Sequence record: ON286972 | Reading direction: 5' to 3' (one strand) | Source of the DNA: Escherichia phage A4 | Length of the DNA stretch: 64,000 nucleotides | In this document: positions 1-64,000 of the stretch, one piece after another | Numbering within the stretch: position 1 is the stretch's first letter | How the letters are laid out: every line of letters starts with the position of its first letter | Program-made: the position numbers and the translations under genes | Notes under the pieces: model-generated | Seen by the model: only the letters and a program-made list of their open reading frames with translations | What the model was told of the DNA's origin: nothing | The model's database searches: none

Positions 1-1439
1 TTATTAGCATTGTTAAAATTAGTTTCTTTATTAAACGTGGACACCGAGTTAACTGTTAATAAATTAGTTGAACTACCAGTTCCTAATATAGTATTACCTT
101 TAACGTTCAAATTACCATTAGTTGTAACATTTGAAACCGCCGTAACATCACCCGTTAAAGTACTAATACCATCAACTTCTAAGTTTCCATGTAATTTGGT
201 TACACCATTTTGCATTTCAACTTGTACTTTGTTCATAGAACTAAATGACAAAATATTATTTTCCCCACTAATACCAACATTTGTATTAGAATTATTAGCA
301 AAACGTAATGTTGGTGCGGTTGCGGGTGCAGTGGTGCTTTGATATAAATTCAAAGAACCGTTTGTTACTCGCACACGTTCAACACCTGCTGTGGTTAAAC
401 CAATAGCGGCATCTGCTGGGTGGAAAATACCAGTTTTTGTGTCAGTCCATTTACTTGGATCGTTTCCTGGGTTAGTATTTGGGTCATATGGAGCGTTATT
501 AAAGCCTATAGCTGGCTCTGTAGCACTACCATAAGTTACCCCTAGTCTTCCTTTGCCTATCAGTCCATCATCAACCATAGAGTCACCAGTGCGGCGTAAG
601 CCCTCTAATACGAGGTTATCTAAGGTAGTTTGAACTGTACCTGCGTTGGTACTGAATTGACGTTGACTACCAACCATGATAGTGTTATCATACAGTACTG
701 AAGAAGCTGAAATACTAGCTCTTGACTGACGTAGGCGAATGTTTTTAGTTTCAGTGATGATAATCCAGTCACTATCAGCTAATGCAGTTTGGCCTTGTGG
801 TGTTAAAGATGTATCAAACGGTGTAGTGATCGATTCATCTTGTGCCAAATTCACAAGACCTTCATGACCACTTGCTGGGATTGCAGTTGTTACAATACGA
901 GCAAATGCATAACTTACCAATTTTTTAGTTGGTTCAATTGGGTTTTGATCTATATAATATAGAATTTCAATCCAATCACCTTGACCAGTTGGGTTCACTG
1001 GTGTGAATTTAACTGGATTTGTTGTAGGGGTATTTTGTGTATAGTGCTCTTGTGCGGCATCCATAATACCACGAACTACATAATAATCACCATTCAAAGA
1101 AACTGATGGTGCAGGTAATGCAGCATAGGATGCGGGTGGGTTTGTATCATCTTCAATAGCATCATATGTACCAAGGAATTGCAATCCACTTGTTACAGAA
1201 TCTGGTAATTGAGATGACAATAGTTTACCATTTGCATCTAGGTTTGCAAAACGTCTATACGCAACTGAACCATCTTCAAATTCGAGAACACCTTCGAATG
1301 CTTTCCATTCAGTGTTGTATCGAATCATACCTGTACGCATTTGGTCTGCTGTTACTATCGTTGGGGCTTTTGGTAGTTCAAGGAAAGCTTTGCTATCTAT
1401 GATAACACCACCATCACCACGAATTCTATTAATTGACAT
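1..1439 (-). CDS. tail fibre protein, partial (C-terminus beyond window edge)
   Basis: Minus-strand frame open from ATG 1439-1437 (MSINRIRGDGGVIIDSKAFLELPK...) to position 1; absent from ORF track because no stop lies in the window. Thr/Asn/Gly-rich distal part resembles the 1845-aa fibre. Late-promoter-like motif upstream. Confidence 0.5.
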   Translation of the reverse strand, partial: MSINRIRGDGGVIIDSKAFLELPKAPTIVTADQMRTGMIRYNTEWKAFEGVLEFEDGSVAYRRFANLDANGKLLSSQLPDSVTSGLQFLGTYDAIEDDTNPPASYAALPAPSVSLNGDYYVVRGIMDAAQEHYTQNTPTTNPVKFTPVNPTGQGDWIEILYYIDQNPIEPTKKLVSYAFARIVTTAIPASGHEGLVNLAQDESITTPFDTSLTPQGQTALADSDWIIITETKNIRLRQSRASISASSVLYDNTIMVGSQRQFSTNAGTVQTTLDNLVLEGLRRTGDSMVDDGLIGKGRLGVTYGSATEPAIGFNNAPYDPNTNPGNDPSKWTDTKTGIFHPADAAIGLTTAGVERVRVTNGSLNLYQSTTAPATAPTLRFANNSNTNVGISGENNILSFSSMNKVQVEMQNGVTKLHGNLEVDGISTLTGDVTAVSNVTTNGNLNVKGNTILGTGSSTNLLTVNSVSTFNKETNFNNAN

Positions 1440-1460
1440 TATTGACTATCCTCATACAAT

Positions 1461-1476
1461 TATATCAAGTATTTAT
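1461..1476 (-). promoter_or_regulatory. late-promoter-like motif
   Basis: Minus-strand ATAAATACTTGATATA upstream of the partial fibre gene. Confidence 0.4.
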
Positions 1477-1478
1477 TT

Positions 1479-1512
1479 TAAGAAAAAGAAAAGGCCAACC
1501 ATAGTTGACCTT
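1479..1512 (-). terminator. rho-independent terminator
   Basis: 9-bp stem AAGGCCAAC/GTTGACCTT (one wobble) followed on the minus strand by a U-rich run. Confidence 0.5.
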
Positions 1513-1520
1513 AGTGTTTA

Positions 1521-2309
1521 TTAATTACGTACTGGGATCTTAGATTGATCTGGATATACAAAAGTTGCTGCTTTTTGTGCATCAAAAATAGTAGTTGCTG
1601 CATCAATTGCAGTTTGTTGTGCAGTTGCTGCATCAAAGTAACCGTCGATTTGTGCCAATAGACCATTGAAAATTTCAACCATCTCATCACCATCAACTGT
1701 TACAATCTCACCACTATCTAGATAGATATTAATAGTTTGGGAACCATTAATCGCTTGTGTATAATAGTTGTTTAACATCTGACGACCATTAACATCACTA
1801 GGGAATGTTACATCAACTGTTCCGTCAGCATTTTTATAATGATAACCACTATTAATTAAATTATCTCGTTCATATGCGGTTCTTTGCTTCAAATCAGCTT
1901 TAACATCAGCCAAATCCATATCAATGTAGGTTTGTGTTTTTACTGCTGTTAATGCTGCATATGGTGCTACTTCGGTTTCGTTAAATGTAACTACTGCATC
2001 ACCTTCAATTTTGCGATATTCAAGGTATTCACCCTTTGAATTTCTATCGCCAACAGATACATATTCTAACCACCAAAATCCTTCTTTCTTGCGAACTTCA
2101 TCAGCATTTTGTGGGATTACTGCATTTGGGGTTATTTTTATTCCATACAATGGTCTAATATCACTATATGTGTAATGATATTTACCATTAGGATCATTGG
2201 GTGGTTGTGGACTAAATGAAAGACCTTTTACATTTTTTGGATTTGAAATAATGCTTCCTAGTTTATAATCTGCTGTTGAACTACCACTTACATATGTAAA
2301 TTGAGCCAT
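1521..2309 (-). CDS. hypothetical protein in fibre locus (fibre accessory or distal subunit)
   Basis: 262-aa ORF between two fibre genes with hairpins on both sides; no motif recognised. Confidence 0.35.
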   Translation of the reverse strand: MAQFTYVSGSSTADYKLGSIISNPKNVKGLSFSPQPPNDPNGKYHYTYSDIRPLYGIKITPNAVIPQNADEVRKKEGFWWLEYVSVGDRNSKGEYLEYRKIEGDAVVTFNETEVAPYAALTAVKTQTYIDMDLADVKADLKQRTAYERDNLINSGYHYKNADGTVDVTFPSDVNGRQMLNNYYTQAINGSQTINIYLDSGEIVTVDGDEMVEIFNGLLAQIDGYFDAATAQQTAIDAATTIFDAQKAATFVYPDQSKIPVRN

Positions 2310-2346
2310 AATATTACCTCATTAAAAATTAAATTATTTACAAAGA

Positions 2347-2368
2347 GGTACAGGAAAAATCCTGTACC
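2347..2368 (-). terminator. intergenic hairpin (possible terminator)
   Basis: GGTACAGG-aaaaat-CCTGTACC between the two fibre genes; weak U-tract. Confidence 0.35.
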
Positions 2369-2380
2369 AATTATTTTATA

Positions 2381-5300
2381 TTAAGCAGTACGTTGAGCAA
2401 TAAACATATCTACTACTGGACTGTATCCATCATAAATCAACTGAACGATACTCACTCCACCTGGATTTGTGTTAATTTCACCACCAACGTTTGCATAAGT
2501 TCCGTCCCAATCAAAACTATGTCCACCAGTTGTATCTTGTGCGACATAGATATAATAAGAACCAGCTTTACCACTACCAATTAAACCAGTTATTGGTGTC
2601 ATCATTACGTTTTGATCTAGTGTTATATAATACACATTTGATAGACCATCTGGTGTCCAATTACCACCAACAGCAGCAGTACTTGCAGTAACTTTAGGTG
2701 ATGGAGTAACAGCATACTTTTTAGTAGTTACACTTTCAGTTACTAAATCAGCAATATCTGTATGTAGTGTACCTTCAATAGTTACATCTTTAGCAAATGT
2801 TGCATTTTCAGCAAATGAAGATGTACCAGTAACTGTGATTGCATCAGCAGACGCAGAACCTAGTGTTACAGCACCTTTAAGGTTAGTAGCACCAGTAATT
2901 GCTGCACCACCCGCAACTACATTGAAGCCACCCGCAGTGATTTCGATACCACCAGTACTAACAGTTAGTTTCTTACCGATAGTAACAACATCAGATAGTG
3001 TAGTTGCACCAGTAACTGCTAGAGTTGTGTTAATCTTAGCACTTGCCATAGTTGCTAGGCCAGAAGTTGTAATAGTTGCAGTAGTTACTGCACCAGACGC
3101 ACTAACGTTTGCACCAGACACATCACCAGTTGTGGTGATTGCACCATCACCAGCGTTGATAGTAGCACCATTAGTTGCAATACCACCTTTCAAAGTACTC
3201 AAACCTTCAGCAGTGATTGTTGAACCAACTGTTAGGGTTGTACCAGCAGCGATAAAGGTTGTAGAAGTTAGAGATTTAACTTCAACTGCACTTGCAGATT
3301 GGTCCAGTGTACCAATAATCTTACCACTAACAGTAAAGTCGCCAGTAGTTACTGCGTTACCATTAACAGTTAGGCTGTTAGCTGTTGAACCTTGTGCACC
3401 GAATGTTGCAGCACGTGCGTGCATATCTTCATCAGTAGTAATATCCTCAACTGCGTGAATTGTGGTATTAGAAGTTAATGAGTTCAGGGAAATATCCTGA
3501 CCAGCCAAATCTACTGAACCGTTAATATTACCAGCAACAAATAGGTTACTACCAATATAAGTATCACCAACAAATTGGATAGTTTCCGGTCTTGAACTAA
3601 CTTTAGGACCGATGATAATACCTTTCGCAGAAATATCAGCTTTAGGCATAGTCACAGTAGAAGCATCAGAGATGTTCACGGATGCACCATTAACAACCAA
3701 AGCACCACCAACAGTCAAACCAGTAGTTACCGCTGCACTACCAAATGTACCTTTACCAGTTGTGGTAATTGTAGTACCAGTAATGTCACCAGCAGCAGTG
3801 ATTGCGGTATTTGCACTAACAGCCAAACCACCAGTTAGAGTGCTTAGACCAGTAACTTCTAGTGTTTCTCTGGATTTCAAGCTTTTCGCATCAACTGGAG
3901 TAGTAGATAGATCCAATGTTCCAGGGTTTAGTGTTCCATTAATGGTAACATCACCAGAAACTGTTAGTGAACTGAGAGCAGCTTCACCAGCGGTTAGTTT
4001 TCCAGTTAGATTTGTAGTACCAGTAACAGCCAAAGCACCACCAGCACTTAGAGCACCAGTAACTTCCGCACTACTTAATGTAGCTTTACCACTTGTTGAA
4101 AGAGTAGTAGTGTTAGTACCACCATTTAGAGTTGAAACACCAGTAACAGTTAGTGTAGTACCAGCAGTTACAGAACCGAGTGCAGTTAAGTTAGCACTTG
4201 CATCAACACCTTCAACGTTTAGAACAGCAGAACCTAAGTTTAGGCTACCTTCAGGTGTAAATGCACCTTTAACAGTTAGGTCACCAGTAACAACTGCATC
4301 ACCTGAAACATCAACACTTGCTAGTGTTGCTTTACCAGAAGTTTGTAGAGTTGCGGATTGAACTTCACCAGTAGTTTTGATTAATGCAGAACCTGCATCA
4401 ACCCCACCAGATAGAGTACTTAGTCCAGTAACACCTAATGTTTCACCAATTGTCAAATAACCACCAACAGTTGCGTCATTATCAACTGCTACACCAACAC
4501 CAGTAGCACTTACTTGGATTGATTTAGAAGTAATTTTACCACCAACATCAACAGTACCATCAAAAGTTGCAGCACCTACAGTATGTAGGGTTGAACTTAG
4601 TGTAGTTGCACCAGAAATTGTTGGAGCACCAGTAATTGTACCAGTAGTTAGAATTAGGTCAGTACCAACAGTAGTACTTGTAGTACTTGCTAATGAGTTA
4701 GTTTCCAAATCAGCATTTGTGATAGTCAAGTTACCATCGATAGTAACGTCATTATCAACTTGTAGTGATTTAACAGTCAAATCAGTTGTACTAAAATCAA
4801 CGGAAGTTGCAGTGAAAGCACCTTCAACGTGCAAATCACCAGTAACATCTGTTGGTTTAGCTAGTGTTATTTTATCTCCAGCACTTGTGTATGAACCAGC
4901 ACTTACTGAACCATCAACCACTGCCGCAGCAGCAACTTTCAAGTTTCCAGAAGCAACAGTCAAGCCACCTTTAGCAGTAATACCACCGACGTTTACAGTT
5001 ACTGCGTTACCAAATGTTGAAGTACCAGTAACTTCAAGTGCACCAGAAACGGTCGCTTTACCACCGACTGTTGCATCACCAGTAACATTCAATTTACCAG
5101 CGGTTGCTTCAGTACTTGTTAGTTTTGGTAGAATACTTGGTTCAGTATTTTCAGTAACAGTAATAACACCAGAAGAAGTTAGTGATTTAACAGTTAGATC
5201 TGCCGCAGCAGCATTAATTGCACCATCAACAGTTAAGCTTCCACCAATGGTTGCACCTTCAGTTGTTGTTAATGATTTAGAACTGATATCAACTGGGCTT

Positions 5301-7918
5301 AAATCTAATCCACCTTCAGGTGTAAATGTACCTTTAACAGTTAAGTCACCATGTGCAACTGTATCATTTTCTAAATTAATACCATCGGTATTAACAATAG
5401 AAGGAGTAGTTACAGAAACAGCAGAAACAGCAGCCAATGTACTTTCACCAGTAACATTTAATGTAGAAATGTTTGCTGTAGTTACTGTTGCTGTACCAGT
5501 TGTACTGTTAGTTGTAGTAATATCAGTACTTTGTAATTTTGGTAGAATGTTAGTTCCAGTAGCATCATTACTAATCACAGGACCAGCACTAGTTAAAGAT
5601 TTAACACTTACATCTGCTGCACTTAAATCTACAGTACCATCAACAGTTAGGTTTCCACCTATATGTGCACTTTCAGATACATCAAGTGTTTTAACAGTTA
5701 CATCAGCCGCACTTAGGTCAATAACACCAGCCGTTAAAGTTCCAGTAACATTCAAATCACCACCAACTGATGCATTATGATCTACACTTAGACCAGTTCC
5801 GGTTCCGGTAATTTGTGCGGAAGCTGCGGTCACTTTAGTAGTTGCTGTGATATTTGGGGCAGAGATAGTACCGTCAGATTCAATTGAACCAGTTTCTAAT
5901 GCATCAGAACCAACACCAGTAACTTTACCAGTAACTTCAACTTTCAAGCCACTAAAGAGTGCGTTTCCACCAACACTTAGATTAGTTCCCACTGCAACTT
6001 CTTCAGTTGTGGTTACAGAATTAGGTAGAATGTCTAGACCATCAACGTTTGCTTTAATTGCAGCACCAGATAGTGTACCAGTAACGTTCAAATCTTTAAC
6101 AGTGGTTGTTTGACCAACAACTTCAAATAAACCATCAACTACCGTGTTACCAACCAATGTGGTAGTACCGTCAACTGTTAGGTTTCCAGATGCAGTTACG
6201 TCAACACCTTTAACATTACCAGATGCAGTTACATCTTTAGGAGTAATGTCTTGACCAGCTAGTGTAATACCAGTTGTAGTTCCAGTAACAGTCAAATCAG
6301 TTATAGTTGTGCCTTTTAGAACGGAATCCCCATCAACTGTTAGTGTACCAGAAGCATCTAGATTAACACCACTAATATTACCAGAAGCAGTTACATCTTT
6401 AGGTGTAATATCTTGACCAGAAATGTCAGGAACAAAACCAGTAACTGTACCAGTGAAATTAACGTCTTTGAATTGAGCCTTACCATCCACATCTAGAGTT
6501 AATGTATTTGGATCTTGTACCGCATTACCAGTTATTTTCAAATAATCAAATAGGTTCAAACCTTTTGCTGTAATACCGTAGGTAGATGCAGATACATCAC
6601 CAAATGTAGCAGTTTTCAGTACTGTTAGATTTGCTGGGGTCATTAATTCAGACTGTACTTCGTTTTGTAGAATTACAGTTGGGCGTAAACCAGGAGCAGT
6701 ATATGTAAAGTTAACTTTAGCATTCGTGTCTGCTACGTTTCCACCTAAAGTGACAGATTTTAAATTAGCATTCGCAGTTGAACCAACAATATTAGATTCT
6801 AGGTTTAATGCACCTTTTAGTGTAGTTAGTTTTTCAACAACTAAATTATCCGCAGTAATATCACTTAGTACAAAGTTACCTGATAGTGTTCCAGTAATAT
6901 CCAAATCACCAACAGTAGTTTTACCAGTAATATTAGTAGTTCCATCAACTTGTAGGTCAGTTAATTGTGTTTTACCTTTAGTTACACGTAGAATTGGTGT
7001 GGTTGGATCTTGTATTGAGTTACCAGAAAGTGTTAGGTAATCAAATAGGTTCAAACCTTTTGCGGTAATACCATTGGTTGCTGCTGATACATCACCAAAT
7101 GTAGCAGTTTTAAGTACTGTTAGATTTGCTGGAGTCATTAGCTCGGACTGTACTTCGTTTTGTAGAATTACAGTTGGGCGTAATCCTGGAGCAGTGTATG
7201 CAAAGCCTAGGCGTGCAGTCGAGTCCGCTGCATTAGAACCTAAAGATACAGCTTTTATGTTTGCTACAGTATTAGTACCAATGATGTTTGATTCTAGGGT
7301 TACAGCACCTTTTAATGTAGATAGTTTTTCAACAACTAAATTATCGGTATTAACATCCCCTAATGTGAAATCACCATCTAATTTACCAGTTACAGTTAGA
7401 TTCTCAACGGTTGCACCAGTTGCAGTAATATCAGTTGCTGATACAGTTGCAATGGTTGCTTCATTAGCAGTTAATTTATCAAAGCTTGCAGTGGTTGCTG
7501 CCGCAGCAGTGAGGTTACCATTTAATGTTGTTGTACCATTAACTTCTAATGCAGAAGTGGTGGTATCTTGAAAAATTGCTTTTCCTGATGTTTGTGTAAT
7601 ATCTTTGGCAAAAGTAGAAGTGCCATTAAAAGTAGCATTGGAATTAATAGTTGCTGTATCGGAACCAGCAGTAGTATTACCAATAACTGTATTGCCAAGT
7701 ACATCCATTCCACCCTTAAGTGACGCTTTGCCTGTAACATCGAGTGTTGTGTTGATTGTTGCTTGATCTACTGTAATTGCAGTGAAGGTAGCATCAGCGA
7801 AACTAACGGTCCCCTTAATGGTTACGTTTTTATCGAAGACCGCATTACCTTTAACTGATAATTCTTTACCAACATTAGTATTACCAGTTACTGCTAGATC
7901 TGTTTTTATCGAGTACAT
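2381..7918 (-). CDS. long tail fibre protein, highly repetitive
   Basis: 1845-aa ORF rich in Thr/Gly/Val/Ala with recurring LTVDG and DLTVKSL beta-strand-like repeats and two tandem ~165-aa repeats; GGAGGG Shine-Dalgarno before the ATG. Confidence 0.6.
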   Translation of the reverse strand: MYSIKTDLAVTGNTNVGKELSVKGNAVFDKNVTIKGTVSFADATFTAITVDQATINTTLDVTGKASLKGGMDVLGNTVIGNTTAGSDTATINSNATFNGTSTFAKDITQTSGKAIFQDTTTSALEVNGTTTLNGNLTAAAATTASFDKLTANEATIATVSATDITATGATVENLTVTGKLDGDFTLGDVNTDNLVVEKLSTLKGAVTLESNIIGTNTVANIKAVSLGSNAADSTARLGFAYTAPGLRPTVILQNEVQSELMTPANLTVLKTATFGDVSAATNGITAKGLNLFDYLTLSGNSIQDPTTPILRVTKGKTQLTDLQVDGTTNITGKTTVGDLDITGTLSGNFVLSDITADNLVVEKLTTLKGALNLESNIVGSTANANLKSVTLGGNVADTNAKVNFTYTAPGLRPTVILQNEVQSELMTPANLTVLKTATFGDVSASTYGITAKGLNLFDYLKITGNAVQDPNTLTLDVDGKAQFKDVNFTGTVTGFVPDISGQDITPKDVTASGNISGVNLDASGTLTVDGDSVLKGTTITDLTVTGTTTGITLAGQDITPKDVTASGNVKGVDVTASGNLTVDGTTTLVGNTVVDGLFEVVGQTTTVKDLNVTGTLSGAAIKANVDGLDILPNSVTTTEEVAVGTNLSVGGNALFSGLKVEVTGKVTGVGSDALETGSIESDGTISAPNITATTKVTAASAQITGTGTGLSVDHNASVGGDLNVTGTLTAGVIDLSAADVTVKTLDVSESAHIGGNLTVDGTVDLSAADVSVKSLTSAGPVISNDATGTNILPKLQSTDITTTNSTTGTATVTTANISTLNVTGESTLAAVSAVSVTTPSIVNTDGINLENDTVAHGDLTVKGTFTPEGGLDLSPVDISSKSLTTTEGATIGGSLTVDGAINAAAADLTVKSLTSSGVITVTENTEPSILPKLTSTEATAGKLNVTGDATVGGKATVSGALEVTGTSTFGNAVTVNVGGITAKGGLTVASGNLKVAAAAVVDGSVSAGSYTSAGDKITLAKPTDVTGDLHVEGAFTATSVDFSTTDLTVKSLQVDNDVTIDGNLTITNADLETNSLASTTSTTVGTDLILTTGTITGAPTISGATTLSSTLHTVGAATFDGTVDVGGKITSKSIQVSATGVGVAVDNDATVGGYLTIGETLGVTGLSTLSGGVDAGSALIKTTGEVQSATLQTSGKATLASVDVSGDAVVTGDLTVKGAFTPEGSLNLGSAVLNVEGVDASANLTALGSVTAGTTLTVTGVSTLNGGTNTTTLSTSGKATLSSAEVTGALSAGGALAVTGTTNLTGKLTAGEAALSSLTVSGDVTINGTLNPGTLDLSTTPVDAKSLKSRETLEVTGLSTLTGGLAVSANTAITAAGDITGTTITTTGKGTFGSAAVTTGLTVGGALVVNGASVNISDASTVTMPKADISAKGIIIGPKVSSRPETIQFVGDTYIGSNLFVAGNINGSVDLAGQDISLNSLTSNTTIHAVEDITTDEDMHARAATFGAQGSTANSLTVNGNAVTTGDFTVSGKIIGTLDQSASAVEVKSLTSTTFIAAGTTLTVGSTITAEGLSTLKGGIATNGATINAGDGAITTTGDVSGANVSASGAVTTATITTSGLATMASAKINTTLAVTGATTLSDVVTIGKKLTVSTGGIEITAGGFNVVAGGAAITGATNLKGAVTLGSASADAITVTGTSSFAENATFAKDVTIEGTLHTDIADLVTESVTTKKYAVTPSPKVTASTAAVGGNWTPDGLSNVYYITLDQNVMMTPITGLIGSGKAGSYYIYVAQDTTGGHSFDWDGTYANVGGEINTNPGGVSIVQLIYDGYSPVVDMFIAQRTA
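6404..7396. repeat. tandem intragenic duplication (2 x ~495 bp) in the long fibre gene
   Basis: DNA near 6541-6700 and 7041-7200 is near-identical; encodes two ~165-aa copies each containing TAPGLRPTVILQNEVQSELMTPANLTVLKTATFGDVSA. Confidence 0.7.
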
Positions 7919-7965
7919 TCATTTCCCTCCATTTGGGTAAAATTAAAATACTTATTAACTGTGTT

Positions 7966-7985
7966 AATATGTAATTATTTATTTG
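7966..7985 (-). promoter_or_regulatory. late-promoter-like motif (variant)
   Basis: Minus-strand CAAATAAATAATTACATATT upstream of the 1845-aa fibre gene. Confidence 0.3.
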
Positions 7986-7993
7986 TATATATG

Positions 7994-8025
7994 AAAAAGC
8001 CAGGCACTAAGACATCATACCTGGC
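7994..8025 (-). terminator. probable terminator
   Basis: GCCAGG...CCTGGC stem with large loop, then UUUUU on the minus strand. Confidence 0.4.
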
Positions 8026-8032
8026 ATAAATC

Positions 8033-8935
8033 TTATTTCCCAGCGATAACAATCTTACCACTGAATTGTTCATCAGATACAAAAGTAACATTACCATCTG
8101 TATCAATTTGTGTATCCACGAATACCAAATCAAACGGTGCAGATGCTGTTGAACCAGGTACATCATTACCATAGATTGCCACGTACAAAGAATCAGGACT
8201 TTGTTTATGTGTATCAGCAGTGACAGTGTAAGTGAATTTATCAGCAGCAGCAATCCAGTCTGCTTTGTTAATCAATTTTCCGTATGGGGTAGTCATAGCG
8301 GTTGCTCCTATAATATTAACTTTAACCTCAGTAATACCATCTGGGAGGCCAAGCATTTTAATTGTAATATCCCCAAATCCAGACACTGTAATTTCGGAAT
8401 TAACCACACTACGAATATTTGGATTACCGTCTGTTGGTGTATCTTCCATTTGAACTAAAATGTCACGACCACGGTCATGTTGTGATTCAGGAATGGTATA
8501 TGTATATTCATCGACTGTTCCAGGAATAAGAACAAATGCTGCAACAGGGACAGAGAATGAAGTTACATAAGGACTATCGGTTACTGGACCACCACCATTA
8601 AATGGTTTCCAAATCCCAAGGTCTTTAATATATATTTGAACGATGTTGGTTGCATCAACCATAAAATAAACATCACCATCAGTTCCTAGTGTATCAGCAG
8701 GAGCGATATCACCACGCAAAATACCACTTGCACCACTACCACCATGAGCATTAAAATATGCTAAGGTTACTAGGTGTGTGTTTGCGGTTGGGTCACCAGC
8801 AGAAACCGGAAGAAGTCTTGTTCCAGAATAATCTTGGATTTGCACAATATCACCATTTGTTGTGAATTGTGCACCATTTTTACCTAGAATAAATTTCTTC
8901 TTCAAAGTTCCTTCTAAATTAGAAAAAACTGCCAT
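8033..8935 (-). CDS. tail fibre / tailspike protein (short paralogue)
   Basis: 300-aa ORF; N-terminus MAVFSNLEGTLKKKFILGKNGA is near-identical to the N-terminus of the adjacent 723-aa protein. Confidence 0.5.
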   Translation of the reverse strand: MAVFSNLEGTLKKKFILGKNGAQFTTNGDIVQIQDYSGTRLLPVSAGDPTANTHLVTLAYFNAHGGSGASGILRGDIAPADTLGTDGDVYFMVDATNIVQIYIKDLGIWKPFNGGGPVTDSPYVTSFSVPVAAFVLIPGTVDEYTYTIPESQHDRGRDILVQMEDTPTDGNPNIRSVVNSEITVSGFGDITIKMLGLPDGITEVKVNIIGATAMTTPYGKLINKADWIAAADKFTYTVTADTHKQSPDSLYVAIYGNDVPGSTASAPFDLVFVDTQIDTDGNVTFVSDEQFSGKIVIAGK

Positions 8936-8952
8936 TTTGAAATATCTCCTTA

Positions 8953-11124
8953 TTATGGAAGTGTAATGTATGTAATTGGGGATTCGGCTAACAATGGAGT
9001 CCCATCAGGGAAAGCAGTTTTTATTTCGTCTGCTATATCAATGCAAAATACCGAGTTGACCACGTATGTAGCTCGTGTTATATGAGTGTGGAGATCAGTC
9101 CCATTTTCACCAGCACCAGGAATTACAATTCTTGTACCTGCTGCTTTAGCATATTGGTTTGTACCCCATGCAGTGTTATGTGTTCGAATAGTTTTAGCAC
9201 CAACTACTGCTGCTTTAAGCTGTTCATATTTTCCTACGAATGCACCAGCTACTGTTACTACATATTTACCCCCAGATTGTTTGTGTAAAATTGTTCCTTT
9301 GGGGAAATATCTACCACCTGGGAATTCATCATAAGGTAGATAATATTGCTCCGTGACTGGTATCAGTACTGGGCCACGGTGACCAGTTCCATCTATTTCA
9401 GTTGTTACCGTGAAGTTATTACCAGATTGATCTATTCTATCAACATACATTCGTGAGAATGAATAATTTGATATATTAGCGTCATCTTGAACTATATTAC
9501 CAATCCAACTGGTATATGTATAATTAGTTCTGGTATAAACGCCACCACCTTCACCATCTTGATATTGACCAATTACATCTAAATTCTTTGTATAAATTTT
9601 ACTGAATTTTGATGATGATGGTAATCCACGCCAATATAATTTTTCACAAGTTATATTGTGCATATCAGTTTCGTTAGTCCATGCGTTTGCACCGGATGTG
9701 TATATTTCTATACTAGATTCAGGAATGAAAACGTTTTGAACTTTAAAATCTTTTGGTGGACCTGCATACCATGCATATTGGTGTGTTGCATCAGCAGGGT
9801 TAACACCCCATGTAAATTTAATCATTCTGTTTGTTGGTGCAGTTGCTGGATCATCCAAATAGCGACCAGTTAATCCGTCAACAACAAAATCTTGACATCC
9901 ATAAGTGATGATACCTGCGGCAGTTAAGCCAGTTCCAGTTGATATTGTGGTTGATGGAAATGTCTCATTATCTATTATATTAAAATTCTTACCGACTTCA
10001 ACGTGTATACATTGACGACAGTTATATACTCTATTTCGAGCAATAGTGAAGTTTTTAACATATTGACTATCTGGAATATCAACTCCATATGGACCTTTAC
10101 CAGCAACACCGATACCGATACCCCAGTTTGATAGTGGGATTGGAGCGTTAGTACCATCAACGTTTTCAATATGGTTTCCTTCAATGATTAGACCATCAGT
10201 GAAGTGTCTTGAAACTACGTTTAATTCAATACCATCACCATAGATATCGTGAATATGGTTATATGCATAGCGAGCATATTTTACTATCTCACCACTACCA
10301 CCTTGCTGTAGAACACCAAAGTTAACATCGTACATTTCATTGAAACAAAAGTCGAGAATACCTTCTGAAGTTAAATCACGCATAAAGAATGCACAGGTGA
10401 ATGTTGTACCATAAAAGCGGTTGAAATAGAACTTACCATTACCACCAGAAAACTGAATATAACTACGAGCAATGTTTGCCCCTTGTATTTTACAGTTGGT
10501 TGCTGATATCATTGTTTTACCAGTGCCAGTTAATGTGCCACCATACCATTCAATATTTTCAAAATATATTGCTTTGGATAAACGATAAACACCTTTACCT
10601 TGTATTTGGATATCATGAGCTTTAGCGTAATCAGCACAAGCTTGAACTGCGTCAGTATCATCAGCAATACCATCACCGATAGCACCAAATTCTTCAGGTG
10701 TTATATAATACAAAGCTTGTTGTAGTGTTCCACCAGAAACCAAACCAATATAATCAGAACCATTAGTACTGGATAATACTTTAGTATTAACATACATTGA
10801 TTTTATCCATGCACCATTCTTCTTAGCGAAAATATCTAGGATACCACCACTTTCTTGGTCTAATTGCAAATAAGTATAATTATTCTTACCAAGACTATTA
10901 TCTGGGATTTCATTCCCAAATAATACGGTTGGGTGGTCAGCGAGATACTTTGCAGTAATCGCTGAATTATCATTAATCGGTTCACCAACTTGTACGGGCA
11001 ATAAGATGCTTCCGAAACTATCTGTAATAGACAGGGAATTGTTAGCATAATTAATTAATGCCCCATTTTTACCAAGTATAAACTTGGTTTTCATTGTCCC
11101 TTCAAAGTTAGAAAAAACTGCCAT
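8953..11124 (-). CDS. tailspike protein with probable parallel beta-helix (putative depolymerase)
   Basis: 723-aa ORF; shared N-terminal anchor MAVFSNFEGTMKTKFILGKNGA; central region has periodic hydrophobic/Asn/Gly turns (IIEGNHIENV..., FTIARNRVYNC...) typical of pectate-lyase-fold tailspikes. Confidence 0.5.
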   Translation of the reverse strand: MAVFSNFEGTMKTKFILGKNGALINYANNSLSITDSFGSILLPVQVGEPINDNSAITAKYLADHPTVLFGNEIPDNSLGKNNYTYLQLDQESGGILDIFAKKNGAWIKSMYVNTKVLSSTNGSDYIGLVSGGTLQQALYYITPEEFGAIGDGIADDTDAVQACADYAKAHDIQIQGKGVYRLSKAIYFENIEWYGGTLTGTGKTMISATNCKIQGANIARSYIQFSGGNGKFYFNRFYGTTFTCAFFMRDLTSEGILDFCFNEMYDVNFGVLQQGGSGEIVKYARYAYNHIHDIYGDGIELNVVSRHFTDGLIIEGNHIENVDGTNAPIPLSNWGIGIGVAGKGPYGVDIPDSQYVKNFTIARNRVYNCRQCIHVEVGKNFNIIDNETFPSTTISTGTGLTAAGIITYGCQDFVVDGLTGRYLDDPATAPTNRMIKFTWGVNPADATHQYAWYAGPPKDFKVQNVFIPESSIEIYTSGANAWTNETDMHNITCEKLYWRGLPSSSKFSKIYTKNLDVIGQYQDGEGGGVYTRTNYTYTSWIGNIVQDDANISNYSFSRMYVDRIDQSGNNFTVTTEIDGTGHRGPVLIPVTEQYYLPYDEFPGGRYFPKGTILHKQSGGKYVVTVAGAFVGKYEQLKAAVVGAKTIRTHNTAWGTNQYAKAAGTRIVIPGAGENGTDLHTHITRATYVVNSVFCIDIADEIKTAFPDGTPLLAESPITYITLP

Positions 11125-11137
11125 TAATCAATCCCCC

Positions 11138-12265
11138 TTAGATGTTGTTTTCAATTGGTTGGATTGGTGCTTGCCATGCTAGAGTACAAATTACTTTCAT
11201 TTGACCATAATTACTGTTATTAACTGATTCATTAAAAACACAAGCAATGATTTCATCTTCTGCTGACGGTTCATGGTTTGTTTCATTAACGATAAAGCGT
11301 AGTGCACGGTTGATATCAAAATAATCAACTGGTGCAATAATAGTACCACCGATATCTTCTTGTGCTTCCCCACCTACACGAATGTGCATTTCAGTTACAG
11401 GGTCAATATAAGCTTGGGTGATATCAACTTCAATATTAGTTACTACATAACCTGCTGGGCATGTACCGATTACCAATACTGCGTTGGTCCATGAATGATC
11501 AATCGTGTTTACAACGATAATTGAATCTTTACCATTCTGACCCGGATCACCTTGCTTACCTTCTGGACCAGGTTCACCATCTTTACCACGGAACTCAATA
11601 CCTTCACTCCATTCTTTTGTTGGAGGGGTGGTTTGATTATTAATATCTACGTAATATAGTTTTCCATCAGTCGTGTTATAGAAGCAATAATCTTCTGGTA
11701 AGTTATCAATACTTGGGAAAGCAGGACCGTCACTGTCAATATGGAAACGACCACGTGGACCTTGTTCACCACGGAAATCAATACCATTACTCCATGAACC
11801 AGCTTTTTGATTATAAAAATACACTTTACCATCGGAAGTATTATAGAAAGTATATTGGTCAAATAGACCAGTGGTTGGGAAAACAGGACCAGAAGAATCA
11901 ATTTTAAATGATTTACCTGGTGCACCAGTATCACCTTTACCAAATTCTACTGTGTTCCAAGTACTTGGTTCTACACCAGCATCATTTGTTTTAAAATATA
12001 GTTTTGCAGTTCCATTTGCTAGACTTAAATAACACCAACCTTCTGGTTTATCAACTGCAAATGTACCGTCTGGTATTTCCATACCAACATCATCAGGATA
12101 GAAATTTTTACCATTAGTACCGTCATGTCCAACGACTAGACCCAAATCTTGTATTGTATTATCAGCGAATGTTACAATCAAATGTCCAGCAGAGTTAATT
12201 ACTAAACTCTTAATACCAGAATTGTTACATGAACCGCCAGACCCATTGTTGAATGAAATTGTCAT
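11138..12265 (-). CDS. tail fibre protein with collagen-like Gly-X-Y repeats
   Basis: 375-aa ORF with GDTGAPGKS, GEQGPRGRF and GKDGEPGPEGKQGDPGQNGKD triplet runs, each followed by an FxIDSxGPxFP...FYNTxDGK unit, repeated three times. Confidence 0.55.
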   Translation of the reverse strand: MTISFNNGSGGSCNNSGIKSLVINSAGHLIVTFADNTIQDLGLVVGHDGTNGKNFYPDDVGMEIPDGTFAVDKPEGWCYLSLANGTAKLYFKTNDAGVEPSTWNTVEFGKGDTGAPGKSFKIDSSGPVFPTTGLFDQYTFYNTSDGKVYFYNQKAGSWSNGIDFRGEQGPRGRFHIDSDGPAFPSIDNLPEDYCFYNTTDGKLYYVDINNQTTPPTKEWSEGIEFRGKDGEPGPEGKQGDPGQNGKDSIIVVNTIDHSWTNAVLVIGTCPAGYVVTNIEVDITQAYIDPVTEMHIRVGGEAQEDIGGTIIAPVDYFDINRALRFIVNETNHEPSAEDEIIACVFNESVNNSNYGQMKVICTLAWQAPIQPIENNI

Positions 12266-12291
12266 AATTATTCCCTTTATGAATTGTTATC

Positions 12292-12307
12292 ATATAGGAA
12301 TATTTAT
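12292..12307 (-). promoter_or_regulatory. late-promoter-like motif
   Basis: Minus-strand ATAAATATTCCTATAT upstream of the collagen-like fibre gene; identical 16-mer at 48038-48053. Confidence 0.45.
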
Positions 12308-12334
12308 CTGTTCAATGCAGCAACGAAGACCAAT

Positions 12335-12344
12335 AATAAATAAA
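12335..12344 (+). promoter_or_regulatory. late-promoter-like motif
   Basis: ATAAATAAAT ~30 nt before ATG 12375. Confidence 0.35.
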
Positions 12345-12374
12345 TGAAAGTTCACTACACAAAAGGGCTTAACA

Positions 12375-12872
12375 ATGGCTTTAAGATCAAAGAATTTTCT
12401 TTTCAAACGCAAAGGAAAAGATGGAGCTATTCAGGATTTTCCAGATTCTGATAGTTGGTATCCATCAAATGACGATTATCACTGGAACGAAGTGACATTA
12501 CCAATGGCAAGCGGTGGCTACTATGGTAGTACAACTGGTCTACATACAATTTCCTTCACATTACGTGAATTTATTGGAAGAATTTATGTGTTAGCAACAT
12601 TAGCTAGTAACCCAACTGATGATGATTGGTTCCCGATTAAATTTACCGAATCATGTAATTATTATCTGGAATTTACTGATACCAGAATTTACAACCCAAA
12701 TAATGGCGATAGTATGCTTGAGCATGGTACAACTGGCACATTTGCAGAAACACTAACTGGTAATTTTACATATTTGAAAGTTGGTATCGACCGTAATTAC
12801 ATTAGTCAGAATCCAACTGATATTCAAAAGAGTATGGCTGGAAAAATTGAAGAAATTTTAATAAACTTTTAA
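12375..12872 (+). CDS. hypothetical protein
   Basis: 165-aa ORF, first of three co-oriented genes; AAAGGG Shine-Dalgarno and ATAAATAAAT motif upstream. Confidence 0.3.
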   Translation: MALRSKNFLFKRKGKDGAIQDFPDSDSWYPSNDDYHWNEVTLPMASGGYYGSTTGLHTISFTLREFIGRIYVLATLASNPTDDDWFPIKFTESCNYYLEFTDTRIYNPNNGDSMLEHGTTGTFAETLTGNFTYLKVGIDRNYISQNPTDIQKSMAGKIEEILINF

Positions 12873-12875
12873 GGA

Positions 12876-13490
12876 TTGGAAATGAAATTAGAAACAGAAC
12901 AACCAAAACTGTTCGTTAAGGGTCATGTACTAATTACTGACGTTACTGATCCTGCGAATGAAAAAATTGTACTCGATAAATCGAACGCAATTCACCCAGA
13001 AAACATGAGTACTGCAATCGCTAACGCACTAGCATATAACCAAGATAGTTCTGGTATCCCAGTTGGTTCAATATCAGAAATGCGTTTTGGTAACGGTGGT
13101 ACTGTAGTATTGAGTACTGGGCGTGTAACATACAAAAAACCACGTGTAACTTCATTTGGTGGTCTATATTCACAAACATATTTGAAGAAAATAAACCCAC
13201 GAATCTCAAGTAGTATTGATTCACAATATAATAACATCACAACTGTTCATATTCCAGGTCAAGCATACACCGATATCGTTTGTATTTGTACTTTGGGACT
13301 AGGTGAACCAGTAGACCAGAATACAAGTTCAAGTACTAACATGGACGGTACTTACGTATTTGATGAATTGGGTTTATATACTGATGGTGATAATGGTATG
13401 CCGTTATCTCATATTATTTTCCACCCAGTAGAGAAAAGTGCGAACCGTGTTTTACAAATAAAATATACTGTTCGTGTACAACTACAGTAA
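12876..13490 (+). CDS. hypothetical protein
   Basis: 204-aa ORF tightly packed after the previous gene. Confidence 0.3.
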   Translation: MEMKLETEQPKLFVKGHVLITDVTDPANEKIVLDKSNAIHPENMSTAIANALAYNQDSSGIPVGSISEMRFGNGGTVVLSTGRVTYKKPRVTSFGGLYSQTYLKKINPRISSSIDSQYNNITTVHIPGQAYTDIVCICTLGLGEPVDQNTSSSTNMDGTYVFDELGLYTDGDNGMPLSHIIFHPVEKSANRVLQIKYTVRVQLQ

Positions 13491-13500
13491 GGAGTGGTAA

Positions 13501-14598
13501 ATGAATAATTATACTATATATCGCAGTGATGGAAGCGTTTATGCTTCCATTCCAAACAACGTTATCCTTGGTCCTAACCAACCAGGTACTAACCCAGTTC
13601 CTATTAACTTAGTTGGGCGTAATAAGGTTGGTTATGGTCAAGCATGGAACGAAAACTTTCTACACTTAGTTGAGCATTTTAGTGGTCCATCTGCACCACG
13701 TGGTAGTGTTAAAGGACAAATTTGGTATAAAAACACTGGTAACATTGGTGAACTACTTATTTCTCTAGTAGATAACGCTCGTCAACCAATAGACACTGCT
13801 TCTGAAGCAGATTGGGCATCAATCCCAATGATCACAATTTTCAACACCATCCCAGATGGCGAAAGTAGTGTTATGGGTCGTATGGTTTTGACAAATAACG
13901 GTGATTCACTCCGTGTTTTGATGAAAAACAAAGAATGGCGTGAAATTCAAACATCTCGTCCTGAAAACAAAGAATATTCATCACTATTGGATATAAACTA
14001 TGATTTAGGTAAAAAATATATTGAATTTACCCAAACTGAAAGTACTAAGACACTTGCATATTTCAACTTAGGTGGTGGTTCTAAGGTAGATCCAGACAAC
14101 TGGACATCATTTAGTAATGGTAATGGTGTTTTCCAATTCGGAAGTAACTATTTCTATGATTTGAAGATTATGATTCGTGAAGTACAGGATAGTACTGGTG
14201 AAGTTGTTTCTTTACCATTCAACTCCAAGACATTTATCATTAAAGGTCAATTCTATATTGACAATGAAGGTGCTTTTGTGCCAGGTTCTATACCATGTAG
14301 TGAGATTCCAGACCCACGTCGAATTACAAGTCTGGAAGTTATTAAAGATGTTATTACCAGTTCACAACCAACTTGGGATGTTAATATGGTAGTTAATGGT
14401 GTGGACCCAACAATTCCAAATCCAGGTGGAATGACGAAGACTGATTATGAAGCATGGGTTATCAACTCACTCAATACTAATAAACATTTAGGTTTCCGTG
14501 TTGATGGTTCAATTTCCGGTTTAGGAACTGGTCAAAGTGTTAAGCTTCAGGCTTCAGTACTGCTTAATATAACTGGTATTCCTATTATTGGTGTGTAA
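13501..14598 (+). CDS. hypothetical protein (possibly structural)
   Basis: 365-aa ORF with GGAG Shine-Dalgarno; followed by a strong bidirectional terminator. Confidence 0.3.
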   Translation: MNNYTIYRSDGSVYASIPNNVILGPNQPGTNPVPINLVGRNKVGYGQAWNENFLHLVEHFSGPSAPRGSVKGQIWYKNTGNIGELLISLVDNARQPIDTASEADWASIPMITIFNTIPDGESSVMGRMVLTNNGDSLRVLMKNKEWREIQTSRPENKEYSSLLDINYDLGKKYIEFTQTESTKTLAYFNLGGGSKVDPDNWTSFSNGNGVFQFGSNYFYDLKIMIREVQDSTGEVVSLPFNSKTFIIKGQFYIDNEGAFVPGSIPCSEIPDPRRITSLEVIKDVITSSQPTWDVNMVVNGVDPTIPNPGGMTKTDYEAWVINSLNTNKHLGFRVDGSISGLGTGQSVKLQASVLLNITGIPIIGV

Positions 14599-14600
14599 TA

Positions 14601-14633
14601 CAAAAGAAAAGGAGCCATTGGCTCCTTTTTTTA
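14601..14633. terminator. bidirectional rho-independent terminator
   Basis: aaaagaaaaGGAGCCattGGCTCCttttttt at a convergent junction; T-runs on both strands. Confidence 0.7.
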
Positions 14634-15095
14634 ATATCTATATGGTAGACTATTGACAAATTGTGTACCAGCGTTTATACTTTCCCATAAAGAATAAAAA
14701 TCTTTCATCAAATTGACATTTAATAATGTATTTTTAGCTCCAGGGTGAAGAGGTTTAGGCCATGAGCCAATTTTAACCCAAGCATATCCAGAGCTTTCCT
14801 TATTGAGAATAGGAACAAACTCATTTTCAACAACAACAACGAAAGAATAATATTTGAACTTACCATTCTTAGTACAAAATACATCAAAGGGTATAATATC
14901 AATTATATCAGGTAACGAATCTCCCAATTCTTCTCGTATTTCACGATGCAAAGCTTGCAAAGGGGATTCGTTGTATTCGAGTTTTCCACCAACAAAAGCC
15001 CAGTTGTTTGAATAGGTACTGCTTTCAGATCTAAGATTGAGCATCATATGACCAGTACTTTTAGATAAAAATATTGCTCCTACTGCCTCATTCAT
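14631..15095 (-). CDS. Nudix hydrolase
   Basis: Complete Nudix box GKLEYNESPLQALHREIREELGD (GX5EX7REUXEEXGU). Confidence 0.8.
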   Translation of the reverse strand: MNEAVGAIFLSKSTGHMMLNLRSESSTYSNNWAFVGGKLEYNESPLQALHREIREELGDSLPDIIDIIPFDVFCTKNGKFKYYSFVVVVENEFVPILNKESSGYAWVKIGSWPKPLHPGAKNTLLNVNLMKDFYSLWESINAGTQFVNSLPYRY

Positions 15096-15104
15096 ACATC
15101 CTCC

Positions 15105-16448
15105 TTATTTGTCAGTGAATGATATCTTCCAATATCCCTGACGGTATTGCGACATAATACTCTTATGCCATTTGAATTTTTCATTGTATCTATAATAGTG
15201 ACTGTCTTGACGATTGTAAACATAATTAAGTACTGAAGACGGTTCAATTAGTTCAGCACCTTCATTTGTTATTTTGAACAAATAATTTGGTGGAATAACT
15301 GTGTCTTTGTAAATTAAATCTCTTGCACTATTATTTACATAATATTGTTCAGGTATAGCTGAATACAATTCTGCATCTTTGGATATCAACGCTATGATAG
15401 AGTAATCGACAACATAATTACTACTATCCAATTGAACAACAATCTTGTTTGCCTTATCTTCGTGTCCCATTGATATTATAGTTCCACGCAAAGGATTACT
15501 TTCTTCGATTGCTTGTTGGAATTTAATACCGAGTTTCTTATCTTTGTATTCAGGCTCTAAGTACTGAATATATTTCTCCCAAGAATATATACCACCGTTG
15601 GATGTTCTCTCACTCATACTTTGACTTACCAATGTAAGGACATAAGTATCTGCGTTTTTATCCGATGCTTCTGTTATTTCTTCAACTTTGATGCATAAAT
15701 TTTTAGGAGTGAATACATCAGTAATTATATCCTGATAGTTTCCTATTTCAAAATCCAATTCATCACGACCACTTTCTATATTAGTTGTTATCTGTTGTAT
15801 AAGCTTTGGCTTTTCAACGATAGCAGGTAATGATAACCATATAGTTGTTTCAAATGTAAGAACCATAATATCAAGTTCAGTATCAGTTCCTTGTGGAAAT
15901 CCACGAGTACTGAATTGACAGTCAATTAATTCCACATCACTTTGTGCCGTCCAGTCTAATGGGTTATCAGATAGTTGCAATTGAACACTTGGAGCAAACA
16001 ATGTACTGATTTGCTCATATAATTCCATTTTTGTTTGCAGTTGTGTAACCCATATGTTTAAATCAAATGTAAATGTCCAAGGTACAGGGTTATGTCTTGT
16101 TATTTTATACTGCTTATCCAACTCAGGAGTGAATTCATTTGGTGCAGGGGACTTATTTGTCCCCATAATAATAGTTTCGTTCGCATTTGAACGAATACTT
16201 TTACGATCCAATTTCAATTGATTCACACTAATAGTCATGATCGGTGCAGTAGGCATTACGTTCTCACTGTTACCATTGATAACAGCAGCAGCCAAACGTG
16301 AAATATCTGCATATCTACATGGAACTTGCTTGTATCTTGGTTTACCTTCGTCATCAACTCCATTTTGTACTTGAAACCCACCAAAAATCCTGATAAGATG
16401 TTTCAGTACTCGACGAAATTGACCATCATAGTAGTATTCTACTTTCAT
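15105..16448 (-). CDS. hypothetical protein
   Basis: 447-aa ORF; start overlaps the stop of the upstream gene (ATGA), suggesting translational coupling. Confidence 0.35.
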   Translation of the reverse strand: MKVEYYYDGQFRRVLKHLIRIFGGFQVQNGVDDEGKPRYKQVPCRYADISRLAAAVINGNSENVMPTAPIMTISVNQLKLDRKSIRSNANETIIMGTNKSPAPNEFTPELDKQYKITRHNPVPWTFTFDLNIWVTQLQTKMELYEQISTLFAPSVQLQLSDNPLDWTAQSDVELIDCQFSTRGFPQGTDTELDIMVLTFETTIWLSLPAIVEKPKLIQQITTNIESGRDELDFEIGNYQDIITDVFTPKNLCIKVEEITEASDKNADTYVLTLVSQSMSERTSNGGIYSWEKYIQYLEPEYKDKKLGIKFQQAIEESNPLRGTIISMGHEDKANKIVVQLDSSNYVVDYSIIALISKDAELYSAIPEQYYVNNSARDLIYKDTVIPPNYLFKITNEGAELIEPSSVLNYVYNRQDSHYYRYNEKFKWHKSIMSQYRQGYWKISFTDK

Positions 16449-17953
16449 TCTTTATCCCCTTTTGCACGGTATAGAGTGTTTGGTTTTGCCGCGTCGTGTA
16501 ATGGGACACGATTAGGACTGTTAACGAACTCGGTTAGGGCTAAATCTGCACCTTCCCACGGTTTACGTCCACCATAATCAAAGATTACCCAAGATTTTTT
16601 AACTTCACTGTATTCCCAAAGAGTTACAGGGTTGTAATCCGTGCGATAGAAGTATTCACCATCAGTAGGATCAGATGGGAACGTGTCCCCTTCTTGCACA
16701 GTGCCGCGAGCAGGTGGAATTTTAGGTCTTGAATCTTGTTGCGAGTCTATGTTACCATACACACTGTTAGAACTGAAAGGTAAGTTAACATGTGTATCTG
16801 GTGGAACTTGCCATGTACCATCTAAGTACTGGTACATTGTTGGTTTTTCATATTGAATGTAAAAATCCTCAGCATTTTTAGGTGGAACGTCACCAGTTGA
16901 GTATTCAACGTCACAATTGAGCCACTTTTTGAGAGATTTGTCATATTGATACAGGGAATATCCAGTAACATCTGAATCATTCTCTTTATAGAAGAAATCA
17001 CCATCAGATGGTTTACGTGGAAACGTTGTTCCATACGGTACTGAAACATTTTCCCATGAATTGTTGACTTTCTCTTTCAGTACTGGTAAAGTTTTCTTCA
17101 AGAAGTACATTTTGTTAGCTGGTTCTTCTGGGAAGTCATATCCATTAAGAACAAACTTTGACAAATCGGTTGTATCTGGTCTATCATCGTATATATGTTC
17201 ATTTGTGAAGTGGATATAAGGGACTTCATCATCAGCTTGCATTATAATACGGTTCATGATATCCATTTCGTTATCATAACTGCTGTTTGGTGAAGAACCA
17301 TTGGAACCACTGTTACCATTACCATTATTTGGGTCATCTGGGTTGTCTGGATAATCATTATTAGTAAGTAAGTCCGCGTACTCAGGTGAATCGGTAATAG
17401 GTTTGACACGAATTTTGTAAATGTGATGTTGCCATGTTGCAGAGTAACCTTCAGATGTTCTAAAGCCGTCCTGAACTACGTAAAAACGGTTTAAACCTGA
17501 ATCTTTACCAACAACATCGAAATCACGAAGGTTTGGAAGTTCAATTACATCACCAGGCATAATTTTTCTTCCCAATCGCTGCATCATTGTGTTATAATGA
17601 ACTGTAATGTCCATTGTGTTGAAGTTAAAGAACAACCCAGGAATTTTTAAATCAGGTGTTGCTTCTTGGACTTGATAAACACAACTAAGTGTGATAGCCT
17701 CTAGATTGTAACTACGATTTGAGGTTTCACCAAAAATTAGGTCACCAATACTTGACGCAGCGGAACCATCAGTGATATAATCACCACCGTAAGAATAGTC
17801 GTTAGGAGTTGTTGATGGTTTAGCACCGACAAAGGCATAAAGCCACATGTCTACGCCACCAATATTGTATTGTTCAGCAATGGCAGAATCTATGAATTTA
17901 TAATCATTGGTTCTACCTTTTTTCCACATTCTGTATGCCATTTTGTTCTCCAA
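16445..17953 (-). CDS. hypothetical protein with internal repeats and Asn/Gly-rich linker
   Basis: 502-aa ORF; repeated FPxxPSDGDFFY...W units and an NNDYPDNPDDPNNGNGNSGSNGSS low-complexity segment; GGAG Shine-Dalgarno. Confidence 0.35.
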   Translation of the reverse strand: MENKMAYRMWKKGRTNDYKFIDSAIAEQYNIGGVDMWLYAFVGAKPSTTPNDYSYGGDYITDGSAASSIGDLIFGETSNRSYNLEAITLSCVYQVQEATPDLKIPGLFFNFNTMDITVHYNTMMQRLGRKIMPGDVIELPNLRDFDVVGKDSGLNRFYVVQDGFRTSEGYSATWQHHIYKIRVKPITDSPEYADLLTNNDYPDNPDDPNNGNGNSGSNGSSPNSSYDNEMDIMNRIIMQADDEVPYIHFTNEHIYDDRPDTTDLSKFVLNGYDFPEEPANKMYFLKKTLPVLKEKVNNSWENVSVPYGTTFPRKPSDGDFFYKENDSDVTGYSLYQYDKSLKKWLNCDVEYSTGDVPPKNAEDFYIQYEKPTMYQYLDGTWQVPPDTHVNLPFSSNSVYGNIDSQQDSRPKIPPARGTVQEGDTFPSDPTDGEYFYRTDYNPVTLWEYSEVKKSWVIFDYGGRKPWEGADLALTEFVNSPNRVPLHDAAKPNTLYRAKGDKE

Positions 17954-17982
17954 AATAAATCGGTATATCTGTATTTACTAGG

Positions 17983-18010
17983 TAGACAAACTGAAAGAAT
18001 GTGATATAAT
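17983..18010 (+). promoter_or_regulatory. sigma70-like early promoter upstream of clpA
   Basis: TAGACA-N16-TGaTATAAT (extended -10), ~40 nt before the clpA AGGAG/ATG. Confidence 0.5.
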
Positions 18011-18049
18011 GATTTTAATGACAGTGAGAAGAATCACATAGGAGAGAAC

Positions 18050-20335
18050 ATGAATTTAACACAGCTATTCAAAAGCAGCGACGACCTTGCAACCTCTATG
18101 GGTCATACTTTCTTGACAATCGATCACATCAGTGCTACAGTGCTGACAGTGGATAGCATTATTGATGTATTTGGGACAATGAACGTTGACGCAACGAAAG
18201 TGCGTGATCGCTTGATTGAATATCTGAAAAATACCAATGTTCCACACGCACCACGCAGCACTATGGGGGAAGAAGTTAATCGCACTACACTAATCGTCAA
18301 TCGTGTAATGCAAGAACTATCTAAGAAATCTGTCATCGAACAACTCAAACGTGACGATTTCTCAATTGATGCATTCTTTGTACTGTTTGAATGTTTGTCA
18401 TTCCCAAACACTGCATTAGAAGCAGCATTGTTGGAAGAGGGTGTAACTCGTACTGAAGCGGCCCGTACTCTTCAGAAATATGTAGAATCTCTTGATTCTG
18501 AAATTAACCTACAAAGCATCGCTGATGAACCTACTGGGGAGAAAAAGGTGGCTCAACAACAACCTGCATCAAAACAGAAATCAATCGAAGATTACACGAC
18601 CAACCTAACACAGTTGGCTAAAGATGGTAAACTGGACCCAATGATTGGTCGTCAAAAAGAACTGGACGCACTAATTGAAACTCTGGCTCGTAAAACTAAG
18701 AAGAATGCTATTCTGACTGGTGAAGCTGGTGTTGGTAAAACTCAGATTGTTGACGGTCTAGCACAAGCCATTGTTGATGGTAATGTACCAGAACATCTAC
18801 AAAACATTGAGATTTTATCTCTTAACGTTGGTGCACTAACTGCTGGTACTAAGTATCGTGGTGAATTCGAAGAACGTATTGATAATCTTCTCAAAGAACT
18901 GAAGAAACGTGAAAATACAATCGTGTTCATTGACGAAATCCATATCATGGTAGGTGCAGGTTCTGCAAGCAACGGTTCAATGGATATGAGTAACATGTTG
19001 AAACCAGCACTATCTCGTGGTGAGATTCGTGTAATCGGTGCAACTACTTATGATGAATACCGTAAAAACATCGAGAAAGATAGTGCATTGACTCGTCGTT
19101 TCATGAAAATTGACGTAGTTGAGCCAACTATTGAAGAAACTCGTGCGATTGTAAATGGTCTGCAAGGTACATATGAGAAATTCCATAACGTAACTTTCAG
19201 TACTGAAGCAATGGATGCGATTGTGTCTTTGAGTGATAAGTTCCTGAAGAACAAACACTTCCCAGACAAAGCAATCGACCTTATGGATGCAGCAGCAGCT
19301 AAGAAACGTTCACGCGATGAATCTGATAATGTGATTTCACTACGCACAATTCAAGAAGTTGTTGCGGGAATTGCAAACTTGGATATCAACGTAGTAGCTT
19401 GTACTGAAACTGAACGTATGAAGTCACTACCAGCAGCACTTCGTAGCCGTGTATTCGGTCAAGAAGAAGCAGTGGAGAAATTGGTTGATAACGTAATGGT
19501 TGCACGTGCAGGACTTCGTGAGAAAGCAAGTGTTCAGGGTGCATTCATGTTTGTCGGTCCGTCTGGTACTGGTAAAACTGAAATCACTAAAGCACTAGCC
19601 GATGCAATGGGTTCTGAACTGATTCGCTTCGATATGTCTGAATTTTCACAAGAACATACCGTTGCAAAACTAATTGGTTCACCTCCTGGCTATGTTGGTC
19701 ACGATACTGGTAATGGTCTGCTACTCGACAAAATTGAGCAATTCCCGAATGCAGTTCTACTGCTGGACGAAATTGAAAAAGCACACCCTAAAGTACTGCT
19801 AACCTTCCTACAGGTTCTGGATGAAGGTCACCTAACTGGTTCACAGGGTAAAACTGTATACTTTAACAACGTAACAGTTATTATGACAACCAACTTGGGT
19901 GCAGCAGATGCAAATAAACGTAGTCTGGGTTTGAGTGGTGGTGAAACAGCACAGGAGAAGGCAGTGAAAGCTTTCCTACCACCTGAATTCCTAAACCGTA
20001 TCGATAGCATCGTGAAGTTTAATGAGCTATCCAGTGAAGCTATCCAGAGCGTTATTGATAAGTTCATGGCTGGTCTAAATGAGCAAATCAAAGAGCGTGG
20101 CGTGAAAGTAACACTGACTAAAGCGGCACGTGAATGGTTAGAAGCAAATGGTGTTCAGCCTGGAATGGGTGCACGTCCAATGAAACGTACAATCGAGCAG
20201 AACATCCGTGTTCCTCTGGCTAAAGAAATGCTATGCGGTTCACTGGTAAATGGTGGTAACGTAACATTTGATGTGATTAACGGAAAGTTGGGTATCAAAC
20301 CAAAACGTCAAGTTAAAACCCCATCTGTAGTGTAA
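18050..20335 (+). CDS. clpA: ClpA-like AAA+ unfoldase (Hsp100/Clp ATPase, two AAA+ modules)
   Basis: Walker A GEAGVGKTQ and GPSGTGKTE; Walker B IVFIDEIH and LLLDEIEKAH; N-domain present; no ClpB middle coiled coil; LGL tripeptide (KRSLGLSGG) at the ClpP-docking IGL-loop position; reads close to E. coli ClpA along its length. Confidence 0.9.
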   Translation: MNLTQLFKSSDDLATSMGHTFLTIDHISATVLTVDSIIDVFGTMNVDATKVRDRLIEYLKNTNVPHAPRSTMGEEVNRTTLIVNRVMQELSKKSVIEQLKRDDFSIDAFFVLFECLSFPNTALEAALLEEGVTRTEAARTLQKYVESLDSEINLQSIADEPTGEKKVAQQQPASKQKSIEDYTTNLTQLAKDGKLDPMIGRQKELDALIETLARKTKKNAILTGEAGVGKTQIVDGLAQAIVDGNVPEHLQNIEILSLNVGALTAGTKYRGEFEERIDNLLKELKKRENTIVFIDEIHIMVGAGSASNGSMDMSNMLKPALSRGEIRVIGATTYDEYRKNIEKDSALTRRFMKIDVVEPTIEETRAIVNGLQGTYEKFHNVTFSTEAMDAIVSLSDKFLKNKHFPDKAIDLMDAAAAKKRSRDESDNVISLRTIQEVVAGIANLDINVVACTETERMKSLPAALRSRVFGQEEAVEKLVDNVMVARAGLREKASVQGAFMFVGPSGTGKTEITKALADAMGSELIRFDMSEFSQEHTVAKLIGSPPGYVGHDTGNGLLLDKIEQFPNAVLLLDEIEKAHPKVLLTFLQVLDEGHLTGSQGKTVYFNNVTVIMTTNLGAADANKRSLGLSGGETAQEKAVKAFLPPEFLNRIDSIVKFNELSSEAIQSVIDKFMAGLNEQIKERGVKVTLTKAAREWLEANGVQPGMGARPMKRTIEQNIRVPLAKEMLCGSLVNGGNVTFDVINGKLGIKPKRQVKTPSVV

Positions 20336-20369
20336 AAAGAAAAGGAGAGCCATTGGCTCTCCTTTTTTG
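20336..20369. terminator. bidirectional rho-independent terminator, near-copy of 14601-14633
   Basis: aaaagaaaaGGAGAGCCattGGCTCTCCtttttt at the clpA / giant-gene convergent junction. Confidence 0.7.
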
Positions 20370-23300
20370 TTATTGAATATTCAATAGATTTTCTATATCA
20401 GTTCCAGTAATTGACAATCCATTTCTGAATGTATCTAATGGAATTGGTGGATAGAAGTTTTGATATTGAGTAAACTTATCAATGCTCCCCAAGTTCAATC
20501 CATTAAAGCTATAAGACGTTCCTTTAGTAAAATTATGTTCCGCACTATACATGACACCACGTAATAGACGGTCAGTGTTTCTTACCTGAACCTTCTCATA
20601 TCCAACCACAATAATATCATCATTCTGTGCCGCAGCACCTGACAGTACTGAATCAGTAATGATATATGGGCTTATTGAACGAGGTTTAGCAACATAAGTG
20701 ATTGCCTCATCTTCAACGGTTGTAATGTTAATTACACCACATCCTACTTCTTTGATGAACGTGTTATTGACCACAGGTTGTGCATACTGCCACACGCGAT
20801 CATAACTTAGTACTGGTTGAATAACATCAACATCGTATTCAAATACAGTGATTTCAATACCATCAGTCATTTTAGCTCGTACTAGTTCACCCAGGACACC
20901 TTTACCAGAGATTGGCTGATTGTAACCATTATCAATTGTAATACCATCAACTTCAAAAATCTCATTGGAAACTAACCACAAATCAATTTCATCAGGTGTG
21001 ATACCATCATTGAATTTACCACCATATAATGTTTCGTCATAGAATACTTCATAGTTCAATGCATGTATACTGTAATGACGATTATTTTCATATAGTTTAA
21101 GTCCATTGTCATCAAACTCAGGGTCTTGGAAAGTGCGGATTCTAACTAAGTTCATTGATAATGTATAAAAACGCTCATTACTTTCACGCTTAGTTATACT
21201 ATCAAACATTAACACTACACCATTACTATCAACCAACTCTACGTTACCATTACCCAATACACGTACTGTGTATAGTTTTGGTTTTTTAGAGGATTGGATT
21301 TTACTAGCACTTAATATAGTTACCCAGTTACCGTCTTGGAATCGTACATAATCTTCACCATCTGGCGTGAAAATCATAACCTTATCACCATCTTTCAAAC
21401 CTTCATCGTGAACCTTGATTTCAGTAATTGTTTTAATTTCTGAAATTGGGAAGAAGTATTTTTCAGATTCTTTGAACACATCTTTACCCATATTCTCAAT
21501 GACAATATCATATGATGGAATACTTACAACTGCTTCTGACATATTGTAAGGGTTTTGTACGATCATACCCTCAATCTGGAATCTACTTGTGTCTTTTAAT
21601 TGCTCTTGAGCAACTTCATCGAAACCGTAACCATCAACAGTGAAACGTAATTGTGCCATTGTTCTTCCTGATGGGTTTAGTTCAGAAATGTCGATGATAT
21701 AAGGATCAATCTCACTATCTTTAACTTCCCATTTAATGGATTTGGTTTGTGATTCCAATGCCAAGTTATCGAATGCATTCATATCATTGAAATATTTTGC
21801 AGTATTGATACTTTCCAGTACTTCAACATATGCAGAATACATTGGATTATTCTGGTCTTGTGGTAAATCATTTAAATCAATTTCAGCCAATACAACTGAT
21901 TCTCCGGTTGTTATGAATAAGTCTTCCATGAAATCAGATATGCTGTAACTTTCAGGAATCGGTAGATATTCACCTGCCGCATTCACAACATACACATATT
22001 TCCTTGGCATCATAACAAAAGCATACTTATCAACTGCACGATTACTTAAGATTTCTCTAGCAACATAATAATGATCTAGAATATTCTTATTAAATGTTTG
22101 TCGCATTGCAGATAACACATGAACGGTATCAGAATAATAACGGTCATTTAATGTGGTATCATACTTGTAGCAATAAACACCATATTCTATCTCTAGTATA
22201 TTACGAACTTGGTCTTCATTAGTAAACTCAGGGTGATTTTTCTTGATCATATCGACATATTTTTCATATAATTCAATACTAATCTCAAAATAACCATAGT
22301 TGTAATCACTACTTGCACTGAACCCAAAAGGTAGGCGAGTATTAGGATTATCATTATAGTTCGTACCCTTAAATGGACAACCAATCTCATTAGAAACCAT
22401 GTCATCAGATATATTCTTAAACATTTTCACACGAGTTGCTAATGTATTGTATTGAATATATTTCTTAACGTCTTCTAAAATGTTACTGTTGTTTGTATCA
22501 GCAGTTACCTGCTCCAAATCAGCAGTAAATTGGTCAGTCATTGCAATATCAGTTGAATGGGCTTTATACCATGCATCAATTCCTTTAATGACACCATTAC
22601 TAATATCCAAATCTGAATATTTGGTAGTCATTTCAATACCAATCTGTGAAATTAAGGTATTATTATCATATTCAGGGAATGTATAAACATATCTCTGTAA
22701 TTCATAATCATTTCCTATATCCGAAGCATTAGATTGATACTTACTATTGGTTGATTTCAACTCATCAATTGTATAATTACTATCATACGGGTCACATTGA
22801 ATATTATCATAATGCATAATAACGTCGATTTCTTGGAATCGTCTGTTAGGTGTGATAAAGTCACTTGGTAGTGAACCAATCTTTTCCCAACGTTGGGTTA
22901 CGTCATTAAATTGTGCATATTCTAAATCCCAAATGTCTTTTTCAGTCTTAACCCACACACCATCAACTAAAATATAGCCATCTGGGTCAAGGTCATTACT
23001 GATACCATTAATCAAATCATCATCAGAAGTTTTCTGTTCTATTTGAGAACGGATTTTGGTTCTGTATGGTTTAACTTCTTCGAAGTACTCAACAATTTGA
23101 TTAATCAAGTTGTCATTTGAGTAGTTTTGTACGAGAGATTGTTCTAAACCTACAATATAGATATATGAGGTTTTGAATACCCAGTCAACAACACTTTGTT
23201 CAGTGTGTACGTACTTAACCATATCAAAAACAATATTACTTTGATATAAGTTGAATGAATTTTTCAACAACGCTAACGCATTACGAACGTTAACCTCATG

Positions 23301-26300
23301 AGAATTCAAAGAACCATCATCATTGTAAACATTGTACCCAGAATATAACATTGAATTCAATTCAACTGTACTATTCTCACGTCCAATAGCTTTCCAGTAT
23401 ATATTATTACGAGATGCAGTCTTGATGTATAATGTCCAAACACCATCACTATCAGTTACACGGATAATATCACCAATTTGGTAATTTTTAGTGTTTGCGT
23501 CATCTAAACTAACTTCTTGTGTATATTCAGTGTTGCTATCGTATCCAGTATCGTACCAATCAGCCAGATTCCAGTACTGGGTCATATCCAAAGATGTACC
23601 AAGTGATTCTATGAAGTCAGCTTGTTTAATCATCTTGTGTTGACCTTCACCTCTATTTTCTAGAGTGATTGTAACAGTACTACCAACTGCACTTGGACTG
23701 TTCATCAATTGAATGTATCCATTTGGATCAATGTGAACAAAATATACTGAACTAGAAGATAATGGTGCTGGTAGAGTTCCGATGGAACTTACAAATACTG
23801 CATCATTCTCTTTAAAGCGGTTATCTTCTGGTGCAATTACCAATTCATTGTTAAATGATAGAACACGGAATGTAATATCATTTGGGTTCATTTTTAATGT
23901 TTTCACATTAAACACATCATTCATAACAACACTGTTAGTTGTGATGTTCTGTGAACGGTAAAAGTTATTTGCACTCTCAACAAACGCACGACGAGCTTCA
24001 ATGACATTCTGGAACCAAGTTTTATTAGAACCTAAACCAGTTTCAACTTTAGGATAAATTATTTCATTTACAACACCAGTTGAAGTAGTTTCTTGACCAA
24101 TTAGTGAGTTCCATAGTGAATTCCAAATATCTGGGTTAAAGTCATAACTATCACCTTCTTTACAGAGTTGATATTGATCATGCTTCAGTACTTCGATATT
24201 GTCATTTCTATATGAAATTGTCAAAATGCTTGTATCATCATTAACTTCAAATTGCATATTACTTAGAATGAAACTATTTTCATTAATAGGTGCAAACCAA
24301 GGAACATTCAATTGTGTTGGATCTTGAATAATACGTGCAATATCAGTACAAGACTTACTACGAGTAGTCATTGGTGGAACATAAATGGTATTACGAACCC
24401 AGAAATAATAACGAACTACATATGTATCAGTGATTGGATCATATTCCATAGATGAACTGTAGTTCTCATCCATTGCAATCCCACTTGGGAGATACATAGT
24501 ATTGTTTTTATTTTTATTGGCTTGTTCTGCACAATATTTTTCCCAGTTGTATGGTTCTACTGGTGAACTAACCCATTCTAGAACATCAATAACACTGTGT
24601 GGTAATAATTTACCCCAATTATAACGCTTATATTCATTAGTTGCTTTTACATCAACGTTACCATCCTCATCAAAGATTGGACGGGTATAATCCAGATAGA
24701 ATGCAGTGCTAGTGTTCCACCACACTTTACCTACCTTTTCAGCACCCCATGCTTGTAATAGTTCACCGTTACTGCTATACTGTGCTGGGTCCACTGGAGA
24801 GATGAAATCAACATCTTGCATTGCAACCCCAGGAATAACACCGTTAATTGGGTCAAACACATTCAAATACAATGCAGTAATGTTTGTTCTTTCATCATAC
24901 GTAGTAGGACGGTCAAACAAAGTGCTTTCAGGTGCACTGTAACTATATTTTTTAGCAATATATTCATCGCGTTCTTGTTGAGTACTAAATCTACTAACAT
25001 AACGATACAAACGTGGTGCTGATTCTACTGTTGAAAAGTCAATAGTAATGGAAGTGTCAAATGGCACTACCATAACTTTTGGATCTAGTCCAGAAGTGTA
25101 GTATTGGCATTCATCACGTAGGGCATCAGGCATAAAGTTTGTTTCATCAACAAAATAATAATAATCACCATCATTGAGTGGGATATCATCAGACAATAGT
25201 ACTTTACAATATTGCTCAGCATATGGATCTTCACTTTCAATTGGTGTAATAGAAACCATTGTAATACCAGTATCTACTAAATCATACACATTCCATTCGT
25301 TATTGATATCTTGGAACATCCAAACAGATGTTGGGATTTTACCAGAATTATTCATATAACTAATGCGGTCTTGATTTGCAGTTTCGTAATTTAATGTGGT
25401 ATAATCAATTTCATCTAGGGTTACTGGTCCAATATTAGGTAATTGGATATTCTCACTTCTCCCATTACGCATAGGGAATGAGAATTTACCTTTTGGACGA
25501 CTAATCCAGCGTGAATCTTCACCAATTTCACCATAATATACAATTTCATTCTCAGATTCAACCTTATCGGAATAACGGTCAAATGTAATCATTTGTGGTT
25601 GTTGTTTAAACTCATTATTAATTAGTTTAAATTGAAGATTTTTAACACCATCAATGTTACCATAAGAACCAACACGGAATGCCCATTCTTGTAATGCTTT
25701 ATACTCATCAGTATTATATGATTTAGATACACGTAATACTTTTTCTAGTACTTGGTTAGTGCCTTTATCATGAATAAAACCTTTATAGAAATCAATTCGA
25801 CCAGGCTCATTAGTGATCATACGTTGTAAGTAATCACGAGACTGATAGCCAATTAAGTGGTTTGAAAGTTCATTTAATTGAACATCACTAACTGGGGTTT
25901 CATTATCATAATACTGTTGGAAATTAGACACCAAAGTTTCAAATGATGGTAATGTACCAGCTTCTAGGATGATAAATCCAGGAGCTTGTAAACGTCCAGA
26001 CCATGAACCAGTGATATATCCATACAATTTAATCAATTCTTGAACTGCACCATAGGTTGGTTCATAGATATAATCACCGAAAATCGTCTGATCATCAAAA
26101 ATAACAGCATGTTCATAAGAACTGATACTTAAACGAATAAGTGCTATGCGTTTATTTGATTCTTCAGTAGTTCTTACCGTGAATATGTTACCAATACGAG
26201 ATGTTTCAATCTCAAATTGACGTATACCTTGGTTTGAATCATCTAATAATGACCAAACACCACCACTATTTTGTGCAATTGACTGAACTGAACCAAAATC

Positions 26301-29300
26301 TGTACCAAATTTAGCATTAATTGCTGATGGGGTACAAGAAATGAATTCACCAGTACTCAATTGTTGTTGACTCCAGATTAAAAAGTCTTTTGCAATTGTA
26401 TTCCAGTCCTGTTGGATACCAGATTCATCAACTTCTTCAAAAATCCAACCATGTTGCTTTAGATACTCACCATAACCACAAATAAATGTGTAAACTTCCT
26501 GGAAGGTATTCATCAAAGTTCCGTAAGGAATGGATGCATCATTTTTCCACTCATTATAATGAACAACATTACGATTATCAACTTTCAAAGATACTTTATG
26601 ACCGTTTTTAACAGGCAATTTATAATTGAATGTTGCAGAAACTAAATCATAACCATCAATTTGGTAAGCACTACCAGTCCAAGTAATTTTAATTGCACTC
26701 ATTTGCTCATTTCTAATATTATTAGAACGAACTAAACCGATAGATTGGTTTTCTTGTGAAATTAGACCAGTTGCTTCTGATGTAAATGTTAATTGATCAG
26801 CTTTAGTGAATCCACCTAGTTTATGACCCACATTAATATGAGAAGAACGAACAATTTCACCGTACTTAGTTGTAATATTTTTGTTTTGATACATCAAATA
26901 ATCACTAACAATCATTTGATAACCAATAACGCGAGTACTATTCTCACCATGTACGATTGTATCACTATTAAAGTTCAAACGTAAACGAGTATCACCATAT
27001 AAAAACTGTGGTTCATTACCAGATACAGTTTTTAATGTATTATTTCGGGTATCCCAGAAATAGTTTGTGAACTGTGCAGGTTTAGCTTTGAATAACATCA
27101 ATAATTCATCATATGCAAACATTGCTGTGTTCATATAAGTGAATTCCATATCACCCATATCACCATAAGTCCACGGTTCAGCACGATGATTTAGACTACC
27201 ATATACAAGACCTAAAACTTCAGGAGCAATGTACTCAATGACGCAAATATCAACACCAGATGCTGTCTGCTTGCCTGTTTTAGTGATCTTAAAGGGTTGT
27301 GTACCAAAACGTTTGTACTTGTCATATTGACCTTTACGTGCACCAAACAAGATAGTACCCGTTGAGCTATCACCTTTCTCGTTACCAACGTCCCATAACC
27401 CACTAGGAACCATGTTACCTTGTTCGTTGATAACTAATGCCTCATAAACATAAACAACATCACCATCACGTTCGCCAACTTGAACTGCGGTAGGTTCATA
27501 TTCCTGGTTCCACCAAACTGGACGTTGGGAGAAACCAAACATTTCCCACGGATGGGTTGCTGGGCGATATGTACCAAATTGGTCAGTGTAGATTGCTCGC
27601 CATGAACCACGGGCTGCTATTTGTGTTTGTTGACCATTAACCATATAATGTGTTCCAGTATAGTTCCAAGTCATCCAGTTATTTGGATCATAATCATGTG
27701 AACTGTTACTGATACCATTGGTTGCGATGAAGTTAATATAACCACGTAGTAGTAAGTTCTTTTTCTCTTCGTCATTATACTCTGTATCTCTGAAATACGG
27801 AGTCGGGAAAAGATCAGAAGCATCTAGCTTAGGTTGGTAATCTTCATCTTTGAAAATAACATCAATACTATTGAAAATTCTATTTTCTAACTCATATATA
27901 ACGTCATCCATTTTATCAACACCGTTTATTACACGGTATGCTTTAGTGATTGCACCTGTATGACTGATGTTATAACAGCTTTGCTTACTACCAGCATTCA
28001 AAAATGTTGCTTTTTCTGGAACGTGTGCTTTCAAAATACCCAAAAACTGTGGAGTTGGTGGTACAAACGCACGAATGAAGCCAGAAGTACTTGCTACGTT
28101 ATCATAATAGAATGGGAAAGTATTATCATGACCCATATTAATAATTGTTAGAATTTCATCAACAATATTAGAAGCATTATTAGCTAAGAAGTTTGCTGGG
28201 TTCTCATTGTACAAACGGATCATTTGTGTATTGAACTTGTTTACGAAACGGAAATATTCGGATTGCATAAACAATACAGATTCAAATAGGTCAATATCTT
28301 CATTTGCAGAATGTGCCATTAACGGTAGCATTGATGCTTCGTTTTGAATAATCTTAGTACCAACGGAGTTATCCACTAAACCTTTAGACAAACGATCTTC
28401 GTAGTCGTTGAAATCATCAACGGAACCACTGGTGATATTCTTTTGAATGATATCTTTAAAATGTAATGTAAAATTACTTTGGTTGATATAAAGAATATTA
28501 TCGTTGTATGGGTTATTTTGTAAATTGATTGGGATTTCATATGCACCCAACTCTTTATTTGGTACTTCAGTACTGCTGTATGTTCTAATTTGAATCACTG
28601 ATTCATCTTTAAGAGCTACATCTTCACCTAAAGTGATGCTTTGAACCTTGTTATTATATACATGACGTGTATAATCGGTTACATCAACTCCATCAACTTG
28701 AATTTCAATGATTTCGGTACTCTTACCATCAATAATTTTCTGGGCTAATTCAAATGTGCGATTGAAACGTTCACTTTGAATACCTTCACCACTAATTACA
28801 TGCCAATCCATATAGGTTTGACGTTCTTCTTTGTAATATTGATAGGTACGATCCACTTCAGTAACATATGCATACATACCTTCTAATGGATTTTTAAAGT
28901 TTTCCATTTCGAATACAGTATTGAATACACGATACATATCAGTGTGTTCTATTTGTGGCGTTTGTTTAACGAATTGCTTTGAATCTTCCTTAGAACGAAC
29001 CCAATCGGTCTTAAGGTGTAGTTCATTATCTTTACCAACTACATTATAGTAGTACAATCCAGAAATTTCAGTTTCAACACCCAAATGATCATATGTATAA
29101 CGAACACTTTGTAGGAAGTTTTCGTACATATAGTAATTATAATTACCTAGTTCGATATTATAACCATATACTTTATCAGTGCCGTAATTATAGTTGATTT
29201 TAAAACCAAATAGGGATGAACCAACAAAATTACTTGATGGATAAATTGTAGAATCATTTAATTTAAAACCATCACGGTCATATAATTGGAATTGTGGGAA

Positions 29301-30347
29301 TACGTTTACACCAGATTTTGTTTGTGCTCTAATCCAGTTAACACCATTCCAGTACATGGATGTATTTTTATATACATTACCATCACGCACCAAAATAACA
29401 TCACCATTATGTGGCTCACCACTTGGGCGGTCGTCAGTTTCTTCATCTGGGTCCAATGCTAGACCATATGTGCGAGAACCATCTTGCATTTTCTTAATAA
29501 AAACTTTATAAATGCGGTTGTTTTCACCAACGTTACCTATACTAGTGAAAAGAATACGCATACCATCTTGTGGAATAATCCCGTCAATACGAATACCATC
29601 ATTTACGTCTTTTTGGACGATATCTTCTGGTTTAATTGTATCAGAGAAAAGATCCACAACACCACGGAAATGTGTCCCGTAGTTAATTAATTCGATATTT
29701 TTATTGTACTCGATGATTGGTGCTTGTGCACGAATAAAACGAGTATCTTGTGTCATGTCAGCAGTTAGTACTGTTCCATCTTCTAGTGTTTGACCAATAG
29801 TATACCAAAAGTTCTGTAGGGACCATGTGTTTCCGTTATCAGCACCACGTTCCATAACAATAAAGTCAGGAGTTGTGATACCATAACTATTTTTACTATC
29901 CCACAAATAGGAACTATAGTTGGTCATTTTGTTTGGGTTAATTGGCGGTGTCCAAGAATAGAACTTACCAGAAAATAGACGGCTCTCGTTTGAAGTTAAC
30001 GTGCCGTAGTGTTCCATGTAGCCAACCAAATCATCATAAAATTGAAGCGAACGAATGCTTGTGTCATCATTACGAGACACATATGCTGTTGATAATTGAT
30101 ATAGCTGACGTTCAACGGTTGCTTCGTCAAGGAAAATCTTAGCAGATGCAGCAGGAGAACCCATATCACCAATATATCCATCAACGATTTCATTATCCGC
30201 TGGATTGAACCATTGTTGAATTACATCATCACTAACCTTTTGAATGTCTTCTAAGCCTTGCATCCATTCAGGTAATCTTTTAATGAAAAGCTTCTGTTGT
30301 ACTGCTTCTGCCGTTTTAGTTGGTAGAAACTTAAAATTATTAGTCAT
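20370..30347 (-). CDS. giant baseplate-associated structural protein (at the T4 gp7 / P2 gpI position)
   Basis: ~3325-aa continuous ORF with no low-complexity repeats. Start moved from 30377 to the ATG at 30347, which has a GGAG Shine-Dalgarno 8 nt upstream; the 30377 ATG has none. Assignment by position after the gp25 and J-like genes only. Confidence 0.5.
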   Translation of the reverse strand: MTNNFKFLPTKTAEAVQQKLFIKRLPEWMQGLEDIQKVSDDVIQQWFNPADNEIVDGYIGDMGSPAASAKIFLDEATVERQLYQLSTAYVSRNDDTSIRSLQFYDDLVGYMEHYGTLTSNESRLFSGKFYSWTPPINPNKMTNYSSYLWDSKNSYGITTPDFIVMERGADNGNTWSLQNFWYTIGQTLEDGTVLTADMTQDTRFIRAQAPIIEYNKNIELINYGTHFRGVVDLFSDTIKPEDIVQKDVNDGIRIDGIIPQDGMRILFTSIGNVGENNRIYKVFIKKMQDGSRTYGLALDPDEETDDRPSGEPHNGDVILVRDGNVYKNTSMYWNGVNWIRAQTKSGVNVFPQFQLYDRDGFKLNDSTIYPSSNFVGSSLFGFKINYNYGTDKVYGYNIELGNYNYYMYENFLQSVRYTYDHLGVETEISGLYYYNVVGKDNELHLKTDWVRSKEDSKQFVKQTPQIEHTDMYRVFNTVFEMENFKNPLEGMYAYVTEVDRTYQYYKEERQTYMDWHVISGEGIQSERFNRTFELAQKIIDGKSTEIIEIQVDGVDVTDYTRHVYNNKVQSITLGEDVALKDESVIQIRTYSSTEVPNKELGAYEIPINLQNNPYNDNILYINQSNFTLHFKDIIQKNITSGSVDDFNDYEDRLSKGLVDNSVGTKIIQNEASMLPLMAHSANEDIDLFESVLFMQSEYFRFVNKFNTQMIRLYNENPANFLANNASNIVDEILTIINMGHDNTFPFYYDNVASTSGFIRAFVPPTPQFLGILKAHVPEKATFLNAGSKQSCYNISHTGAITKAYRVINGVDKMDDVIYELENRIFNSIDVIFKDEDYQPKLDASDLFPTPYFRDTEYNDEEKKNLLLRGYINFIATNGISNSSHDYDPNNWMTWNYTGTHYMVNGQQTQIAARGSWRAIYTDQFGTYRPATHPWEMFGFSQRPVWWNQEYEPTAVQVGERDGDVVYVYEALVINEQGNMVPSGLWDVGNEKGDSSTGTILFGARKGQYDKYKRFGTQPFKITKTGKQTASGVDICVIEYIAPEVLGLVYGSLNHRAEPWTYGDMGDMEFTYMNTAMFAYDELLMLFKAKPAQFTNYFWDTRNNTLKTVSGNEPQFLYGDTRLRLNFNSDTIVHGENSTRVIGYQMIVSDYLMYQNKNITTKYGEIVRSSHINVGHKLGGFTKADQLTFTSEATGLISQENQSIGLVRSNNIRNEQMSAIKITWTGSAYQIDGYDLVSATFNYKLPVKNGHKVSLKVDNRNVVHYNEWKNDASIPYGTLMNTFQEVYTFICGYGEYLKQHGWIFEEVDESGIQQDWNTIAKDFLIWSQQQLSTGEFISCTPSAINAKFGTDFGSVQSIAQNSGGVWSLLDDSNQGIRQFEIETSRIGNIFTVRTTEESNKRIALIRLSISSYEHAVIFDDQTIFGDYIYEPTYGAVQELIKLYGYITGSWSGRLQAPGFIILEAGTLPSFETLVSNFQQYYDNETPVSDVQLNELSNHLIGYQSRDYLQRMITNEPGRIDFYKGFIHDKGTNQVLEKVLRVSKSYNTDEYKALQEWAFRVGSYGNIDGVKNLQFKLINNEFKQQPQMITFDRYSDKVESENEIVYYGEIGEDSRWISRPKGKFSFPMRNGRSENIQLPNIGPVTLDEIDYTTLNYETANQDRISYMNNSGKIPTSVWMFQDINNEWNVYDLVDTGITMVSITPIESEDPYAEQYCKVLLSDDIPLNDGDYYYFVDETNFMPDALRDECQYYTSGLDPKVMVVPFDTSITIDFSTVESAPRLYRYVSRFSTQQERDEYIAKKYSYSAPESTLFDRPTTYDERTNITALYLNVFDPINGVIPGVAMQDVDFISPVDPAQYSSNGELLQAWGAEKVGKVWWNTSTAFYLDYTRPIFDEDGNVDVKATNEYKRYNWGKLLPHSVIDVLEWVSSPVEPYNWEKYCAEQANKNKNNTMYLPSGIAMDENYSSSMEYDPITDTYVVRYYFWVRNTIYVPPMTTRSKSCTDIARIIQDPTQLNVPWFAPINENSFILSNMQFEVNDDTSILTISYRNDNIEVLKHDQYQLCKEGDSYDFNPDIWNSLWNSLIGQETTSTGVVNEIIYPKVETGLGSNKTWFQNVIEARRAFVESANNFYRSQNITTNSVVMNDVFNVKTLKMNPNDITFRVLSFNNELVIAPEDNRFKENDAVFVSSIGTLPAPLSSSSVYFVHIDPNGYIQLMNSPSAVGSTVTITLENRGEGQHKMIKQADFIESLGTSLDMTQYWNLADWYDTGYDSNTEYTQEVSLDDANTKNYQIGDIIRVTDSDGVWTLYIKTASRNNIYWKAIGRENSTVELNSMLYSGYNVYNDDGSLNSHEVNVRNALALLKNSFNLYQSNIVFDMVKYVHTEQSVVDWVFKTSYIYIVGLEQSLVQNYSNDNLINQIVEYFEEVKPYRTKIRSQIEQKTSDDDLINGISNDLDPDGYILVDGVWVKTEKDIWDLEYAQFNDVTQRWEKIGSLPSDFITPNRRFQEIDVIMHYDNIQCDPYDSNYTIDELKSTNSKYQSNASDIGNDYELQRYVYTFPEYDNNTLISQIGIEMTTKYSDLDISNGVIKGIDAWYKAHSTDIAMTDQFTADLEQVTADTNNSNILEDVKKYIQYNTLATRVKMFKNISDDMVSNEIGCPFKGTNYNDNPNTRLPFGFSASSDYNYGYFEISIELYEKYVDMIKKNHPEFTNEDQVRNILEIEYGVYCYKYDTTLNDRYYSDTVHVLSAMRQTFNKNILDHYYVAREILSNRAVDKYAFVMMPRKYVYVVNAAGEYLPIPESYSISDFMEDLFITTGESVVLAEIDLNDLPQDQNNPMYSAYVEVLESINTAKYFNDMNAFDNLALESQTKSIKWEVKDSEIDPYIIDISELNPSGRTMAQLRFTVDGYGFDEVAQEQLKDTSRFQIEGMIVQNPYNMSEAVVSIPSYDIVIENMGKDVFKESEKYFFPISEIKTITEIKVHDEGLKDGDKVMIFTPDGEDYVRFQDGNWVTILSASKIQSSKKPKLYTVRVLGNGNVELVDSNGVVLMFDSITKRESNERFYTLSMNLVRIRTFQDPEFDDNGLKLYENNRHYSIHALNYEVFYDETLYGGKFNDGITPDEIDLWLVSNEIFEVDGITIDNGYNQPISGKGVLGELVRAKMTDGIEITVFEYDVDVIQPVLSYDRVWQYAQPVVNNTFIKEVGCGVINITTVEDEAITYVAKPRSISPYIITDSVLSGAAAQNDDIIVVGYEKVQVRNTDRLLRGVMYSAEHNFTKGTSYSFNGLNLGSIDKFTQYQNFYPPIPLDTFRNGLSITGTDIENLLNIQ

Positions 30348-30380
30348 GTATAGGACTCCATAAATTCGTTCATTCATTTG

Positions 30381-30392
30381 ATTTATTTATGC
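30381..30392 (-). promoter_or_regulatory. late-promoter-like motif before the giant gene
   Basis: Minus-strand CATAAATAAAT ~35 nt upstream of ATG 30347. Confidence 0.4.
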
Positions 30393-30395
30393 TAT

Positions 30396-30419
30396 AAAAA
30401 AGGCGACCCGAAGGCCGCC
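30396..30419 (-). terminator. terminator/attenuator between J-like gene and giant gene
   Basis: Minus-strand GGCGGCC-UUCG-GGUCGCC (one G-U) followed by UUUUUU. Confidence 0.5.
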
Positions 30420-30428
30420 ACGATTTTA

Positions 30429-33400
30429 TTAAAAACCAATATTAATATTACTTTTAGCTAGAGAGTTAACGATTTGTACGTTATCAACGGTAGCAGTACT
30501 AATGAATATTTGGTCAGGTCTAGAAGGTATCTCAAACAATGAACCAAACTTAGAATTAGGGTTTTGAGCTACAATTACAACAGTACTAATGTGTCTACCA
30601 AGTTGGGTATGAAGGTACGTACACAAATCAGTATAATAGAAACTTTCACCAAAATCCCAGTTCTCAACTGCAAAGTACTGGTTAGTTAATGAAACAATAT
30701 TTTGACGAATTTCATCATCACTCATTGTACTATTAGGTAATTTCACTACTTTGAAATCAGCTTTATAATCCGGTGCTGCACTATTACCAAATAAAGGCAA
30801 ATATTCAGCACTGTGCCATATCAAACTATCACTAATTACAGTTTTCTTCTCAACATCCTTGAAGATATCTTGTAATTCAACCGATGTTGGTGGTTTAGGC
30901 ATATCACCTTTAGCACCATTCTTCAACCAAATATCAACTTCTGTCTTATATGAGTTTGTTAAAACATACATATCAATTAAGTTGGTTCTGCTTGGGTCGA
31001 TTCGATTATCATCTGGTGCATAATGCTTCCAGTGGAAGTTAATAGACGTTCTAGCATTAGTTTTTATAGTAAGTTCAGATGTAATATCCTTATAACCATA
31101 ATAATTAAGCTTTTTATTAGCGTCAACACTTGTACCCATGTTTTTAATACAACGATAGAAAGCAGTTTCTGGAGTAGCCGCACTTGGGTCTGTAACTTCA
31201 GTCATGTTCTGAATTAGAACACCCAAACGGTCATTGTTATTACCAACTGTTTGTTCGATGAAGTAATATTGCCCTTCGTATTGGAATGCAATAATAAAAC
31301 CAGTACCTTTACTATATAGTTCACTTAGTGTAGTTGAGCGAATTTCATTATTACGAATGAATTCTTGTCTCTTGTACGCATTAGTTTCCGCTAATGCCTG
31401 ATCCATTGTGTAATTCCATGTTGAATCCATGATAGTGAATGATGAATTTGGTAATGTCAATGAAGAAATAGTAAAATCTTCATTTTGTTGAAATACCAAT
31501 ATACCACCATATTTTCTAGAATCTTCACCTGTCCAATCAGGAACAATAGATTGGAATTGGTTAGGATTTAATGGAATACCATTACTATCCATACTTTCTG
31601 ATGTAATTACAACTCTTGAACCATCCAAATAACCATTTTCTTGTTTTATTGTATCCAGAATCTGGAAATCAATGTTATTGGTTAGGCCCACGTTACTAGT
31701 ACTGGTAGAGTTTGATGAAAGAATCTCAATTTTATCACTTTGCACTGAACCAGTACTAATATCAGTGATTTTCTTAGAGCTTACAAAGTAAAAACGAACT
31801 TTTTCTCCACCAACAAATACATACTCAACACCATTGGAATCAAATTCCCATGTTTCAGCAGTGTATTGGATGTTAACCATCACCTGTACTAACGAACCAT
31901 TGTATGTTATAGTATCACTAGTGGTTGTCATTTCCAAAGGAACCCATGTAGTGGATACAATATCATAAATTAGAATAAAGTTAGTTTTCTTATCTAACAT
32001 TGCAGCAATATTTTGTACTTCAACTGTGTTGAAACGAGTTCTATATGGGCTAATGTACTCCTGAATCTGCATAGAGGAAGAAATTGGTGTACTTAGAACA
32101 TAAAAACCGTTAGGTAACACGCTAACAATACTAGCCCATACGATATTATTTGAACTACTACCGAATTTAATTAATGTACCAACTTTATAATCACCATAAA
32201 TTGTACCAGTTGCCCCAATAATACGACCATAAGTATTAGTTGCATAGCTTGAACTATATGATGGAACCCAGTTTTGTTGTAATTCAACACGTACTGTATT
32301 CTGCGGATATGCTTGATACTTCTGAATAACAGCATTTTCACCAATTAATGGTTGTATATCATCGATAACAATACTAGAATTAGATTTAGTACTTGGTAAA
32401 TTAACAGATTTATTGTATTTGGTGACATTTTTGTACATTGCACCATCATCACTAAACACGTCAGTGTTTTGATACTTACCAGTTGGGTCATTTATGTCAA
32501 TAAATCGTGATTGTCCACTGTAAATTCGGTTAATCGCTTTAGATTTCAGTACTGCATTACCTTGACTCAACGGAGCAATGTTATAATCTTCACCATTCAC
32601 AAAACGGTTTTGAGTATAATACATTTGTGGTGCACGAGCTTTAATTTGCTCAAGGGTTTCTGCACTTTGTGCACGGTCTGATTCAAATTGTAAACTAAAT
32701 TTAATATCTAATGTACTATTCTCATAGTTAGATTGTGATTTAGTTCTGTAAATGTACTTAACACTTTTGTTTTGAATGTCAGCAGTTTTGATGTTGTATG
32801 TTTCGCCATTACTAACACGATACCAAACGCGATATGTACCACGTGGAACAACACCACTACGTGAATCAGGGAACTTAATACTGATTTGGTCACGATCACG
32901 AGTAGTTACCGCATAAATTGTTTTAAGTTGGCGTGTTACAGTGTTATATGCGATACTTTCCATCGATGGAACCTTAGTCCATTTAGTACGAACTATACCA
33001 TCTTCAGTGATTTCCTGTACCCATACGTCAGTTTCGTTAATATTGTCTACGTTTATATCCTGAATACGGTTTTCTTGTCTTACATCGTATTGGAAATCTT
33101 GATATTGTAATGTTCCTTGAATAAAATAAACAAAGAATCCAGTATTAGGTGAACTAAAACCATTACCATCATTCTGATACACAATATATTTCTGTTCTTG
33201 TGGCTCAGGGTGTCTTTCATCAACACCAATAACGTTAATATCTGGGTTTACGACTTCAAATGTCATCGATTCACCATTTACTGTTGCGGTGAATGGTAAA
33301 TTAGGTGCAGACATAGGTAAAGTGTTCATTCTATACAAATGACGAGACACACCATTAATATCTAAACGTTTTACTGGATTACCAAACTGGTTCGTACTGA

Positions 33401-33893
33401 CAAATGCACTATTCATCACCAGAATAAAGTTTTCATACCAGTTAGAGTCCATTGGGTCATTCCAACGGATAATTTTATCTTTAAGAGATTCGTTATAGCT
33501 GTTGCGAACGTCTTGGTTAGTTTTAATTTCAGTTAGTTTTGCTGTTGCTCGCCCTGGATATGCACGACGAGGTGAATATGAGATCATTTTAGCTAATTTA
33601 AGTACAGATGCACGACGACTAGCAGTATCTAGGAAGTTTTCACGCGTGTTTAAATCCATACGAAATGCTAAGTTTTGTCCAAGCATCGCAATGGTATCTA
33701 AAATGAAGATAAACTGGTCATTCTCAATCCAGTCATTGAATGAATCAGGATATGTTTGACGCAAATAATCAATCATACTTTGACGTATAGTATCGAAGTC
33801 ATAAGCCGTCAGATTTATTTTATAGAAACTTTCATATACCTGGGTCCAGTCTTCCCCCGCGTATAAATTAGATTGTCTTTTTTGTTGTGACAT
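30429..33893 (-). CDS. baseplate wedge protein (at the gp6 / P2 gpJ position)
   Basis: 1154-aa ORF directly downstream of the gp25 homologue; assignment by conserved W-J-I gene order only. Confidence 0.45.
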   Translation of the reverse strand: MSQQKRQSNLYAGEDWTQVYESFYKINLTAYDFDTIRQSMIDYLRQTYPDSFNDWIENDQFIFILDTIAMLGQNLAFRMDLNTRENFLDTASRRASVLKLAKMISYSPRRAYPGRATAKLTEIKTNQDVRNSYNESLKDKIIRWNDPMDSNWYENFILVMNSAFVSTNQFGNPVKRLDINGVSRHLYRMNTLPMSAPNLPFTATVNGESMTFEVVNPDINVIGVDERHPEPQEQKYIVYQNDGNGFSSPNTGFFVYFIQGTLQYQDFQYDVRQENRIQDINVDNINETDVWVQEITEDGIVRTKWTKVPSMESIAYNTVTRQLKTIYAVTTRDRDQISIKFPDSRSGVVPRGTYRVWYRVSNGETYNIKTADIQNKSVKYIYRTKSQSNYENSTLDIKFSLQFESDRAQSAETLEQIKARAPQMYYTQNRFVNGEDYNIAPLSQGNAVLKSKAINRIYSGQSRFIDINDPTGKYQNTDVFSDDGAMYKNVTKYNKSVNLPSTKSNSSIVIDDIQPLIGENAVIQKYQAYPQNTVRVELQQNWVPSYSSSYATNTYGRIIGATGTIYGDYKVGTLIKFGSSSNNIVWASIVSVLPNGFYVLSTPISSSMQIQEYISPYRTRFNTVEVQNIAAMLDKKTNFILIYDIVSTTWVPLEMTTTSDTITYNGSLVQVMVNIQYTAETWEFDSNGVEYVFVGGEKVRFYFVSSKKITDISTGSVQSDKIEILSSNSTSTSNVGLTNNIDFQILDTIKQENGYLDGSRVVITSESMDSNGIPLNPNQFQSIVPDWTGEDSRKYGGILVFQQNEDFTISSLTLPNSSFTIMDSTWNYTMDQALAETNAYKRQEFIRNNEIRSTTLSELYSKGTGFIIAFQYEGQYYFIEQTVGNNNDRLGVLIQNMTEVTDPSAATPETAFYRCIKNMGTSVDANKKLNYYGYKDITSELTIKTNARTSINFHWKHYAPDDNRIDPSRTNLIDMYVLTNSYKTEVDIWLKNGAKGDMPKPPTSVELQDIFKDVEKKTVISDSLIWHSAEYLPLFGNSAAPDYKADFKVVKLPNSTMSDDEIRQNIVSLTNQYFAVENWDFGESFYYTDLCTYLHTQLGRHISTVVIVAQNPNSKFGSLFEIPSRPDQIFISTATVDNVQIVNSLAKSNINIGF

Positions 33894-33941
33894 TTATTAA
33901 TCCTTTAAGCCAATAAAGTACTGGGTCAGTACTGAAATTTT

Positions 33942-33957
33942 ATATAGAAATATTTAT
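33942..33957 (-). promoter_or_regulatory. late-promoter-like motif
   Basis: Minus-strand ATAAATATTTCTATAT upstream of the J-like gene. Confidence 0.45.
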
Positions 33958-33985
33958 CCAAAAGAAAAGCACTCCGAAGAGTGCT
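33957..33985 (-). terminator. rho-independent terminator after gp25 gene
   Basis: Minus-strand AGCACUC-UUCG-GAGUGCU followed by UUUUCUUUU. Confidence 0.55.
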
Positions 33986-33992
33986 TAGTAAA

Positions 33993-34388
33993 TTATAATT
34001 TAGATGTTGTGAATGTCGCCATTCTATTATTACTTCTGGCATCAAACACTATAGTTAGTTGTTCTAATTTATCAAGCATTACATACTCTAAAATTATATC
34101 CAAACGATAACCATATTCAACATTACTAACTGTTAGATTTTTTAAATTCAAACGTGGGTCTAATGAAATAATTCTACGAGCGTCAGCTTCTAAAAGATTT
34201 TTTGTATTATAACCATCAAGTTCAAAAATCAAATCCCAAGCAATGAAACCATAATCAGCATCAAATGCTCTTTCACCTTTCTTTGTATTGAAGTGGTTCA
34301 TCAAATCCTGTCTCACCAACTCAGCATCATACAGAGTTTGTGTTTTACCCACAACAGGAGTAGAGAAACCTTTAAAAACTATTGCCAT
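33993..34388 (-). CDS. gp25: baseplate wedge protein gp25 (gpW family)
   Basis: TKKGERAFDADYGFIAWDLIFE aligns with T4 gp25 TRKGSRPFDPEFGCDLSDQLFE; size (131 aa) fits. Confidence 0.8.
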   Translation of the reverse strand: MAIVFKGFSTPVVGKTQTLYDAELVRQDLMNHFNTKKGERAFDADYGFIAWDLIFELDGYNTKNLLEADARRIISLDPRLNLKNLTVSNVEYGYRLDIILEYVMLDKLEQLTIVFDARSNNRMATFTTSKL

Positions 34389-34401
34389 AGACTTTCCTCA
34401 T

Positions 34402-34890
34402 TTATACGGATTCAACAATCCTTGCCATTTTTTCAGCACGAGAAGTTGTTTGACGATACCAAGCGGAATCACGCATTTCTTTGCCAGCGGTTTTATAATC
34501 ACCACGACCCAATGCTGCCATTGCTTTCTTAAAGTTCAATACACGAGATTTACCCATTTGGAATACCATCATCCAAAGTACACGTTGTACTTGAATAGGT
34601 GCAGTCATTCCGAATTGATCGTAAATCTCTTTTGCTTCTCTGTATGCATTTAGGGAATCTTTTTGAAGTAATGCTTCAGCTTCAGCTTCCGTTAGCCCTG
34701 CACTGAAATTTTCACCTTTTAGTACTAAGTGACCATATCCAATGGTATCTAGTCCTAGGCTATCTTTATAAACTCTGAATTTACCATTCTTGAAATAACC
34801 TAATTTAGTTTGGAAAGCAATAGTACCTTCAAACTCTTTAATTTCTTTCAAATACTGTGCATCATCAGGTTTAATTTCCCATTTACTCAT
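34402..34890 (-). CDS. T4-type lysozyme (GH24), stand-alone
   Basis: EFEGT...DTIGYGHL...MVFQMG...SAWYRQT matches T4 lysozyme catalytic Glu/Asp/Thr and the conserved MVFQMG block; paralogue of the gp5 C-terminal domain; two AATAAATATT motifs upstream. Confidence 0.85.
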   Translation of the reverse strand: MSKWEIKPDDAQYLKEIKEFEGTIAFQTKLGYFKNGKFRVYKDSLGLDTIGYGHLVLKGENFSAGLTEAEAEALLQKDSLNAYREAKEIYDQFGMTAPIQVQRVLWMMVFQMGKSRVLNFKKAMAALGRGDYKTAGKEMRDSAWYRQTTSRAEKMARIVESV

Positions 34891-34903
34891 ATACTTCTCC
34901 TAT

Positions 34904-34929
34904 AATATTTATTGGATAAAATATTTATT
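34904..34929 (-). promoter_or_regulatory. tandem late-promoter-like motifs before the lysozyme gene
   Basis: Two AATAAATATT copies on the minus strand between the gp5-like stop and the lysozyme ATG. Confidence 0.4.
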
Positions 34930-37588
34930 GACATGCCTCAATTCTACGAGCCATTAACTCTGCACGACGAGTTGTTTGACGATACCAAGCTGAACTACGT
35001 ATATGAGCAGCAGCACCACGATAATCACCTTTAGCTAAACATCCAAGCATACCCTTGAATTTTTGAACTTTGTATTTGCCCATTTGGAATACCATTTGAC
35101 ATAGTACTTGTTGAGCAATAACAGGTGTTTTTAAATCCCATGCCGCATATATTGATTTGGCATCATTAATTGCTTGCGTACTGTCTCGTACTAATATTGC
35201 TTCAGCTTCTGCTTCAGTTATACCACCAGAAAAATCTTCACCTCCGACAATAAGGTGTCCATATCCAATTGTAGGGAATCCACGGCTATCAATATAACGC
35301 CAGAATTTTCCATTTCTGAAATATCCAAGTGCTGTTTGATATTGGATAGTACCTTCGTGTTCTTTAAGTTCGGATATAAATTGGGAATCACCCGGAGCAA
35401 CTTTCCATCCAACGGCAGTTTTATCAACATTACCTACATTATAATTTTGTTCAACTTTTGGAGCGGTTCCTGCATTTCGAGGCTTACGTTCTCTACGACG
35501 AGGAACATGACGAGAACCACGTTGTGAATAACCAGTTCCAATAGTTCGTATGCGAGTTGATATTACCAATTCATCACTATCAGCAGATGGTCTGACCACA
35601 TCTTTAGGGTTATTTTGTGTTGATGGTTGACCCCCAATTAATGTTTTATTCGCAGCGGCAGAACCCTGACCAGTTACAGTTGTGTAGAATAATCCAGGAT
35701 CAACTGAACCACTAAAACCATAGATATTAGATGAGCGAACTCTTATTTCAAATCGTAATATACCATTAGCAGTTCCTATCACTTGTCCTTTTTCAACAAC
35801 ATCTTTATTGAATAGGTCAGAAGTTAAACCATAGAAAACAGATTTATAACCAGATTTATGCTCAACAATAAGAGCATCACCACTGATACCAACAATCCCA
35901 CCATCTGGTGCAACCACACTTCCACGGGCTTGAATTTCCCATCCACTACTATCACGCTTGGTTCCATTCTCGGTCGTTACACCCTTACCCCAATAACCAT
36001 TCTGGCGAATAGTACCGCTACATGGCATAAGCATATGCAAACCTTCAAACGTCTGCGAATAACCAGTCATTCCTGGTTCAGCCGCCATTAAATCTTGTGT
36101 TTGAACTTCACTTGTCTCTGGGGCATAATTTACAAATTGAATTGCTTCTGTTTCTTGTTGCTCTGCAAGTGTAGGTTGAACATCATTTGCTGGTTGTGGC
36201 TCAACTGGAGATGTTGTACTACCTTGACCACCACCACTTATACCAGGATCAACCCTATCACCGTGGTTTTCTGCATCTTTCCAGTTAGCAATCATATGAA
36301 TGTGGTCATTAAGACCCACTGATGGAGTTTTGAAGTCAGGAGCCATGAATGCAGCACTACCACTATTACCTGCACTATCAACTGTTAGGTTTTGACCACC
36401 ACCACTAATGTTAACGGATGAACCACCAATAACGTTTGCAGAGGATGAACCTTTAATAGATGCAGTTGACCCAGCCGTAATATCAGTACTGCTACCACTT
36501 TGAAGACGTAATGAAGCACCAGTAACCAAACGAAGATCAGCACCAGAATTAATTACAACCTGACCATTGACCTTAGCATCCAAATTACCTACCAATTCCA
36601 GTTTGGTATTTCCACCAACACGAGTATTGAAGTCTTGCCCACTTTCAATATTATAAGAACGACCTGCAACCATGTTAATATCTTGACCTGCACGAATGTT
36701 TATGTTTTTATCACAGTGCATTTCAATATCACCATCGCCAGTGAATTTAATACGAGCCGTGCCATCACGGTTAATTAATAAAACATTACCAGTAGCTTCA
36801 GAAATAAGAAGTTGTGCACCACTACGCGTTTTAATAACAATACCTTCATTCTTACGGGAACCAACACGAGTGTCATTAACTGGGTTGTTAAATTGTGTGT
36901 CTTGGTATCCATCAGGGTCTTGATCCCATGTTGGCTTGGTCAATTCTTCTTCTGTATATCCATCATCAAGAATAAAACTATTACCACGAGGTGTACTCAT
37001 ACCATATACAGTACTGGTTGTTTGACGAGTACTGCTGCGGTTTGCAACACCTGCTTCATCATCGTATAATAAGTTTTGTTTTTTCAATCCTTCAACAGCA
37101 GGAACGTTAATATATTTGTCTTGCATGTCAGTTGTGATTGTGTTACGATCATAATCAGTTACTGGTAATGGCATATCAGTACCATTGTAATTGGTATCCG
37201 CAGTTGCCATTCCAGGAACCATTGTATTCATACGTTGGTCATAAACACATCCAATCCAGTAAGCTTGGAATGTACGTGCTTGTGCAAAAATAACAACAAC
37301 AGTACATCCCACATCTGGTGGAACGGCCCAAAAACCATAACCCTTTGGATATTGTCCATAACTATCTGCACTCGGTATTCCTGGAGTTTTGCCAGCAAAC
37401 GGAGCCATATAAGAAGCTTCAATCCATGAATCTTTAGAGTTTTTATCACTTTGTGAACCTTGTATCCATACTTTTAGCTTACCAGATTTCGTAGGATCAC
37501 GGTTATCCATAACGGTTGCTAATTGTGGATAAGATGGGTCAAAACGACCCAACTGTTCCTTTGCATACTTTTTACTTGTATCTGCCAT
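34925..37588 (-). CDS. gp5: baseplate central spike, gp5-like, with C-terminal lysozyme domain
   Basis: N-terminal OB-fold-like segment (GRFDPSYPQLATVMDNRDP...), beta-helix-like repeats (aa ~285-410), an M23/LytM-like segment with zinc ligands replaced (…GILRFEIRV, aa ~505-635) and a C-terminal GH24 lysozyme domain (aa ~725-887). Confidence 0.75.
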   Translation of the reverse strand: MADTSKKYAKEQLGRFDPSYPQLATVMDNRDPTKSGKLKVWIQGSQSDKNSKDSWIEASYMAPFAGKTPGIPSADSYGQYPKGYGFWAVPPDVGCTVVVIFAQARTFQAYWIGCVYDQRMNTMVPGMATADTNYNGTDMPLPVTDYDRNTITTDMQDKYINVPAVEGLKKQNLLYDDEAGVANRSSTRQTTSTVYGMSTPRGNSFILDDGYTEEELTKPTWDQDPDGYQDTQFNNPVNDTRVGSRKNEGIVIKTRSGAQLLISEATGNVLLINRDGTARIKFTGDGDIEMHCDKNINIRAGQDINMVAGRSYNIESGQDFNTRVGGNTKLELVGNLDAKVNGQVVINSGADLRLVTGASLRLQSGSSTDITAGSTASIKGSSSANVIGGSSVNISGGGQNLTVDSAGNSGSAAFMAPDFKTPSVGLNDHIHMIANWKDAENHGDRVDPGISGGGQGSTTSPVEPQPANDVQPTLAEQQETEAIQFVNYAPETSEVQTQDLMAAEPGMTGYSQTFEGLHMLMPCSGTIRQNGYWGKGVTTENGTKRDSSGWEIQARGSVVAPDGGIVGISGDALIVEHKSGYKSVFYGLTSDLFNKDVVEKGQVIGTANGILRFEIRVRSSNIYGFSGSVDPGLFYTTVTGQGSAAANKTLIGGQPSTQNNPKDVVRPSADSDELVISTRIRTIGTGYSQRGSRHVPRRRERKPRNAGTAPKVEQNYNVGNVDKTAVGWKVAPGDSQFISELKEHEGTIQYQTALGYFRNGKFWRYIDSRGFPTIGYGHLIVGGEDFSGGITEAEAEAILVRDSTQAINDAKSIYAAWDLKTPVIAQQVLCQMVFQMGKYKVQKFKGMLGCLAKGDYRGAAAHIRSSAWYRQTTRRAELMARRIEACQ

Positions 37589-39738
37589 TACTCACCACCT
37601 GGGTTTATTATACTATCTTTACGTTTAAGTGCACGAGCGACAATAGCACCTTGAATTTGTTGCGTGAAAGTACCGTTTGTACCAAAATCATGAATTATTT
37701 TGTTTACGCGATAGATTGTTTCGTTGAATGTGGTTGGCGTGGTTATGTCCAAAATACCAGTATTATCATTAATTGAAACTACTGGTTGTAATTTCAATAA
37801 CAAATATGCTTCAGTTGAAATATAATTTGCATATTTGAAATCCTCTGGATTTATATATAATGCTTCACCATTTACCAACATATCCAAATATTGAAGATAT
37901 GCATGATCACCCCATCCCAACCAATATGGGTCACCAATAACACGCATATCCAACTTACACATAAATGGACGGTTATAATAGTTGTCGCGTATTTTACGTC
38001 TGTCCATTTCATATGTACTGCTATTATCGTTATCAGATGCTGATAAGGTTGTATGGTTATTTGTTGCTTCAGTTGGTATAGTGAATATTTCACCTCTACG
38101 GTCGCCAATACCATCAGCACCCATATCATTTTCTTCATATACACTACGATAATCTTCAATGTATTCTGGAAGGACATGAACTTTATAATTCATATAAGCA
38201 TCTTGTTCTGCTTGATTACCCACACCCATTGCATTTTTTAATTGCTCATCTATTTCATTAAGTAAAGCTGTTTGGGCTTGTGTTATAATTTCACCTTTAC
38301 TTCGTGCTTTTCTTATATCACTAGTTTTATTCCAAGCATCCAACGGGTTACTATATTGAACCCCTTGTATGGTCAATTCTTGTGATGCATGTGTACCACT
38401 TCTGTTACCTTGGTCTTGTATTGGGCCTGGGTTACGTGTAGTAGCTACATAAAATTGTTGGTCGAAATTCATATCCAAATCTAATATTTCATTATTCAAT
38501 CCACTGAATTGATAATTGTATATTTTCATTCTTAACTTTTCTTCATTATCTCTAGGGTCAAGATAACGTTCAGAGTTTTCTAGGAATGTCTCGAAGTTAA
38601 AGTTTTCTGGCTGTAAATCGGATTCATGAACAACATCACCAATACGAAAACGAACAATATTAAAAATAACTTTATATACTGATGTGTTACGTAAATTATC
38701 AAAACCAACATATTGTTTAAGTGGGATTATATTAACAAATTGACGAACGCTAGTACTATCCCCTTCACGAACAGTACATGCATCAATAACATCATCAATT
38801 ATTCTTGATATTGGTGTACTTGGATTCCATGAAAAGTTTTTAGAACCCTGTGAACCATTTTTTGTTGAAGTTACTTCAGTCATTTGTTTAGAATCATAGT
38901 TTATGAACATATCAGCAAGTTCAGGTGCAACTTTAAATTCAAAAAATTTACCTTCTGCCAGTTCTGGAAATTTCATACACAAATAACCATACTGTTGTTC
39001 TGACATTTCATTTAACTTATCTTCCAAATCATAACAAAATGCTCCAAATTGTGCAGCAGTACATGAGAATGTTTCTTTTAATGTCCATTCTACGTTATCA
39101 ACCAATGCAGCACGATTGTGTACTAAGTTAATGGTATATAACATTGTACTACCAGTTGTACTGGCACTTGCTTTAACGTTGTTAATCTTCACTGACCAAC
39201 GTTTTGTAGTGTTTGGTATGACTTGAGGAACACCATCTTCATTATAACCAATGAACTTTAGTTCAAGGATTAATGGTAAATCCATAAATTTATGATAACG
39301 AAGTTTATTACTTAATGATATCAACTCATCATAAAAACTCATACTATTGTTTTCTGACATACTTATTGAAGCAGTATTAAATGTATAGTTTGTTGTCATA
39401 CCAGGAGTTGAGGGACCAGCTTGCGTCATCTGAACATTTGTGATATTATACTTACCAGTAACACCACTTTCAGTGATTACATAACGTTGAACTTCAGCAT
39501 CTGGATTTGACCAGAACATTTTAAAGTCATCTTTATCTAAGGCAAACAAAGTAAAGTGCCATGTTGCTGAATTGTATTTTAATAAAACATTTTCATTGTC
39601 AATAATAAAATCAGAAATCTTTTTATCGTCATAAATTCTATCAGTATGTGTGCTTTGGATTGGTTTTGATTGTACATTACTTACTTTAGCACCATATTTG
39701 TTACTCTGACTAGGGTCTAGTCCAATTTTAGTATCCAT
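37588..39738 (-). CDS. baseplate hub-position protein (hypothetical)
   Basis: 716-aa ORF whose stop overlaps the gp5-like start (TAATG); sits where gp27/gpD-type hubs lie; no direct motif match seen. Confidence 0.35.
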   Translation of the reverse strand: MDTKIGLDPSQSNKYGAKVSNVQSKPIQSTHTDRIYDDKKISDFIIDNENVLLKYNSATWHFTLFALDKDDFKMFWSNPDAEVQRYVITESGVTGKYNITNVQMTQAGPSTPGMTTNYTFNTASISMSENNSMSFYDELISLSNKLRYHKFMDLPLILELKFIGYNEDGVPQVIPNTTKRWSVKINNVKASASTTGSTMLYTINLVHNRAALVDNVEWTLKETFSCTAAQFGAFCYDLEDKLNEMSEQQYGYLCMKFPELAEGKFFEFKVAPELADMFINYDSKQMTEVTSTKNGSQGSKNFSWNPSTPISRIIDDVIDACTVREGDSTSVRQFVNIIPLKQYVGFDNLRNTSVYKVIFNIVRFRIGDVVHESDLQPENFNFETFLENSERYLDPRDNEEKLRMKIYNYQFSGLNNEILDLDMNFDQQFYVATTRNPGPIQDQGNRSGTHASQELTIQGVQYSNPLDAWNKTSDIRKARSKGEIITQAQTALLNEIDEQLKNAMGVGNQAEQDAYMNYKVHVLPEYIEDYRSVYEENDMGADGIGDRRGEIFTIPTEATNNHTTLSASDNDNSSTYEMDRRKIRDNYYNRPFMCKLDMRVIGDPYWLGWGDHAYLQYLDMLVNGEALYINPEDFKYANYISTEAYLLLKLQPVVSINDNTGILDITTPTTFNETIYRVNKIIHDFGTNGTFTQQIQGAIVARALKRKDSIINPGGE

Positions 39739-39749
39739 GTGTTACTCCA

Positions 39750-40064
39750 TTAACCTACACTGCGTGTACCATTCAGGTATGCTTGAATGCGTTGACTTGA
39801 AGGTATTCTAATAGTTATACCAGTTTGAAAGTTGTAAATAGGGTCTTCACCCAATAAATCAGGGTTAAGTAATGCAAATACGTAATACAAACGCTCATTG
39901 CCATACATTTCATACGCTAAACGCCACGGTTGGTGGTTGTACTTTGCAGGTATTTCATAAAAATCATCAGTATCTGCTGGAATTATGTCACGAGGTAATG
40001 TATAATCCAGATACCATGTTTGTTTAACTTTTGCATAAGGTGAATATTGACTATAGTTTGACAT
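39750..40064 (-). CDS. LysM-like small baseplate protein (tail protein X-like)
   Basis: 104-aa ORF; YEIPAKYNHQPWRLAYEMYGNERLYYVFALLNP...GITIRIP fits a LysM-like fold as in P2 gpX / T4 gp53. Confidence 0.45.
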   Translation of the reverse strand: MSNYSQYSPYAKVKQTWYLDYTLPRDIIPADTDDFYEIPAKYNHQPWRLAYEMYGNERLYYVFALLNPDLLGEDPIYNFQTGITIRIPSSQRIQAYLNGTRSVG

Positions 40065-40822
40065 TAAATGAATCCTCCATTGCGAAGCATATCACCACGC
40101 TTAAATGCGTTAAGATTAAACTTCTTAGTCATAAATTCTGATGTTGGTTGCTCTTCTAATTGAATAGTTACAGATATCTTTTGTGGAACCCACACTTCAT
40201 CTTGTGGATTCATGTACCCAGAACTTCTTAATTGTTCAAAAAATTGTCTACTATCCATATCGGACAAATTAAAAGTACTGTTACTACTATCCAATGGTAC
40301 TTGAATATAAGAAACATCATTTGGATAGGTAAAATTATATGATTTCATTACTACAGGAATATCATTATATGTATAACGACCATACCCACTTAGTAATAGG
40401 ATTGGTGGTGGTGCACCAGGAACAGCTAAATCGGGGTTATTAGCTGATGCAGCTTTTCTACCAAAATCCATCAATGATACAGAGCGAATAAAATGCATAC
40501 ATGCTAAAGTGTATAGAGCTTCAGCAGCAGTATTTGCATAAAATTCACCTTGTATCGTGAAAATAGTATTACTTGTATTTTTATAGTTGTTATAGTTACT
40601 ATTTGAATGCACAGGAGACTGTGTTTCATACTGAATACTTCTTTGTTCAGTGATTGTTGGCGTTACGGTCCATACCAAACCATTGGTTGGACGCAAAAAC
40701 GATAGTAGTGTTGGGTTGGCTCCGTCACCAAAATCCCCATACACATAGTTAGCACCAGCGGCTTTAGGTCTTAGTCGGATTCGACGATCAATCATTTGTG
40801 TTACTCCATTACAAGGAAACAT
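40064..40822 (-). CDS. hypothetical baseplate protein
   Basis: 252-aa ORF, first gene of the minus-strand baseplate operon. Confidence 0.3.
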   Translation of the reverse strand: MFPCNGVTQMIDRRIRLRPKAAGANYVYGDFGDGANPTLLSFLRPTNGLVWTVTPTITEQRSIQYETQSPVHSNSNYNNYKNTSNTIFTIQGEFYANTAAEALYTLACMHFIRSVSLMDFGRKAASANNPDLAVPGAPPPILLLSGYGRYTYNDIPVVMKSYNFTYPNDVSYIQVPLDSSNSTFNLSDMDSRQFFEQLRSSGYMNPQDEVWVPQKISVTIQLEEQPTSEFMTKKFNLNAFKRGDMLRNGGFI

Positions 40823-40839
40823 TTGAAGTATTTATAGGT

Positions 40840-40867
40840 GGGACAAAGCTGATTTTAGTGCTATAAT
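40840..40867 (+). promoter_or_regulatory. sigma70-like promoter upstream of gene 55
   Basis: GGGACA-N16-TGcTATAAT. Confidence 0.5.
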
Positions 40868-40919
40868 ATTAGCGATGGCACACGGATTGTGCCTATTGGT
40901 CATTACATGGAGAGTTACA

Positions 40920-41759
40920 ATGATAAACAAGCCGAAGCGTAAGAAGTATCTGAATAACGCAGACTTATTACGTGAAATACATAAAAGTAAGATATCATAC
41001 TGCTGGCTTTTGGATAAAAGTTATGGTATGTATGATTATATTGTGTTTCATGAGTCTGAAATCACAGAAGAATTACTTGAAAAGGCAAAAGCAGCACGAA
41101 TCAAACGTTTGAATAATGAAATGCTTGATAGTGTTCGCGAAAAAGAGAATATGAGTGCTAAGAAAGCAAAGGAATATGCTGATGAGCACGGTCTATTCGT
41201 AAATGATGTACCACTGGATGAAGTGGTGATTAGAGTTATCACTGATGAGCACATTCCACCAGATACACGAGTGAATTTTGAACCATTTAAACATTATATC
41301 GTTGATAATGAAGGTATTCTGTATGAAGTTGTTCGTTCACATTGGAAAGGCGACTTGGAAGATGGCGATTTCTGCTTAACACATGGTAAAATCACAAATG
41401 AACTCGGTAAAATGTTCATTAAACTAGCCGAAGAGATCTCTCACAAATCTAACTACAGAAATTATACGTATTTGGATGAAATGATGGGTGATGCTAGAAT
41501 ACAATTAGTTAAAAATGCACTTCTCTTTAAAGAGAGTATCTTGTATAAGAAAGATAAACCCGCTGTCCAACTAAATCCTTTCTCATACTATACGTCATTC
41601 GTTAACAATAGCTTCCGTTCTATTTTGAACAGTGAGAAGAATGTACGTAACATTCGCGACGACCTTCTTGAGATGCATGGTTTTACACCATCACATACAA
41701 GACAGATTGAAATCGAAATGAATATGATTGAAAGGAAAAATGACGATGGCACTATTTGA
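40920..41759 (+). CDS. gp55: late-transcription sigma factor gp55-like
   Basis: KPKRKKYLNNADLLREI aligns with T4 gp55 KPKYNYVNNKELLQAI, and NPFSYYTSFVNNSFRSILNSEK with [23 protein letters not shown]. Start set at ATG 40920 (GGAGAG Shine-Dalgarno) instead of 40875. ~280 aa versus ~185 in T4. Confidence 0.75.
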   Translation: MINKPKRKKYLNNADLLREIHKSKISYCWLLDKSYGMYDYIVFHESEITEELLEKAKAARIKRLNNEMLDSVREKENMSAKKAKEYADEHGLFVNDVPLDEVVIRVITDEHIPPDTRVNFEPFKHYIVDNEGILYEVVRSHWKGDLEDGDFCLTHGKITNELGKMFIKLAEEISHKSNYRNYTYLDEMMGDARIQLVKNALLFKESILYKKDKPAVQLNPFSYYTSFVNNSFRSILNSEKNVRNIRDDLLEMHGFTPSHTRQIEIEMNMIERKNDDGTI

Positions 41760-42777
41760 TAAAGCAATTACATTCACTGATATTCATTTAGGATTAAAGA
41801 ATAACAGTAAGCAGCACAACGAAGATTGTTTGAACTTCATTAAATTTATGATTGATGAAGCCAAAAAGAAAGGTATTAAAGTATGTGTGTTTATGGGAGA
41901 TTACTTCCATAACCGCAGCAACATTAATATTCAAACATTAAACTATGGTTTACAAATTCTCCAATTACTAAATGACAACTTTGATAAAGTTTACTTCTTA
42001 GTTGGGAACCATGACATGTATCATAAAAACAAACGCGATATTACAAGTATTAATATGGCACAAGTTTATGAAAACATCGAGTTCATTAATGAAATTACTA
42101 CAATCGACGATTGTACTTTCATTCCATTTATGATTGAAGATGAATACAAAATGCTACCTAAATTACAAAGCAAATATGTATTTGGTCATCTTGAATTACC
42201 TGGATATTTGCTTAACAAAATGGTAGAAATGCCAGATCATGGCAAAGAGACTGAAGGTTCTTTTGGTGGTTGTGAGTATGTTTTTAGTGGGCATTTCCAT
42301 AAACGACAATCAAAACTCACATCCAAAGGAACTCGTGTCATTTATACTGGTAACTGTTTCCCTCATAACTTCTCAGACACATGGGATGATGCTAGAGGTG
42401 TTATGATTCTTGAACACGGTTCAGAACCAACATTCAAATCATGGGATGCTGCACCGAAATACAGAACATTTACTTTGTCAGAGCTACTAACTGATCCAAG
42501 TTATTACTTACAAGATAACTCTATCTCGAAAGTTCAGGTTGATATTCCAATCACAACTGATGAGATTAGTTTTATTCGTGATACTTTTACTAAACTTTAT
42601 AATATTCGTGAGTTTAACGTTGTTACAAGTAAACAAAGTATCAAAGAACTTTTGGAAGAAGGTGAACACTTTGAAAGTACTGAATCAGTTGATGAGATAG
42701 TTTTACAACAAATCATGGAAATTGATTCTCCAATGTTCGACAAGAATCTACTAATACAAATCTATAGATCATTATAA
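41746..42777 (+). CDS. gp47: recombination endonuclease subunit gp47 (Mre11/SbcD-like)
   Basis: Metallophosphoesterase motifs FTDIHLG, GDYFHNR, VGNHD, GHFH; start at ATG 41746 after AAGGA; overlaps gene 55 end by 14 nt. Confidence 0.85.
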   Translation: MALFDKAITFTDIHLGLKNNSKQHNEDCLNFIKFMIDEAKKKGIKVCVFMGDYFHNRSNINIQTLNYGLQILQLLNDNFDKVYFLVGNHDMYHKNKRDITSINMAQVYENIEFINEITTIDDCTFIPFMIEDEYKMLPKLQSKYVFGHLELPGYLLNKMVEMPDHGKETEGSFGGCEYVFSGHFHKRQSKLTSKGTRVIYTGNCFPHNFSDTWDDARGVMILEHGSEPTFKSWDAAPKYRTFTLSELLTDPSYYLQDNSISKVQVDIPITTDEISFIRDTFTKLYNIREFNVVTSKQSIKELLEEGEHFESTESVDEIVLQQIMEIDSPMFDKNLLIQIYRSL

Positions 42778-42786
42778 GGGACACGG

Positions 42787-44934
42787 ATGTTAAACATTAC
42801 ACGTATAACAATGAGGAATTTCTTTTCCTTTGGTAATGCACCACAAGTTATTGATTTAAATGGTGCTGACATATCTTTAGTACTCGGTCAAAACAATGAT
42901 GCTGTCATTGAAGGTGGTGATAGTTCTGGTCGTCGTAACGGTGTAGGTAAAAGTGCAATTATTCAAGGTCTTGTTTTTGGACTATTTGGAAAAAGTATTG
43001 GTAACGATATTAAAATTCCAAACTTAGTTAATAAAACAAATGCTAAAAATTGTGAAGTTACCGTTGAGTTCGAGAAAGACGGTATACAATACCTTGTTGA
43101 GCGTGGGCGTAGTCCCACATATTTCAATTTCATCACTCTAGGTCAGGACAATAAAGTTCTCGATGAATCAAGAGGTGAAAAGAAAGATACACAAGAAGAT
43201 CTAAATGAAATTCTCGGAATCTCTCAATTACTTTTTGAGCACATTGTAGTACTGAATGCTAACGTTGAACCTTTCCTTGCTCTTTCTTCACAGAAACAAC
43301 GTGATATGATTGAAGAGCTATTAGGTATTACCCAATTAACAGAGAAAGCTGAACTGTTAAAGGATATGAACAAAGAGTCAAAACGTTTAGCTGACCAAGA
43401 GAAGTTTAAAATTGAAACAGTTGCAGCAAGTAATGAACGCATTCAACGCAGCATTGAAACCTTACAGGAACAGGCTAATAAGTTTGAAATTGATAAGGCT
43501 AATAGAGTGCAAAAACTAAAAAGTGAATTGGAAGTATACAGTACTTTTGTATTTTCTGATTTATATGCTGCTGCTGAAGAGAAAGAAGAAGCACTTCTAC
43601 ACATCTCTAAACGTTTACAACTCGAACGTAGAGTTCAAGAACTTGCAGTGAAATATGATCAGTACGATAGAGAACTAGCCACTAATAAAAATATTATTCA
43701 GCATAGTATCGATAAATTAAAAACTATTGATATTGAATCTGAATTAAAAAACCATGAAGAAATGGAACTGTGGAAACAACTAGAATCTATCTTAAAAGAT
43801 AATCAGTTGCAAAAGAATTTCAAAACACAGAAACTAAATTCACTAAATCTTTCGTTGAATGCTCATATTAAATCTCTTACAGCAGAAGAAGAGAAATTAA
43901 AATCAGTTGAGGATAGTAAATGTCCACTTTGTTTATCAGAGTTGGAGCATAATGAGCATGGTAATGGTATAAAAGATAAGATTAATGATACTATTCGTCT
44001 AATCAGAGAAAATATAAGTAAGGTTGAGTTGGAAATTGCAACACTATCAGATGAAATCAATGCAATTGAGATATTTGATATGCCCCCTAAACCTGTAACT
44101 TTCTATAATACCCTTACCGAAGCCCAAATGCATGACCATAAGCTACAAGAACTTATTAAAAAGAGTGAGGAAGAACAAATTAACATCTACCGTGATGAAC
44201 TAATGTCTTCTTATGAGGCTCTTGATGCATTAGAAGTAAAGGAAGTTCCAGATGCGTTGAATAAATCAGAAGTTAAAGAGTTAGAAATGACTTTTAACTC
44301 ACTTACTCAACAACTTGAACACGAATTGAACACAACTAATACGTTTATTAGTCAGATTAATACTTTAACAACCGATTCGTTGGTTCCTATTGATTATACT
44401 GACTTCAATAACCTTGAAAAATTGGCTAATCACCAAGATTTCTTAGTTAAACTATTGCTCAATAAGGATAGTTATGTTCGTAAACGTATCATTGAACAAA
44501 ATATCTCATATTTGAACTCCAGATTGCAGTATTATATTGATATGTGTGGTTCAGAACACAATGTGGTCTTCTTGAATGACCTTAGTGTTGAGATTGAGAA
44601 GAGTGGGCAGTACTTTGACTATAAACAATTGAGTCGTGGAGAACGAACACGTGTTAATATTGCATTATCATGTGCTTTCCGCGATACTTATGAATCATTA
44701 TATCAAAGTATTAATATTCTTATCATAGATGAGATGATAGATCAGGGTCTTGATTCAAGTGGTGTTCTAAGAGTATGGTCAATCTTCCAGGATATGGCTG
44801 CTGTACGTGGTAAAAACGTATATGCAATATCTCACAGAGAAGAATTACTATCTAAAACAGAAAAAATCCTTAAAGTGGTTAAAGAAGACGGTTTCAGTAC
44901 TGTTGAATATGCTACTCTTGATGATATTTTCTAA
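42787..44934 (+). CDS. gp46: recombination endonuclease ATPase gp46 (Rad50/SbcC-like)
   Basis: Walker A GRRNGVGKSAI, zinc hook CPLC, long coiled coils, signature SRGERTRVNIAL, Walker B ILIIDEMIDQGLD; aligns with T4 gp46. Confidence 0.9.
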   Translation: MLNITRITMRNFFSFGNAPQVIDLNGADISLVLGQNNDAVIEGGDSSGRRNGVGKSAIIQGLVFGLFGKSIGNDIKIPNLVNKTNAKNCEVTVEFEKDGIQYLVERGRSPTYFNFITLGQDNKVLDESRGEKKDTQEDLNEILGISQLLFEHIVVLNANVEPFLALSSQKQRDMIEELLGITQLTEKAELLKDMNKESKRLADQEKFKIETVAASNERIQRSIETLQEQANKFEIDKANRVQKLKSELEVYSTFVFSDLYAAAEEKEEALLHISKRLQLERRVQELAVKYDQYDRELATNKNIIQHSIDKLKTIDIESELKNHEEMELWKQLESILKDNQLQKNFKTQKLNSLNLSLNAHIKSLTAEEEKLKSVEDSKCPLCLSELEHNEHGNGIKDKINDTIRLIRENISKVELEIATLSDEINAIEIFDMPPKPVTFYNTLTEAQMHDHKLQELIKKSEEEQINIYRDELMSSYEALDALEVKEVPDALNKSEVKELEMTFNSLTQQLEHELNTTNTFISQINTLTTDSLVPIDYTDFNNLEKLANHQDFLVKLLLNKDSYVRKRIIEQNISYLNSRLQYYIDMCGSEHNVVFLNDLSVEIEKSGQYFDYKQLSRGERTRVNIALSCAFRDTYESLYQSINILIIDEMIDQGLDSSGVLRVWSIFQDMAAVRGKNVYAISHREELLSKTEKILKVVKEDGFSTVEYATLDDIF

Positions 44935-44947
44935 TATAATGAATAAA

Positions 44948-44970
44948 GGGAGCCTTAGCTCCCTTTTTTT
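44948..44970 (+). terminator. rho-independent terminator after gene 46
   Basis: GGGAGC-ctta-GCTCCC then TTTTTTT; the convergent endo VII-like stop codon lies inside the hairpin. Confidence 0.65.
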
Positions 44971-45446
44971 ATATCTAACATGTTTAATTTGCCGTCCTTA
45001 ATAAGCTTCCTAGCCTGTTTTACACGAGCAGTAGTGTTGCTACCAGGGACAACTCCTAACCCTTCCAGAATCGCGTTTTGCTGCGTTGCTGGGAGCCTTT
45101 TAAACTTATTAACATCCACAGTTAATGCCGTGTGATGAATCACTTGCTCTTCTGGTGGAATATTATTGTTCTTTTCAAGATAATCTGCCAGATTTCTTAG
45201 TACTTCATGAAGAGGTTTATCAGTTAAATGACGCAAGTATCGATTGAAAGAGTTCTGCACCTTACCTTCCCATGCGTTAACCTCATTTTGTAGAACTTCT
45301 CTACAATGCTGGTTTTCGAAGTGATAGTGGTCGAGTACTGGTTTCTTAATCGGTTCCTTGATTATAGGATCAATACCTTTTTGCTTTTTTAATAATTCAT
45401 TTCTGTACGTAGCAGCTTCCTTACTATCTTTAAGTCTTCGTTTCAT
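44955..45446 (-). CDS. endonuclease VII-like nuclease (T4 gp49-like) lacking zinc-binding cysteines
   Basis: LDHYHFENQ...LQNEVNAWEGK...SFNRYL...YLEKN aligns with T4 endo VII LDHDHELNG...LCNLCNAAEGQ...KFNRSG...YLKSD; catalytic D/H/H/N/E kept, the four Cys ligands are absent. Confidence 0.55.
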   Translation of the reverse strand: MKRRLKDSKEAATYRNELLKKQKGIDPIIKEPIKKPVLDHYHFENQHCREVLQNEVNAWEGKVQNSFNRYLRHLTDKPLHEVLRNLADYLEKNNNIPPEEQVIHHTALTVDVNKFKRLPATQQNAILEGLGVVPGSNTTARVKQARKLIKDGKLNMLDIKKGS

Positions 45447-45469
45447 AATGTGCCTTAGATCTAAGTTAG

Positions 45470-45486
45470 TTTATGAAATATTTATG
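45470..45486 (-). promoter_or_regulatory. late-promoter-like motif before the endo VII-like gene
   Basis: Minus-strand CATAAATATTTCATAAA ~25 nt upstream of ATG 45446. Confidence 0.4.
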
Positions 45487-45543
45487 AAATACATTCCTAA
45501 GAAATTTTTAAGTACTTTTTTTATAAAAAAGATTAGATATTTT

Positions 45544-45571
45544 GAGACACTTTTAAATTGCGTGCTATAAT
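45544..45571 (+). promoter_or_regulatory. sigma70-like promoter firing into the ORF-free region
   Basis: GAGACA-N16-TGcTATAAT; same spacing as the clpA and gene 55 promoters. Confidence 0.45.
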
Positions 45572-45577
45572 GTTTCA

Positions 45578-46064
45578 TGTAGTACTGACAATCCTGTTGA
45601 ATGCAGAAATGCATATAAATTAGAACCTAATCCACTCGAAAATGTAGAGGGTAGATGAGCAGTTCAACAGTGCGATGAGCAAAAGAAACCCGTTAGATGT
45701 GGGCATATTATGAACCCCTCACGGCGACACGGCTCAATAAAGAACTCCGATAAGCATACAGAGAGTTCCTCGATAGTTCCTCGATAGATGTATAAGGATC
45801 GCACCTTACCAGATTTGCTAAGGGAGTTTGATGATTCATTTCATTAAACAGCCTGAAGTTTGATTGTATAGACTTTCAGGTGAGTGTCAGGATGTTTAAG
45901 ACTGACGACCGTTGCACATGACTGCGATAGAGAGAAACAGAGCAACCCGCTTTCGTTCTTAATATTTTTACAATATAATTACGTTTAAATTTTAAGAAAT
46001 TCGCAATACAATAATACCGATGCCATCAGCGTCAAGAAACAGAGACTTAATTGTCTCTTTTTTA
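45578..46064 (+). ncRNA. candidate non-coding transcript (promoter to terminator), family unknown
   Basis: Bounded by the promoter at 45544-45571 and the hairpin/T-run at 46041-46064; contains an 8-bp stem-loop (CCTGAAGT...ACTTTCAGG), a tandem 11-bp repeat and only very short ORFs. Confidence 0.3.
46041..46064 (+). terminator. candidate terminator inside the ORF-free region
   Basis: AGAGAC-ttaatt-GTCTCT then TTTTTT. Confidence 0.5.
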
Positions 46065-46149
46065 TTATCTTCATTCCCCTGCGGGGGGATGAAATATCCT
46101 CAACAAATCCCGTCAAGTATTAAATCATTTAAAGTTCTTTATAATTATA

Positions 46150-46245
46150 TTAAAATGAATATGAGTTAACGTAGTTAACGAATATTCTTCAGCTAACGAA
46201 TGAAATGAGTTAGATGAGTTCAATATAAATCAAATGAATTCCTTC
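46150..46245. repeat. cluster of short direct repeats (iteron-like)
   Basis: GTTAACG x2, TAACGAAT x2, ATGAGTT x3 within ~90 bp, followed by an A-tract. Confidence 0.4.
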
Positions 46246-46307
46246 AAGAATAAATCTTTTAAGATCATAATTTCTTTCATCTACTTTGTAAGTAAAAATC
46301 CAAAAAA

Positions 46308-46341
46308 CAAAAACAAAAAAAAACCAGCAACAATGTGCTGG
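46308..46341 (-). terminator. rho-independent terminator
   Basis: Minus-strand CCAGCA...UGCUGG hairpin followed by a run of nine U. Confidence 0.6.
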
Positions 46342-46354
46342 CTTCTTATGAGTA

Positions 46355-46516
46355 TTAGTGCTTCTCGTTCATCTTCTTTACTTTCTTATTGTATGCCTTA
46401 ATAAGCATATCTCTGTCATTTACTGGCATATTAAGTAGAGTTGCATAATCGACATTATCTACATAAACAGCAGCATCCATAAGGGCATTTTTAATATCTG
46501 ATTTATTCAACTCCAT
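46355..46516 (-). CDS. small hypothetical protein (53 aa)
   Basis: Short ORF (MELNKSDIKNALMDAAVYVDNVDYATLL...) between the zinc-ribbon gene and a terminator; weak Shine-Dalgarno; below ORF-track size cut-off. Confidence 0.2.
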   Translation of the reverse strand: MELNKSDIKNALMDAAVYVDNVDYATLLNMPVNDRDMLIKAYNKKVKKMNEKH

Positions 46517-46533
46517 ATCATCCAGAAGTTCTT

Positions 46534-47421
46534 TTATTTCTTCTGGGTTTGAGAAGAGAAGCTGAGATCGAAAAAATGAGTAGGGTCATACTTTAATCCA
46601 GTAAGTTCCCATTGATGCTGACATTCAATACATTCAACTTCCATTGTATGCGATACACCAATCTCTAGTACTTCATCCATTTTCTCTCTGATTTGCTTGA
46701 TCACTTCTTTTGATTGAGTACCTAACCATTCACTTATGAATTTCTTATCTGATACTTCATCACCATCAGGAGTAATTACTTTATCAATAACTCCAGCAAT
46801 CATATCAAAGTTTAGTTGTGCCATGTTTTCAAATACTTCAGAAAACATTTTAATTTTATCATCTTCTGAAATATCAATAGTACTCTCAAGATACTTAGTT
46901 TTTTGTTGTTCAGCTAACATACGTTGAGAAAACTCTGAATATTCTTTCCAAGTAAGTGGTCTGAACTGAAGAGACAAACCATTATTAAGATCAATACTAG
47001 GAATTTCAGTAAAAGATTCTGCCGTTTCCAATAGATAAGAAAGATCACGTTCAAAACGGCCTTCTTTGGAACATGATGGACATACGACATTGACATCATA
47101 ACTGGTTTCTTTGGATGCTAACTTGATAGCAATAAGAATTTGCTCAACATCATTGACAAAAAGCTCATCTGCGTTTAGAATGTTTGGTACACAGTTTTCG
47201 ATAACAGATGACACTGCACTACCATTGAGTAACATATCAGGTGTATTGAGCATCATTTCGTCACGAGCACTACGAGCACAGACACCACATTTAATGCCTT
47301 TGCTCCCCAATACACCATCTTTGTACTGGAAAATGTTGTTAGTGACGAGTTTAGTACTAATTTCTTCGATTTTTGTGTATTTTGCTAACGGGTTCATTGA
47401 CATAATACTTTCTCCATGCAA
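46534..47421 (-). CDS. Cys-rich (zinc-ribbon) hypothetical protein
   Basis: 295-aa ORF with CGVC, CPSC and CIEC pairs suggesting two zinc ribbons; function unassigned. Confidence 0.5.
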   Translation of the reverse strand: MHGESIMSMNPLAKYTKIEEISTKLVTNNIFQYKDGVLGSKGIKCGVCARSARDEMMLNTPDMLLNGSAVSSVIENCVPNILNADELFVNDVEQILIAIKLASKETSYDVNVVCPSCSKEGRFERDLSYLLETAESFTEIPSIDLNNGLSLQFRPLTWKEYSEFSQRMLAEQQKTKYLESTIDISEDDKIKMFSEVFENMAQLNFDMIAGVIDKVITPDGDEVSDKKFISEWLGTQSKEVIKQIREKMDEVLEIGVSHTMEVECIECQHQWELTGLKYDPTHFFDLSFSSQTQKK

Positions 47422-47480
47422 TAATTATGAAAGTATTTATGTATGTTCAAAACTTCAAAATCACCCAAGAGGAATATTTT

Positions 47481-47969
47481 ATGATAAAGACAACAATCAA
47501 ACGTTTGTTCCAAGCCTTTGGTATCTTTATGGTTGTTATGTTAGTAATCGGTATGATTGTTCCGAAAAGCGAAACATCCACAACTAAAGAATCAGAGTAC
47601 AAAGAGCAGTTAACTAAACGTGAATTACCAACACAAATTGTTAGCTACAAAGGTAAACTGTATAACGAAGATCCTAACGAGGAACATTTAAAATGGACAT
47701 TCATCCAATTCACTGTTAACGGTGATGAAGTACTGATGGGTCAGACATATGAATCATGGAGTTATATTGGAAGTACTGCATCTGGATATGATGTTTATTA
47801 CAACATTAACGACTTCACTTATACTGTCGGCGGTGTTCAAAAGACAGTAAAACTTGAAGGTACATTGTATGTTAATAGAGAAACAAACTCTATCATATTC
47901 AGTAATAAAAATGTTAGTGACGGTTCACCAAAACGAACCTATAGTGCAGTACTGGAACCACGATACTAA
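47481..47969 (+). CDS. membrane-anchored hypothetical protein
   Basis: Start set at ATG 47481 (AAGAGGA Shine-Dalgarno); one N-terminal hydrophobic helix FGIFMVVMLVIGMIV then soluble domain; terminator follows. Confidence 0.45.
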   Translation: MIKTTIKRLFQAFGIFMVVMLVIGMIVPKSETSTTKESEYKEQLTKRELPTQIVSYKGKLYNEDPNEEHLKWTFIQFTVNGDEVLMGQTYESWSYIGSTASGYDVYYNINDFTYTVGGVQKTVKLEGTLYVNRETNSIIFSNKNVSDGSPKRTYSAVLEPRY

Positions 47970-47989
47970 AATAATTAAATAAAATCAAA

Positions 47990-48024
47990 GCCCATATGGT
48001 TAATATCCATGTGGGCTTTTTTTA
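47990..48024 (+). terminator. rho-independent terminator
   Basis: 10-bp stem GCCCATATGG/CCATGTGGGC (one wobble) then TTTTTTT. Confidence 0.7.
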
Positions 48025-48037
48025 TACATTGCATTTC

Positions 48038-48053
48038 ATAAATATTCCTATAT
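48038..48053 (+). promoter_or_regulatory. late-promoter-like motif
   Basis: ATAAATATTCCTATAT ~25 nt before ATG 48077. Confidence 0.45.
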
Positions 48054-48076
48054 AAACTTAATGTAGGAATTATTAT

Positions 48077-50248
48077 ATGGCTGTAAACAACAGTGATTAC
48101 TTACTACAACAGATAGTGAATAAATCTAATGATACCGTAGATGGTCTTTCAGCTATACGTGAATTGTTAGCAGAAAGTTTAAAGAATGATAAAAAGAAAA
48201 ATAATGGTGGTGGTAACCCATCACCTGGCGATTCATCTGGACCAAGTGGTGGTGGACGCGGTTCTCGTGGTAATTCATCCTCTATGGGTAAAATGTTCAG
48301 AGCAATGTCCAGCGAAATGACAAACGTTGGTAAAACAATGATGAGTACTTCAGCGAATGTCAGTACTGTCATTAACTCAATGGGTATGAGTGCATCATCC
48401 GTAGCTGGCTCTCTTTCTATGATCCCTGGTCCTGTAGGAATGGCAGCATCAGCATTTAAAATGGTTGCTGATGTAGGGATGGCAGTATATAACGTAATGA
48501 ACGCCCAGCTTGAAATGTACAACAGAGTCAACAGTGCGGGTGTTTCTCTTGCTGAAGGTTATGGCTCTTTGCTAAAAGGTTCAGGTTCAGCGTTAATGTC
48601 TATGGATCTATTCAGTGAAGTAATATCAACTCATAGTGATGTTATTGCACAATTGGATGGTTCGTATGGAGATGGCGTTAAGGAATTTGGTAAATTGTTA
48701 GGTGTAGTTCAAAATGCCCAAGATAAACTTGGCCTATATGGTATGTCACAAAAAACTTTATCAGATTTAGCAGCACGTAACATCAAAATTCAAAAACAAT
48801 TTGGTGGTGCAGAACTAGTAAGGAATATAAACCAAGCACAAAGTACCCAAGAGTTAATTAAAACTATGTCTACTTTTAGTAAGACAATGGGTATGTCAAT
48901 TGATGAATTACTTAAAAAGACACAATCACTTGATAAATCATTTGATGCAAGAATACTAAAAACTACACTAAACAACTGGGTGGGACTATCAGAAGAAACC
49001 GCAACATTAACCACTAAAGCACTTACCGAAGCGGCAGGTGGTATGGGGGATATGGGTACTGATTTCCTAAGATTGATTAGCCACAGAATATCAATTGGTG
49101 GTGTTCCTGATGATTTATTATCTCCAATGATTAGCGAATTCGCTGACCTTGGTGAGAACATGGTTAAGTCTGGTGTAACCGATGCAAAAGCTATACGTGA
49201 AGCACAATATCAGTGGGTGAAGAAAAACAGAAAACGCGTTGAAGCAGATATGGAAGATATGCAACGAAGTCAAAACTTCACCGCTGCCGCATTTGCTAAG
49301 CAAATGTTAGATATGGAAGCTGCAATTAATGCTGACAAAAATCGACCAGCAGATAAAATCGCAGAATTTACTGATAGATTGAACAGATGGGTCAGTACTG
49401 AATTTGTTGCTCCATTCAATAAAATGTATGCTGATGTTCAAAATAATGTTGTTGATTATTTGACAGCAATTGCAGATCGTACCGATAGTGCATGGGGATT
49501 TATTTGGGAATTGGCTAAAGATGGATTTGGGTTAGTTCCAATATTCAAGGATGCGGTTTCTTATGTTGACCGTATTGGTAACGAATTTGTATTATGGCTT
49601 GAGGGATTGGGTTCTGACATATTTGGGGACACATATACTCAAGTTTCAAAAGCATTCGATGACTTCATGAAGAATCTCATGGATTTACCTGGAAAGTTAT
49701 GGGATAAAGTAAAAGGATGGTTTGGTTCAGATGATAAATCTGAAAAACAAGAAGAACCTAAAAAGAAAATAGAAGAGAAAGCTACATCTTTCTGGGATTC
49801 TATTGGTAATTCAGTAGACGATTTCACAAAATTTGTAGAAGAAAAAACACTTGACTTCCAAAAATGGAAATCTTCTAAATTATATACACCACCTAGACCA
49901 TTTAACGTAGATAATGCATATCGAGTCTTGGGCTATGAACCACCTAAAAACGTCCAGACTACAGTAATGCCAAATACACCACCTATGATGGAATTAACTC
50001 GTAAACATTATGATAAATCCGCATGGAAACCTGGTGAAGCACCATTCCCACCAGAACCAGATCGTGATATAAAATCTCTGGTAACGCCTCAAAACGGAAC
50101 TATAAATAATGACATGAGTTCAGAAGAGATCAAAGAAATTTTTAAACGTCTAGCAGAAATGAGTGAACAATCACTCGCAGCAACAAATCAGACAAATAAT
50201 TACTTAAGAACAATTTCTGAAAATACACAAGGTGAACGCAATAGTTAA
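48077..50248 (+). CDS. hypothetical virion protein (Gly/Ser/Met-rich N-terminus)
   Basis: 723-aa ORF immediately upstream of portal; late promoter motif upstream. Confidence 0.4.
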   Translation: MAVNNSDYLLQQIVNKSNDTVDGLSAIRELLAESLKNDKKKNNGGGNPSPGDSSGPSGGGRGSRGNSSSMGKMFRAMSSEMTNVGKTMMSTSANVSTVINSMGMSASSVAGSLSMIPGPVGMAASAFKMVADVGMAVYNVMNAQLEMYNRVNSAGVSLAEGYGSLLKGSGSALMSMDLFSEVISTHSDVIAQLDGSYGDGVKEFGKLLGVVQNAQDKLGLYGMSQKTLSDLAARNIKIQKQFGGAELVRNINQAQSTQELIKTMSTFSKTMGMSIDELLKKTQSLDKSFDARILKTTLNNWVGLSEETATLTTKALTEAAGGMGDMGTDFLRLISHRISIGGVPDDLLSPMISEFADLGENMVKSGVTDAKAIREAQYQWVKKNRKRVEADMEDMQRSQNFTAAAFAKQMLDMEAAINADKNRPADKIAEFTDRLNRWVSTEFVAPFNKMYADVQNNVVDYLTAIADRTDSAWGFIWELAKDGFGLVPIFKDAVSYVDRIGNEFVLWLEGLGSDIFGDTYTQVSKAFDDFMKNLMDLPGKLWDKVKGWFGSDDKSEKQEEPKKKIEEKATSFWDSIGNSVDDFTKFVEEKTLDFQKWKSSKLYTPPRPFNVDNAYRVLGYEPPKNVQTTVMPNTPPMMELTRKHYDKSAWKPGEAPFPPEPDRDIKSLVTPQNGTINNDMSSEEIKEIFKRLAEMSEQSLAATNQTNNYLRTISENTQGERNS

Positions 50249-50263
50249 AGGATTAATAATATA

Positions 50264-51991
50264 ATGAGTTGGAAACGTCACATGACTATGGGAAGATCAA
50301 AATTATCGATCGTACCCCAGCAATCCAATAGTAATAAATCCCCTGGGAGCAAAACTAATTTTGCTTCCTACCTTCCGGTGGTTTATAACGGATTGGCAAA
50401 CCGTACTGACCGTTACAGTCAATACGACCAGATGGATCAAGACCCAGAAATCAGAACGGCACTAAACATTATTGCTGACTTTTGTACACAGAGTACTGAA
50501 GATTTTGGTCTACCATATAAAATTAAATATAAAGATAATATTGGTGATACGGAAGTAACCACTATTGAAGACCGCTTAGATGCATGGACTGAACAGAATG
50601 ATTTCAAAACAAGAATGTATGAAATTGTTCGCGGACTACTTAAGTACGGTGACCAGTTCTTTATTCGTGACCCAGAAACATTCGACTGGTATTGGGTTAA
50701 CCCAAAAAATGTCGAACAGGTTTTTGTTAACGAAGCAACCGGAAAAACACCAGTAATATACTATATAAGAGATGTATCTCTTAACCTTAAAGATAAAGTT
50801 TTTAGTAACCTTCAAATTGGTTTTGATAAAGCTTCATATCCAGGGGCAATACCGAACACACTAGGTGGTGGTGGTCAAGTTGCCGCAGGTGGTGCATCTG
50901 GTTTTACCAACCAAGGTAATAGTTCCGATCCATTTAATACAAATGGTCGTATGGATATTATACCAGTTGGTGCAGAACACGTAATTCATCTGTCACTAAA
51001 TACAGGACAAGATGGAGTTTGGCCTTTCGGTACAAGTATACTAGAAGATGTCTTTAAAGTCTACAAACAAAAAGAACTTCTTGAAGATAGTATTATTATC
51101 TATCGTGTACAACGTGCACCAGAACGCCGCGTATTCAAAATTGATGTTGGTGATATGCAAACTAACCAAGCAATGGCATATGTTGAACGCTTTAAAAATG
51201 AAATCCATCAAAGACGTATACCTTCTAATAAAGGTGGCAGTACTTCATTGATGGATGCAGCATACAACCCACTAAGTATATTGGAAGACTATTTCTTCCC
51301 ACAAACTTCCGAAGGTCGTGGTTCAGATGTTCAAACACTACCTGGTGGTGATAACTTAGGTCAGATTGATGACTTGAGATATTTTAATAATAAACTAATT
51401 CGTGGCTTACAAATCCCAGCATCTTACCTTCCACAAGGTCCAGATGACGGCGGCGTATCACTATTTGGTGATGGTGCAACTCAAGCAATGGCAAGTGAAT
51501 TACGTTTTAATAACCAATGTATGCGTTATCAGCGTCTAGTTGCAAAAATTTTCGATGCCGAATTTAAGCGTTTTATGGTAAAAAATGGATATAACATTAG
51601 TACTTCTTCTTTTGAAGTTATTATGAATCCACCAATTAACTTGGCTTCTTATCGTAAAGCAGAATTGGATGCGAAACTCATTAATACATATATGCCACTT
51701 AATGAATTACCATATATGGCGAAACAAACTATCCTTGAAAAAATGGGCTTCTCCCAGAAAGATATTGTTAAAAATGAACAGCTATGGTTACAAGAGAATC
51801 CACAAGATTCTAATGCACCACAACAAGAAGATGTTGCTGGATTACAGTCAGTTGGTATCGACTCTCCTAATGACCCAGGTATGGACCTAGGATTAGATGC
51901 AGATGGTAATCTGGAAAGTGCTGACGCTGAATACCAAAATCAGCAAGGAAATGGCTCTTTTGACCCTAATAATTTAGGTGAATCTTTTTAA
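50264..51991 (+). CDS. gp20: portal vertex protein gp20
   Basis: IIYRVQRAPERRVFKIDVGDM...TLPGGDNLGQIDDLRYF aligns with T4 gp20 [21 protein letters not shown]...TLPGADNTGNMEDIRWF. Confidence 0.9.
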   Translation: MSWKRHMTMGRSKLSIVPQQSNSNKSPGSKTNFASYLPVVYNGLANRTDRYSQYDQMDQDPEIRTALNIIADFCTQSTEDFGLPYKIKYKDNIGDTEVTTIEDRLDAWTEQNDFKTRMYEIVRGLLKYGDQFFIRDPETFDWYWVNPKNVEQVFVNEATGKTPVIYYIRDVSLNLKDKVFSNLQIGFDKASYPGAIPNTLGGGGQVAAGGASGFTNQGNSSDPFNTNGRMDIIPVGAEHVIHLSLNTGQDGVWPFGTSILEDVFKVYKQKELLEDSIIIYRVQRAPERRVFKIDVGDMQTNQAMAYVERFKNEIHQRRIPSNKGGSTSLMDAAYNPLSILEDYFFPQTSEGRGSDVQTLPGGDNLGQIDDLRYFNNKLIRGLQIPASYLPQGPDDGGVSLFGDGATQAMASELRFNNQCMRYQRLVAKIFDAEFKRFMVKNGYNISTSSFEVIMNPPINLASYRKAELDAKLINTYMPLNELPYMAKQTILEKMGFSQKDIVKNEQLWLQENPQDSNAPQQEDVAGLQSVGIDSPNDPGMDLGLDADGNLESADAEYQNQQGNGSFDPNNLGESF

Positions 51992-52061
51992 TAATAAATA
52001 ACAATGTATATAAATGAAGGGAACGTAAAAAATTCCCTTCATATTAATGCAAGGAGATAGC

Positions 52062-52292
52062 ATGTTAAAGGATATCTTTGAATCGAATTCTGATTCTATG
52101 TACGACCCTGAAGATGATCAGACCGTATATAAAATTACGGATTCTAGAAAACCCAAACTCACATTGCAAGTACTTAACAATCTGCGTAAGTACAGAGAAT
52201 TTAAAGCAAATGAAGAACAGCGTAGAAATAATGTAGTCGCTGTTGTTTATGCTCCAGCACCAGCACCTGATGCTAATGCCGGAATGATGTAA
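52062..52292 (+). CDS. small head-module protein (possible prohead core component)
   Basis: 76-aa ORF between portal and acidic protein; start at ATG 52062 five nt after AAGGAG. Confidence 0.4.
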   Translation: MLKDIFESNSDSMYDPEDDQTVYKITDSRKPKLTLQVLNNLRKYREFKANEEQRRNNVVAVVYAPAPAPDANAGMM

Positions 52293-52333
52293 TACCTTAA
52301 AAATCGCTCTTTTTAAAGCTTTTAAAAATGACG

Positions 52334-52363
52334 AATTTTTTCAGTACTAAATAATATCATACT
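52334..52363 (+). promoter_or_regulatory. conserved 30-nt leader element before the acidic head protein gene
   Basis: AATTTTTTCAGTACTAAATAATATCATACT; near-identical to 55102-55133. Confidence 0.45.
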
Positions 52364-52396
52364 TTATAGGAATTAAATATATCTTTGGAGGATATA

Positions 52397-53239
52397 ATGG
52401 CTAATTTAAAACTACTACAAGAAGCAATCGAAGCTTTTGCTAACGGCGAGCAAGATGTAGCTGATAAAAAAATGCGTAAGTACTTTGTTGAACAAGCACA
52501 AGAAATTAACAAAGAACTAGAAGAAAGCATGGACGACGAAGAATGCTGCGATGAAGACGACAAAGAAGAGAAACTAGAAGAAGACTTCGACGTTTCCCCA
52601 GATGCTGGTCTTAATAGTCAAATCGAATATTCTCTTGGTGAAGAAGACAAGAGTGCTGAAGATGATATCGAATTCCAAGCTGGTGAAGAAGATTCTGAAG
52701 GTGAAGTTGGTGCAGAAGGTGAAGAAGTCCCTTCCGAAGACCAATGGGCGTCCATTCAAGATGCTTTCCGTGGCCTACAACAAATGTTTGATGAAATCTC
52801 CGGCGAAGGTGAAGTTGACCTAGACGCTGAAGAACCAGTAGGTGGCGAAGAAGAAGTTGATCTAGAAGTTGGTTCCGAAGACGGCGGTGATGATTTCGCT
52901 GATGTTCAATTCGGTGATGAAAAAGTTGGTGAGTCTTTCAAACTAAAAGCAGTTGCTGATGTTGATAAGAAAGAAAAAGCTGGTGCAAATACTAAATCCC
53001 CAGTTGCTTCCCAAGCTAAATCTCCAGTACAAGGCGTAGCTCCAGTAAAAATCGCTAAAAACTCAACTCCAGTAGTTGATGACAAATTTGATGGCGTAGA
53101 TACTGAATCTCACACCGTACCAGAAGATATGAATAATGTTATGGATAGCGGCAAAGGCGTAATGAAAGACGTTAAGAAAGTAACCACTGGTTCTTCTAAG
53201 TCTCGTTCCCCACTACCAAAATCACAACCAAAATTCTAA
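52397..53239 (+). CDS. highly acidic prohead core / scaffold-like protein
   Basis: Long Asp/Glu runs (EEDSEGEVGAEGEEVPSED...); start at ATG 52397 after GGAGG (track start 52385 is TTG inside the Shine-Dalgarno). Confidence 0.5.
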   Translation: MANLKLLQEAIEAFANGEQDVADKKMRKYFVEQAQEINKELEESMDDEECCDEDDKEEKLEEDFDVSPDAGLNSQIEYSLGEEDKSAEDDIEFQAGEEDSEGEVGAEGEEVPSEDQWASIQDAFRGLQQMFDEISGEGEVDLDAEEPVGGEEEVDLEVGSEDGGDDFADVQFGDEKVGESFKLKAVADVDKKEKAGANTKSPVASQAKSPVQGVAPVKIAKNSTPVVDDKFDGVDTESHTVPEDMNNVMDSGKGVMKDVKKVTTGSSKSRSPLPKSQPKF

Positions 53240-53269
53240 TAATAAATAAAACAAAGAAAGGAGATCATT

Positions 53270-53890
53270 ATGAGTATGATTCGTGAATGGTCTTCATTCA
53301 ATGATTCACAAATTGTTATGGAACATCGTGATAATGGGCTGGGAGGTCGCGATTGCTATCTTCGTGGTATCGCAATTCAAGCTGACCAGCGTAATTTGAA
53401 CGAAAGAATTTACCCTTTAGCCGAAATTGCTAAAGCTGTTAATAATATGGCTCAACGTTTGGCTAAAGGCGAAAGCATTCTAGTAGAATGTGACCACCCT
53501 GAAACTTTGACTATTAACCTTGACCGTGTAGCAGCAATGATTACTAAAGTCTGGATGGAAGGTTCTAATGGGATGGCAGAAATCAAATTACTTGATACTG
53601 CACATGGTCAAAATATTCGTAAAATGCTCGAAGCAGGTGTAAAACTTGGTGTAAGTTCTCGTGGTTCCGGTAACGTTGATTATAATGGAATAGTTTCTGA
53701 TTTCGAAATTATCACAATTGATATTGTTGCTCAACCTAGTGCTCCCGAAGCGTACCCAACAGCGGTATTTGAGTCTTTGATGAGTAAGTACGGCTCACCT
53801 TGCAATGGACCTAAAAAAATCACAGAATCTAAATCAGTAAATAAACTAGATTCTGAAATTTATGATTTTTTCAAGAAATTAAAAGGTTAA
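53270..53890 (+). CDS. gp21: prohead core protease gp21
   Basis: NERIYPLAEIAKAV, VECDHPE, GVSSRGSGN, VAQPSAPEAYPT align with T4 gp21 KRLYPKRILEKAV, GELNHP, GVSSRGLGS, VWGPSAPDAWVTP. Confidence 0.9.
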   Translation: MSMIREWSSFNDSQIVMEHRDNGLGGRDCYLRGIAIQADQRNLNERIYPLAEIAKAVNNMAQRLAKGESILVECDHPETLTINLDRVAAMITKVWMEGSNGMAEIKLLDTAHGQNIRKMLEAGVKLGVSSRGSGNVDYNGIVSDFEIITIDIVAQPSAPEAYPTAVFESLMSKYGSPCNGPKKITESKSVNKLDSEIYDFFKKLKG

Positions 53891-53902
53891 CATTTTAAAA
53901 TT

Positions 53903-53918
53903 ATAAATATTTGTATAT
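53903..53918 (+). promoter_or_regulatory. late-promoter-like motif before scaffold gene
   Basis: ATAAATATTTGTATAT, then ATTTCAGTACT leader and AAAGGAG Shine-Dalgarno. Confidence 0.5.
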
Positions 53919-53958
53919 TTGAAGTACAGATATTTCAGTACTTAAAGGAGAGAACAGA

Positions 53959-55077
53959 ATGTCTAAATTAGAAAAGCTTCTAAAAGAATCATCTCTTTCT
54001 GATGAAGCAAAACAGCTAATTCAGGAAGCATGGAATGAAGAAAAGAACACACTAGCCGCTGAAATGCGTGAAGAAATGAAAGGCCGTTATAAACAAGACC
54101 TAGCTGAACTAACAGAAGGTCTTAACACTATGGTTACTCAAGTTATCGCTGAAGAAATGGGTGCAGTATATGACGAGAAAAAACGTCTCGTTGAAGACCG
54201 CGTTACCCTCCGTAAAACTCTTGGTAACTTCTCTGAATTCGCTAATTCAGTACTAGCTGAAGAAGTTAAACAAATGCGTAACGAACGTAAACTAGTTCAA
54301 GAAAGCCTCGGTAAATTCGTTAATTTCTCTAACGGTATCCTAGCTGAAGAACTAAAAGAATTCCACAGCGAAAAACGTCAACTAGTAGAAGCTCGTGTAA
54401 AACTACTTGCTGAAGGTTCTCGTCAAATTGCAGAAGCACGTAATAACTTTATCAAACGTACCTCTGAAAGTGCTGCTAAATATATTGCAGAAACCACTCA
54501 GAAAAATCTTTACGCTTTGAAACAAGATCTTGCTGAAGCTAAACAAAATATGTTCGGTCGTAAAATCTTTGAAGCATTTGCTCAAGAATTTAATACCAAA
54601 CAATTTAATGAGAATTCACTACTTCGTTCTTTGACTGAATCAATCAAATCTAAAGAAGATGAGATTGCTCAAGTTAAACAAGAACTAAATGAATCTGTTA
54701 ACGCAGTTAAAGAAGTTCAATCAAAACTACGTATCATGGAAGATACACAGGCACGCAATGCGATTATGTCTGAATTGGTTAAGCCTTTGACTAGTCAACA
54801 AAAACAAATTATGGAATCCCTTCTAGCTGCTTCTCCAACAGAAAAGCTTAAAGAAGATTTCAGCAAGTACCATAAGTCTGTACTTAACGGTACTAAAGTA
54901 AATGAATCTGCTACCACTCGTCAAGCAGTTCAACCTTCAGCGAAGAAAACAACCCTAGCAGAAGGTAAAGTAATCACTGGCAACCGTCAGGCTATTGTTG
55001 AAAGCGAAGAAATGACCGCTGACGATATGGCATTCCTAAAAGAACTCGACGTTCTTTCTGGTATCAATAAAAAATAA
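53959..55077 (+). CDS. gp22: prohead scaffold protein (at the gp22 position)
   Basis: 372-aa charged protein with coiled-coil character, between protease and capsid genes; late promoter motif upstream. Confidence 0.6.
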   Translation: MSKLEKLLKESSLSDEAKQLIQEAWNEEKNTLAAEMREEMKGRYKQDLAELTEGLNTMVTQVIAEEMGAVYDEKKRLVEDRVTLRKTLGNFSEFANSVLAEEVKQMRNERKLVQESLGKFVNFSNGILAEELKEFHSEKRQLVEARVKLLAEGSRQIAEARNNFIKRTSESAAKYIAETTQKNLYALKQDLAEAKQNMFGRKIFEAFAQEFNTKQFNENSLLRSLTESIKSKEDEIAQVKQELNESVNAVKEVQSKLRIMEDTQARNAIMSELVKPLTSQQKQIMESLLAASPTEKLKEDFSKYHKSVLNGTKVNESATTRQAVQPSAKKTTLAEGKVITGNRQAIVESEEMTADDMAFLKELDVLSGINKK

Positions 55078-55101
55078 ACATTTTAAAGCATTTTAATAAT
55101 C

Positions 55102-55133
55102 AATTTTTTCAGTACCATAAATAATAACATACT
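55102..55133 (+). promoter_or_regulatory. conserved leader element before major capsid gene
   Basis: AATTTTTTCAGTACCATAAATAATAACATACT containing CATAAATA. Confidence 0.5.
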
Positions 55134-55169
55134 GAAAAACGAATATAACATCTTTAAGGAGATAATATA

Positions 55170-56345
55170 ATGTCACAACTACTAAATGAATCCAAATGGG
55201 TAGCAGTTAAAGAGAAACTAGTTGAAGGTCTTCAAGGTACTCGTAAATCCGTAATGGAAACCGTTCTTGATAACCATCGTAAAGTTATGCTACAAGAATC
55301 TGCAACCGCTGGTGCAACTTCTGCTGGTAACATCGCTACTCTAAACAAAGTGATTCTACCAATTATGCGTCGTGTAATGCCAACCGTTATCGCTAACGAA
55401 ATCATCGGTGTTCAACCAATGACTGGCCCAGTTGGTCAAATCCACACTCTACGTGTTCAATACGCTGACAACGCACCAGGTGTTGTAGCTGGCGAAGAAA
55501 TGCTATCTCCATTCAAGATTGCTAAATCTTACACTGGTGAGCTAAACTCTGACAACAGCAACCCACAAGCTGCTCCTACTAGCCAACTAGAAGGTACTAT
55601 GGGTCGTCGCGTTAACATCCGTATCCTACGTGAAACTGTTGAAGCGAAATCTCGTCGTCTATCTGCACGTTGGACTGTTGAATCTGCACAAGATGCACAA
55701 TCTCAACATGGTATCGACGTTGAAGCTGAACTAATGGCTGCTATCGCACAAGAAGTTACCGTTGAAATCGACCAAGAACTACTAAGCCGTCTACGTGCTC
55801 TACCAGGTGCTGCTGCTGTAACTTATGACCAATCTAAAGTAACTGGCGTTGCTACTTTCGTTGGTGATGAGCACGCTGCTCTAGCTACCCTAATCAACCG
55901 TCAAGCGAACGAAGTTGCTCGTCGTACCAAACGTGGTGCTGCGAACTGGGCTGTTGTTTCCCCAACCGCTCTAACTATTCTACAATCTGCAACTACTTCT
56001 AGCTTTGCACGTACTACTGAAGGTACTTTTGAAGCACCAACTAACGTTAAATTCGTTGGTACTCTAAACAGCACCATGCGTATCTTTGTTGATACCTACG
56101 CAAGTGACGTAGAAGATATTCTAATTGGTTATAAAGGTAATGCAGAAACTGATGCTGGTGTATTCTATTGCCCATACATCCCACTAATGGCATCTGGTAC
56201 TGTTATGGACCCTAACACTGGAGAACTCGTTACAACTTTCTTAACCAGATACGGGTATGTTCAGTTGACCGATAGCACCAGTTCACTAGGTAACGCTGCG
56301 GACTACTACAGCAAAATCGCTATCAAAAACGTTACTTTCATGTAA
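55170..56345 (+). CDS. gp23: major capsid protein gp23-like
   Basis: IANEIIGVQPMTGPVGQ, VEAKSRRLSARWTVESAQDAQSQHGIDVEAEL and GYKGNAETDAGVFYCPYIPL align with T4 gp23; strong terminator follows. 391 aa versus 521 in T4. Confidence 0.9.
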   Translation: MSQLLNESKWVAVKEKLVEGLQGTRKSVMETVLDNHRKVMLQESATAGATSAGNIATLNKVILPIMRRVMPTVIANEIIGVQPMTGPVGQIHTLRVQYADNAPGVVAGEEMLSPFKIAKSYTGELNSDNSNPQAAPTSQLEGTMGRRVNIRILRETVEAKSRRLSARWTVESAQDAQSQHGIDVEAELMAAIAQEVTVEIDQELLSRLRALPGAAAVTYDQSKVTGVATFVGDEHAALATLINRQANEVARRTKRGAANWAVVSPTALTILQSATTSSFARTTEGTFEAPTNVKFVGTLNSTMRIFVDTYASDVEDILIGYKGNAETDAGVFYCPYIPLMASGTVMDPNTGELVTTFLTRYGYVQLTDSTSSLGNAADYYSKIAIKNVTFM

Positions 56346-56368
56346 TAATAAAGAATTTAAATATACTA

Positions 56369-56398
56369 GGGACTCTTCGGAGTCCCTTTTCTTTTTTT
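56369..56398 (+). terminator. strong rho-independent terminator after major capsid gene
   Basis: GGGACTC-ttcg-GAGTCCC then TTTTCTTTTTTT. Confidence 0.8.
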
Positions 56399-56474
56399 CA
56401 GAAAAAAAGCTTGACAAGTAGATTTTAATTATATATAATTACCACATACCAAAAATCACAAAGAGACAAATAAA

Positions 56475-57581
56475 ATGCCAAAAGTAAGTATCGACAAAGA
56501 AAAATTCATTGAAGAGATGAACAACAAGTATGGAGCATATGGTGAATTTGATTTCAGCACTTTAGTATTCAAAGCCAGTAAGACAACAGTTAAATGTAAT
56601 AAATGCGGAAAAGAAAATACTAAACCTGCACTACGTCACATTTCATGTACATGTTCTTCATGTTATTCAAACATGTCACAGCGTTCGAACAACGAAAAAT
56701 TTATCAGCACGGTAGAAACTAAATTTGGAAAAGATAAATTCAAATTTGATAAACTAAATTACATTAACGCTATAACAAAAGTAACAATACTCTGTACAGA
56801 CGAAGAACATAACGATTACTTTGAAATTACACCAAACAAATTTCTTACTGGTAAGGGATGTCCTATATGTAATAAAAATGAAGCATACAGTACTGAAGAA
56901 TTCGTAGAAAAAGTAAAAGAAAATTATGGTGATTCATTAGATTTAACTAACACAGTATATGTAAATCAAAAAACTAAAGTAACTGTGTATTGTAAAGCGG
57001 GTAACCATGAATGGACAGTTGATCCGAAAACTTTACTTGTTGGTAAGACTGGTTGTGGTACATGCTCCGGTAAAGGTGGTCGCAGTACTGAACGTTTCAT
57101 TGAACTGGTATCACCTATCCATAACCATAAGTATGATTATAGTTTGGTTGAATATACTATAAGCGAGAATTATGTTGATATTGTATGTCCAACTCATGGT
57201 GTTTTCTCCCAACAACCAAAAGCACATATGGCTGGTAAAGGATGCCCATCATGTGGTGAATATGGATATCAGCCATCAAAACCTGGATATTTCTATGTTC
57301 AAAAACTAACTAATAAAGATAAGACAGTGTACAAGTATGGAATCACTGGCGATATGAAACGCCGTGTAAATGAGCAAAGTCGTCATTCTGATTTTGAACA
57401 CACTGTACTGGTAGAACGTTACTTTGAAGATGGTCATAAACCCTTAGTACTGGAAAAGTTTTTGAAACAATACATTGATAGTGGTGTAGTAACTACTGAA
57501 GAGTTGCCATCAGGATTCACAGAAACTTTTGATGCTAAGTATCTTGAAACAGTACTGGAGATTGTAAATACATTTGAATAA
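56475..57581 (+). CDS. zinc-ribbon repeat protein with C-terminal GIY-YIG-superfamily-like domain (putative free-standing endonuclease)
   Basis: Four ~60-aa modules each ending in a Cys pair (CNKCGKEN / GKGCPICN / GCGTCSG / GKGCPSCG), then GYFYVQKL...YKYGITGDMKRRVNEQSRH; motif reading only. Confidence 0.45.
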   Translation: MPKVSIDKEKFIEEMNNKYGAYGEFDFSTLVFKASKTTVKCNKCGKENTKPALRHISCTCSSCYSNMSQRSNNEKFISTVETKFGKDKFKFDKLNYINAITKVTILCTDEEHNDYFEITPNKFLTGKGCPICNKNEAYSTEEFVEKVKENYGDSLDLTNTVYVNQKTKVTVYCKAGNHEWTVDPKTLLVGKTGCGTCSGKGGRSTERFIELVSPIHNHKYDYSLVEYTISENYVDIVCPTHGVFSQQPKAHMAGKGCPSCGEYGYQPSKPGYFYVQKLTNKDKTVYKYGITGDMKRRVNEQSRHSDFEHTVLVERYFEDGHKPLVLEKFLKQYIDSGVVTTEELPSGFTETFDAKYLETVLEIVNTFE

Positions 57582-57605
57582 ACACTAAGCAGGGAAGCTT
57601 TCACT

Positions 57606-57956
57606 ATGTTAACTGTATACATTTTTAAAAAAGAAGAGTACTTAAAGAGTCAGTACTCAAAAATTGAGATCAATGTTCCTTATGGAACGTTGGTGGGTTA
57701 TGATGAGGCTACGGAGACGTTGTATTACAATGATGATCGTCTGGATTACAGTACTGATCATTTTATAGAAGATATATTGAGTACTGAATCAGAAGACATG
57801 TTGTATGAAGAATATATTGACAAATACAAAGAACGCATGTCGAAGTTACATGCTGATGCTCCAGTACTGAACACTCCTAAAACCCCATCCGAGTTTGATC
57901 CTCAAAATCCATTTCAACGCCTGATAGATGCGGGTGTAAACTTCAGAATTAGTTAA
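57606..57956 (+). CDS. hypothetical protein
   Basis: 116-aa ORF between the two GIY-YIG-like genes. Confidence 0.3.
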   Translation: MLTVYIFKKEEYLKSQYSKIEINVPYGTLVGYDEATETLYYNDDRLDYSTDHFIEDILSTESEDMLYEEYIDKYKERMSKLHADAPVLNTPKTPSEFDPQNPFQRLIDAGVNFRIS

Positions 57957-57986
57957 TAATAAATATCTCCATACTAGGAGATATCT

Positions 57987-58295
57987 ATGTCACAAATATG
58001 TTATGTAATCACTAATAGTGCATGGCCTGAATATGTAAAGATAGGCTTCACTACAAAATCAGAGATGAAAGAGCGTTTAGGTGTTTATCAGACAGCTTCA
58101 CCATTCAGGGATTTTGAGGTATACCATCAGGTTATGTTTGACGATGCACGAACAGCAGAAAAGGAAGTGCATAAGAGATTAAAGCAAATGAATGCAACAA
58201 GGCAACCTAACTCTGAATGGTTCAAGATGCCTAAAAAGTTAGCTGCAAATATTATTGATTCCGTATTGGATGATATGGAAAATGATTTACTATAG
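57987..58295 (+). CDS. T5orf172 / GIY-YIG-like domain protein
   Basis: CYVITNSAWPEYVKIGFTTKSEMKERL...VH..L...EWF fits the T5orf172-type GIY-YIG pattern; GGAG Shine-Dalgarno. Confidence 0.55.
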   Translation: MSQICYVITNSAWPEYVKIGFTTKSEMKERLGVYQTASPFRDFEVYHQVMFDDARTAEKEVHKRLKQMNATRQPNSEWFKMPKKLAANIIDSVLDDMENDLL

Positions 58296-58335
58296 ATATA
58301 AATATGATATATATTAAACAAAAAAGGATTTTTAC

Positions 58336-59946
58336 ATGAGCATAAGTTTTAATCATCCACAGAATACTGTAACCAGTACTGCGGAAAATGGTTCATTGAA
58401 TCTAATAGTACTAGGTGGTACACCAACTAATCCTCGACCAATTAGAATGAATTCTTCATCGGTAATACTACCTGTTCAGGATTTACCTATTGGTGAAGCA
58501 GGGGCGATAGTATTTGACAAAAACACTCTTACTTTGAAGTATCATGATGGTACGAACTGGATTGAAATGTTAAGTGCTGCCGATGTAGTTGCACCAATTG
58601 AACAACAGATTCAGGATATCAATTCTATACTTGGAACTAAGGTTGATAGAGTAACCTATTCAATGTCATCAATTCCAACTGCTTCTATTAGCGGAACTAC
58701 ATTGAATATTATATTCCCAACACCTTCATCAATTCAAGGAGCTAATGGTTTGTACACGAGTGCTAAACCTGGATGTATTATGCATTATAGCTTGACATCT
58801 GGACAAACCGTTGCTAGTATACGTGAACAAATGTCGGGTAGTACTGGTGGACAGAGTGGTCGTGACGGCTCCCAAGCTAAACCGTGGAAAACATCCGATG
58901 GTTGGTGTTTTGCTGATGGTATGTGGTGGCAGTGGCAAGGTGCTAATGGTACAATAACCAAACAAGTACCAAACTTGAACCGTGATGGATATTTAAGAAG
59001 TATCACCACTAGTGGTATAACCAAAACTGACGCAATTATTGCAGGTGGTGGTTCATTAACACCGAGTACTTTCACTATTCCAGACCACATTCATGGGACT
59101 GGTAAAATGTTAGGTACTAACGGTAGTGATGCGGATGATGCTGTTTTCATTAGTGGTAGAGCATGGAATGATGGCAGAGGCTATCGTGGTCCTGCAATCT
59201 TTGGTGATAAGAATGCCCGTATGGAGTTTAGTGTAGATGGTAATAATGCAGCAACTGCATTATCAACTTCACAACCAATTTATGATGATGCGAATGCCCG
59301 CACAATAACCCATAACCATACAGTAACAGGTATTGACGTACCACACTTTAACACTGCAATTTTGTATAACATTTCCGAACCATCAGTTGCGATGAGCGAA
59401 AATACTGCAAATGATCGTTTTGTTCGTAAAACTGGTGATACAATGTCTGGTGAATTATACATTGCTAACCGTGCTGGTATTCGTGGTGGTGGTGATTTGT
59501 ACTTATTCTTCCAGAACGCTAGTGGTGGTGAACGTGCAGCAGTATACTTCCAAGGTAATGAACTAAGACTTCGTGCTGGTGGTGGTGCTGTAACAGTTAA
59601 CAGTGGTGGTTCTTTGTATATTCCAGGTTCATTAACAGTTAACGCAGCATCAGCAACTGTCGGAACGAAACATATAGTACGTTCTGTTAACGGCTCAACT
59701 GCTGGTTCTGATGGTAATGTAAATATATCTGTCGGATCAGTACAAGATGTACGTTTTTTCAATCAAGATTATTATTGGCCGGGTGGTAATGAGTTATCAT
59801 GGCACTTTGTGTGTCCATCAGGTGCAGTACTAAGTGGTATAAATGTACAAGATGTTGGTAAAAACTCTGCTGATAACATTGGTGGTGTGAATTATAAATT
59901 TATACAAATTTTGGTTGATGGTAGCTGGAGAAATATAAACGGATAA
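58336..59946 (+). CDS. tail fibre protein
   Basis: DRFVRKTGDTMSGELYI fibre hallmark plus Gly-rich beta repeats; N-terminus MSISFN mirrors MTISFN of the collagen-like fibre protein. Confidence 0.5.
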   Translation: MSISFNHPQNTVTSTAENGSLNLIVLGGTPTNPRPIRMNSSSVILPVQDLPIGEAGAIVFDKNTLTLKYHDGTNWIEMLSAADVVAPIEQQIQDINSILGTKVDRVTYSMSSIPTASISGTTLNIIFPTPSSIQGANGLYTSAKPGCIMHYSLTSGQTVASIREQMSGSTGGQSGRDGSQAKPWKTSDGWCFADGMWWQWQGANGTITKQVPNLNRDGYLRSITTSGITKTDAIIAGGGSLTPSTFTIPDHIHGTGKMLGTNGSDADDAVFISGRAWNDGRGYRGPAIFGDKNARMEFSVDGNNAATALSTSQPIYDDANARTITHNHTVTGIDVPHFNTAILYNISEPSVAMSENTANDRFVRKTGDTMSGELYIANRAGIRGGGDLYLFFQNASGGERAAVYFQGNELRLRAGGGAVTVNSGGSLYIPGSLTVNAASATVGTKHIVRSVNGSTAGSDGNVNISVGSVQDVRFFNQDYYWPGGNELSWHFVCPSGAVLSGINVQDVGKNSADNIGGVNYKFIQILVDGSWRNING

Positions 59947-59949
59947 TTT

Positions 59950-60405
59950 ATGATAACTTTAAAAAATTTTAAATCATATGAAGGTAATGACCCTAAATTA
60001 AAAAAATTAAATGTTGCTTTTTTAATTTCAGAATGTGGAATGGATTGGTATGATTCTCAAAAATTATTTTCCGAAAATACAATGAAAATTGTGGTTGATA
60101 AAAATAATATAGTTTGCAATGCAACACGTGATATTACTATGATGTATCCAGTGGATGCTAGTGTATATGAAATTGAATATGATGGTGATGGACATGAACT
60201 AAGAGGAAAAATATATCATGAAGAAGATGGCACTTTTTCTGAAAGACCACCTCGTAAACCTACCCCACAACAAATATTCAATGATTTGAGTGAACGTAAA
60301 AAAGTACTGGACATGAAGAAAGAATTCGATATGTTGAGCACTGAAGAAGCTGCTGAGTACGAGAAGCTAATCTCTGATCTTAAAGAAGTACTAAATCTAC
60401 TATAA
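59950..60405 (+). CDS. hypothetical protein (possible fibre assembly chaperone by position)
   Basis: 151-aa ORF immediately after a fibre gene; 13-bp-stem terminator follows. Confidence 0.3.
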   Translation: MITLKNFKSYEGNDPKLKKLNVAFLISECGMDWYDSQKLFSENTMKIVVDKNNIVCNATRDITMMYPVDASVYEIEYDGDGHELRGKIYHEEDGTFSERPPRKPTPQQIFNDLSERKKVLDMKKEFDMLSTEEAAEYEKLISDLKEVLNLL

Positions 60406-60413
60406 TACATAAA

Positions 60414-60453
60414 ATAGACATACTACTCATTTAGGTAGTGTGTCTATTTTTAT
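60414..60453 (+). terminator. rho-independent terminator
   Basis: 13-bp stem ATAGACATACTAC/GTAGTGTGTCTAT (one wobble) then TTTTTAT. Confidence 0.6.
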
Positions 60454-60605
60454 CCCTTTAAATTGGATGTATTTTTATTAAATTAAAATAAATATCAATG
60501 CTTATGTACAGAGTAGAAAACTATTAAGTACAGTGCTCTATTTTGTTTATAAGTTTTTTTATTTTATTTTTAATAATTTACAGTCAAAAGAGGGGTTTTA
60601 TATAC

Positions 60606-61103
60606 ATGTTAATTTATAGAGGTTGGGAACAGTATTATCCAGAATCTGAATATTCATTTTCATTTTATAGAGATGAAAATGGCAATGATTGGTATGAATT
60701 GCGTGATGAATTAATGAAATTGTCCAATGTTTGTGGTTTTCTTGTAGCTTATCGCGGGGATGGAGATCCAAATAATAATTACATCGCCAGTGCTAGTTCG
60801 GAAATTGATAGACTCTCTCCTGTAAATCATGATTTGTATATTGTAGATATAAGTATCATACCTGATGATTTCTTAGAGAATCCGTGGAATTATATGTTGT
60901 ATAATGATACAATAGTTCCAAATGCAATCATGCGACAACAAGAAATAGACATGGCAGTTCGTTGGGCTGATGAAGAAATCAAGATGCTAACGACCCCACG
61001 CTTACTTCAAGCTTATCTAGCAGAAGTTCGTGCATACCGTGCAGAACTGTTGGCAATAGATTTAAATGAAACCCCATTTATTGATTTACCATTCAGACCA
61101 TAA
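60606..61103 (+). CDS. hypothetical protein
   Basis: Track ORF begins at a TTG (60543) in AT-rich spacer; ATG 60606 has an AGAGGGG Shine-Dalgarno and is taken as the start. Confidence 0.35.
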   Translation: MLIYRGWEQYYPESEYSFSFYRDENGNDWYELRDELMKLSNVCGFLVAYRGDGDPNNNYIASASSEIDRLSPVNHDLYIVDISIIPDDFLENPWNYMLYNDTIVPNAIMRQQEIDMAVRWADEEIKMLTTPRLLQAYLAEVRAYRAELLAIDLNETPFIDLPFRP

Positions 61104-61110
61104 AATTTTT

Positions 61111-61138
61111 GGGACACATTGAGAAGTACTGATATAAT
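61111..61138 (+). promoter_or_regulatory. sigma70-like promoter upstream of the polymerase block
   Basis: GGGACA-N16-TGaTATAAT. Confidence 0.45.
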
Positions 61139-61205
61139 AGAGACATTCCACGAGGAACATTGTGGAGTGTCTATTTTTTTTTCATTAACACATGGAGATA
61201 CAACA

Positions 61206-61508
61206 ATGGCTAAGTCTAAAAAAGAAGCAAAAGTAGAAATTCGTGACCTAAACGACGAACAACGTAAACGTCTAAGTGATGGTCTAAACAATGCAGTGGT
61301 ACAGCTAACCTTTATTGATGATACCAAAGCTTCCTATACTGATTTCATCAACTCTCTTTCTGATGAGCTAGGTATTGATGCATCCGATATCAAACAAGCT
61401 GCACAACGCATTTACAAAGGCGATTACTTTGATAAGCAAAACAAACTAGACAACATCGAAACTATCCTAAGCGTAACTAATAATCTACCACAAGCTGATG
61501 ATTATTAA
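61206..61508 (+). CDS. hypothetical small protein
   Basis: Start at ATG 61206 after GGAG; early-type promoter (GGGACA-N16-TGaTATAAT) just upstream. Confidence 0.35.
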   Translation: MAKSKKEAKVEIRDLNDEQRKRLSDGLNNAVVQLTFIDDTKASYTDFINSLSDELGIDASDIKQAAQRIYKGDYFDKQNKLDNIETILSVTNNLPQADDY

Positions 61509-61535
61509 TCAGTACTGAATACTTAAAAATTTATG

Positions 61536-61563
61536 AGCCTCCAATGTTGGGGGCTTTTATTTT
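61536..61563 (+). terminator. rho-independent terminator before the polymerase gene
   Basis: AGCCTCC-aatgtt-GGGGGCT then TTTTATTTT. Confidence 0.55.
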
Positions 61564-61593
61564 AACTTAATACAATGTAAAGGAATACAATAG

Positions 61594-64000
61594 ATGTATA
61601 TCGATGCTTATATGGAACGTAAACGTACTGGTGATATTCTTCATGTAGTTGAACGTAAAAACGGGAAGCGTATTCTCCGTGAACTGGAGCCAGTATTTGA
61701 GTATTATGTAGAATCACCATTAGGTACACACAAAACTGTATATGGTACAATGGCACAACATCTTGAGTTTTCTTCACAGGCTCAAATGAATAAAAGCGTA
61801 GAGCAACACAAAAGTGAAGGTCTACGAATTTTTGAAAGTGATTGTAACATTACGTTTAAAACGTTAGCGAAAGAGTACATGGGTAAGGGTTCTCCTGACC
61901 TTAACATTGCATTCTTCGATATCGAAACAGACTTCCATAAGAAGTTTGGGTATGCACCACCATCAGACCCGTTCAACCGTGTAACTGCAATTTCTTTGTA
62001 TCAATCATGGACTGGTAAGGATTATGTTTTAACACTTCCTCCAGTTGACATGGAAATTTACGAAGCACAAGACATTGTTCGACGTTTGAACGAAGAGACA
62101 AATGATCCTAACAGTACTGTCATCCTTTATACGGATGAAAAAGAAATGTTTATGGAATTCTTTAGTCTTATTGATGATTCTGATGTATTATCAGGGTGGA
62201 ATAGTGAGTTCTTTGATATTCCATACATGATTAACCGCACAAAGAAAATCTTCAATGAAGCAACCACTGCTCGTTGGTGCTTGTGGAATAAGAAGCCTAG
62301 TGCTCGTGAAGCAGATAACTTTGGTAAAACTGTAGTAACCTATGATTTAGTTGGTCGTGTTCACTTAGATTATCTTGCTCTTTATAAGAAACATGCTGGT
62401 CAAGTTGAACAATCATATAAACTAGATTACATTGCAGAGAAAGTAACTAAAGAGAATAAAGTATCTTATGAAGGTTCTTTGGATAAACTATATCGTGAAG
62501 ATTACATTACCTTCTTGCGTTATTCTAAGCAGGATAGTATTCTTCTGAAGAAAATTGATGCTGTATGTGACTTTATCAACCTGCACAACCGTCTTGCTCA
62601 TAAAGAGTGTGTACTAATTAGTACTACAATGGGTTCGGTAGCTCTGATTGATACTGCAATTATTAACCTTGCACATAGTCGTGGTGAAGTGGTATTCAAC
62701 AAAGCACCTAAAGATGATTTTGAAGTTGATTATGAAACAGAATCATATGAAGATGAAGATGATGAAGCAGATGAGAAAATTAGTGCTAAAGCTGCTGGTG
62801 CATGGGTACAAGATCCAGTACTAGGTTTGGTGAGTGATTTGGGATGTACTGACTTTAACTCACTGTATCCAACTGTACTTCGTACACTTGGTATGAGTAC
62901 TGAATGCATTCTTGGTCAACTTCGTCAGGATTACACTGATGCGTATCTTGCTGCTAAAATTCAAGAGCAAAAGGCCAAATCCAAATCGAAATCATTCGAA
63001 CCAGACTGGACTGCTGCATGGCATGGTTTGTTTGCTGCTGTTGAGTTTACAATGGTTCATGAGAAATCAGATCAAACGATCATTGTTGATTTGGAAGATG
63101 GAAGTTCTTTCCAGGCGACAGGTAAAGAGTTGTATGATATAATCTTTGCCGAGGACAGTACTATTGTTCTAAGTGCTAACGGAACACTATTTGACAAGTC
63201 TAAGTATGGTGTAATTCCAGACATTCTAACTCAATGGTATTCTGAACGTAAAGCACAACAAAAGATGGTAATTGATTACAAACACATGTATAGTGATGGT
63301 TGGGAATTTAATGGTCATGAGAAAGTTGAACCACTTCTATCCAACTATACTCCTGGTACAATGTTCCGCACCAACTTACATGAAAATGATCCTGTTTATC
63401 TATTGCGTATTGCAATTGGTAAAGGTCAATGGGAAGATGTAGCTAAACTAATTGTTGAAAATGGTTTAGAACTAAAAGACGGAAGAATTTTCTGTTCTAA
63501 AGAAGATAAAGCATATTTCAAACAACAAAGTGCATTCTGGAAACAGAACCAGCAGATTCGTAAGATTCTTCTAAACAGTCTATATGGTGCACTATTGAAC
63601 AAAGGTTCACGTTTCTTTGATAAGCGTTTGGGTCAGTCTGTTACCTTAACTGGTCGTTCTATGACTAAACACATGGCGAGTCGTATCAATGAAATTACAA
63701 CTGGTGTTTACAATCACCAGGGTGGTTCTGTAATTTATGGCGATACTGACTCCGTATACTTCAGTGTAACCCATTACTTGAAAGAACAAGGTATTCCGTA
63801 CAATCTATCTAAAGAAGAAATTGTTGATATGTACATTAAAATTGGTGATGAAGTTGGTGAGTCCTTCCCATCTTTTATGCATCAGATGTTCAACACTGGA
63901 ATTGAGAAAGGTAAGATTGTAGGTGCTGACCTTGAGATGGTAGGTTCTCGTGGATTGTTCCTGAAGAAGAAACGTTATGCAATTCTGAAGTACTGGGAAG
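61594..64000 (+). CDS. gp43: DNA polymerase gp43 (family B), partial, 3' end beyond window
   Basis: Exo I FFDIETDF, Exo II SGWNSEFFDIPYM, motif A CTDFNSLYPT, motif B KILLNSLYG, motif C YGDTDS; aligns with T4 gp43. Confidence 0.95.
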   Translation, partial: MYIDAYMERKRTGDILHVVERKNGKRILRELEPVFEYYVESPLGTHKTVYGTMAQHLEFSSQAQMNKSVEQHKSEGLRIFESDCNITFKTLAKEYMGKGSPDLNIAFFDIETDFHKKFGYAPPSDPFNRVTAISLYQSWTGKDYVLTLPPVDMEIYEAQDIVRRLNEETNDPNSTVILYTDEKEMFMEFFSLIDDSDVLSGWNSEFFDIPYMINRTKKIFNEATTARWCLWNKKPSAREADNFGKTVVTYDLVGRVHLDYLALYKKHAGQVEQSYKLDYIAEKVTKENKVSYEGSLDKLYREDYITFLRYSKQDSILLKKIDAVCDFINLHNRLAHKECVLISTTMGSVALIDTAIINLAHSRGEVVFNKAPKDDFEVDYETESYEDEDDEADEKISAKAAGAWVQDPVLGLVSDLGCTDFNSLYPTVLRTLGMSTECILGQLRQDYTDAYLAAKIQEQKAKSKSKSFEPDWTAAWHGLFAAVEFTMVHEKSDQTIIVDLEDGSSFQATGKELYDIIFAEDSTIVLSANGTLFDKSKYGVIPDILTQWYSERKAQQKMVIDYKHMYSDGWEFNGHEKVEPLLSNYTPGTMFRTNLHENDPVYLLRIAIGKGQWEDVAKLIVENGLELKDGRIFCSKEDKAYFKQQSAFWKQNQQIRKILLNSLYGALLNKGSRFFDKRLGQSVTLTGRSMTKHMASRINEITTGVYNHQGGSVIYGDTDSVYFSVTHYLKEQGIPYNLSKEEIVDMYIKIGDEVGESFPSFMHQMFNTGIEKGKIVGADLEMVGSRGLFLKKKRYAILKYWE

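Follow-up and report, generated by a model that had tools for sequence, protein, structure and literature searches.

How old are the tandem repeats inside the long tail-fibre gene of Escherichia phage A4, and is the fibre still changing in length through them? The window that we analysed is a 64,000-nt stretch of record ON286972, and the initial annotation of its letters described recent internal duplications in this gene, a fibre whose length is actively changing and a likely site of assembly error. The tandem duplications are certainly genuine, as both Tandem Repeats Finder and self-blastn confirm, but we think that they are most probably old (we would put this at about 80%): tandem copies that arose within the shaft of a long tail fibre attached to the baseplate, ancient and then homogenised, with a copy number that is now fixed. 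Duplication by itself matters little, internal duplication being the usual route by which phage fibre shafts grow. T4-type long tail fibres, for example, carry repeated shaft motifs, degenerate repeats being the building material of fibre shafts in general.

What is the fibre, and which phages share it?

The phage has been identified as a 121Q/Rak2-like jumbo coliphage, and its fibre gene (Table 1) had already been deposited and annotated. In a cluster look-up the 1845-aa product is an exact match to USL83645.1, the ‘long tail fiber proximal subunit’ of Escherichia phage A4, and it matches PHROG 4549, ‘tail fiber protein’, with E = 9.6e-179. The words ‘proximal subunit’ are inherited annotation; T4 gp34 chains are absent among the PDB sequence matches to the fibre at E ≤ 1. 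A literature search found no paper on phage A4.

Relatives are nevertheless easy to recognise. With tblastn, 97–100% of the protein is covered in vB_Ec-M-J, UE-S1 and TH47 at 39–43% identity, a full-length similarity that places it among the 121Q/phAPEC6-type long tail fibres of Asteriusvirus-like jumbo phages (PHROG 4549). The neighbourhood is shared as well, since the flanking tail and baseplate genes are also present in UE-S1, 121Q, Turkey5 and Ecwhy_1, and the gene order is that around 121Q gp571, UE-S1 520 and phAPEC6 gp256. Mass spectrometry has found the last of these, the positional homologue of the A4 fibre, in virions (180 kDa, 15 unique peptides; PMC7247149).

The neighbours of the A4 fibre gene encode further virion proteins, among them a colanidase-like tailspike. 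The antisense plus-strand ORFs within the fibre gene (for example, 6726-7040 and 7074-7571) were set aside as presumed side effects of its length and compositional bias. No Pfam family matched the fibre at E ≤ 0.01, and when the two-module segment (aa 171-500) was the query at E ≤ 10 the only match was a sub-threshold, Bactofilin-like one, of a kind typical of beta-helical repeats.

Table 1. Features of the A4 long tail-fibre gene (positions in the window)
Feature	Position	Strand	Residues and details
Long tail-fibre gene	2381-7918	minus	1845 aa; ORF list and translation
Module copy 1	6983-7408	minus	aa 171-312; module HMM 278.7 bits
Conserved core, copy 1	7025-7198	minus	aa 241-298; copy-2 partner 6530-6703
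Linker between copies	6914-6982	minus	aa 313-335, 23 aa, TKGKTQLTDLQVDGTTNITGKTT; copy-1-type junction signatures
Module copy 2	6488-6913	minus	aa 336-477; module HMM 278.0 bits
54-aa shaft unit 1	6269-6430	minus	aa 497-550; begins with GQDITPKDVTASGN; counterpart present in relatives
54-aa shaft unit 2	6107-6268	minus	aa 551-604; second GQDITPKDVTASGN; A4-lineage-specific duplicate
Further old shaft duplication	5109-5676	minus	5523-5676 vs 5109-5262, offset 414 nt; self-blastn 154 nt at 71.4%, E = 1.6e-17
Further old shaft duplication	3686-4109	minus	4019-4109 vs 3686-3776, offset 333 nt; self-blastn 91 nt at 76.9%, E = 2.9e-14
C-terminal tip domain	2393-2917	minus	aa 1668-1842; phmmer vs PDB 9cuy_g residues 630-792, E = 1.8e-26

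How alike are the repeated units?

Internal repeats were measured by blastn self-comparison and fixed-offset identity scans, blastp self-comparison having given no off-diagonal matches. The larger repeat lies far above chance: at 6543-7520 Tandem Repeats Finder sees 2.0 copies of a repeat with a period of 495 nt (73% matches), and self-blastn aligns 6989-7357 with 6494-6862 over 369 nt at 79.9% identity (E = 1.6e-93). When placed in register, the units span aa 171-335 (6914-7408) and aa 336-500 (6419-6913), 165 aa each, so that the initial annotation, which placed two copies of about 495 bp at 6404-7396, was right about the repeat and right to within ~15 nt about its position. The near-identity that it also saw does not hold up, as the copies share 76.5% of nucleotides without gaps over the 426-nt module and 70% of amino acids (dN 0.19, dS 0.62), and the longest exact run common to both is 38 nt. 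Their core is much better conserved, with 153 of 174 nt identical (88%), an aligned amino-acid identity of ~96% and a dN of 0.04 against a dS of 0.47 (dN/dS ~0.08), and the positions that are conserved family-wide (FGD, DYL, GN and L.V.G) fall within or just after it. The dS of the core compares with 0.78 in the N-terminal flank, a difference that involves few sites and carries no significant conversion-tract signal. Both copies are under purifying selection, and the reading frame is intact.

The second repeat, described at first as ~165-bp units at about 6120-6360 encoding one motif three times, is likewise present in a reduced form. Its period is 162 nt (54 aa), and GQDITPKDVTASGN occurs exactly twice in the fibre, at aa 501 and 555, the sole third candidate being a degenerate GQDISLNSLTSN at aa 1473. 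Whole units are 59% identical with a dS of 0.74, and blastn can align ~91 nt of them at 82.4% (6330-6420 vs 6168-6258); within the first 34 codons 79 of 102 nt agree (dS 0.46), and within the 14-aa GQD motif 41 of 45. In all relatives examined ‘SGQD(L/I)TP’ follows immediately after module 2, with a single 54-aa GQD unit at this place as against two in the A4 lineage. Altogether the gene holds at least five diverged internal duplications; the one at 3686-4109 was also picked up as repeat family D20.

Does the copy number vary among relatives?

Among close relatives it does not. The comparison with relatives that the initial annotation had proposed gives one and the same count throughout: in the protein cluster at 90% identity, each of the seven members (95–99.5% protein identity) has its two modules and its two GQD units in exactly the same places, in a protein of 1845 or 1847 aa. 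These seven are A4 and six relatives, all separate assemblies, of which six are on contigs of 351–359 kb and one on an 80-kb contig. The copy number is fixed in present-day relatives and the site is not hypervariable; it is the tip domain that is the most variable part of the fibre among them, the variable alignment columns concentrating at ~1739-1826.

The same count is found much further afield. Two modules at the matching location are present in UE-S1, 121Q, TH47, Turkey5, both fibre genes of Ecwhy_1 and vB_Ec-M-J, which is to say in every one of the Asteriusvirus fibres examined. Cronobacter phage GAP32 has two as well, in an array that begins later (~aa 270). With tblastn, each of the 32 Escherichia jumbo-phage records with strong matches has at least two places that match. 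Across the whole library of 1.84 billion proteins, a profile search found the module in only 38 representative clusters, and the 142-aa module is a small, well-delimited family, present one to three times per fibre at much the same place behind the N-terminal region and linking the fibres of jumbo phages to the rV5/phiTE-type long tail fibre. By lineage, the count is one in rV5-like, phiTE-like and shorter fibres, two in most jumbo phages and three in one lineage, and differences are seen only between deeply diverged lineages. The three-copy fibre, P0015, reads copy 1, a second copy-1-type module and then copy 2. Its extra module (83.5% nt, dS 0.53) makes this extra-copy event, the sole one measured, an old one too. 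Other searches brought little more: scans of IMG/VR and metagenome contigs returned 121Q itself and no new relatives, the gene had only short matches in the phage collection by megablast, and a word-indexed protein search, run with a repetitive sequence, gave 14 matches only.

One ancient duplication, or several?

This is where the evidence has to be weighed most carefully. In a neighbour-joining tree the Asteriusvirus copy 1s group together and the copy 2s group together, which means that the duplication is older than the split of these fibres and older than their fibre-gene duplication. The A4 copies group with each other (70% amino-acid identity, as against 49–60% to Asteriusvirus copy 1 or copy 2), and so do those of GAP32. 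Read on its own, the tree would fit an A4 lineage that duplicated the module independently after the Asteriusvirus split, with GAP32-like phages doing likewise and no gene conversion anywhere, and the periods (165 aa in A4, 170 in Asteriusvirus and 198 in GAP32) differ as such a history would have it. The dS values lean the same way, the A4 copies standing at roughly half of the A4–Asteriusvirus divergence on flanking genes (0.9–1.3 between A4 and 121Q or UE-S1). As a further calibration, copy 1 differs from copy 2 by a dS of 1.0–1.5 inside 121Q, UE-S1 and Ecwhy_1.

Against this stand the position and the junctions of the array. It lies about equally far from the N-terminus in A4 and in Asteriusvirus, GAP32 being the one in which it comes later. 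After copy 1, the A4 linker has the ‘VTKGKT..DLQV’ (more loosely, ‘VTKGKT..DL.V’) and the one-residue insertion that are specific to the sequence following Asteriusvirus copy 1, and the ‘GKTTVGDL.ITG..SG..F.D’ junction is common to A4 and the copy-1/copy-2 junctions of P0021, P0024 and P0025, signatures that span just ~12–20 residues. Independent origins would require at least three parallel events with matching boundaries, which is the less parsimonious course, and we consider them unlikely, if still the most serious competitor. Copies that are mutually closest, combined with junctions that are common to other lineages, point instead to an ancient duplication that was later homogenised, and this homogenisation is what we infer for A4. 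In addition, at five of the eight module positions that vary among close relatives the variant is the residue that the other copy has at the equivalent site. Within-genome similarity together with shared junctions would make this locus a small, testable case of concerted evolution in a phage structural gene.

On the reading that we prefer, then, the A4 fibre would be an elongated rV5/phiTE-type long tail fibre, built on a layout of one module, shaft repeats with a G.DI.P motif and a C-terminal tip domain. The jumbo-phage lineage would have duplicated the ~142-aa module with a short linker (23 aa in A4) before the examined Asteriusvirus fibres diverged, and both copies would then have persisted under purifying selection as building parts of the proximal shaft. 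The copies of the A4 lineage may later have been partly homogenised, probably by gene conversion, and have re-diverged since to ~77% DNA identity, while a second duplication, specific to that lineage, would have added one 54-aa shaft unit. Every duplication of this kind would make the fibre longer; scaling from the predicted phiTE fibre (793 aa, 512 Å), a 165-aa unit may add roughly 10 nm.

Could the modules be docking sites?

A more adventurous idea concerns function, namely that the modules act as hinges or as docking points, for instance for the accessory fibres or tailspikes of a branched fibre network, and that their number sets how many partners are attached. The very strong conservation of the core would suit such a role, as would the place of the array, which in A4, Asteriusvirus, rV5-like and phiTE-like fibres directly follows the N-terminal attachment region; the phiTE long fibre has been proposed to contact the short fibre beyond its modelled N-terminus (PMC11972413), and the colanidase-like tailspike and the other virion proteins are encoded next door. 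Structure prediction speaks against it. An AF2 monomer of the module from a 12-sequence alignment was unusable (pLDDT 42), and the one from 46 sequences is confident (pLDDT 88.9) but an extended chain with almost no intrachain secondary structure rather than a globular domain. Foldseek searches with the model turned up nothing in the PDB (best E = 6.2) and, in BFVD, only sequence homologues from the same family and with them no fold-based function; nor did any known adaptor domain, of the T4 gp10-like kind for example, match in fold. We consider docking or hinge sites improbable, and would give still less credence to the fuller version, in which one, two or three stations set the number of accessory fibres or spikes per long fibre and gene conversion keeps the copies similar so as to fit one partner. 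If true, the fibre networks of jumbo phages would contain a branching adaptor that is modular and countable.

Is the fibre changing now, or is the repeat an artefact?

A recent duplication, with the fibre changing in length at present, is very improbable indeed. It has in its favour a tandem arrangement that is real, the close match within the GQD motif and the one- and three-copy variants elsewhere in the family, and in the sense that module number has ranged from one to three over deep time the initial annotation was right that fibre length changes. What it does not accommodate is a dS between modules of 0.62 (0.47 even in their core), or about half of what flanking genes show between A4 and Asteriusvirus, a dS of 0.46 or more between GQD units, the identical layout in seven close relatives, the two modules of every Asteriusvirus fibre sampled and of GAP32, or the age of the extra copy in the three-copy lineage. 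An assembly artefact, whether expansion or collapse, has next to no chance of being the explanation: beyond the general risk at repeats it can draw only on two short single-copy contigs from public sequencing runs that could be collapsed (P0003 and P0005, 2.2–2.4 kb), whereas the copies differ at about one position in four, remain under purifying selection in an intact frame, recur with equal layout and protein length in seven separate assemblies and share no exact run longer than 38 nt, so that ordinary reads would not be expected to collapse or expand them, and we see no reason to flag the module repeat as an assembly problem. The single-copy form in P0003 and P0005 may also be a true deletion by unequal crossing-over at the shared STGTANF motif.

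How does the fibre compare with known systems?

The closest system is the baseplate long fibre of Asteriusvirus (121Q gp571, phAPEC6 gp256 and UE-S1 gp520), for which the usual annotation is ‘long tail fiber proximal subunit’. A4 shares with it the order of genes (colanidase-like protein, 300-aa structural protein, fibre and ~260-aa protein), the N-terminus MYSIKTDL, a similar length (1827–1841 aa in Asteriusvirus) and the two tandem modules at ~aa 170-480 followed by SGQD(L/I)TP. It differs in an overall identity of only ~40%, in a period of 165 rather than 170 aa with a remodelled linker, in its additional 54-aa GQD unit and in copies that are more alike (70% vs 63–68% of amino acids, and 96% vs 78–81% in the core).

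The second comparison is with rV5/phiTE-type fibres, such as that of phiTE (9cuy chain g, 793 aa) and that of Escherichia phage A73 (1077 aa), which run from the module through a G.DI.P shaft to a Phage_phiTE_241_C-type tip (PF26209, a Pfam family precomputed on the three-copy homologue P0015). In the module region phmmer aligns A4 residues 353-603 with residues 183-430 of 9cuy_g (E = 1e-13), BLASTP against the A73 fibre also supports the order of module and then G.DI.P shaft, and together with the tip match these alignments show that module, shaft and tip are all shared. Unlike A4, fibres of this type have one module and are much shorter, with a helical segment ahead of the module where A4 has a beta-rich N-terminus. 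No alignment was found between the N-termini of the two, nor for the ~170 residues with which the phiTE chain begins, where phiTE-type fibres are anchored to the wedge and sheath initiator by a helical bundle. The A4 and phiTE fibres are related in shaft and tip but different in their attachment region. No link to the module family could be drawn from the phi92 paper for phi92 fibre III (gp147). The cryo-EM model of the phiTE fibre covers residues 14-171 only, ending just before the module; that fibre is a trimer, with a distal part predicted to be an extended beta-helix (PMC11972413). By homology with it, the A4 fibre is presumably a homotrimer of mainly beta structure, and its repeats would then represent the ordinary modular growth of a trimeric, beta-structured shaft, an old and stable feature that A4 shares with its jumbo-phage relatives.

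Which gene carries the repeats, and what surrounds it?

The protein is identical in sequence to USL83645.1, the 'long tail fiber proximal subunit [Escherichia phage A4]', which is encoded on a 355.5-kb contig. Its PHROG match is 4549, 'tail fiber protein' (E = 9.6e-179), and Pfam gives it no family at a cut-off of E <= 0.01. The genes around it share ~77-85% DNA identity with those of Asteriusvirus jumbo coliphages (121Q, PBECO4, phAPEC6), and gene order is the same in 121Q (gp573-570) and UE-S1. The downstream DUF4376 protein has counterparts at the same position in these two phages (121Q gp570, UE-S1 gp519), and is much more diverged from them (48-49% at the amino-acid level) than are the fibre's upstream neighbours (63-64%). 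In phAPEC6, the equivalent position is occupied by the gene for gp256 (1841 aa), a '180-kDa tail fiber protein' detected in virions by mass spectrometry (PMC7247149). Elsewhere, the larger of two very large ORFs may correspond to the 382-kDa phAPEC6 virion protein gp245, and a tail protein gene (PHROG 13565) carries a 27-nt tandem repeat of 2.4 copies, probably a short collagen-like Gly-X-Y stretch; the product of this gene has a weak Pfam match to collagen repeat.

Coordinates of the fibre gene, its modules, neighbouring features and module pairs in related fibres
Feature	Amino acids	Nucleotides	Strand	Remark
DUF4376 protein, 262 aa		1521-2309	-	directly downstream of fibre; DUF4376 E = 2e-7
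Long tail-fibre ORF, 1845 aa		2381-7918	-	
Module copy 2	336-477	6488-6913	-	well-aligned part
Module copy 1	171-312	6983-7408	-	well-aligned part
Structural protein, 300 aa		8033-8935		between tailspike and fibre in shared order
Colanidase-like tailspike		8953-11124		first in shared gene order
Tail protein ORF		11138-12265	-	27-nt repeat at 11525-11588
Very large ORF, 3335 aa		20370-30377	-	
Very large ORF, 1154 aa		30429-33893	-	
Module pair, UE-S1, 121Q, TH47, Turkey5, Ecwhy_1 gp207	173-313 + 343-483			HMM
Module pair, neighbouring second fibre genes Ecwhy_1 gp208, vB_Ec-M-J gp303	120-260 + 290-430			HMM
Module pair, Cronobacter phage GAP32	272-408 + 470-605			HMM

How old and how stable are the repeats?

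The initial annotation had described two near-identical copies of ~495 bp, and it was right about period and place (TRF: period 495, 2.0 copies, 73% matches; self-blastn: 369 nt at 79.9%, E = 1.6e-93), with the two copies offset by exactly 165 aa in the protein, but not about near-identity. Indeed, the copies of the 142-aa module are 76.5% identical over 426 nt, with a longest identical in-register run of 38 nt and a best-matching stretch (aa 241-298) that agrees at 153 of 174 nt. Across the whole module dN is 0.19 and dS 0.62, while in its core dN is 0.04 and dS 0.47 (dN/dS ~0.08; all NG86), and the copies are under purifying selection. Since the genes flanking the fibre give a dS of 0.9-1.3 when A4 is compared with 121Q or UE-S1, the A4 copies coalesce at about half the A4-Asteriusvirus distance, and the duplication, judged by this sequence divergence, is not the recent event that had been proposed.

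Clustered at 90% identity, the A4 fibre falls in a group of seven members of 1845 or 1847 aa, 95.3-99.5% identical, which come from separate assemblies; six lie on 351-359-kb contigs and the other on a contig of 80 kb. Most are recorded as 'Escherichia coli' assemblies, and these look like phage genomes deposited inside bacterial assemblies. Module cores lie at aa 247 and 412 in all seven, and both GQD motifs, which belong to the shaft repeat that follows module copy 2, lie at aa 501 and 555 in six, the other member having a single substitution in the first motif. Every member has two modules, and the suggestion that fibre length is changing by duplication holds over deep time, but not as an ongoing process in the A4 genome. 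The suspicion of an assembly error fares no better: roughly one difference per four bases separates the copies, which would make read-level collapse implausible, and seven separate assemblies have the same layout.

The GQD repeat has a period of 54 aa (162 nt), and its motif GQDITPKDVTASGN, thought to occur three times, is found twice, at aa 501 and 555. Only its first ~30 codons are alignable (91 nt at 82.4%), identity over the entire unit being 59%. Self-comparison uncovers three more internal duplications in the gene, equally diverged (71-87% identity), so that the whole shaft has been built by serial duplication long ago.

Was the module duplicated once or several times?

With a module HMM, each of the Asteriusvirus fibres examined shows two tandem modules in the same place, and a tblastn search with a single module matched 57 phage records, with at least two module places in all 32 strongly matching Escherichia jumbo phages. 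The family is small: searching 1.84 billion representative proteins with a profile yields only 38 clusters. rV5-like fibres of ~1075 aa, such as that of phage A73, have one module, as do a phiTE-like 790-aa fibre and many fibres of 550-880 aa; several fibres of 1400-1850 aa have two; and three occur in P0015, a 2120-aa protein on a metagenome scaffold of jumbo-phage lineage (ENA; L010:1957-8319), whose cluster has seven members, some on 354-356-kb contigs. Pfam annotations PF26208 and PF26209 (Phage_phiTE_241_C) are precomputed on the rV5-like fibres P0006-P0014. In P0015, copy 1 is followed by another module of copy-1 type and then by copy 2; the extra module has 83.5% DNA identity to its source, copy 1, and a dS of 0.53, so that it too is old. 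Two Asteriusvirus-like fibres with a single module (P0003 and P0005) come from assemblies of public sequencing runs, on short contigs of 2.2-2.4 kb. Their junction falls in the STGTANF motif common to both copies, a result to be expected of deletion by unequal crossover and of assembly collapse alike.

A neighbour-joining tree puts the copy 1s from Asteriusvirus in one group and the copy 2s in another, and the duplication is therefore older than the split of these fibres and the duplication of their fibre gene. Ecwhy_1 (L007:11482-22265) and vB_Ec-M-J (L002) each have two related, adjoining long-fibre genes with two modules apiece, while A4, 121Q and UE-S1 have one such gene each, so whole-gene duplication also happens at this locus. 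In the same tree the two A4 copies cluster together, as do those of GAP32; those of A4 share 70% amino-acid identity (96% in the core), and 49-60% with either Asteriusvirus copy. Taken alone, this within-phage clustering suggests that the module was duplicated independently in separate lineages, but we consider this unlikely, because the A4 sequence after each copy, and the junction, match their counterparts in other lineages. Thus LRVTKGKTQLTDLQV, after copy 1, has the copy-1-specific 'VT.GKT..D..V' and a one-residue insertion, as in Asteriusvirus copy 1; what follows copy 2 agrees with the copy-2 context (V.GKA...DV.FTGTVTG...SGQD.TP); and the junction GKTTVGDLDITGTLSGNF resembles the copy-1/copy-2 junctions of the homologous fibres P0021, P0024 and P0025 (GKTTVGDLEITGSVSGLTF and similar). 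These shared signatures favour a single ancient duplication, after which gene conversion would have partly homogenised the copies within lineages. A small hint of homogenisation is that, at five of eight variable module positions among close relatives, the variant is the same residue that the other copy has at the corresponding place.

What might the module do?

A structure exists for one relative only, the 'putative tail fiber protein' of phiTE (PDB 9cuy chain g, 793 aa). A4 353-603 aligns with its residues 183-430 (E = 1e-13), and A4 1668-1842 with its C-terminal residues 630-792 (E = 1.8e-26). The phiTE long tail fibre is trimeric, and only residues 14-171 could be modelled (PMC11972413); we take chain g to be this fibre from the paper's description rather than from an explicit statement, and the module starts just past the solved part. 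An AF2 monomer of the A4 module built with 12 sequences was unusable (pLDDT 42), while 46 sequences gave a pLDDT of 88.9 and an extended chain with almost no intra-chain secondary structure, which has no structural neighbours in the PDB and matches only family members in BFVD. Such a model would fit a stretch of shaft that folds only when intertwined in a trimer, and one 165-aa unit would add ~10 nm, by proportion to phiTE. The seven close relatives differ in amino acids chiefly over the last ~100 residues (aa ~1740-1826; window 2393-2700), within the phiTE-241-C-like tip domain, a pattern that fits host-range variation and is expected of a putative receptor-binding tip. Two points are new, if only mildly: a small family of modules, in one to three copies, is now delimited, and there are signs of concerted evolution between copies. 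The A4 repeats themselves, old and fixed in current relatives, are an ordinary case of a phage tail-fibre shaft growing by modules.

Follow-up and report, generated by a model that had tools for sequence, protein, structure and literature searches.

Two adjacent genes of Escherichia phage A4 encode proteins with nearly the same N-terminal peptide and different remainders. The locus raises the question whether this likeness marks a common virion anchor that carries exchanged receptor-binding bodies, as the initial annotation proposed, and what the two bodies do. The combination of a conserved anchor and an exchangeable body is a textbook pattern in phages. The window, the whole 64-kb stretch of DNA that was analysed, belongs to a jumbo phage and was not found among complete E. 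coli genomes. Its DNA is about 75% identical to that of Asteriusvirus (121Q, PBECO4), and at this nucleotide identity the phage is a new species-level relative. The locus makes up the tail-fibre region of the phage, a jumbo myovirus akin to Asteriusvirus. Closely packed on the minus strand are genes for a 375-aa tail protein, a 723-aa colanidase, the 300-aa protein and a fibre of 1,845 aa. The tail protein (11138-12265, minus strand), identified by its ORF and a match to phrog_13565, lies upstream. The fibre protein (2381-7918, minus strand), a homologue of 121Q gp571, is transcribed in the same direction and lies downstream.

Translation of the two minus-strand ORFs at 8033-8935 (300 aa) and 8953-11124 (723 aa) reproduced exactly the coordinates first claimed. 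The short protein starts with MAVFSNLEGTLKKKFILGKNGA, the long protein with MAVFSNFEGTMKTKFILGKNGA. Both thus open with the peptides that had been quoted for them, identical in 19 of 22 residues. The encoding DNA, also described as similar, is identical in 54 of 66 nt. A repeat search returned these 5′ ends as 67-nt direct repeats of 82% identity, at 8870-8936 in the short gene and at 11059-11125 in the long gene, with a spacing of 2,189 bp. Most differing codons (8 of 11) are synonymous, which indicates conservation at the protein level and rules out a recent gene conversion between the 5′ ends. Past the start, a complete divergence had been claimed. This stands for the distal parts but not for the residues in between: the proteins are still 27% identical from residue 22 to about residue 110, and BLASTP aligns residues 1 to about 110 with 39% identity (E 2e-18), well above a chance match. 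The common module comprises about 110 residues, not 22. Beyond residue 110, BLASTP finds no homology between the proteins, and a sensitive profile-profile comparison (hhalign) of the short-protein family with the colanidase body gave a probability of 0.2% (E 0.34), in line with the proposed non-homologous C-terminal bodies. The term paralogues, applied to the whole genes, appears to fit the first 110 or so codons only; the bodies are unrelated.

An HMM of the module detected two copies only in the 64-kb window, one in each protein. In the long protein, the module covers aa 1-110 (10795-11124, minus strand; BLASTP, HMM positions 1-116), in the short protein aa 1-112 (8600-8935, minus strand). 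It consists of two parts, a head (aa 1 to about 62-64) and a single unit of about 45 aa resembling collagen-type trimerisation repeats. The order in the short protein is a near-invariant 21-aa peptide, a small beta meander, a glycine-rich linker and the beta-unit. Across the RaK2-like jumbo phages, the first 21 residues of the head hardly vary; they contain 10 of the 17 invariant residues. In the monomer model, the pLDDT of residues 1-8 stays under 50, in keeping with a segment that becomes ordered only on binding. Units of the type GxDGDxY...Y.KD.G.W.P occur in hundreds of proteins with multiple stretches, including collagen-like bacterial and phage proteins (e.g. P0086, with collagen repeats), and their profile matches aa 70-112 or so of the module. 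Unlike the collagen-type proteins, both A4 proteins carry a single unit without a flanking Gly-X-Y triple helix. The same region gave a weak structural match to the NC1 trimerisation fold of collagen XV/XVIII, a resemblance rather than an established membership. Collagen-flanked repeats of the 375-aa tail protein resemble the module by eye, but this candidate for a common repeat was dropped because profile comparison showed no similarity (hhalign E 0.24; HMM search).

The long gene (8953-11124, minus strand) encodes, by ORF, homology and synteny, the orthologue of the colanidase tailspikes PBECO4 gp547 and 121Q gp573. It falls into phrog_6117, "colanic acid degradation" (E 5.8e-229), and its aa 104-722 match residues 17-623 of the phi92 colanidase gp150 in the PDB (6E0V_A; phmmer, E 6e-216). 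Together with the orthology to PBECO4 gp547, these matches bear out the depolymerase that had been suspected, and the protein is assigned by homology to the depolymerase tailspikes of the phi92 gp150/PBECO4 gp547 family. The Asteriusvirus orthologues are 62-64% identical in amino acids and differ by sequence divergence only; gene position and partial WcaM similarity in PBECO4 gp547 and 121Q gp573 are as in A4. The catalytic and C-terminal body (aa 110-723; 8956-10797, minus strand), delimited by BLASTP to colanidase tailspikes, shows 52% identity over 639 aa to the 804-aa colanidase tailspike of Justusliebigvirus SD2. Homology starts at about aa 108; the first 195 or so residues of the SD2 tailspike are unrelated to the long protein. 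The same holds for the phi92 type (gp150, 6E0V/6E0W), 52% identical to the long protein from about aa 108 to aa 723, with an N-terminus of about 195 residues unrelated to the N-terminal 108 or so residues of the A4 protein. Identity falls to 28-35% with the colanidases of rV5-like and approximately 42-kb phages. A WcaM-like core at aa 263-418 matches TIGR04004/NF007517 (E 6e-24), far under the equivalog cut-off, as a partial and distant relative would be. Pfam searches up to E 10 yielded nothing useful for the long protein, and the beta-helix models did not match. A trimeric fold of the beta-helix type is nevertheless probable from the 52% identity to a solved structure. Megablast matches of 93-95% to Shigella virus Moo19 and phage LNA4 were considered as recombination tracts and rejected, being islands of 41-62 nt in the conserved catalytic core.

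A recent classification places "colanidase-like" depolymerases in a separate structural class (PMC13385381). Phi92 gp150 cleaves the beta-1,4 Glc-Fuc bond of colanic acid (cited in PMC13450770), and PBECO4 gp547 degrades colanic acid (cited in PMC10059673). By analogy with these two relatives, colanic acid hydrolysis would be expected of the A4 protein.

The short gene (8033-8935, minus strand) is by ORF, homology and position the orthologue of 121Q gp572, PBECO4 gp548 and CBB_227. The protein belongs to phrog_10468 (E 6.7e-78) and is homologous to this family over its full length, with 64% identity to 121Q and 45-50% to other genera. Its length and its place, flanked by the genes for tail protein and giant fibre, are as in the 121Q gp572 family, and nothing notable differs. 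The databases contain 71 homologues of 203-309 aa, all except one of 284-309 aa. End to end, the identity is 41-83% in all other genera examined irrespective of host, except that the RaK2 group has the N-domain only. Pfam searches up to E 10 gave nothing useful, NCBIfam and a PDB sequence search no match, and Foldseek of the model against the PDB no hit at E ≤0.001. Structure prediction, the check suggested for the C-terminal part, indicated two generic Ig-like beta-sandwiches at aa 113-210 (variable) and aa 211-300 (more conserved) (together 8036-8599, minus strand). The family ends in a near-invariant motif, FSGK(V/I)VI(S/A)GK, with 92% conservation over the last 10 residues. CBB_227 has been detected in CBB virions by ESI-MS/MS with 5 peptides and 32% coverage (PMC5259590). 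In the virion proteome of phAPEC6, gp253 and gp256 are present and nothing is apparent for the two genes between them, as matched by gene number in an unannotated record.

The initial annotation regarded the short protein as a receptor-binding protein with an exchanged distal domain. This part was abandoned. All 46 aligned homologues are full-length, and none carries a distal domain different in kind. The distal domains are homologous, with mean identities of 36% and 52%, in phages of nine host genera: E. coli, Salmonella, Erwinia, Yersinia, Serratia, Pectobacterium, Cronobacter, Xanthomonas and K. aerogenes. Conserved throughout the group, the short protein is probably the ancestral occupant of the locus. 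In 16 of 18 IMG/VR loci, the tail protein, the short protein and the fibre are present and a colanidase is absent. The same arrangement without colanidase occurs in isolates from Yersinia, Pectobacterium and other hosts. The 375-aa tail protein lies within about 100 bp upstream of the head-bearing gene in 17 of the 18 IMG/VR loci, the exception (L029) having a distance of about 700 bp, and in all isolate loci examined. It is a candidate docking partner of the N-terminal module. RaK2 lacks a fibre of the 1,845-aa type and also the C-terminal part of the short protein (PMC5259590; locus comparison).

By this distribution, the colanidase gene appears to be an insertion, found in no lineage but that of E. 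coli. Unrelated N-termini precede the colanidase-type body in phi92-like, rV5-like and approximately 42-kb short-genome phages. The long-type modules group apart; those of A4 and 121Q are 58% identical. With only 34-41% identity to all short-type copies, the module of the colanidase seems to be old or foreign. The gene has been disrupted independently in three relatives. A sibling of approximately 99% identity has lost an in-frame segment of 1,803 bp (9290-11097, minus strand) with breakpoints within a 5-nt ACAAT microhomology. The 122-aa remnant (aa 1-10 and 612-723) occurs in L004 (GCA_012813795.2, a 357,761-bp contig) and L005 (Logan SRR2034070). A different in-frame deletion with a 201-aa product is present in the cultured phage JP4 and in P0073. 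In JNE01, a frameshift splits the gene, and the 141-aa product is found on 28 contigs. The colanidase is an accessory gene, lost or broken several times. Since the sibling deletion retains only 10 residues of the head, the virion site of the colanidase may stay empty or be otherwise filled. The deletion is compatible with an anchoring by the head and is no proof of it.

Relatives of the module were surveyed by an exhaustive HMM search; a word-indexed profile search gave only seven proteins, all short, and did not recover the 300-aa family. Among cultured phages, the head was found only in RaK2-like jumbo phages. It is carried by at least five different distal architectures: the colanidase body of the long protein, the tandem Ig-like domains of the short protein, a pectate-lyase-like region with an S74 chaperone (P0105), a Beta_helix (P0115, on an uncultured contig that also encodes P0105), and fibres with BNR/Sortilin-type repeats, predicted to form a propeller (P0127, P0180). 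RaK2 ORF061w (115 aa) consists of the whole N-domain, head and beta-unit, as an intact ORF of its own. No mention of ORF061 was found in the RaK2 literature. PF27114 (Phage_tail_beta) is listed among the precomputed matches of the head-bearing spikes P0105 and P0115; a literature search found no mention of this family. The head gave no significant match to solved anchor domains, including the CBA120 TSP4 and T4 gp10-like domains, and the module showed no structural similarity to the T4 gp10-like and CBA120 TSP assembly domains (XD, AD). The logic of the A4 pair is that of branched or multi-spike adsorption complexes (CBA120 TSP1-4, RaK2 gp526-534, phi92). Such complexes combine a conserved N-terminal particle-binding region with exchangeable enzymatic bodies, several proteins per genome (PMC10253068). 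The initial annotation was largely right. Module exchange is borne out by the colanidase body behind unrelated N-termini and by the head on its various architectures, but not by the short protein, for which no swapped receptor-binding variant was found.

The explanation that is probably correct assigns attachment to the module and the work to the distal bodies, with an ancestral short protein and the colanidase as an accessory addition of the E. coli lineage. The module of about 110 residues would hold each protein on the virion, with the baseplate or the fibre base as the most likely place, and its 45-residue beta-unit probably trimerises the chain. The distal part of each protein would act, the module merely attaching it. 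As a glycoside hydrolase, the colanidase would cleave colanic acid, an exopolysaccharide of E. coli, and so give the phage access to the cell surface. The short protein, with its two predicted Ig-like beta-sandwiches, would be the ancestral occupant across the group. Only in the E. coli-infecting lineage would a copy of the anchor module have been joined to a catalytic body found as well in phi92-like, rV5-like and small short-genome phages, with a clean domain boundary at about aa 108. The colanidase is accessory and has repeatedly been lost or broken.

A doubtful but serious alternative takes the short protein as a structural adaptor that links the 1,845-aa fibre to the baseplate. The colanidase would then be the sole host-interacting appendage, and the virion would not bear the two different spikes of the initial annotation. 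The full length of the short protein in phages of nine host genera and the 92% conservation of its last 10 residues fit such a role, as does its gene position between tail protein and fibre in every fibre-bearing locus examined. RaK2-type phages, devoid of the giant fibre and of the gp570 homologue, lack exactly the C-terminal two thirds of the short protein (PMC5259590) and keep the 115-aa N-module as an intact ORF. A competition of both heads for one docking site, resulting in mosaic Asteriusvirus-type virions with variable proportions of colanidase and Ig-like protein and no dedicated sites, is unlikely. It agrees with the 19 identical residues among the first 22, with a peptide nearly invariant across the group, with a single head-bearing gene at the locus in most genera, and with the deletion of the colanidase in the cultured phage JP4 without loss of viability. 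However, the modules are only 27% identical past residue 22, and the separate group of the long-type modules fits an adaptation to a different site or partner. Quite improbable is the bolder proposal that the 21-residue peptide is a universal plug for one tail socket of RaK2-like phages, with colanidase and Ig-like protein as rivals in mosaic virions and with deletions, frameshift and repeats as means of switching. If true, populations would switch between capsule-degrading and plain particles.

The N-terminal identity might also serve a function of the nucleic acid, as a translation-initiation or regulatory element or as a recombination box. Over its first 63-69 nt, the short gene shares 81-89% of its DNA positions with orthologues in other genera, whose genomes are otherwise too diverged for megablast, and the direct repeats flank the colanidase cassette. 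The synonymous nature of most codon differences speaks against this function, which is very improbable. The upstream ribosome-binding regions of both genes are unlike, the protein similarity extends about 90 residues further, and the peptide is kept in distant proteins with different codons. A role in recombination is possible as a by-product, yet it leaves the conservation unexplained.

The pair alone contributes little, since 121Q and PBECO4 possess annotated orthologues of the two genes. The analysis does set limits to the anchor used in this jumbo-phage group: a head of some 64 aa, then a single trimerisation-like unit, and a clean junction at about aa 108. This junction is a rational place to fuse new depolymerases onto RaK2-like jumbo phages, and the anchor can serve to find their receptor-binding proteins in metagenomes. 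A conserved tail site in these phages is suggested by the short protein together with RaK2 ORF061w. A frequently broken colanidase confined to the E. coli lineage matters where the annotation "colanic acid degradation" guides the choice of phages for therapy or against biofilms. In JP4, this annotation sits on the 201-aa remnant.

The two genes lie on the minus strand, next to each other. The long gene (8953-11124, 723 aa) and the short gene (8033-8935, 300 aa), both taken from the ORF listing, are separated by 17 nt, within which an AAGGAG ribosome-binding site is located. A 375-aa tail protein of phrog_13565 (11138-12265, minus strand) is encoded 13 nt upstream of the long gene, a giant fibre of 1,845 aa (2381-7918, minus strand) downstream of the short gene. 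The first 20 kb of the window share ~75-77% nucleotide identity over ~60% of their length with Asteriusvirus jumbo coliphages (121Q, PBECO4, phAPEC6 and others); no closer phage record was found with this query in the collection searched. The gene order is that of 121Q gp569-gp582. Counterparts of the long gene are 121Q gp573 and PBECO4 gp547 (annotated 'colanic acid degradation'), those of the short gene 121Q gp572 and PBECO4 gp548 ('virion structural protein'). Both genes have annotated orthologues, and the colanidase family has been solved and characterised. The primary paper on the PBECO4 colanic-acid enzyme is reportedly Kim et al. 2015, Appl Environ Microbiol 81:900. A sibling of this phage, a 357,761-bp contig from the assembly of an E. 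coli isolate (GCA_012813795.2), encodes an identical short protein. Thr, Gly, Val and Ser abound in the strongly repetitive giant fibre, and this composition gives rise to numerous long but spurious ORFs on the other strand, e.g. 4719-5780 (+). A NUDIX (MutT-like) hydrolase gene (14631-15095, minus strand) is situated amid the tail genes, comparable to 121Q gp578 and RaK2 mutT.

The earlier interpretation of the gene pair is partly supported. The common opening peptide quoted in the initial annotation is exact: the first 22 codons specify 19 identical residues and agree in 54 of 66 nt. A repeat search recovered the 5' ends of both genes as a 67-nt direct repeat (82% identity, copies 2,189 bp apart). 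Eight of the 11 differing codons are synonymous, which marks the conservation as selected at the protein level, not as a recent copy. The proteins had been said to diverge completely after the peptide. Similarity in fact extends over residues 1 to ~110 (39% identity, BLASTP E 2e-18), and it is past ~110 that BLASTP detected no homology. Comparison of the short family with the colanidase-body alignment on the profile-profile level yielded nothing (probability 0.2%). A third copy of the N-terminal module was not found in the 64-kb window by tblastn and a module HMM. The reported sharing of an N-terminus is confirmed, its length being corrected to ~110 residues. At its very start (63-69 nt, 8867-8935), the short gene retains 81-89% DNA identity in jumbo phages of Erwinia, Yersinia, Serratia, Pectobacterium, Cronobacter and Xanthomonas, with flanks too diverged for megablast. 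This DNA-level conservation island is a possible recombination point.

Residues 104-722 of the long protein match the solved phi92 gp150 (PDB 6E0V/6E0W) with E 6e-216. The protein is assigned to phrog_6117, and its core partially matches WcaM of the colanic acid gene cluster. It is, by homology, a predicted depolymerase, as had been proposed. According to a citing article (PMC13450770), phi92 gp150 cleaves colanic acid by hydrolysing its beta-1,4 bond between glucose and fucose. Pfam beta-helix models did not match the long protein; its beta-helix is predicted from the homology to phi92 gp150. The colanidase body is known in four settings: Asteriusvirus, phi92-like Justusliebigvirus (52% identity), rV5-like phages of ~145-150 kb (33-35%) and phages of ~42 kb (28-32%). 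Solid homology starts at residue ~197 of the 804-aa Justusliebigvirus protein and at ~108 of the long protein, the N-termini being unrelated. The junction falls where the module common to both proteins of the pair ends, which makes the long protein a clean two-part chimera. In the colanidase core, 62 nt (10085-10146) share 93.5% identity with the tail spike gene of the 72-kb Shigella virus Moo19, and a 41-nt core stretch has 95% identity to the rV5-like phage LNA4. These short matches look like strongly conserved catalytic-motif islands rather than recombination tracts.

In a search of 1.84 billion representative proteins with an HMM built from 28 of its sequences, the module acted as two units. 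Positions 65-112 represent a common unit of ~45 residues, often with 5-16 matches per protein in hundreds of long proteins; in the cell-wall-anchored protein P0086 it alternates with collagen Gly-X-Y repeats. Positions 1-~70, the head, are the sole match, right at the N-terminal end of proteins of 705-1366 aa with differing bodies: a pectate-lyase-like region and an S74 intramolecular chaperone in P0105, a Beta_helix region in P0115, and BNR/Sortilin-type repeats (predicted propellers) in P0127 and P0180. P0105 and P0115 (780 and 705 aa, beta-helix-type; 8001-10343 and 16571-18343) are encoded on a single uncultured 120-kb contig (Logan SRR18476386), at a distance of four genes. What they share is confined to the N-terminus: the head (aa 1-~65) and, beyond it, a stretch to aa ~150-175. 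This mirrors the pair in the window. Both have precomputed hits to Pfam PF27114 'Phage_tail_beta'. Among cultured phages, the head occurs only in the 71 RaK2-like jumbo phages. Ten of the 17 invariant module positions are in the first 21 residues. We infer a group-specific virion anchor, the head, which would dock to the virion and is followed by a trimerisation unit. The initial annotation named the anchor correctly, and modularity is seen from both sides: one head precedes differing bodies, and one catalytic body follows unrelated N-termini.

Its suggestion of module exchange giving two different spikes holds for anchor, depolymerase and modularity; the short protein as alternative receptor-binding spike is unproven or wrong. 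The short protein, in which no Pfam domain was found, has 71 homologues (203-309 aa, all but one of 284-309 aa) and aligns end to end across phages of E. coli, Salmonella, Erwinia, Yersinia, Serratia, Pectobacterium, Cronobacter, Xanthomonas and Klebsiella aerogenes. Relative to the window protein, identity averages 63% in the module (aa 1-112), 36% in aa 113-210 and 52% in aa 211-300, the final ten residues being almost invariant. Such conservation across host genera marks it as a conserved component of the virion whose middle domain varies, not as a swapped receptor-binding protein. The main rival reading assigns the short protein's Ig-like part to the giant fibre, with which it may work; RaK2-type Klebsiella phages (Alcyoneusvirus) lack both the fibre and this distal part. 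They also lack the colanidase and gp570, and the missing distal part amounts to two thirds of the short protein (partly from PMC5259590). The tail protein is followed there by a 115-aa ORF consisting of the module alone (RaK2 ORF061w, 10414-10761 of the RaK2 locus) and, directly after it, the gp569 homologue; K64-1, Muenster and others likewise carry the module-only ORF. Retention of the module alone suggests that it is needed in its own right.

Yersinia phage fHe-Yen9-04 and Pectobacterium phage CBB, as well as 16 of 18 IMG/VR loci, have the order tail protein, short protein, giant fibre, without colanidase; among the loci compared, the extra colanidase gene is confined to the E. coli lineage. 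Long-type modules of the window and 121Q share 58% identity, compared with 34-41% to every short-type module. The second module copy is accordingly either old or derived from a distant relative. The phrog_13565 gene is directly upstream (<= ~100 bp) of a head-bearing gene in all isolate loci fetched and in 17 of the 18 IMG/VR loci, with ~700 bp between them in the remaining one (L029). The window's phrog_13565 protein is collagen-like in a short Gly-X-Y stretch (aa 227-246) and also has WW-like repeats; the RaK2 homologue was undetected by mass spectrometry (PMC3622015). An anchor with an exchangeable body is standard tailspike design, reviewed for CBA120 and RaK2 (PMC10253068). In the papers checked, no description was found of a module common to gp572- and gp573-type proteins, of the two-part build of this module or of its solitary form in RaK2; these are extensions of a known theme.

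The colanidase is dispensable and often broken, with three independent lesions. The sibling genome (~99% identity) has an in-frame 1,803-bp deletion (window 9290/9295-11092/11097) with ACAAT microhomologies at its ends. The 122-aa remnant joins residues 1-10 to 612-723 (9615-9983 in both sibling loci) and derives from two assemblies, GCA_012813795.2 and Logan SRR2034070, possibly of one culture. The retained 337 nt carry three additional substitutions, which shows that this is a different isolate from that of the window. Cultured phage JP4 carries a different in-frame deletion, leaving 201 aa (~residues 1-150 and the last ~54; 2501-3106 of its locus), which also occurs in the E. coli-derived protein P0073; the JP4 remnant is still annotated 'colanic acid degradation'. 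JNE01 has a frameshift immediately behind the module, which leaves the gene (2844-4986 of its locus) as two ORFs of 141 and 588 aa. The 141-aa anchor-only product (P0077) is recorded on 28 contigs. The 588-aa ORF overlaps it and starts with TTG; if translated, it would give an anchorless, soluble enzyme.

Follow-up and report, generated by a model that had tools for sequence, protein, structure and literature searches.

The window analysed here, a 64,000-nucleotide stretch of Escherichia phage A4 (record ON286972), carries on its minus strand a gene (14631..15095) for a 154-residue Nudix hydrolase of the MutT-like clade. The open reading frame starts with ATG, and its product matches the Pfam family PF00293 (E = 3.2e-15; 56.8 bits against a gathering cut-off of 21.1) and, over its full length, the PHROG profile phrog_1198, named "MutT/NUDIX hydrolase" (E = 2.3e-42). 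The Nudix box GKLEYNESPLQALHREIREELGD (14919..14987, minus strand) was located by regular expression at residues 37-59 (G37-D59) with the catalytic residues R51, E52, E55 and E56, and follows the consensus GX5EX7REUXEEXGU as G37-x5-E43-x7-R51-E52-I-R-E55-E56-L-G58-D59, the Asp at the final "U" being the sole deviation. A six-frame regular-expression search found this single site and no second Nudix box in the whole 64-kb window. Alignment of 61 homologues showed that G37, E43, R51, E52, E55 and E56 are unchanged throughout; the box is complete, as the preliminary description of this DNA had stated, and its catalytic glutamates are retained. The same alignment revealed a second invariant block (E92, F93, P95, N98, E100, G103, W106, H117 and G119), which forms a family-specific signature at residues 92-119 (14739..14822, minus strand) that runs E92-F93-x-P95-x-x-N98-x-E100, then W106, then P113-x-P115-L-H117-P-G119. 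Metal binding would fall to E52, E55 and E56, and the distal metal/base acid is likely E100. In addition, position 38, next to the first glycine of the box, is Lys in at least 90% of the jumbo-phage clade, and a conserved motif, F146-x-N148-S-L150-P151 (14643..14660, minus strand), lies in the C-terminal tail, with N148 in 47/47 and L150 in 44/47 of the sequences that have the tail.

The AlphaFold2 model of the protein has a pLDDT of 92.6, which falls to 53 in the final block, the C-terminal tail, so modelled as probably disordered. A Foldseek search with the model, which shows the alpha/beta/alpha Nudix fold, yielded 575 matches in the PDB (E<=0.001), with only Nudix enzymes among the first 50 listed. 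The dN/dS of the gene is 0.05 against 121Q and 0.15 against CBB, values for which dS is saturated. Its product shares 90% of its residues with that of 121Q and 72% with that of CBB, compared to 77-81% and 59-64%, respectively, for the three flanking structural genes, and its GC content matches that of the surrounding region. Altogether, the open reading frame is a real and intact Nudix gene under strong purifying selection, and judging from its sequence it is near certain that the predicted Nudix pyrophosphohydrolase is active.

Two genes lie immediately upstream on the same strand. A 9-nt spacer, GGAGGATGT (15096..15104, minus strand), separates the Nudix ATG from the TAA stop of the nearer gene, and a Shine-Dalgarno sequence, GGAGG, abuts that stop and ends 4 nt 5' of the ATG. 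This nearer gene (15105..16448, minus strand) encodes a 447-residue protein resembling the tail-sheath stabiliser/tail terminator gp15 of T4 (PF16724, E = 1.3e-22; phrog_11196, E = 1.6e-213), in which the gp15 domain occupies residues 5-239 and is followed by an extra C-terminal half. The farther gene (16445..17941, minus strand) encodes a virion structural protein of ~498 residues (phrog_11591, E = 1.3e-253) and shares a 4-nt ATGA overlap with the gp15-like gene. Its start is likely the ATG at 17941, which has GGAG upstream, and not the TTG at 17953, as the phrog_11591 alignment begins from residue 5 and the ATGs of the orthologues align there. The preliminary description had presented the Nudix gene as translationally linked to two unknown genes; the linkage holds, through the 9-nt spacer and the ATGA overlap, but neither gene is unknown. 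The Nudix gene would be translated in close coupling with termination on the gp15-like gene.

The motif GTAAATA (17972..17978, minus strand), situated 31-37 nt 5' of the first ATG of this gene set, looks like a T4 late promoter, and its TAAATA core is identical in the window, 121Q, phAPEC6 and CBB. The late promoter of T4 is TATAAATA, which the window motif resembles. Counting both strands, [AG]TAAATA occurs 29 times in the window, with 20 copies within 70 nt upstream of genes where 0.62 are expected, an enrichment of about 30-fold; ATAAATA occurs 20 times, with 17 copies at most 70 nt upstream of a same-strand gene against 0.43 expected. Because within this set only the first gene has such a motif, and none lies ahead of the gp15-like or the Nudix gene, we infer that the structural protein, gp15-like and Nudix genes form a three-gene late operon. 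Downstream of the Nudix gene, a terminator scan found a bidirectional intrinsic-terminator hairpin (14607..14629) with a 10-bp GC-rich stem flanked by an A-run and a T-run, which closes both the Nudix operon and a convergent structural gene (13501..14598). Transcription from the T4-late-type promoter would thus run through the three genes to this hairpin, and the Nudix protein is likely made late, from a tail operon.

The same scan detected a second terminator-like hairpin at 20340-20366, and the clpA gene (18050-20335), encoded on the strand opposite to the Nudix gene, lies between the two. No late motif was found upstream of clpA; it has instead an extended -10 sigma-70-like promoter, TGTGATATAAT, which is invariant among the relatives compared. 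Co-expression of clpA and the Nudix gene was rejected on these grounds, opposite strands and a promoter of its own, and clpA appears to be a divergent unit, probably expressed earlier and outside the Nudix operon. Therefore, the terminator-bracketed block with clpA that had been described initially exists as far as its two hairpins are concerned, but the hairpins bracket two divergent units and not one. A tRNA scan of the window gave no hit.

Megablast with positions 13000-19000 of the window retrieved 62 phage records, the best being ~78% identical across the whole query, and these records are jumbo myoviruses of the RaK2/121Q type with genomes of 320-386 kb (Asteriusvirus, Alcyoneusvirus, Mimasvirus and similar). 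The phage of the window is a somewhat diverged member of this group. Tblastn with the Nudix protein found 95 records, most of which label the orthologue as "MutT/NUDIX hydrolase", an annotation carried by more than 60 GenBank relatives, and identity rises to 92% in the closest protein cluster. In its close relatives the gene thus already bears an annotation; it is an ordinary gene and not a new system. The orthologues, which include 121Q gp578, RaK2 mutT/ORF066, phAPEC6 gp249, CBB_232 and that of GAP32 (PHROG 1198), share 72-92% of their residues with the window protein. They are equal in length, also follow a gp15-like gene and also end at a convergent terminator, showing no material difference from the gene of the window at the ~78% nucleotide identity that separates its phage from the nearest genomes.

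The gp15-like and Nudix genes are paired in 121Q, RaK2, CBB and phAPEC6, in PA5oct, whose Nudix protein is 54% identical to that of the window, and in metagenome contigs with 43-59% identity. Searching IMG/VR with the family alignment gave 581 relatives, and synteny was read in the best 80 loci (42-72% identity). All 80 have a same-strand gp15-like gene upstream; 68 keep it within 108 nt of the Nudix gene, and the remaining 12 have inserts of 358-816 nt, containing an unknown ORF (97-214 residues) or an opposite-strand HNH endonuclease, without loss of either the gp15-like or the Nudix gene. By contrast, more distant family members (32-38% identity) in phiRSL1, BcepSauron, SCTP-2 and GR11A lack a gp15-like neighbour within 5 kb and reside among non-structural genes, so that the linkage defines the orthologous clade and not the whole subfamily. 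The Nudix gene is a core gene of jumbo phages of the RaK2/121Q/PA5oct type.

Such persistent adjacency, which extends to PA5oct and to metagenome contigs of only 43-45% identity, raises the possibility that the Nudix protein is a physical tail-assembly partner of the gp15-like terminator. It might chaperone tail assembly, take part in it transiently or be a neck/tail component of low copy number, with hydrolysis of nucleotides linked to completion of the tail. The tight translational coupling fits this idea, and the conserved, probably disordered F-x-N-S-L-P tail could serve as a docking peptide. However, the synteny can be explained by vertical inheritance within a rigid structural module, the 12 loci with inserts keep both genes nonetheless, and the distant members do without a gp15-like neighbour. 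We know of no precedent for a Nudix protein in tail assembly, which also counts against this role, as does its absence from the virions of relatives, detailed below. Taken together, we regard a tail-assembly partner as very improbable.

Virion proteomes of the relatives bear on the site of action. The gp15-like protein was found in virions of CBB, phAPEC6 and PA5oct. In the ESI-MS/MS proteome of phAPEC6, gp248 (gp15-like) and gp250c are present and the Nudix protein gp249 is absent (PMC7247149); likewise, CBB_231, 233 and 234 were detected in CBB virions and the Nudix protein CBB_232 was not (PMC5259590). In the PA5oct record, the neighbours of the Nudix protein gp322 carry the mark "ESI-MS/MS", which gp322 lacks. 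A term search gave no hit for MutT or gp066 in the RaK2 paper's text, and the gp15-like protein of RaK2 itself escaped mass spectrometry (PMC3622015). Packaging into the virion was thus looked for and not supported by the three proteomes or the RaK2 text, and since the Nudix protein is missing from the virion proteomes of relatives, a stoichiometric structural role is unlikely. We propose that the site of action is most likely the cytoplasm of the infected cell, and that the enzyme is no stoichiometric part of the virion. These proteomics negatives are also compatible with a few copies per virion, which counts against a purely cytoplasmic role. The main text of the paper on temporal expression in PA5oct does not mention the Nudix gene.

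T4 also encodes a Nudix enzyme, as noted in the preliminary description, and its nudE gene was retrieved for comparison. BLASTP gave no alignment between T4 NudE and the Nudix protein of the window at E<=100. The best PHROG for T4 NudE is phrog_1185, with phrog_1198 matched only at E = 3e-7, and against the family HMM it scores 13.8 bits, compared to 80-200 bits for true members. Moreover, its alignment to the family profile ends at position 94, ahead of most of the EFxPxLNxE...W...PLHPG signature, and in a BFVD fold search, whose nearest matches are family members, the T4-type NudE of IME08 ranks 38th. Orthology to T4 NudE was rejected on the missing BLASTP alignment, the different PHROG, the 13.8-bit score and the BFVD rank. 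Loss of the catalytic glutamates and clear orthology to NudE had been named at the outset as grounds against the proposal; as the glutamates are kept and NudE orthology is absent, neither was found. T4 NudE, also called NudE.1 (gene e.1), which hydrolyses FAD, Ap3A and ADP-ribose, is likewise a small phage Nudix protein encoded beside late and virion-associated genes (e, ipII and ipIII), but it is not orthologous to the phrog_1198 protein of the window.

Comparison with the NCBIfam equivalogs ranked MutT-fusion, MutT, NudI and NudG models first (33-44 bits), followed by RppH (~25), NudB and then NadM-Nudix and NudE (~14). None reached its cut-off: the 8-oxo-dGTP diphosphatase models of MutT scored 35.8 against 148 (NF008044) and 35.3 against 97.9 bits (TIGR00586), the pyrimidine (d)NTP models of NudI and NudG 34.2 against 95 (NF012016) and 32.9 against 156 bits (NF007834), the RppH models (NF001934-NF001938) 15-25 against 116-259 bits, NudE 13.8 against 169 bits and NadM-Nudix 14.2 against 449, with NudF and NudC not listed. 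Assignment to any characterised bacterial Nudix enzyme was rejected, every equivalog being below its cut-off. A rule that reportedly goes back to Dunn et al. in 1999 links the specificity of ADP-ribose and NADH pyrophosphatases to a Pro about 16 (15-16) residues after the box, or to the array SQPWPFPxS in the case of NADH pyrophosphatase. The window protein has no SQPWPFPxS, and no Pro 15-16 residues past the box, where residues 74-75 are Cys-Thr.

The best single-sequence match in the PDB is the Bdellovibrio enzyme BdRppH (3ees, E = 1.2e-6). Searched against PDB sequences, the family profile gave 56 hits, with MutT, NudI, NudG and BdRppH at the top and Dcp2 catalytic domains next; among these hits there is neither a chain named ADP-ribose pyrophosphatase nor a solved structure of a subfamily member. 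The best Foldseek match is NudI/YfaO (E = 1e-9, TM 0.68, 29% identity), and the E-values of MutT-like proteins, NudC, RppH, NUDX1 and NUDT15/18 come within about two logs of that value. Reading a substrate from the structure was rejected, since matches to such differing enzymes lie so close together. With no equivalog cut-off reached and the structural matches within two logs, homology cannot give the substrate class, which the preliminary description had left open as well. The bacterial MutT, NudG and NudI and BdRppH share the single-domain fold with the window protein and are its best matches in sequence, profile and structure, whereas its equivalog scores are far under their cut-offs and its substrate-side signature is its own. 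By these sequence comparisons, the protein belongs to the MutT-like radiation and carries a substrate-side signature of its own.

The protein would be a catalytically competent, single-domain, Mg2+-dependent pyrophosphohydrolase of this clade, converting a triphosphate-bearing nucleotide, such as a pyrimidine or non-canonical (d)NTP, into NMP and PPi. We lean to such a nucleoside-triphosphate-type substrate because of the affinity to MutT, NudI, NudG and BdRppH, the "R...W-x-F-x-GGK-x-E" context common to the window protein, BdRppH and NudG, and the separate Sir2-linked Nudix gene described below; it is the least certain part of the proposal, held tentatively at slightly under even confidence. 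The family members of phiRSL1 and BcepSauron are located near deaminase genes, an observation that was counted toward a substrate of this type. Two others run against a role in the NTP pool. Such a role offers no obvious reason for the fixed place behind the tail terminator in 80/80 loci, and the sister domains fused to ART-PolyVal and cell-wall hydrolase domains, described below, point to injected effectors linked to NAD or ADP-ribose.

The matches to BdRppH, together with the Dcp2 catalytic domains that align over profile positions 8-143, nearly the whole profile, and the presence of E. coli RppH and NudC among the top Foldseek matches, bring into view a different substrate, the 5' end of RNA. 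As an RNA 5'-end pyrophosphohydrolase or decapping enzyme similar to RppH, BdRppH or Dcp2, the protein would, late in infection, convert 5'-ppp or NDP-capped RNA into 5'-p RNA and thereby hasten the decay of host transcripts or early phage mRNAs. Decapping of NAD-RNA in vitro has been reported for T4 NudE.1, a functional analogue (bioRxiv 10.1101/2024.04.04.588121). Nevertheless, the RppH equivalogs score far below their cut-offs and are outscored by MutT, NudI and NudG, the AlphaFold2 model is a 154-residue single domain without an evident RNA-binding extension, and no RNA-metabolism gene is linked to the Nudix gene. An RNA-end activity thus seems improbable compared to hydrolysis of a nucleoside triphosphate.

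An exhaustive search with the family profile, covering 1.84 billion representatives, yielded 94 clusters at E<1e-30 and roughly 2,500 at E<1e-10. Of the 150 best hits, at least 140 retain the signature, among them all 64 multidomain proteins (240-1726 residues), each of which also matches phrog_1198. Other domains in these 64 proteins are ART-PolyVal (7), peptidoglycan hydrolases (7), ParB_N (2), DUF6934 (2), DnaJ (1), GNAT (1) and a tandem Nudix (2). The Nudix domains fused to ART-PolyVal, lysozyme/Hydrolase_2 or ParB_N have R22, F80, EFxP, N98, E100, W106 and PxPLH-G in common with the window protein. They differ from it in being part of large proteins and in position 38, which is Ala in 47/64 of the multidomain relatives compared to Lys in the standalone jumbo-phage clade, a change that may mark a difference in substrate. 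Iyer et al. described such architectures as polyvalent proteins, predicted to be delivered together with the DNA (PMC5512222).

These relatives suggest a third substrate class. The protein might be an effector that cleaves ADP-ribose, NAD+-derived immune signals, ADP-ribosyl adducts or NAD caps, perhaps as low-copy cargo of the virion that is set free upon infection in the manner of the Nudix domains of polyvalent proteins. The ART-PolyVal, peptidoglycan hydrolase and ParB_N fusions among the 64 of 150 hits are typical of polyvalent, virion-delivered proteins (PMC5512222; PMC9503650), Nudix genes amid morphogenesis genes have been argued to be likely packaged (PMC9503650), and the gene of the window would be made with tail proteins and always adjoins the tail terminator. 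On the other hand, virion proteomes of phAPEC6, CBB and PA5oct lack the protein and the RaK2 text is silent on it, Lys38 sets the jumbo-phage clade apart from most of the multidomain relatives, the ADP-ribose- and NAD-type models score lowest of all, and the motifs of the specificity rule above are missing. Besides, 121Q has a separate Nudix gene that suits such chemistry: gp477, coupled by overlap to the Sir2-like gp476 in a non-structural region. Scoring 17.6 bits against the family HMM, gp477 belongs to an unrelated Nudix family, and this second Nudix of the lineage lies outside the window; the Sir2-Nudix arrangement has been tied to NAD/ADP-ribose chemistry (PMC9503650). We therefore consider an effector of this kind somewhat unlikely.

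A more specific possibility joins the synteny with delivery, in that the Nudix protein would be an obligate companion of the tail terminator, either as few-copy injected cargo of the tail or neck or as an enzyme coupled to tail completion, with FxNSLP as the docking motif. We judge this quite doubtful. If the cargo version were true, the enzyme would destroy a nucleotide-type host signal or cap upon infection, as predicted for the Nudix domains of polyvalent proteins that bear ART.

Nudix genes are present in 45% of jumbo phages compared to 0.25% of small phages, and Aravind's group regards such genes as a recurring theme of large myoviruses (PMC9503650). In the literature surveyed, T4 NudE is the only phage Nudix enzyme described biochemically, and a search of the recent anti-defence literature yielded nothing relevant on a characterised phage Nudix enzyme like the phrog_1198 protein. 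The gene of the window represents a distinct, phage-specific Nudix subfamily that is better conserved than the structural genes around it. Beyond the existing annotation, the present analysis shows that the protein is no orthologue of T4 NudE and that its gene is paired with a gp15-like gene in 80/80 loci; it also adds the anatomy of the operon, the signature that polyvalent proteins have in common with this subfamily, and the negative findings in virions. Knowing the substrate would show which late need the enzyme serves, be it hygiene of the nucleotide pool for a 350-kb genome, processing of RNA ends, or removal of NAD-derived or other nucleotide signals.

Other nucleotide enzymes of the group are relevant to these needs. 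In 121Q, a MazG-like NTP pyrophosphohydrolase gene adjoins nrdAB and DHFR genes, so that simple house-cleaning of dNTPs by the Nudix protein may be redundant. Together with the Sir2-linked Nudix gene, it provides other candidates for both pool cleaning and ADP-ribose processing. In addition, the 121Q genome encodes two dCMP deaminases.

The first gene of the operon, encoding a virion structural protein, was called mechanically at window 16445-17953 on the minus strand, with a TTG start codon at 17953. Alignment to the PHROG, comparison with orthologues and a Shine-Dalgarno sequence, GGAG, all indicate that the ATG at 17941 is the true start. The following gene (15105-16448, minus strand) encodes the 447-residue gp15-like tail terminator, in which the match to the T4 gp15 domain is limited to residues 5-239. 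T4 gp15 has about 270 residues, and the C-terminal ~200 residues of the gp15-like protein form an extra, uncharacterised domain that is kept across the whole clade; the full protein measures about 445-457 residues in seven relatives.

The junction of the gp15-like and Nudix genes seems to be a hot spot for insertions. Among the best 80 IMG/VR relatives, 12 loci (L051-L054, L056, L065, L067, L089, L091, L092, L095 and L097) carry a gene inserted between the two, either a same-strand ORF from a family of 97-214 residues with no assigned function or an opposite-strand HNH endonuclease. At locus L012, the insert (1775-3685) encodes a 636-residue DUF7487 protein.

At its C-terminus, the Nudix protein bears an F-x-N-S-L-P motif (residues 146-151; 14643-14660, minus strand), which may serve as a docking peptide. 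Every one of the 47 family members that possess the tail, a segment modeled with low confidence, conserves the motif; the PA5oct-type and shorter relatives lack it. The deposited Nudix coding sequence of PA5oct (NC_071039.1, gp322, 7103..7420, 105 residues) starts inside the Nudix box, and the homologous frame, within 6872-7420, runs upstream to at least 6929, overlapping the end of the gp15-like gp321; the PA5oct annotation is therefore N-terminally truncated.

Purified virions of phAPEC6, a close relative, contain thymidylate synthase, a topoisomerase II subunit and RecA-like, SSB and PhoH-like proteins, so non-structural enzymes can occur in such particles; the Nudix protein is not among the proteins detected in this phAPEC6 proteome (PMC7247149, Table 1). 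Also detected in phAPEC6 virions is the 382-kDa gp245, orthologous to a single ORF of 3335 residues in the window (20370-30377, minus strand) and to 121Q gp582, annotated as "virion structural protein". This ORF is convergent with the ClpA-like AAA+ gene clpA, and a strong hairpin lies between them at 20340-20366.

A separate near-consensus sigma-70 promoter, of the extended -10 type (17983-18010, plus strand; TAGACA-16-TGTGATATAAT), precedes the gene clpA (18050-20335). Its sequence is invariant in 121Q, phAPEC6 and CBB, and no late motif was found upstream of clpA. In the window, the motif [AG/T]ATAAATA or GTAAATA is enriched ~30- to 40-fold within 70 nt upstream of same-strand genes, a zone that holds 17 of the 20 copies of ATAAATA versus 0.43 expected. 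Resembling the T4 late promoter, the motif lies between genes at 17972-17978 and at some 20 further sites, such as 40829-40836, 53902-53909 and 58297-58304; from its sequence and placement, it looks like the late promoter of the window phage.

In the relative 121Q, genes for ClpS-like, ClpP-like and HslV-like proteins are also present, as is one for a second, unrelated Nudix protein of 183 residues (Nudix box GGTVESTDISLEDALRREVQEEMD), which is overlap-coupled to a Sir2-like gene (gp476-gp477, 20175-21475 of the 121Q locus L018). This Sir2-linked type is absent from the 64-kb window. In addition, a 723-residue ORF of the window at 8953-11124 (minus strand) corresponds in position to a 121Q gene annotated as "colanic acid-degrading protein", which is likely a tail-spike depolymerase.

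Follow-up and report, generated by a model that had tools for sequence, protein, structure and literature searches.

The closest described system to the gene reported here is ClpA of Escherichia coli, of ClpAP/ClpS (structures 1ksf, 6w1z, and 7uiv), in which an N-domain is followed by two AAA+ modules (D1 and D2) with no middle domain, and whose gene adjoins clpS. ClpB and Hsp104 likewise have two AAA+ rings and a Clp_N-type N-domain homologous to those of phage ClpA, but a middle domain is present in ClpB, and ClpB is without a ClpP-docking loop. Among phages, ClpA has been described as conserved in the RaK2-like group (PMC6102473; PMC7824862). This set, which includes 121Q gp581, phAPEC6 gp246c, RaK2 ORF069, CBB_235, and the GAP32 protein, corresponds to PHROG 4871, and the annotation in 121Q and others is 'ClpA-like'. 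PA5oct and Atu_ph07, which belong to the same group of jumbo phages but are more distant, encode ClpA (~40% identity), ClpP, and ClpS together (PMC6102473), and Phosso also has ClpA, ClpP, and a ClpS-like protein. PA5oct and Atu_ph07 differ from the phage studied here in encoding ClpX as well (with FtsH in PA5oct and ClpB in Atu_ph07), and in PA5oct-type genomes the Clp genes lie within ~20 kb (coordinates from phage Cassandra). A literature search found no published experiment on a ClpA-like protein in any phage.

We analysed a 64-kb stretch of DNA (the window) from a RaK2-like (Asteriusvirus-type) jumbo coliphage, which carries a clpA-like gene within the tail/baseplate block (Table 1). As the earlier note had observed, the gene runs opposite to its structural neighbours: a gp15-like tail protein, a structural protein, the 3335-aa virion protein, and a gp6-like baseplate wedge are all encoded on the minus strand. 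The lineage in the window has ~82 per cent DNA identity to the nearest deposited phage genomes. Its ClpA is 60–86 per cent identical to those of other RaK2-like phages and equal to them in length, with the same flanks and the same divergent orientation, and the arrangement of promoter and terminator is common to the window and these relatives.

Table 1. Positions of the clpA-like gene, its signals and motifs, neighbouring genes, and related promoters. Nucleotide positions are those of the window unless a contig is named; aa, residues of phage ClpA.
Feature	Position	Strand	Details
Virion structural protein gene	16445..17941	-	Leftward neighbour; ATG at 17941, following the gene call on the near-identical contig
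Late-type motif GTAAATAC	17971..17978	-	T4-like TATAAATA / CBB ATAAATA class; faces the leftward structural gene
clpA promoter	17983..18010	+	TAGACA 17983-17988, 16-nt spacer, TATAAT 18005-18010
Shine-Dalgarno AGGAG	18040-18044	+	ATG 5 nt downstream; kept in relatives
clpA-like CDS	18050..20335	+	761 aa plus stop, ATG start
N-domain	~aa 1-150		Long linker to ~aa 190
D1 AAA+	~aa 191-450
D1 Walker A GEAGVGKT (aa 224-231)	18719..18742	+
D1 pore loop KYRG (aa 268-271)	18851..18862	+
D1 Walker B FIDEIH (aa 293-298)	18926..18943	+
D2 AAA+ plus small C-terminal domain	~aa 451-745
D2 Walker A GPSGTGKT (aa 503-510)	19556..19579	+
D2 pore loop GYVG (aa 547-550)	19688..19699	+
D2 Walker B LLLDEIEKAH (aa 570-579)	19757..19786	+
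LGL tripeptide (aa 626-628)	19925..19933	+	Position of the E. coli ClpA IGL ClpP-docking loop
Hairpin terminator	20338..20368	.	14-bp stem, -22 kcal/mol, z=-5.86; between convergent clpA and 3335-aa gene
3335-aa virion protein gene	20370..30377	-	Convergent neighbour
Late motif TATAAATA	40829-40836	-	Back to back with the promoter of the gp55-like gene
Class promoter GGACA-N13-TGCTATAAT	40841..40867	+	Upstream of gp55-like late sigma gene
Third class promoter	45545..45571	+	~0.9 kb downstream without substantial ORF
Fourth class promoter	61112..61138	+
ClpP gene P0007 (231 aa)	232,957-233,652 of AAREHQ020000002.1	as clpA	~97 kb upstream of clpA

The product of the gene and E. coli ClpA align without interruption across 725 residues, with 42 per cent identity (51% in D1, 44% in D2). 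Among NCBIfam models the best is that of ClpA, TIGR02639 (762.6 bits, unbroken over residues 3–741), and in the PDB the top match is to E. coli ClpA 1ksf (E = 1.7e-179; residues 17–741 align unbroken to 20–734). The match to PHROG 4871 ('ATP-dependent protease') is likewise full length (E = 1.3e-302, 1007 bits, residues 2–755 against profile positions 11–760 of 764). Because the ClpB, ClpV, and ClpK/G models each match only as two separate stretches, the phage protein has no middle domain, and its uninterrupted alignments to the ClpA model and ClpA structures show no coiled-coil between D1 and D2. ClpB structures also align in two pieces that skip the middle (M) domain, the coiled-coil expected of a ClpB/Hsp104 disaggregase. 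The scores fall under the NCBIfam equivalog cut-offs (762.6 against 993.15 for TIGR02639; 653.5 against 1350 for NF008263), and the protein is therefore a diverged homologue rather than a certified equivalog. Compared with 121Q, dN/dS is ~0.08 in all three regions, with synonymous sites close to saturation. Judged from its sequence, phage ClpA is homologous to ClpA over its full length, is under strong purifying selection, and has all catalytic and pore-loop motifs intact. The architecture described in the earlier note (an N-domain, two AAA+ modules with intact Walker A/B motifs, and no middle domain) is thus borne out, and the family comparison that it proposed gives ClpA as the best match, not a ClpB with a middle domain.

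Residues of the Walker A and B motifs, the KYRG and GYVG pore loops, the sensors, and the Arg finger are invariant in the alignment of phage and E. coli ClpA. At the ClpP-docking loop, SLGLS (aa 625–629) aligns to E. coli SIGLI, confirming the LGL reported there before; the phage loop differs in being two residues shorter and in having LGL for IGL. The general ClpP-docking motif is [LIV]-G-[FL], which the LGL in D2 fits. The nearest relative compared has IGM, and others have IGV, LGM, or IGG (EJP2), with Gly alone invariant. Five of the six phage lineages compared keep a loop of ClpA length whose tripeptide is hydrophobic-Gly-hydrophobic. The range of tripeptides among close relatives, LGL included, could reflect weak constraint at this site. 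The N-domain is diverged, with 22 per cent identity to that of E. coli and a single-sequence match to Pfam Clp_N below the cut-off (E = 0.0015), and the linker between it and D1 is longer than in E. coli. A profile built from six phage N-domains matches structures of the N-domain of E. coli ClpA best (E = 1.4e-6, first repeat).

In DNA this rich in AT, a generic scan for sigma70-like promoters did no better than chance: 19 kb gave 92 sites where 85 ± 10.5 were expected. The clpA promoter was therefore assessed by conservation and by a class-specific pattern. Its sequence (ggTAGACAAACTGAAAGAATGTGATATAAT) includes an extended −10 element, TGaTATAAT (18002–18010, with the TG at 18002–18003), and falls in a phage-specific class, RGACA-N13-TGnTATAAT. 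It is kept upstream of clpA in vB_Ec-M-J, 121Q, EJP2, 7t3, CBB, and Yen9-04, which represent several genera; the exception is RaK2, where a displaced TTGACA-N18-TATAAT is found. For the clpA orthologue of CBB, Table S6 in PMC5259590 gives the promoter as Porf_235, 'Promoter 1', and the promoter in the window shows the CBB Promoter 1 pattern of a −35-like TGrrAC(A/G), 13 nt, and TGnTATAAT. A CTGAAAG immediately upstream of the clpA −10 was rejected as the CBB TGAAACG element due to its wrong spacing; that element aligns with GTAGACA.

The clpA promoter stands back to back with a late-type motif in which GTATTTA is invariant across eight relatives aligned. Its counterpart in CBB, Porf_234 (ATAAATACGGTATA), is on the strand of the leftward gene (PMC5259590). 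Late motifs of the RaK2-like clade take the looser form ATAAATA or GTAAATA, and the window shows no excess of the exact T4 late motif (four found against nine expected). At the other end of the gene, the terminator could act bidirectionally, because its stem is flanked by an A-tract and a T-tract. By its sequence, clpA forms a transcription unit by itself, bounded by a sigma70-type extended −10 promoter and a hairpin terminator of its own.

Four RGACA-N13-TGnTATAAT sites occur in the window against 0.04 expected, for a class that is partly post hoc, having been drawn from the same sequences. One of them precedes the gp55-like gene, whose orthologue EcMJ_325 carries the annotation 'sigma factor for late transcription' and whose promoter is equivalent to Porf_244 of CBB (PMC5259590). 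Another faces an ORF-free stretch (45.4–46.4 kb) in which tRNA and Rfam searches gave nothing credible. The CBB Promoter 1 class was named 'divergent RpoD-like' and lies upstream of non-structural genes; the equivalent sites precede clpA, the gp55-like gene, and DNA-synthesis genes (PMC5259590). In vB_Ec-M-J, class sites number none in kb 1–50 and 15 in kb 50–200, and classic TTGACA promoters cluster in the terminal repeat, where the class is absent. Our search found no published transcriptome for Asteriusvirus or Alcyoneusvirus. Since the class precedes DNA-metabolism and gp55-like genes and is absent from the early terminal repeat, clpA is probably expressed before the late genes, likely in the middle period. 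The gene had earlier been called early-expressed: the sigma70-like, non-late character of its promoter holds and is conserved, but 'early' is too specific, and pre-late, probably middle, expression fits better.

ClpA homologues were matched in 196 phage records, and orthologues occupy the same position in ~70 sequenced relatives. The family is already known, being both annotated and discussed in the literature, and a phage ClpA of this kind is not rare as had been supposed. In RaK2-like phage records we found ClpA in 69, ClpP in 69, and a ClpS-like gene in ~71, each tallied separately. An IMG/VR scan with the ClpA protein returned 121Q and three distant contigs only, and the clpA region had no match in E. 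coli complete genomes. Among Escherichia-phage records, a ClpX match was present in ten only, against 33 with ClpA and ClpP, so a phage ClpX is probably not general in Asteriusvirus. Its absence as a general feature would likely leave ClpA as the phage-encoded partner of phage ClpP. EcMJ_295, an 'ATPase', was considered as a phage ClpX and set aside, as it gave a marginal AAA match only.

Using tblastn with E. coli ClpP, ClpS, and ClpX as queries, we detected none of the three genes in the window, as previously stated for clpP and clpS; the ClpX query gave only a weak match, which fell within clpA. The picture of an orphan ClpA arose because 64 kb of a 359-kb genome was in view. Evidence for ClpP and a ClpS-like protein comes from outside the window, from relatives and from contig AAREHQ020000002.1 (358,987 bp; assembly GCA_011911785.2), which shows 600/601 identity to the window where the two were compared and carries a gene for an identical ClpA. 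On this contig there are also genes for a ClpP, P0007, and for a protein with the ClpS fold, P0025 (181 aa), the latter at ~56.2 kb; a putative second ClpP-like gene is placed ~3.6 kb downstream of that of P0007. The search for a cognate clpP beyond the window therefore found one, and clpA is not an orphan in need of a host protease. P0007, reached through cluster members of vB_Ec-M-J ClpP, has a Pfam match of 7.7e-42. The orthologue EcMJ_201, in the same 90%-identity cluster, matches CLP_protease over its full length (1.3e-41) and keeps the Ser-His-Asp triad, which was checked on that protein. ClpP is 93–100 per cent conserved within Asteriusvirus, which implies that it is in use. Several of the residues that we take to form the hydrophobic pocket of E. 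coli ClpP are changed in phage ClpP, which would fit either co-evolution with phage ClpA or no docking at all.

The ClpS-like protein is more diverged from its E. coli counterpart. The 90% cluster of the vB_Ec-M-J ClpS-like protein has no member from the lineage in the window, and P0025 was found by a homologue search. Its single-sequence Pfam score is below the cut-off (20.3 against 23), while a profile of its homologues matches E. coli ClpS at 2.2e-7. An AF2 model of the ClpS-like protein (pLDDT 80.5) superposes on ClpS structures with TM 0.88–0.92 and an rmsd of 1.1 Å, and the protein carries extra N- and C-terminal segments. At N34, D35, D36, H66, and M40, which we take to be the N-degron pocket of E. 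coli ClpS, the phage consensus reads D, D, P, N, and A, and the canonical pocket is not kept. It is therefore doubtful that the protein recognizes N-end-rule substrates, and its role as an adaptor is presumed. The ClpS of PA5oct and Atu_ph07 retains more of the canonical pocket residues. Unlike clpS and clpA of E. coli, which adjoin, the three phage genes are dispersed over the genome, 80–100 kb apart and in no operon. The phage clpP promoter (tGTAGACAAATACGAACACTGTGATATAAT) is near-identical to that of clpA.

Taken together, phage ClpA probably serves as the unfoldase, or ATPase, subunit of a ClpAP-type protease that the phage itself encodes and that is conserved in RaK2-like jumbo phages. 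It would form double-ring hexamers, made before the late genes and probably in the middle period, whose LGL loops would dock on the phage's own ClpP and thread unfolded substrates into it. The diverged ClpS-like protein may act as an adaptor or modulator through the ClpA N-domain. Candidate substrates would be proteins of the host, early proteins of the phage, or giant structural proteins that have misassembled. What remains of interest is why strong selection has maintained ClpA, ClpP, and a modified ClpS-like protein throughout this group of giant coliphages. One hypothesis from the promoter type shared by clpA and clpP is that the two are co-expressed before the late genes, and the altered pocket of the ClpS-like protein suggests non-canonical substrate choice. 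Both ideas are testable by standard phage genetics and Clp biochemistry.

More tentatively, the three genes may make up a self-contained, re-targeted degradation machine that is switched on in mid-infection. The pocket-less, extended ClpS-fold protein would deliver specific proteins, perhaps early proteins of the phage or host factors for defence or housekeeping, and docking would have co-evolved so that the machine is insulated from the host Clp network.

It is rather unlikely that phage ClpA instead works independently of ClpP as a chaperone or assembly factor, remodelling virion components such as the 3335-aa protein or translocating proteins during tail/baseplate assembly. Roles of this kind were put forward by Iyer et al. 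for the ClpA and ClpX of jumbo phages, and translocase or assembly roles are suggested in PMC7824862. The gene sits in the tail/baseplate block beside the giant gene, a position kept in at least five genera, and the variable tripeptide, including IGG in EJP2, hints at a relaxed need for ClpP contact. However, the whole structural module is syntenic across the clade, so position alone says little, and the structural genes around clpA use late-class promoters, to which that of clpA does not belong. The hydrophobic-Gly-hydrophobic loop is also retained in most of the lineages compared, and phage ClpP co-occurs with ClpA.

The earlier note had suggested docking on host ClpP for want of a phage clpP. 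That phage ClpA redirects the E. coli protease, with or without phage ClpP too, now seems improbable, although LGL is conservative with respect to IGL and fits the general docking motif, E. coli ClpP is available from the start of infection, and the presumed pocket residues differ between phage and E. coli ClpP. Its premise is false for the near-identical genome and for the relatives searched (where ClpA and ClpP tallies are equal), clpA shares its promoter type with phage clpP, and the strong conservation of ClpP in Asteriusvirus speaks for use of the phage's own protease. A decoy role, with phage ClpA or the ClpS-like protein titrating host ClpS, ClpP, or adaptors and so shutting down host proteolysis, could draw on the altered pocket (D36 to Pro, H66 to Asn, M40 to Ala, against residues we presume canonical) and the extra terminal segments of the ClpS-like protein, but is very improbable, since a passive decoy needs neither intact ATPase and pore-loop motifs nor purifying selection, and the ClpP orthologue keeps its catalytic triad.

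Virion proteomes bear on the probable ClpAP-type assignment in both directions. In its favour, the ClpA orthologue is not in the virion proteome of phAPEC6, though products of neighbouring genes are, and the orthologue of the 3335-aa protein (gp245, 381.9 kDa) was seen in phAPEC6 virions by mass spectrometry. Against it, ClpP has been reported from virion mass spectrometry by one peptide in CBB, with an ESI-MS/MS flag in PA5oct. With ClpP seen in virions and ClpA not (phAPEC6), the two proteins may have partly separate roles.

The ClpA-type unfoldase gene of the window (clpA) has the position and 761-aa size first read from the sequence, and its ClpA architecture with two intact AAA+ modules was borne out. 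Pfam places AAA, AAA_lid_9, AAA_2 and ClpB_D2-small domains in the product. The comparison of Clp families proposed in the earlier note favored ClpA: the top NCBIfam model (TIGR02639, 762.6 bits) aligns in a single stretch over residues 3-741, whereas the ClpB, ClpV and ClpK/G models align in two pieces only. The closest solved structure, E. coli ClpA (1ksf, E=1.7e-179), also aligns without interruption. An alignment of the window ClpA, five phage orthologues and E. coli ClpA shows all Walker A/B, KYRG, GYVG, sensor and Arg-finger residues to be invariant, and sets SLGLS of the window protein opposite SIGLI of E. coli ClpA. These two proteins share 42 per cent identity (N-domain 22, D1 51, and D2 44 per cent). 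Pfam recognizes the N-domain only weakly (E=0.0015), but the top matches of a profile built from six phage N-domains are N-domain structures of E. coli ClpA (E=1.4e-6). Because its score falls under the NCBI equivalog cut-off, the product is a diverged ClpA homologue and not a certified equivalog. Judging by dN/dS (~0.08 vs 121Q, with synonymous sites near saturation), it is under strong purifying selection in every region. GC content around clpA is 41.3 per cent, compared with 33-38 per cent on either side.

Features of the window, of contig AAREHQ020000002.1 (which encodes the identical ClpA) and of the relative vB_Ec-M-J
Feature	Sequence	Position	Strand	Details
MutT/NUDIX hydrolase gene	window	14631-15095	-	beside gp15-like gene
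Promoter module, copy 1	window	17942-18049		rightward gene clpA
clpA promoter	window	17983-17988, 18005-18010	+	from sequence; -35-like TAGACA, 16-nt spacer, TATAAT preceded by TG
Higher-GC segment	window	18001-20000		clpA region
clpA CDS	window	18050-20335	+	761 aa; AGGAG 5 bases 5' of ATG
Terminator hairpin	window	20338-20368		14-bp stem, A-tract and T-tract either side; -22 kcal/mol, z=-5.9
Promoter module, copy 2	window	40823-40919		rightward gene gp55-like late sigma gene
ORF-poor segment	window	45447-46354		~0.9 kb
Third class promoter	window	45545-45571	+	
ClpS-like gene (P0025)	AAREHQ020000002.1	56,155-56,700		immediately following Dda-helicase and IF3-like genes
ClpP gene (P0007)	AAREHQ020000002.1	232,957-233,652	same as clpA	~97 kb upstream of clpA
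Direct terminal repeat	vB_Ec-M-J, L006	1-21.5 kb		
Second ClpP-like gene (EcMJ_208)	vB_Ec-M-J, L007	35301-35909		202 aa

The clpA region has ~82 per cent DNA identity to Asteriusvirus jumbo coliphages (e.g. BF17, CMSTMSU, and vB_Ec-M-J). ClpA orthologues with 60-86 per cent identity occur in sixty-nine records of RaK2-like phages, from Escherichia, Salmonella, Klebsiella, Cronobacter, Pectobacterium, Erwinia, Yersinia, Serratia, and Xanthomonas. In all seven related genomes compared, clpA stands in divergent orientation between gp15-like/structural genes and a giant virion gene. Along its whole length the product matches PHROG 4871, and the 121Q orthologue (gp581) is annotated as 'ClpA-like protein'. 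Most RaK2-like phages highly conserve ClpA (Attai et al., PMC6102473), and the AAA+ chaperones of jumbo phages include ClpA and ClpX (Iyer et al., PMC7824862). Given these records, annotations and papers, a ClpA homologue is not new in phages, and not the rarity that the earlier note had supposed; clpA was known before, as a conserved gene of the RaK2-like jumbo phages.

The tail/baseplate block holds another non-structural gene, for a MutT/NUDIX hydrolase, which is also kept in 121Q, phAPEC6, and vB_Ec-M-J. INPHARED does not contain the window lineage; its nearest entry has ~82 per cent DNA identity. The lineage does occur as complete jumbo-phage contigs of 345-359 kb within assemblies with proteins labelled Escherichia coli by NCBI, among them AAREHQ020000002.1 (GCA_011911785.2), AATHYQ020000001.1 (GCA_012813795.2), and JAYLON010000004.1 (GCA_036253495.1). 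These occurrences point to a carrier state or pseudolysogeny, or else to phage that came along with cultured isolates.

Searching the 64-kb window by tblastn with E. coli ClpP, ClpS, and ClpX sequences, we found no credible clpP, clpS, or clpX, as had been noted for the first two; the only match of the ClpX query, a weak one, fell within clpA. In vB_Ec-M-J, the closest relative with annotation, a gene labelled 'head maturation protease' lies 87 kb upstream of clpA. Its product matches Pfam CLP_protease over its full length (1.3e-41), is 35.5 per cent identical to E. coli ClpP, and conserves the Ser-His-Asp triad; it is a bona fide ClpP homologue. This phage ClpP is found in sixty-nine RaK2-like records, with 93-100 per cent identity within Asteriusvirus. 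A variant (P0007) is encoded on AAREHQ020000002.1 (358,987 bp), which carries the exact window ClpA and is identical to the window at 600 of the 601 bases compared. A genome near-identical to the window thus encodes a cognate phage clpP at another locus. The earlier note had named such a gene as grounds for refutation, and it counts against the proposed use of host ClpP.

A second, highly diverged ClpP-like protein (EcMJ_208 in vB_Ec-M-J; forty-seven phage records) is encoded 3.6 kb downstream of phage clpP, behind a promoter of clpA's class. It matches CLP_protease at only 4.4e-4, has a hydrophobic N-terminal segment, and leaves the catalytic Ser and Asp unaligned. It evolves fast, with ~52 per cent identity between Asteriusvirus subgroups vs 96 per cent for ClpP.

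A ClpS-domain protein of 177-181 aa appears in seventy-three records (two of them Acinetobacter-phage contigs) and is annotated in 121Q as 'protease adapter protein ClpS' (gp48). The copy on the window-identical contig, P0025, is marginal in Pfam as a single sequence (20.3 bits vs 23); a profile of fourteen homologues reaches E. coli ClpS at 2.2e-7. An AlphaFold2 model (pLDDT 80.5) fits ClpS crystal structures with TM 0.88-0.92 and 1.1 A rmsd. At positions D36, H66, and M40, which we take to belong to the N-degron pocket of ClpS, the phage protein has Pro, Asn, and Ala; E79 is kept, and there are additional N- and C-terminal segments. If the protein serves as an adaptor, N-end-rule specificity is improbable. 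In relatives (e.g. OQ718158.1, NC_025447.1, NC_071039.1), PHROG-style annotation calls ClpP a 'head maturation protease' and gives 'ATP-dependent protease' for the ClpS-like protein, so that keyword searches miss the ClpA/ClpP/ClpS trio. A T4-type prohead protease is encoded separately in the same phages.

By homology, then, clpA belongs to a ClpA/ClpP/ClpS-like set that the phage encodes. The observation in the earlier note stands, and its interpretation is only partly supported. Most economically, a working ClpA hexamer would partner the phage's own ClpP, and the ClpS-fold protein may work via the ClpA N-domain. Phage ClpA could possibly dock on host ClpP instead. The docking tripeptide varies within the clade (LGL, IGM, IGV, LGM, IGG), with Gly alone invariant, and several residues that line the E. 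coli ClpP pocket are changed in phage ClpP; either co-evolved docking surfaces or loose constraint would fit. A ClpP-independent assembly role is also possible. The phAPEC6 orthologue (gp246c) was not detected in the virion proteome amid detected neighbors (gp244, gp245, and gp248), so ClpA is probably not a virion component. Phage ClpP itself was seen in purified CBB virions (CBB_104, one peptide, 4.5 per cent coverage), and that of PA5oct (EST35_0272) is flagged ESI-MS/MS. A decoy role is a further possibility. ClpX was matched in ten Escherichia-phage records vs thirty-three for ClpA and ClpP, and so seems not to be present throughout Asteriusvirus. In the literature searched we found no published experiments on what the set degrades, or when.

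As to timing, sigma70-like sites in 19 kb are near the chance count (92 vs 85 +/- 10.5 expected), so one match says little, and we therefore tested conservation. The -35-like element and TGnTATAAT 5' of clpA are kept in vB_Ec-M-J, 121Q, EJP2, 7t3, CBB, and Yen9-04; RaK2 has a displaced TTGACA-N18-TATAAT. On the opposite strand, the late-type motif (A/G)TAAATAC toward the leftward structural gene is kept in eight of eight sequences. Downstream, the terminator hairpin separates clpA from a convergent 3335-aa gene.

The pattern RGACA-N13-TGnTATAAT has four sites in the window, including the clpA promoter, vs 0.04 expected, a comparison with some circularity, as these sites had been used to refine the pattern. 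Another site precedes the gp55-like late sigma gene and, like that of clpA, stands back to back with a late motif. Phage clpP has a promoter almost identical to clpA's, a finding that holds for vB_Ec-M-J and for the window-identical contig (tGTAGACAAATACGAACACTGTGATATAAT). The class has fifteen sites in kb 50-200 of vB_Ec-M-J and none in kb 1-50, where the terminal repeat and small ORFs lie; the terminal repeat has about a dozen classic TTGACA-N16-TATAAT promoters. By RNA-seq in PA5oct, terminal-repeat genes represent early transcription. In CBB, the equivalent class (TGAAACG-N13-TGnTATAAT) precedes DNA-synthesis genes, the gp55-like gene, and the clpA orthologue (Porf_235), and structural genes are preceded by ATAAATA (PMC5259590). 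Since a late sigma gene must precede late expression and shares clpA's promoter type, the 'not late' half of the earlier reading is well supported on sequence grounds. The 'early' half is not, the class being absent from the terminal-repeat region; clpA expression would be pre-late, probably middle.

The near-identical early promoters of the vB_Ec-M-J terminal repeat stand before small ORFs and are of a different class (TTGACAAAGTATCTTAGTACTGTATAAT type) from clpA's. In both copies of the back-to-back module, a late-type motif ((G/T)A/TAAATAC) toward a leftward structural gene abuts a rightward RGACA-N13-TGnTATAAT promoter; CBB has the same pairing at Porf_234/235 and Porf_243/244. Downstream of the third promoter of this class in the window runs a ~0.9-kb segment without a substantial ORF, in which we found no tRNA or credible Rfam family. 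At the matching position, vB_Ec-M-J keeps the promoter, likewise with no plus-strand gene annotated, and the segment might encode a non-coding RNA or a small peptide.
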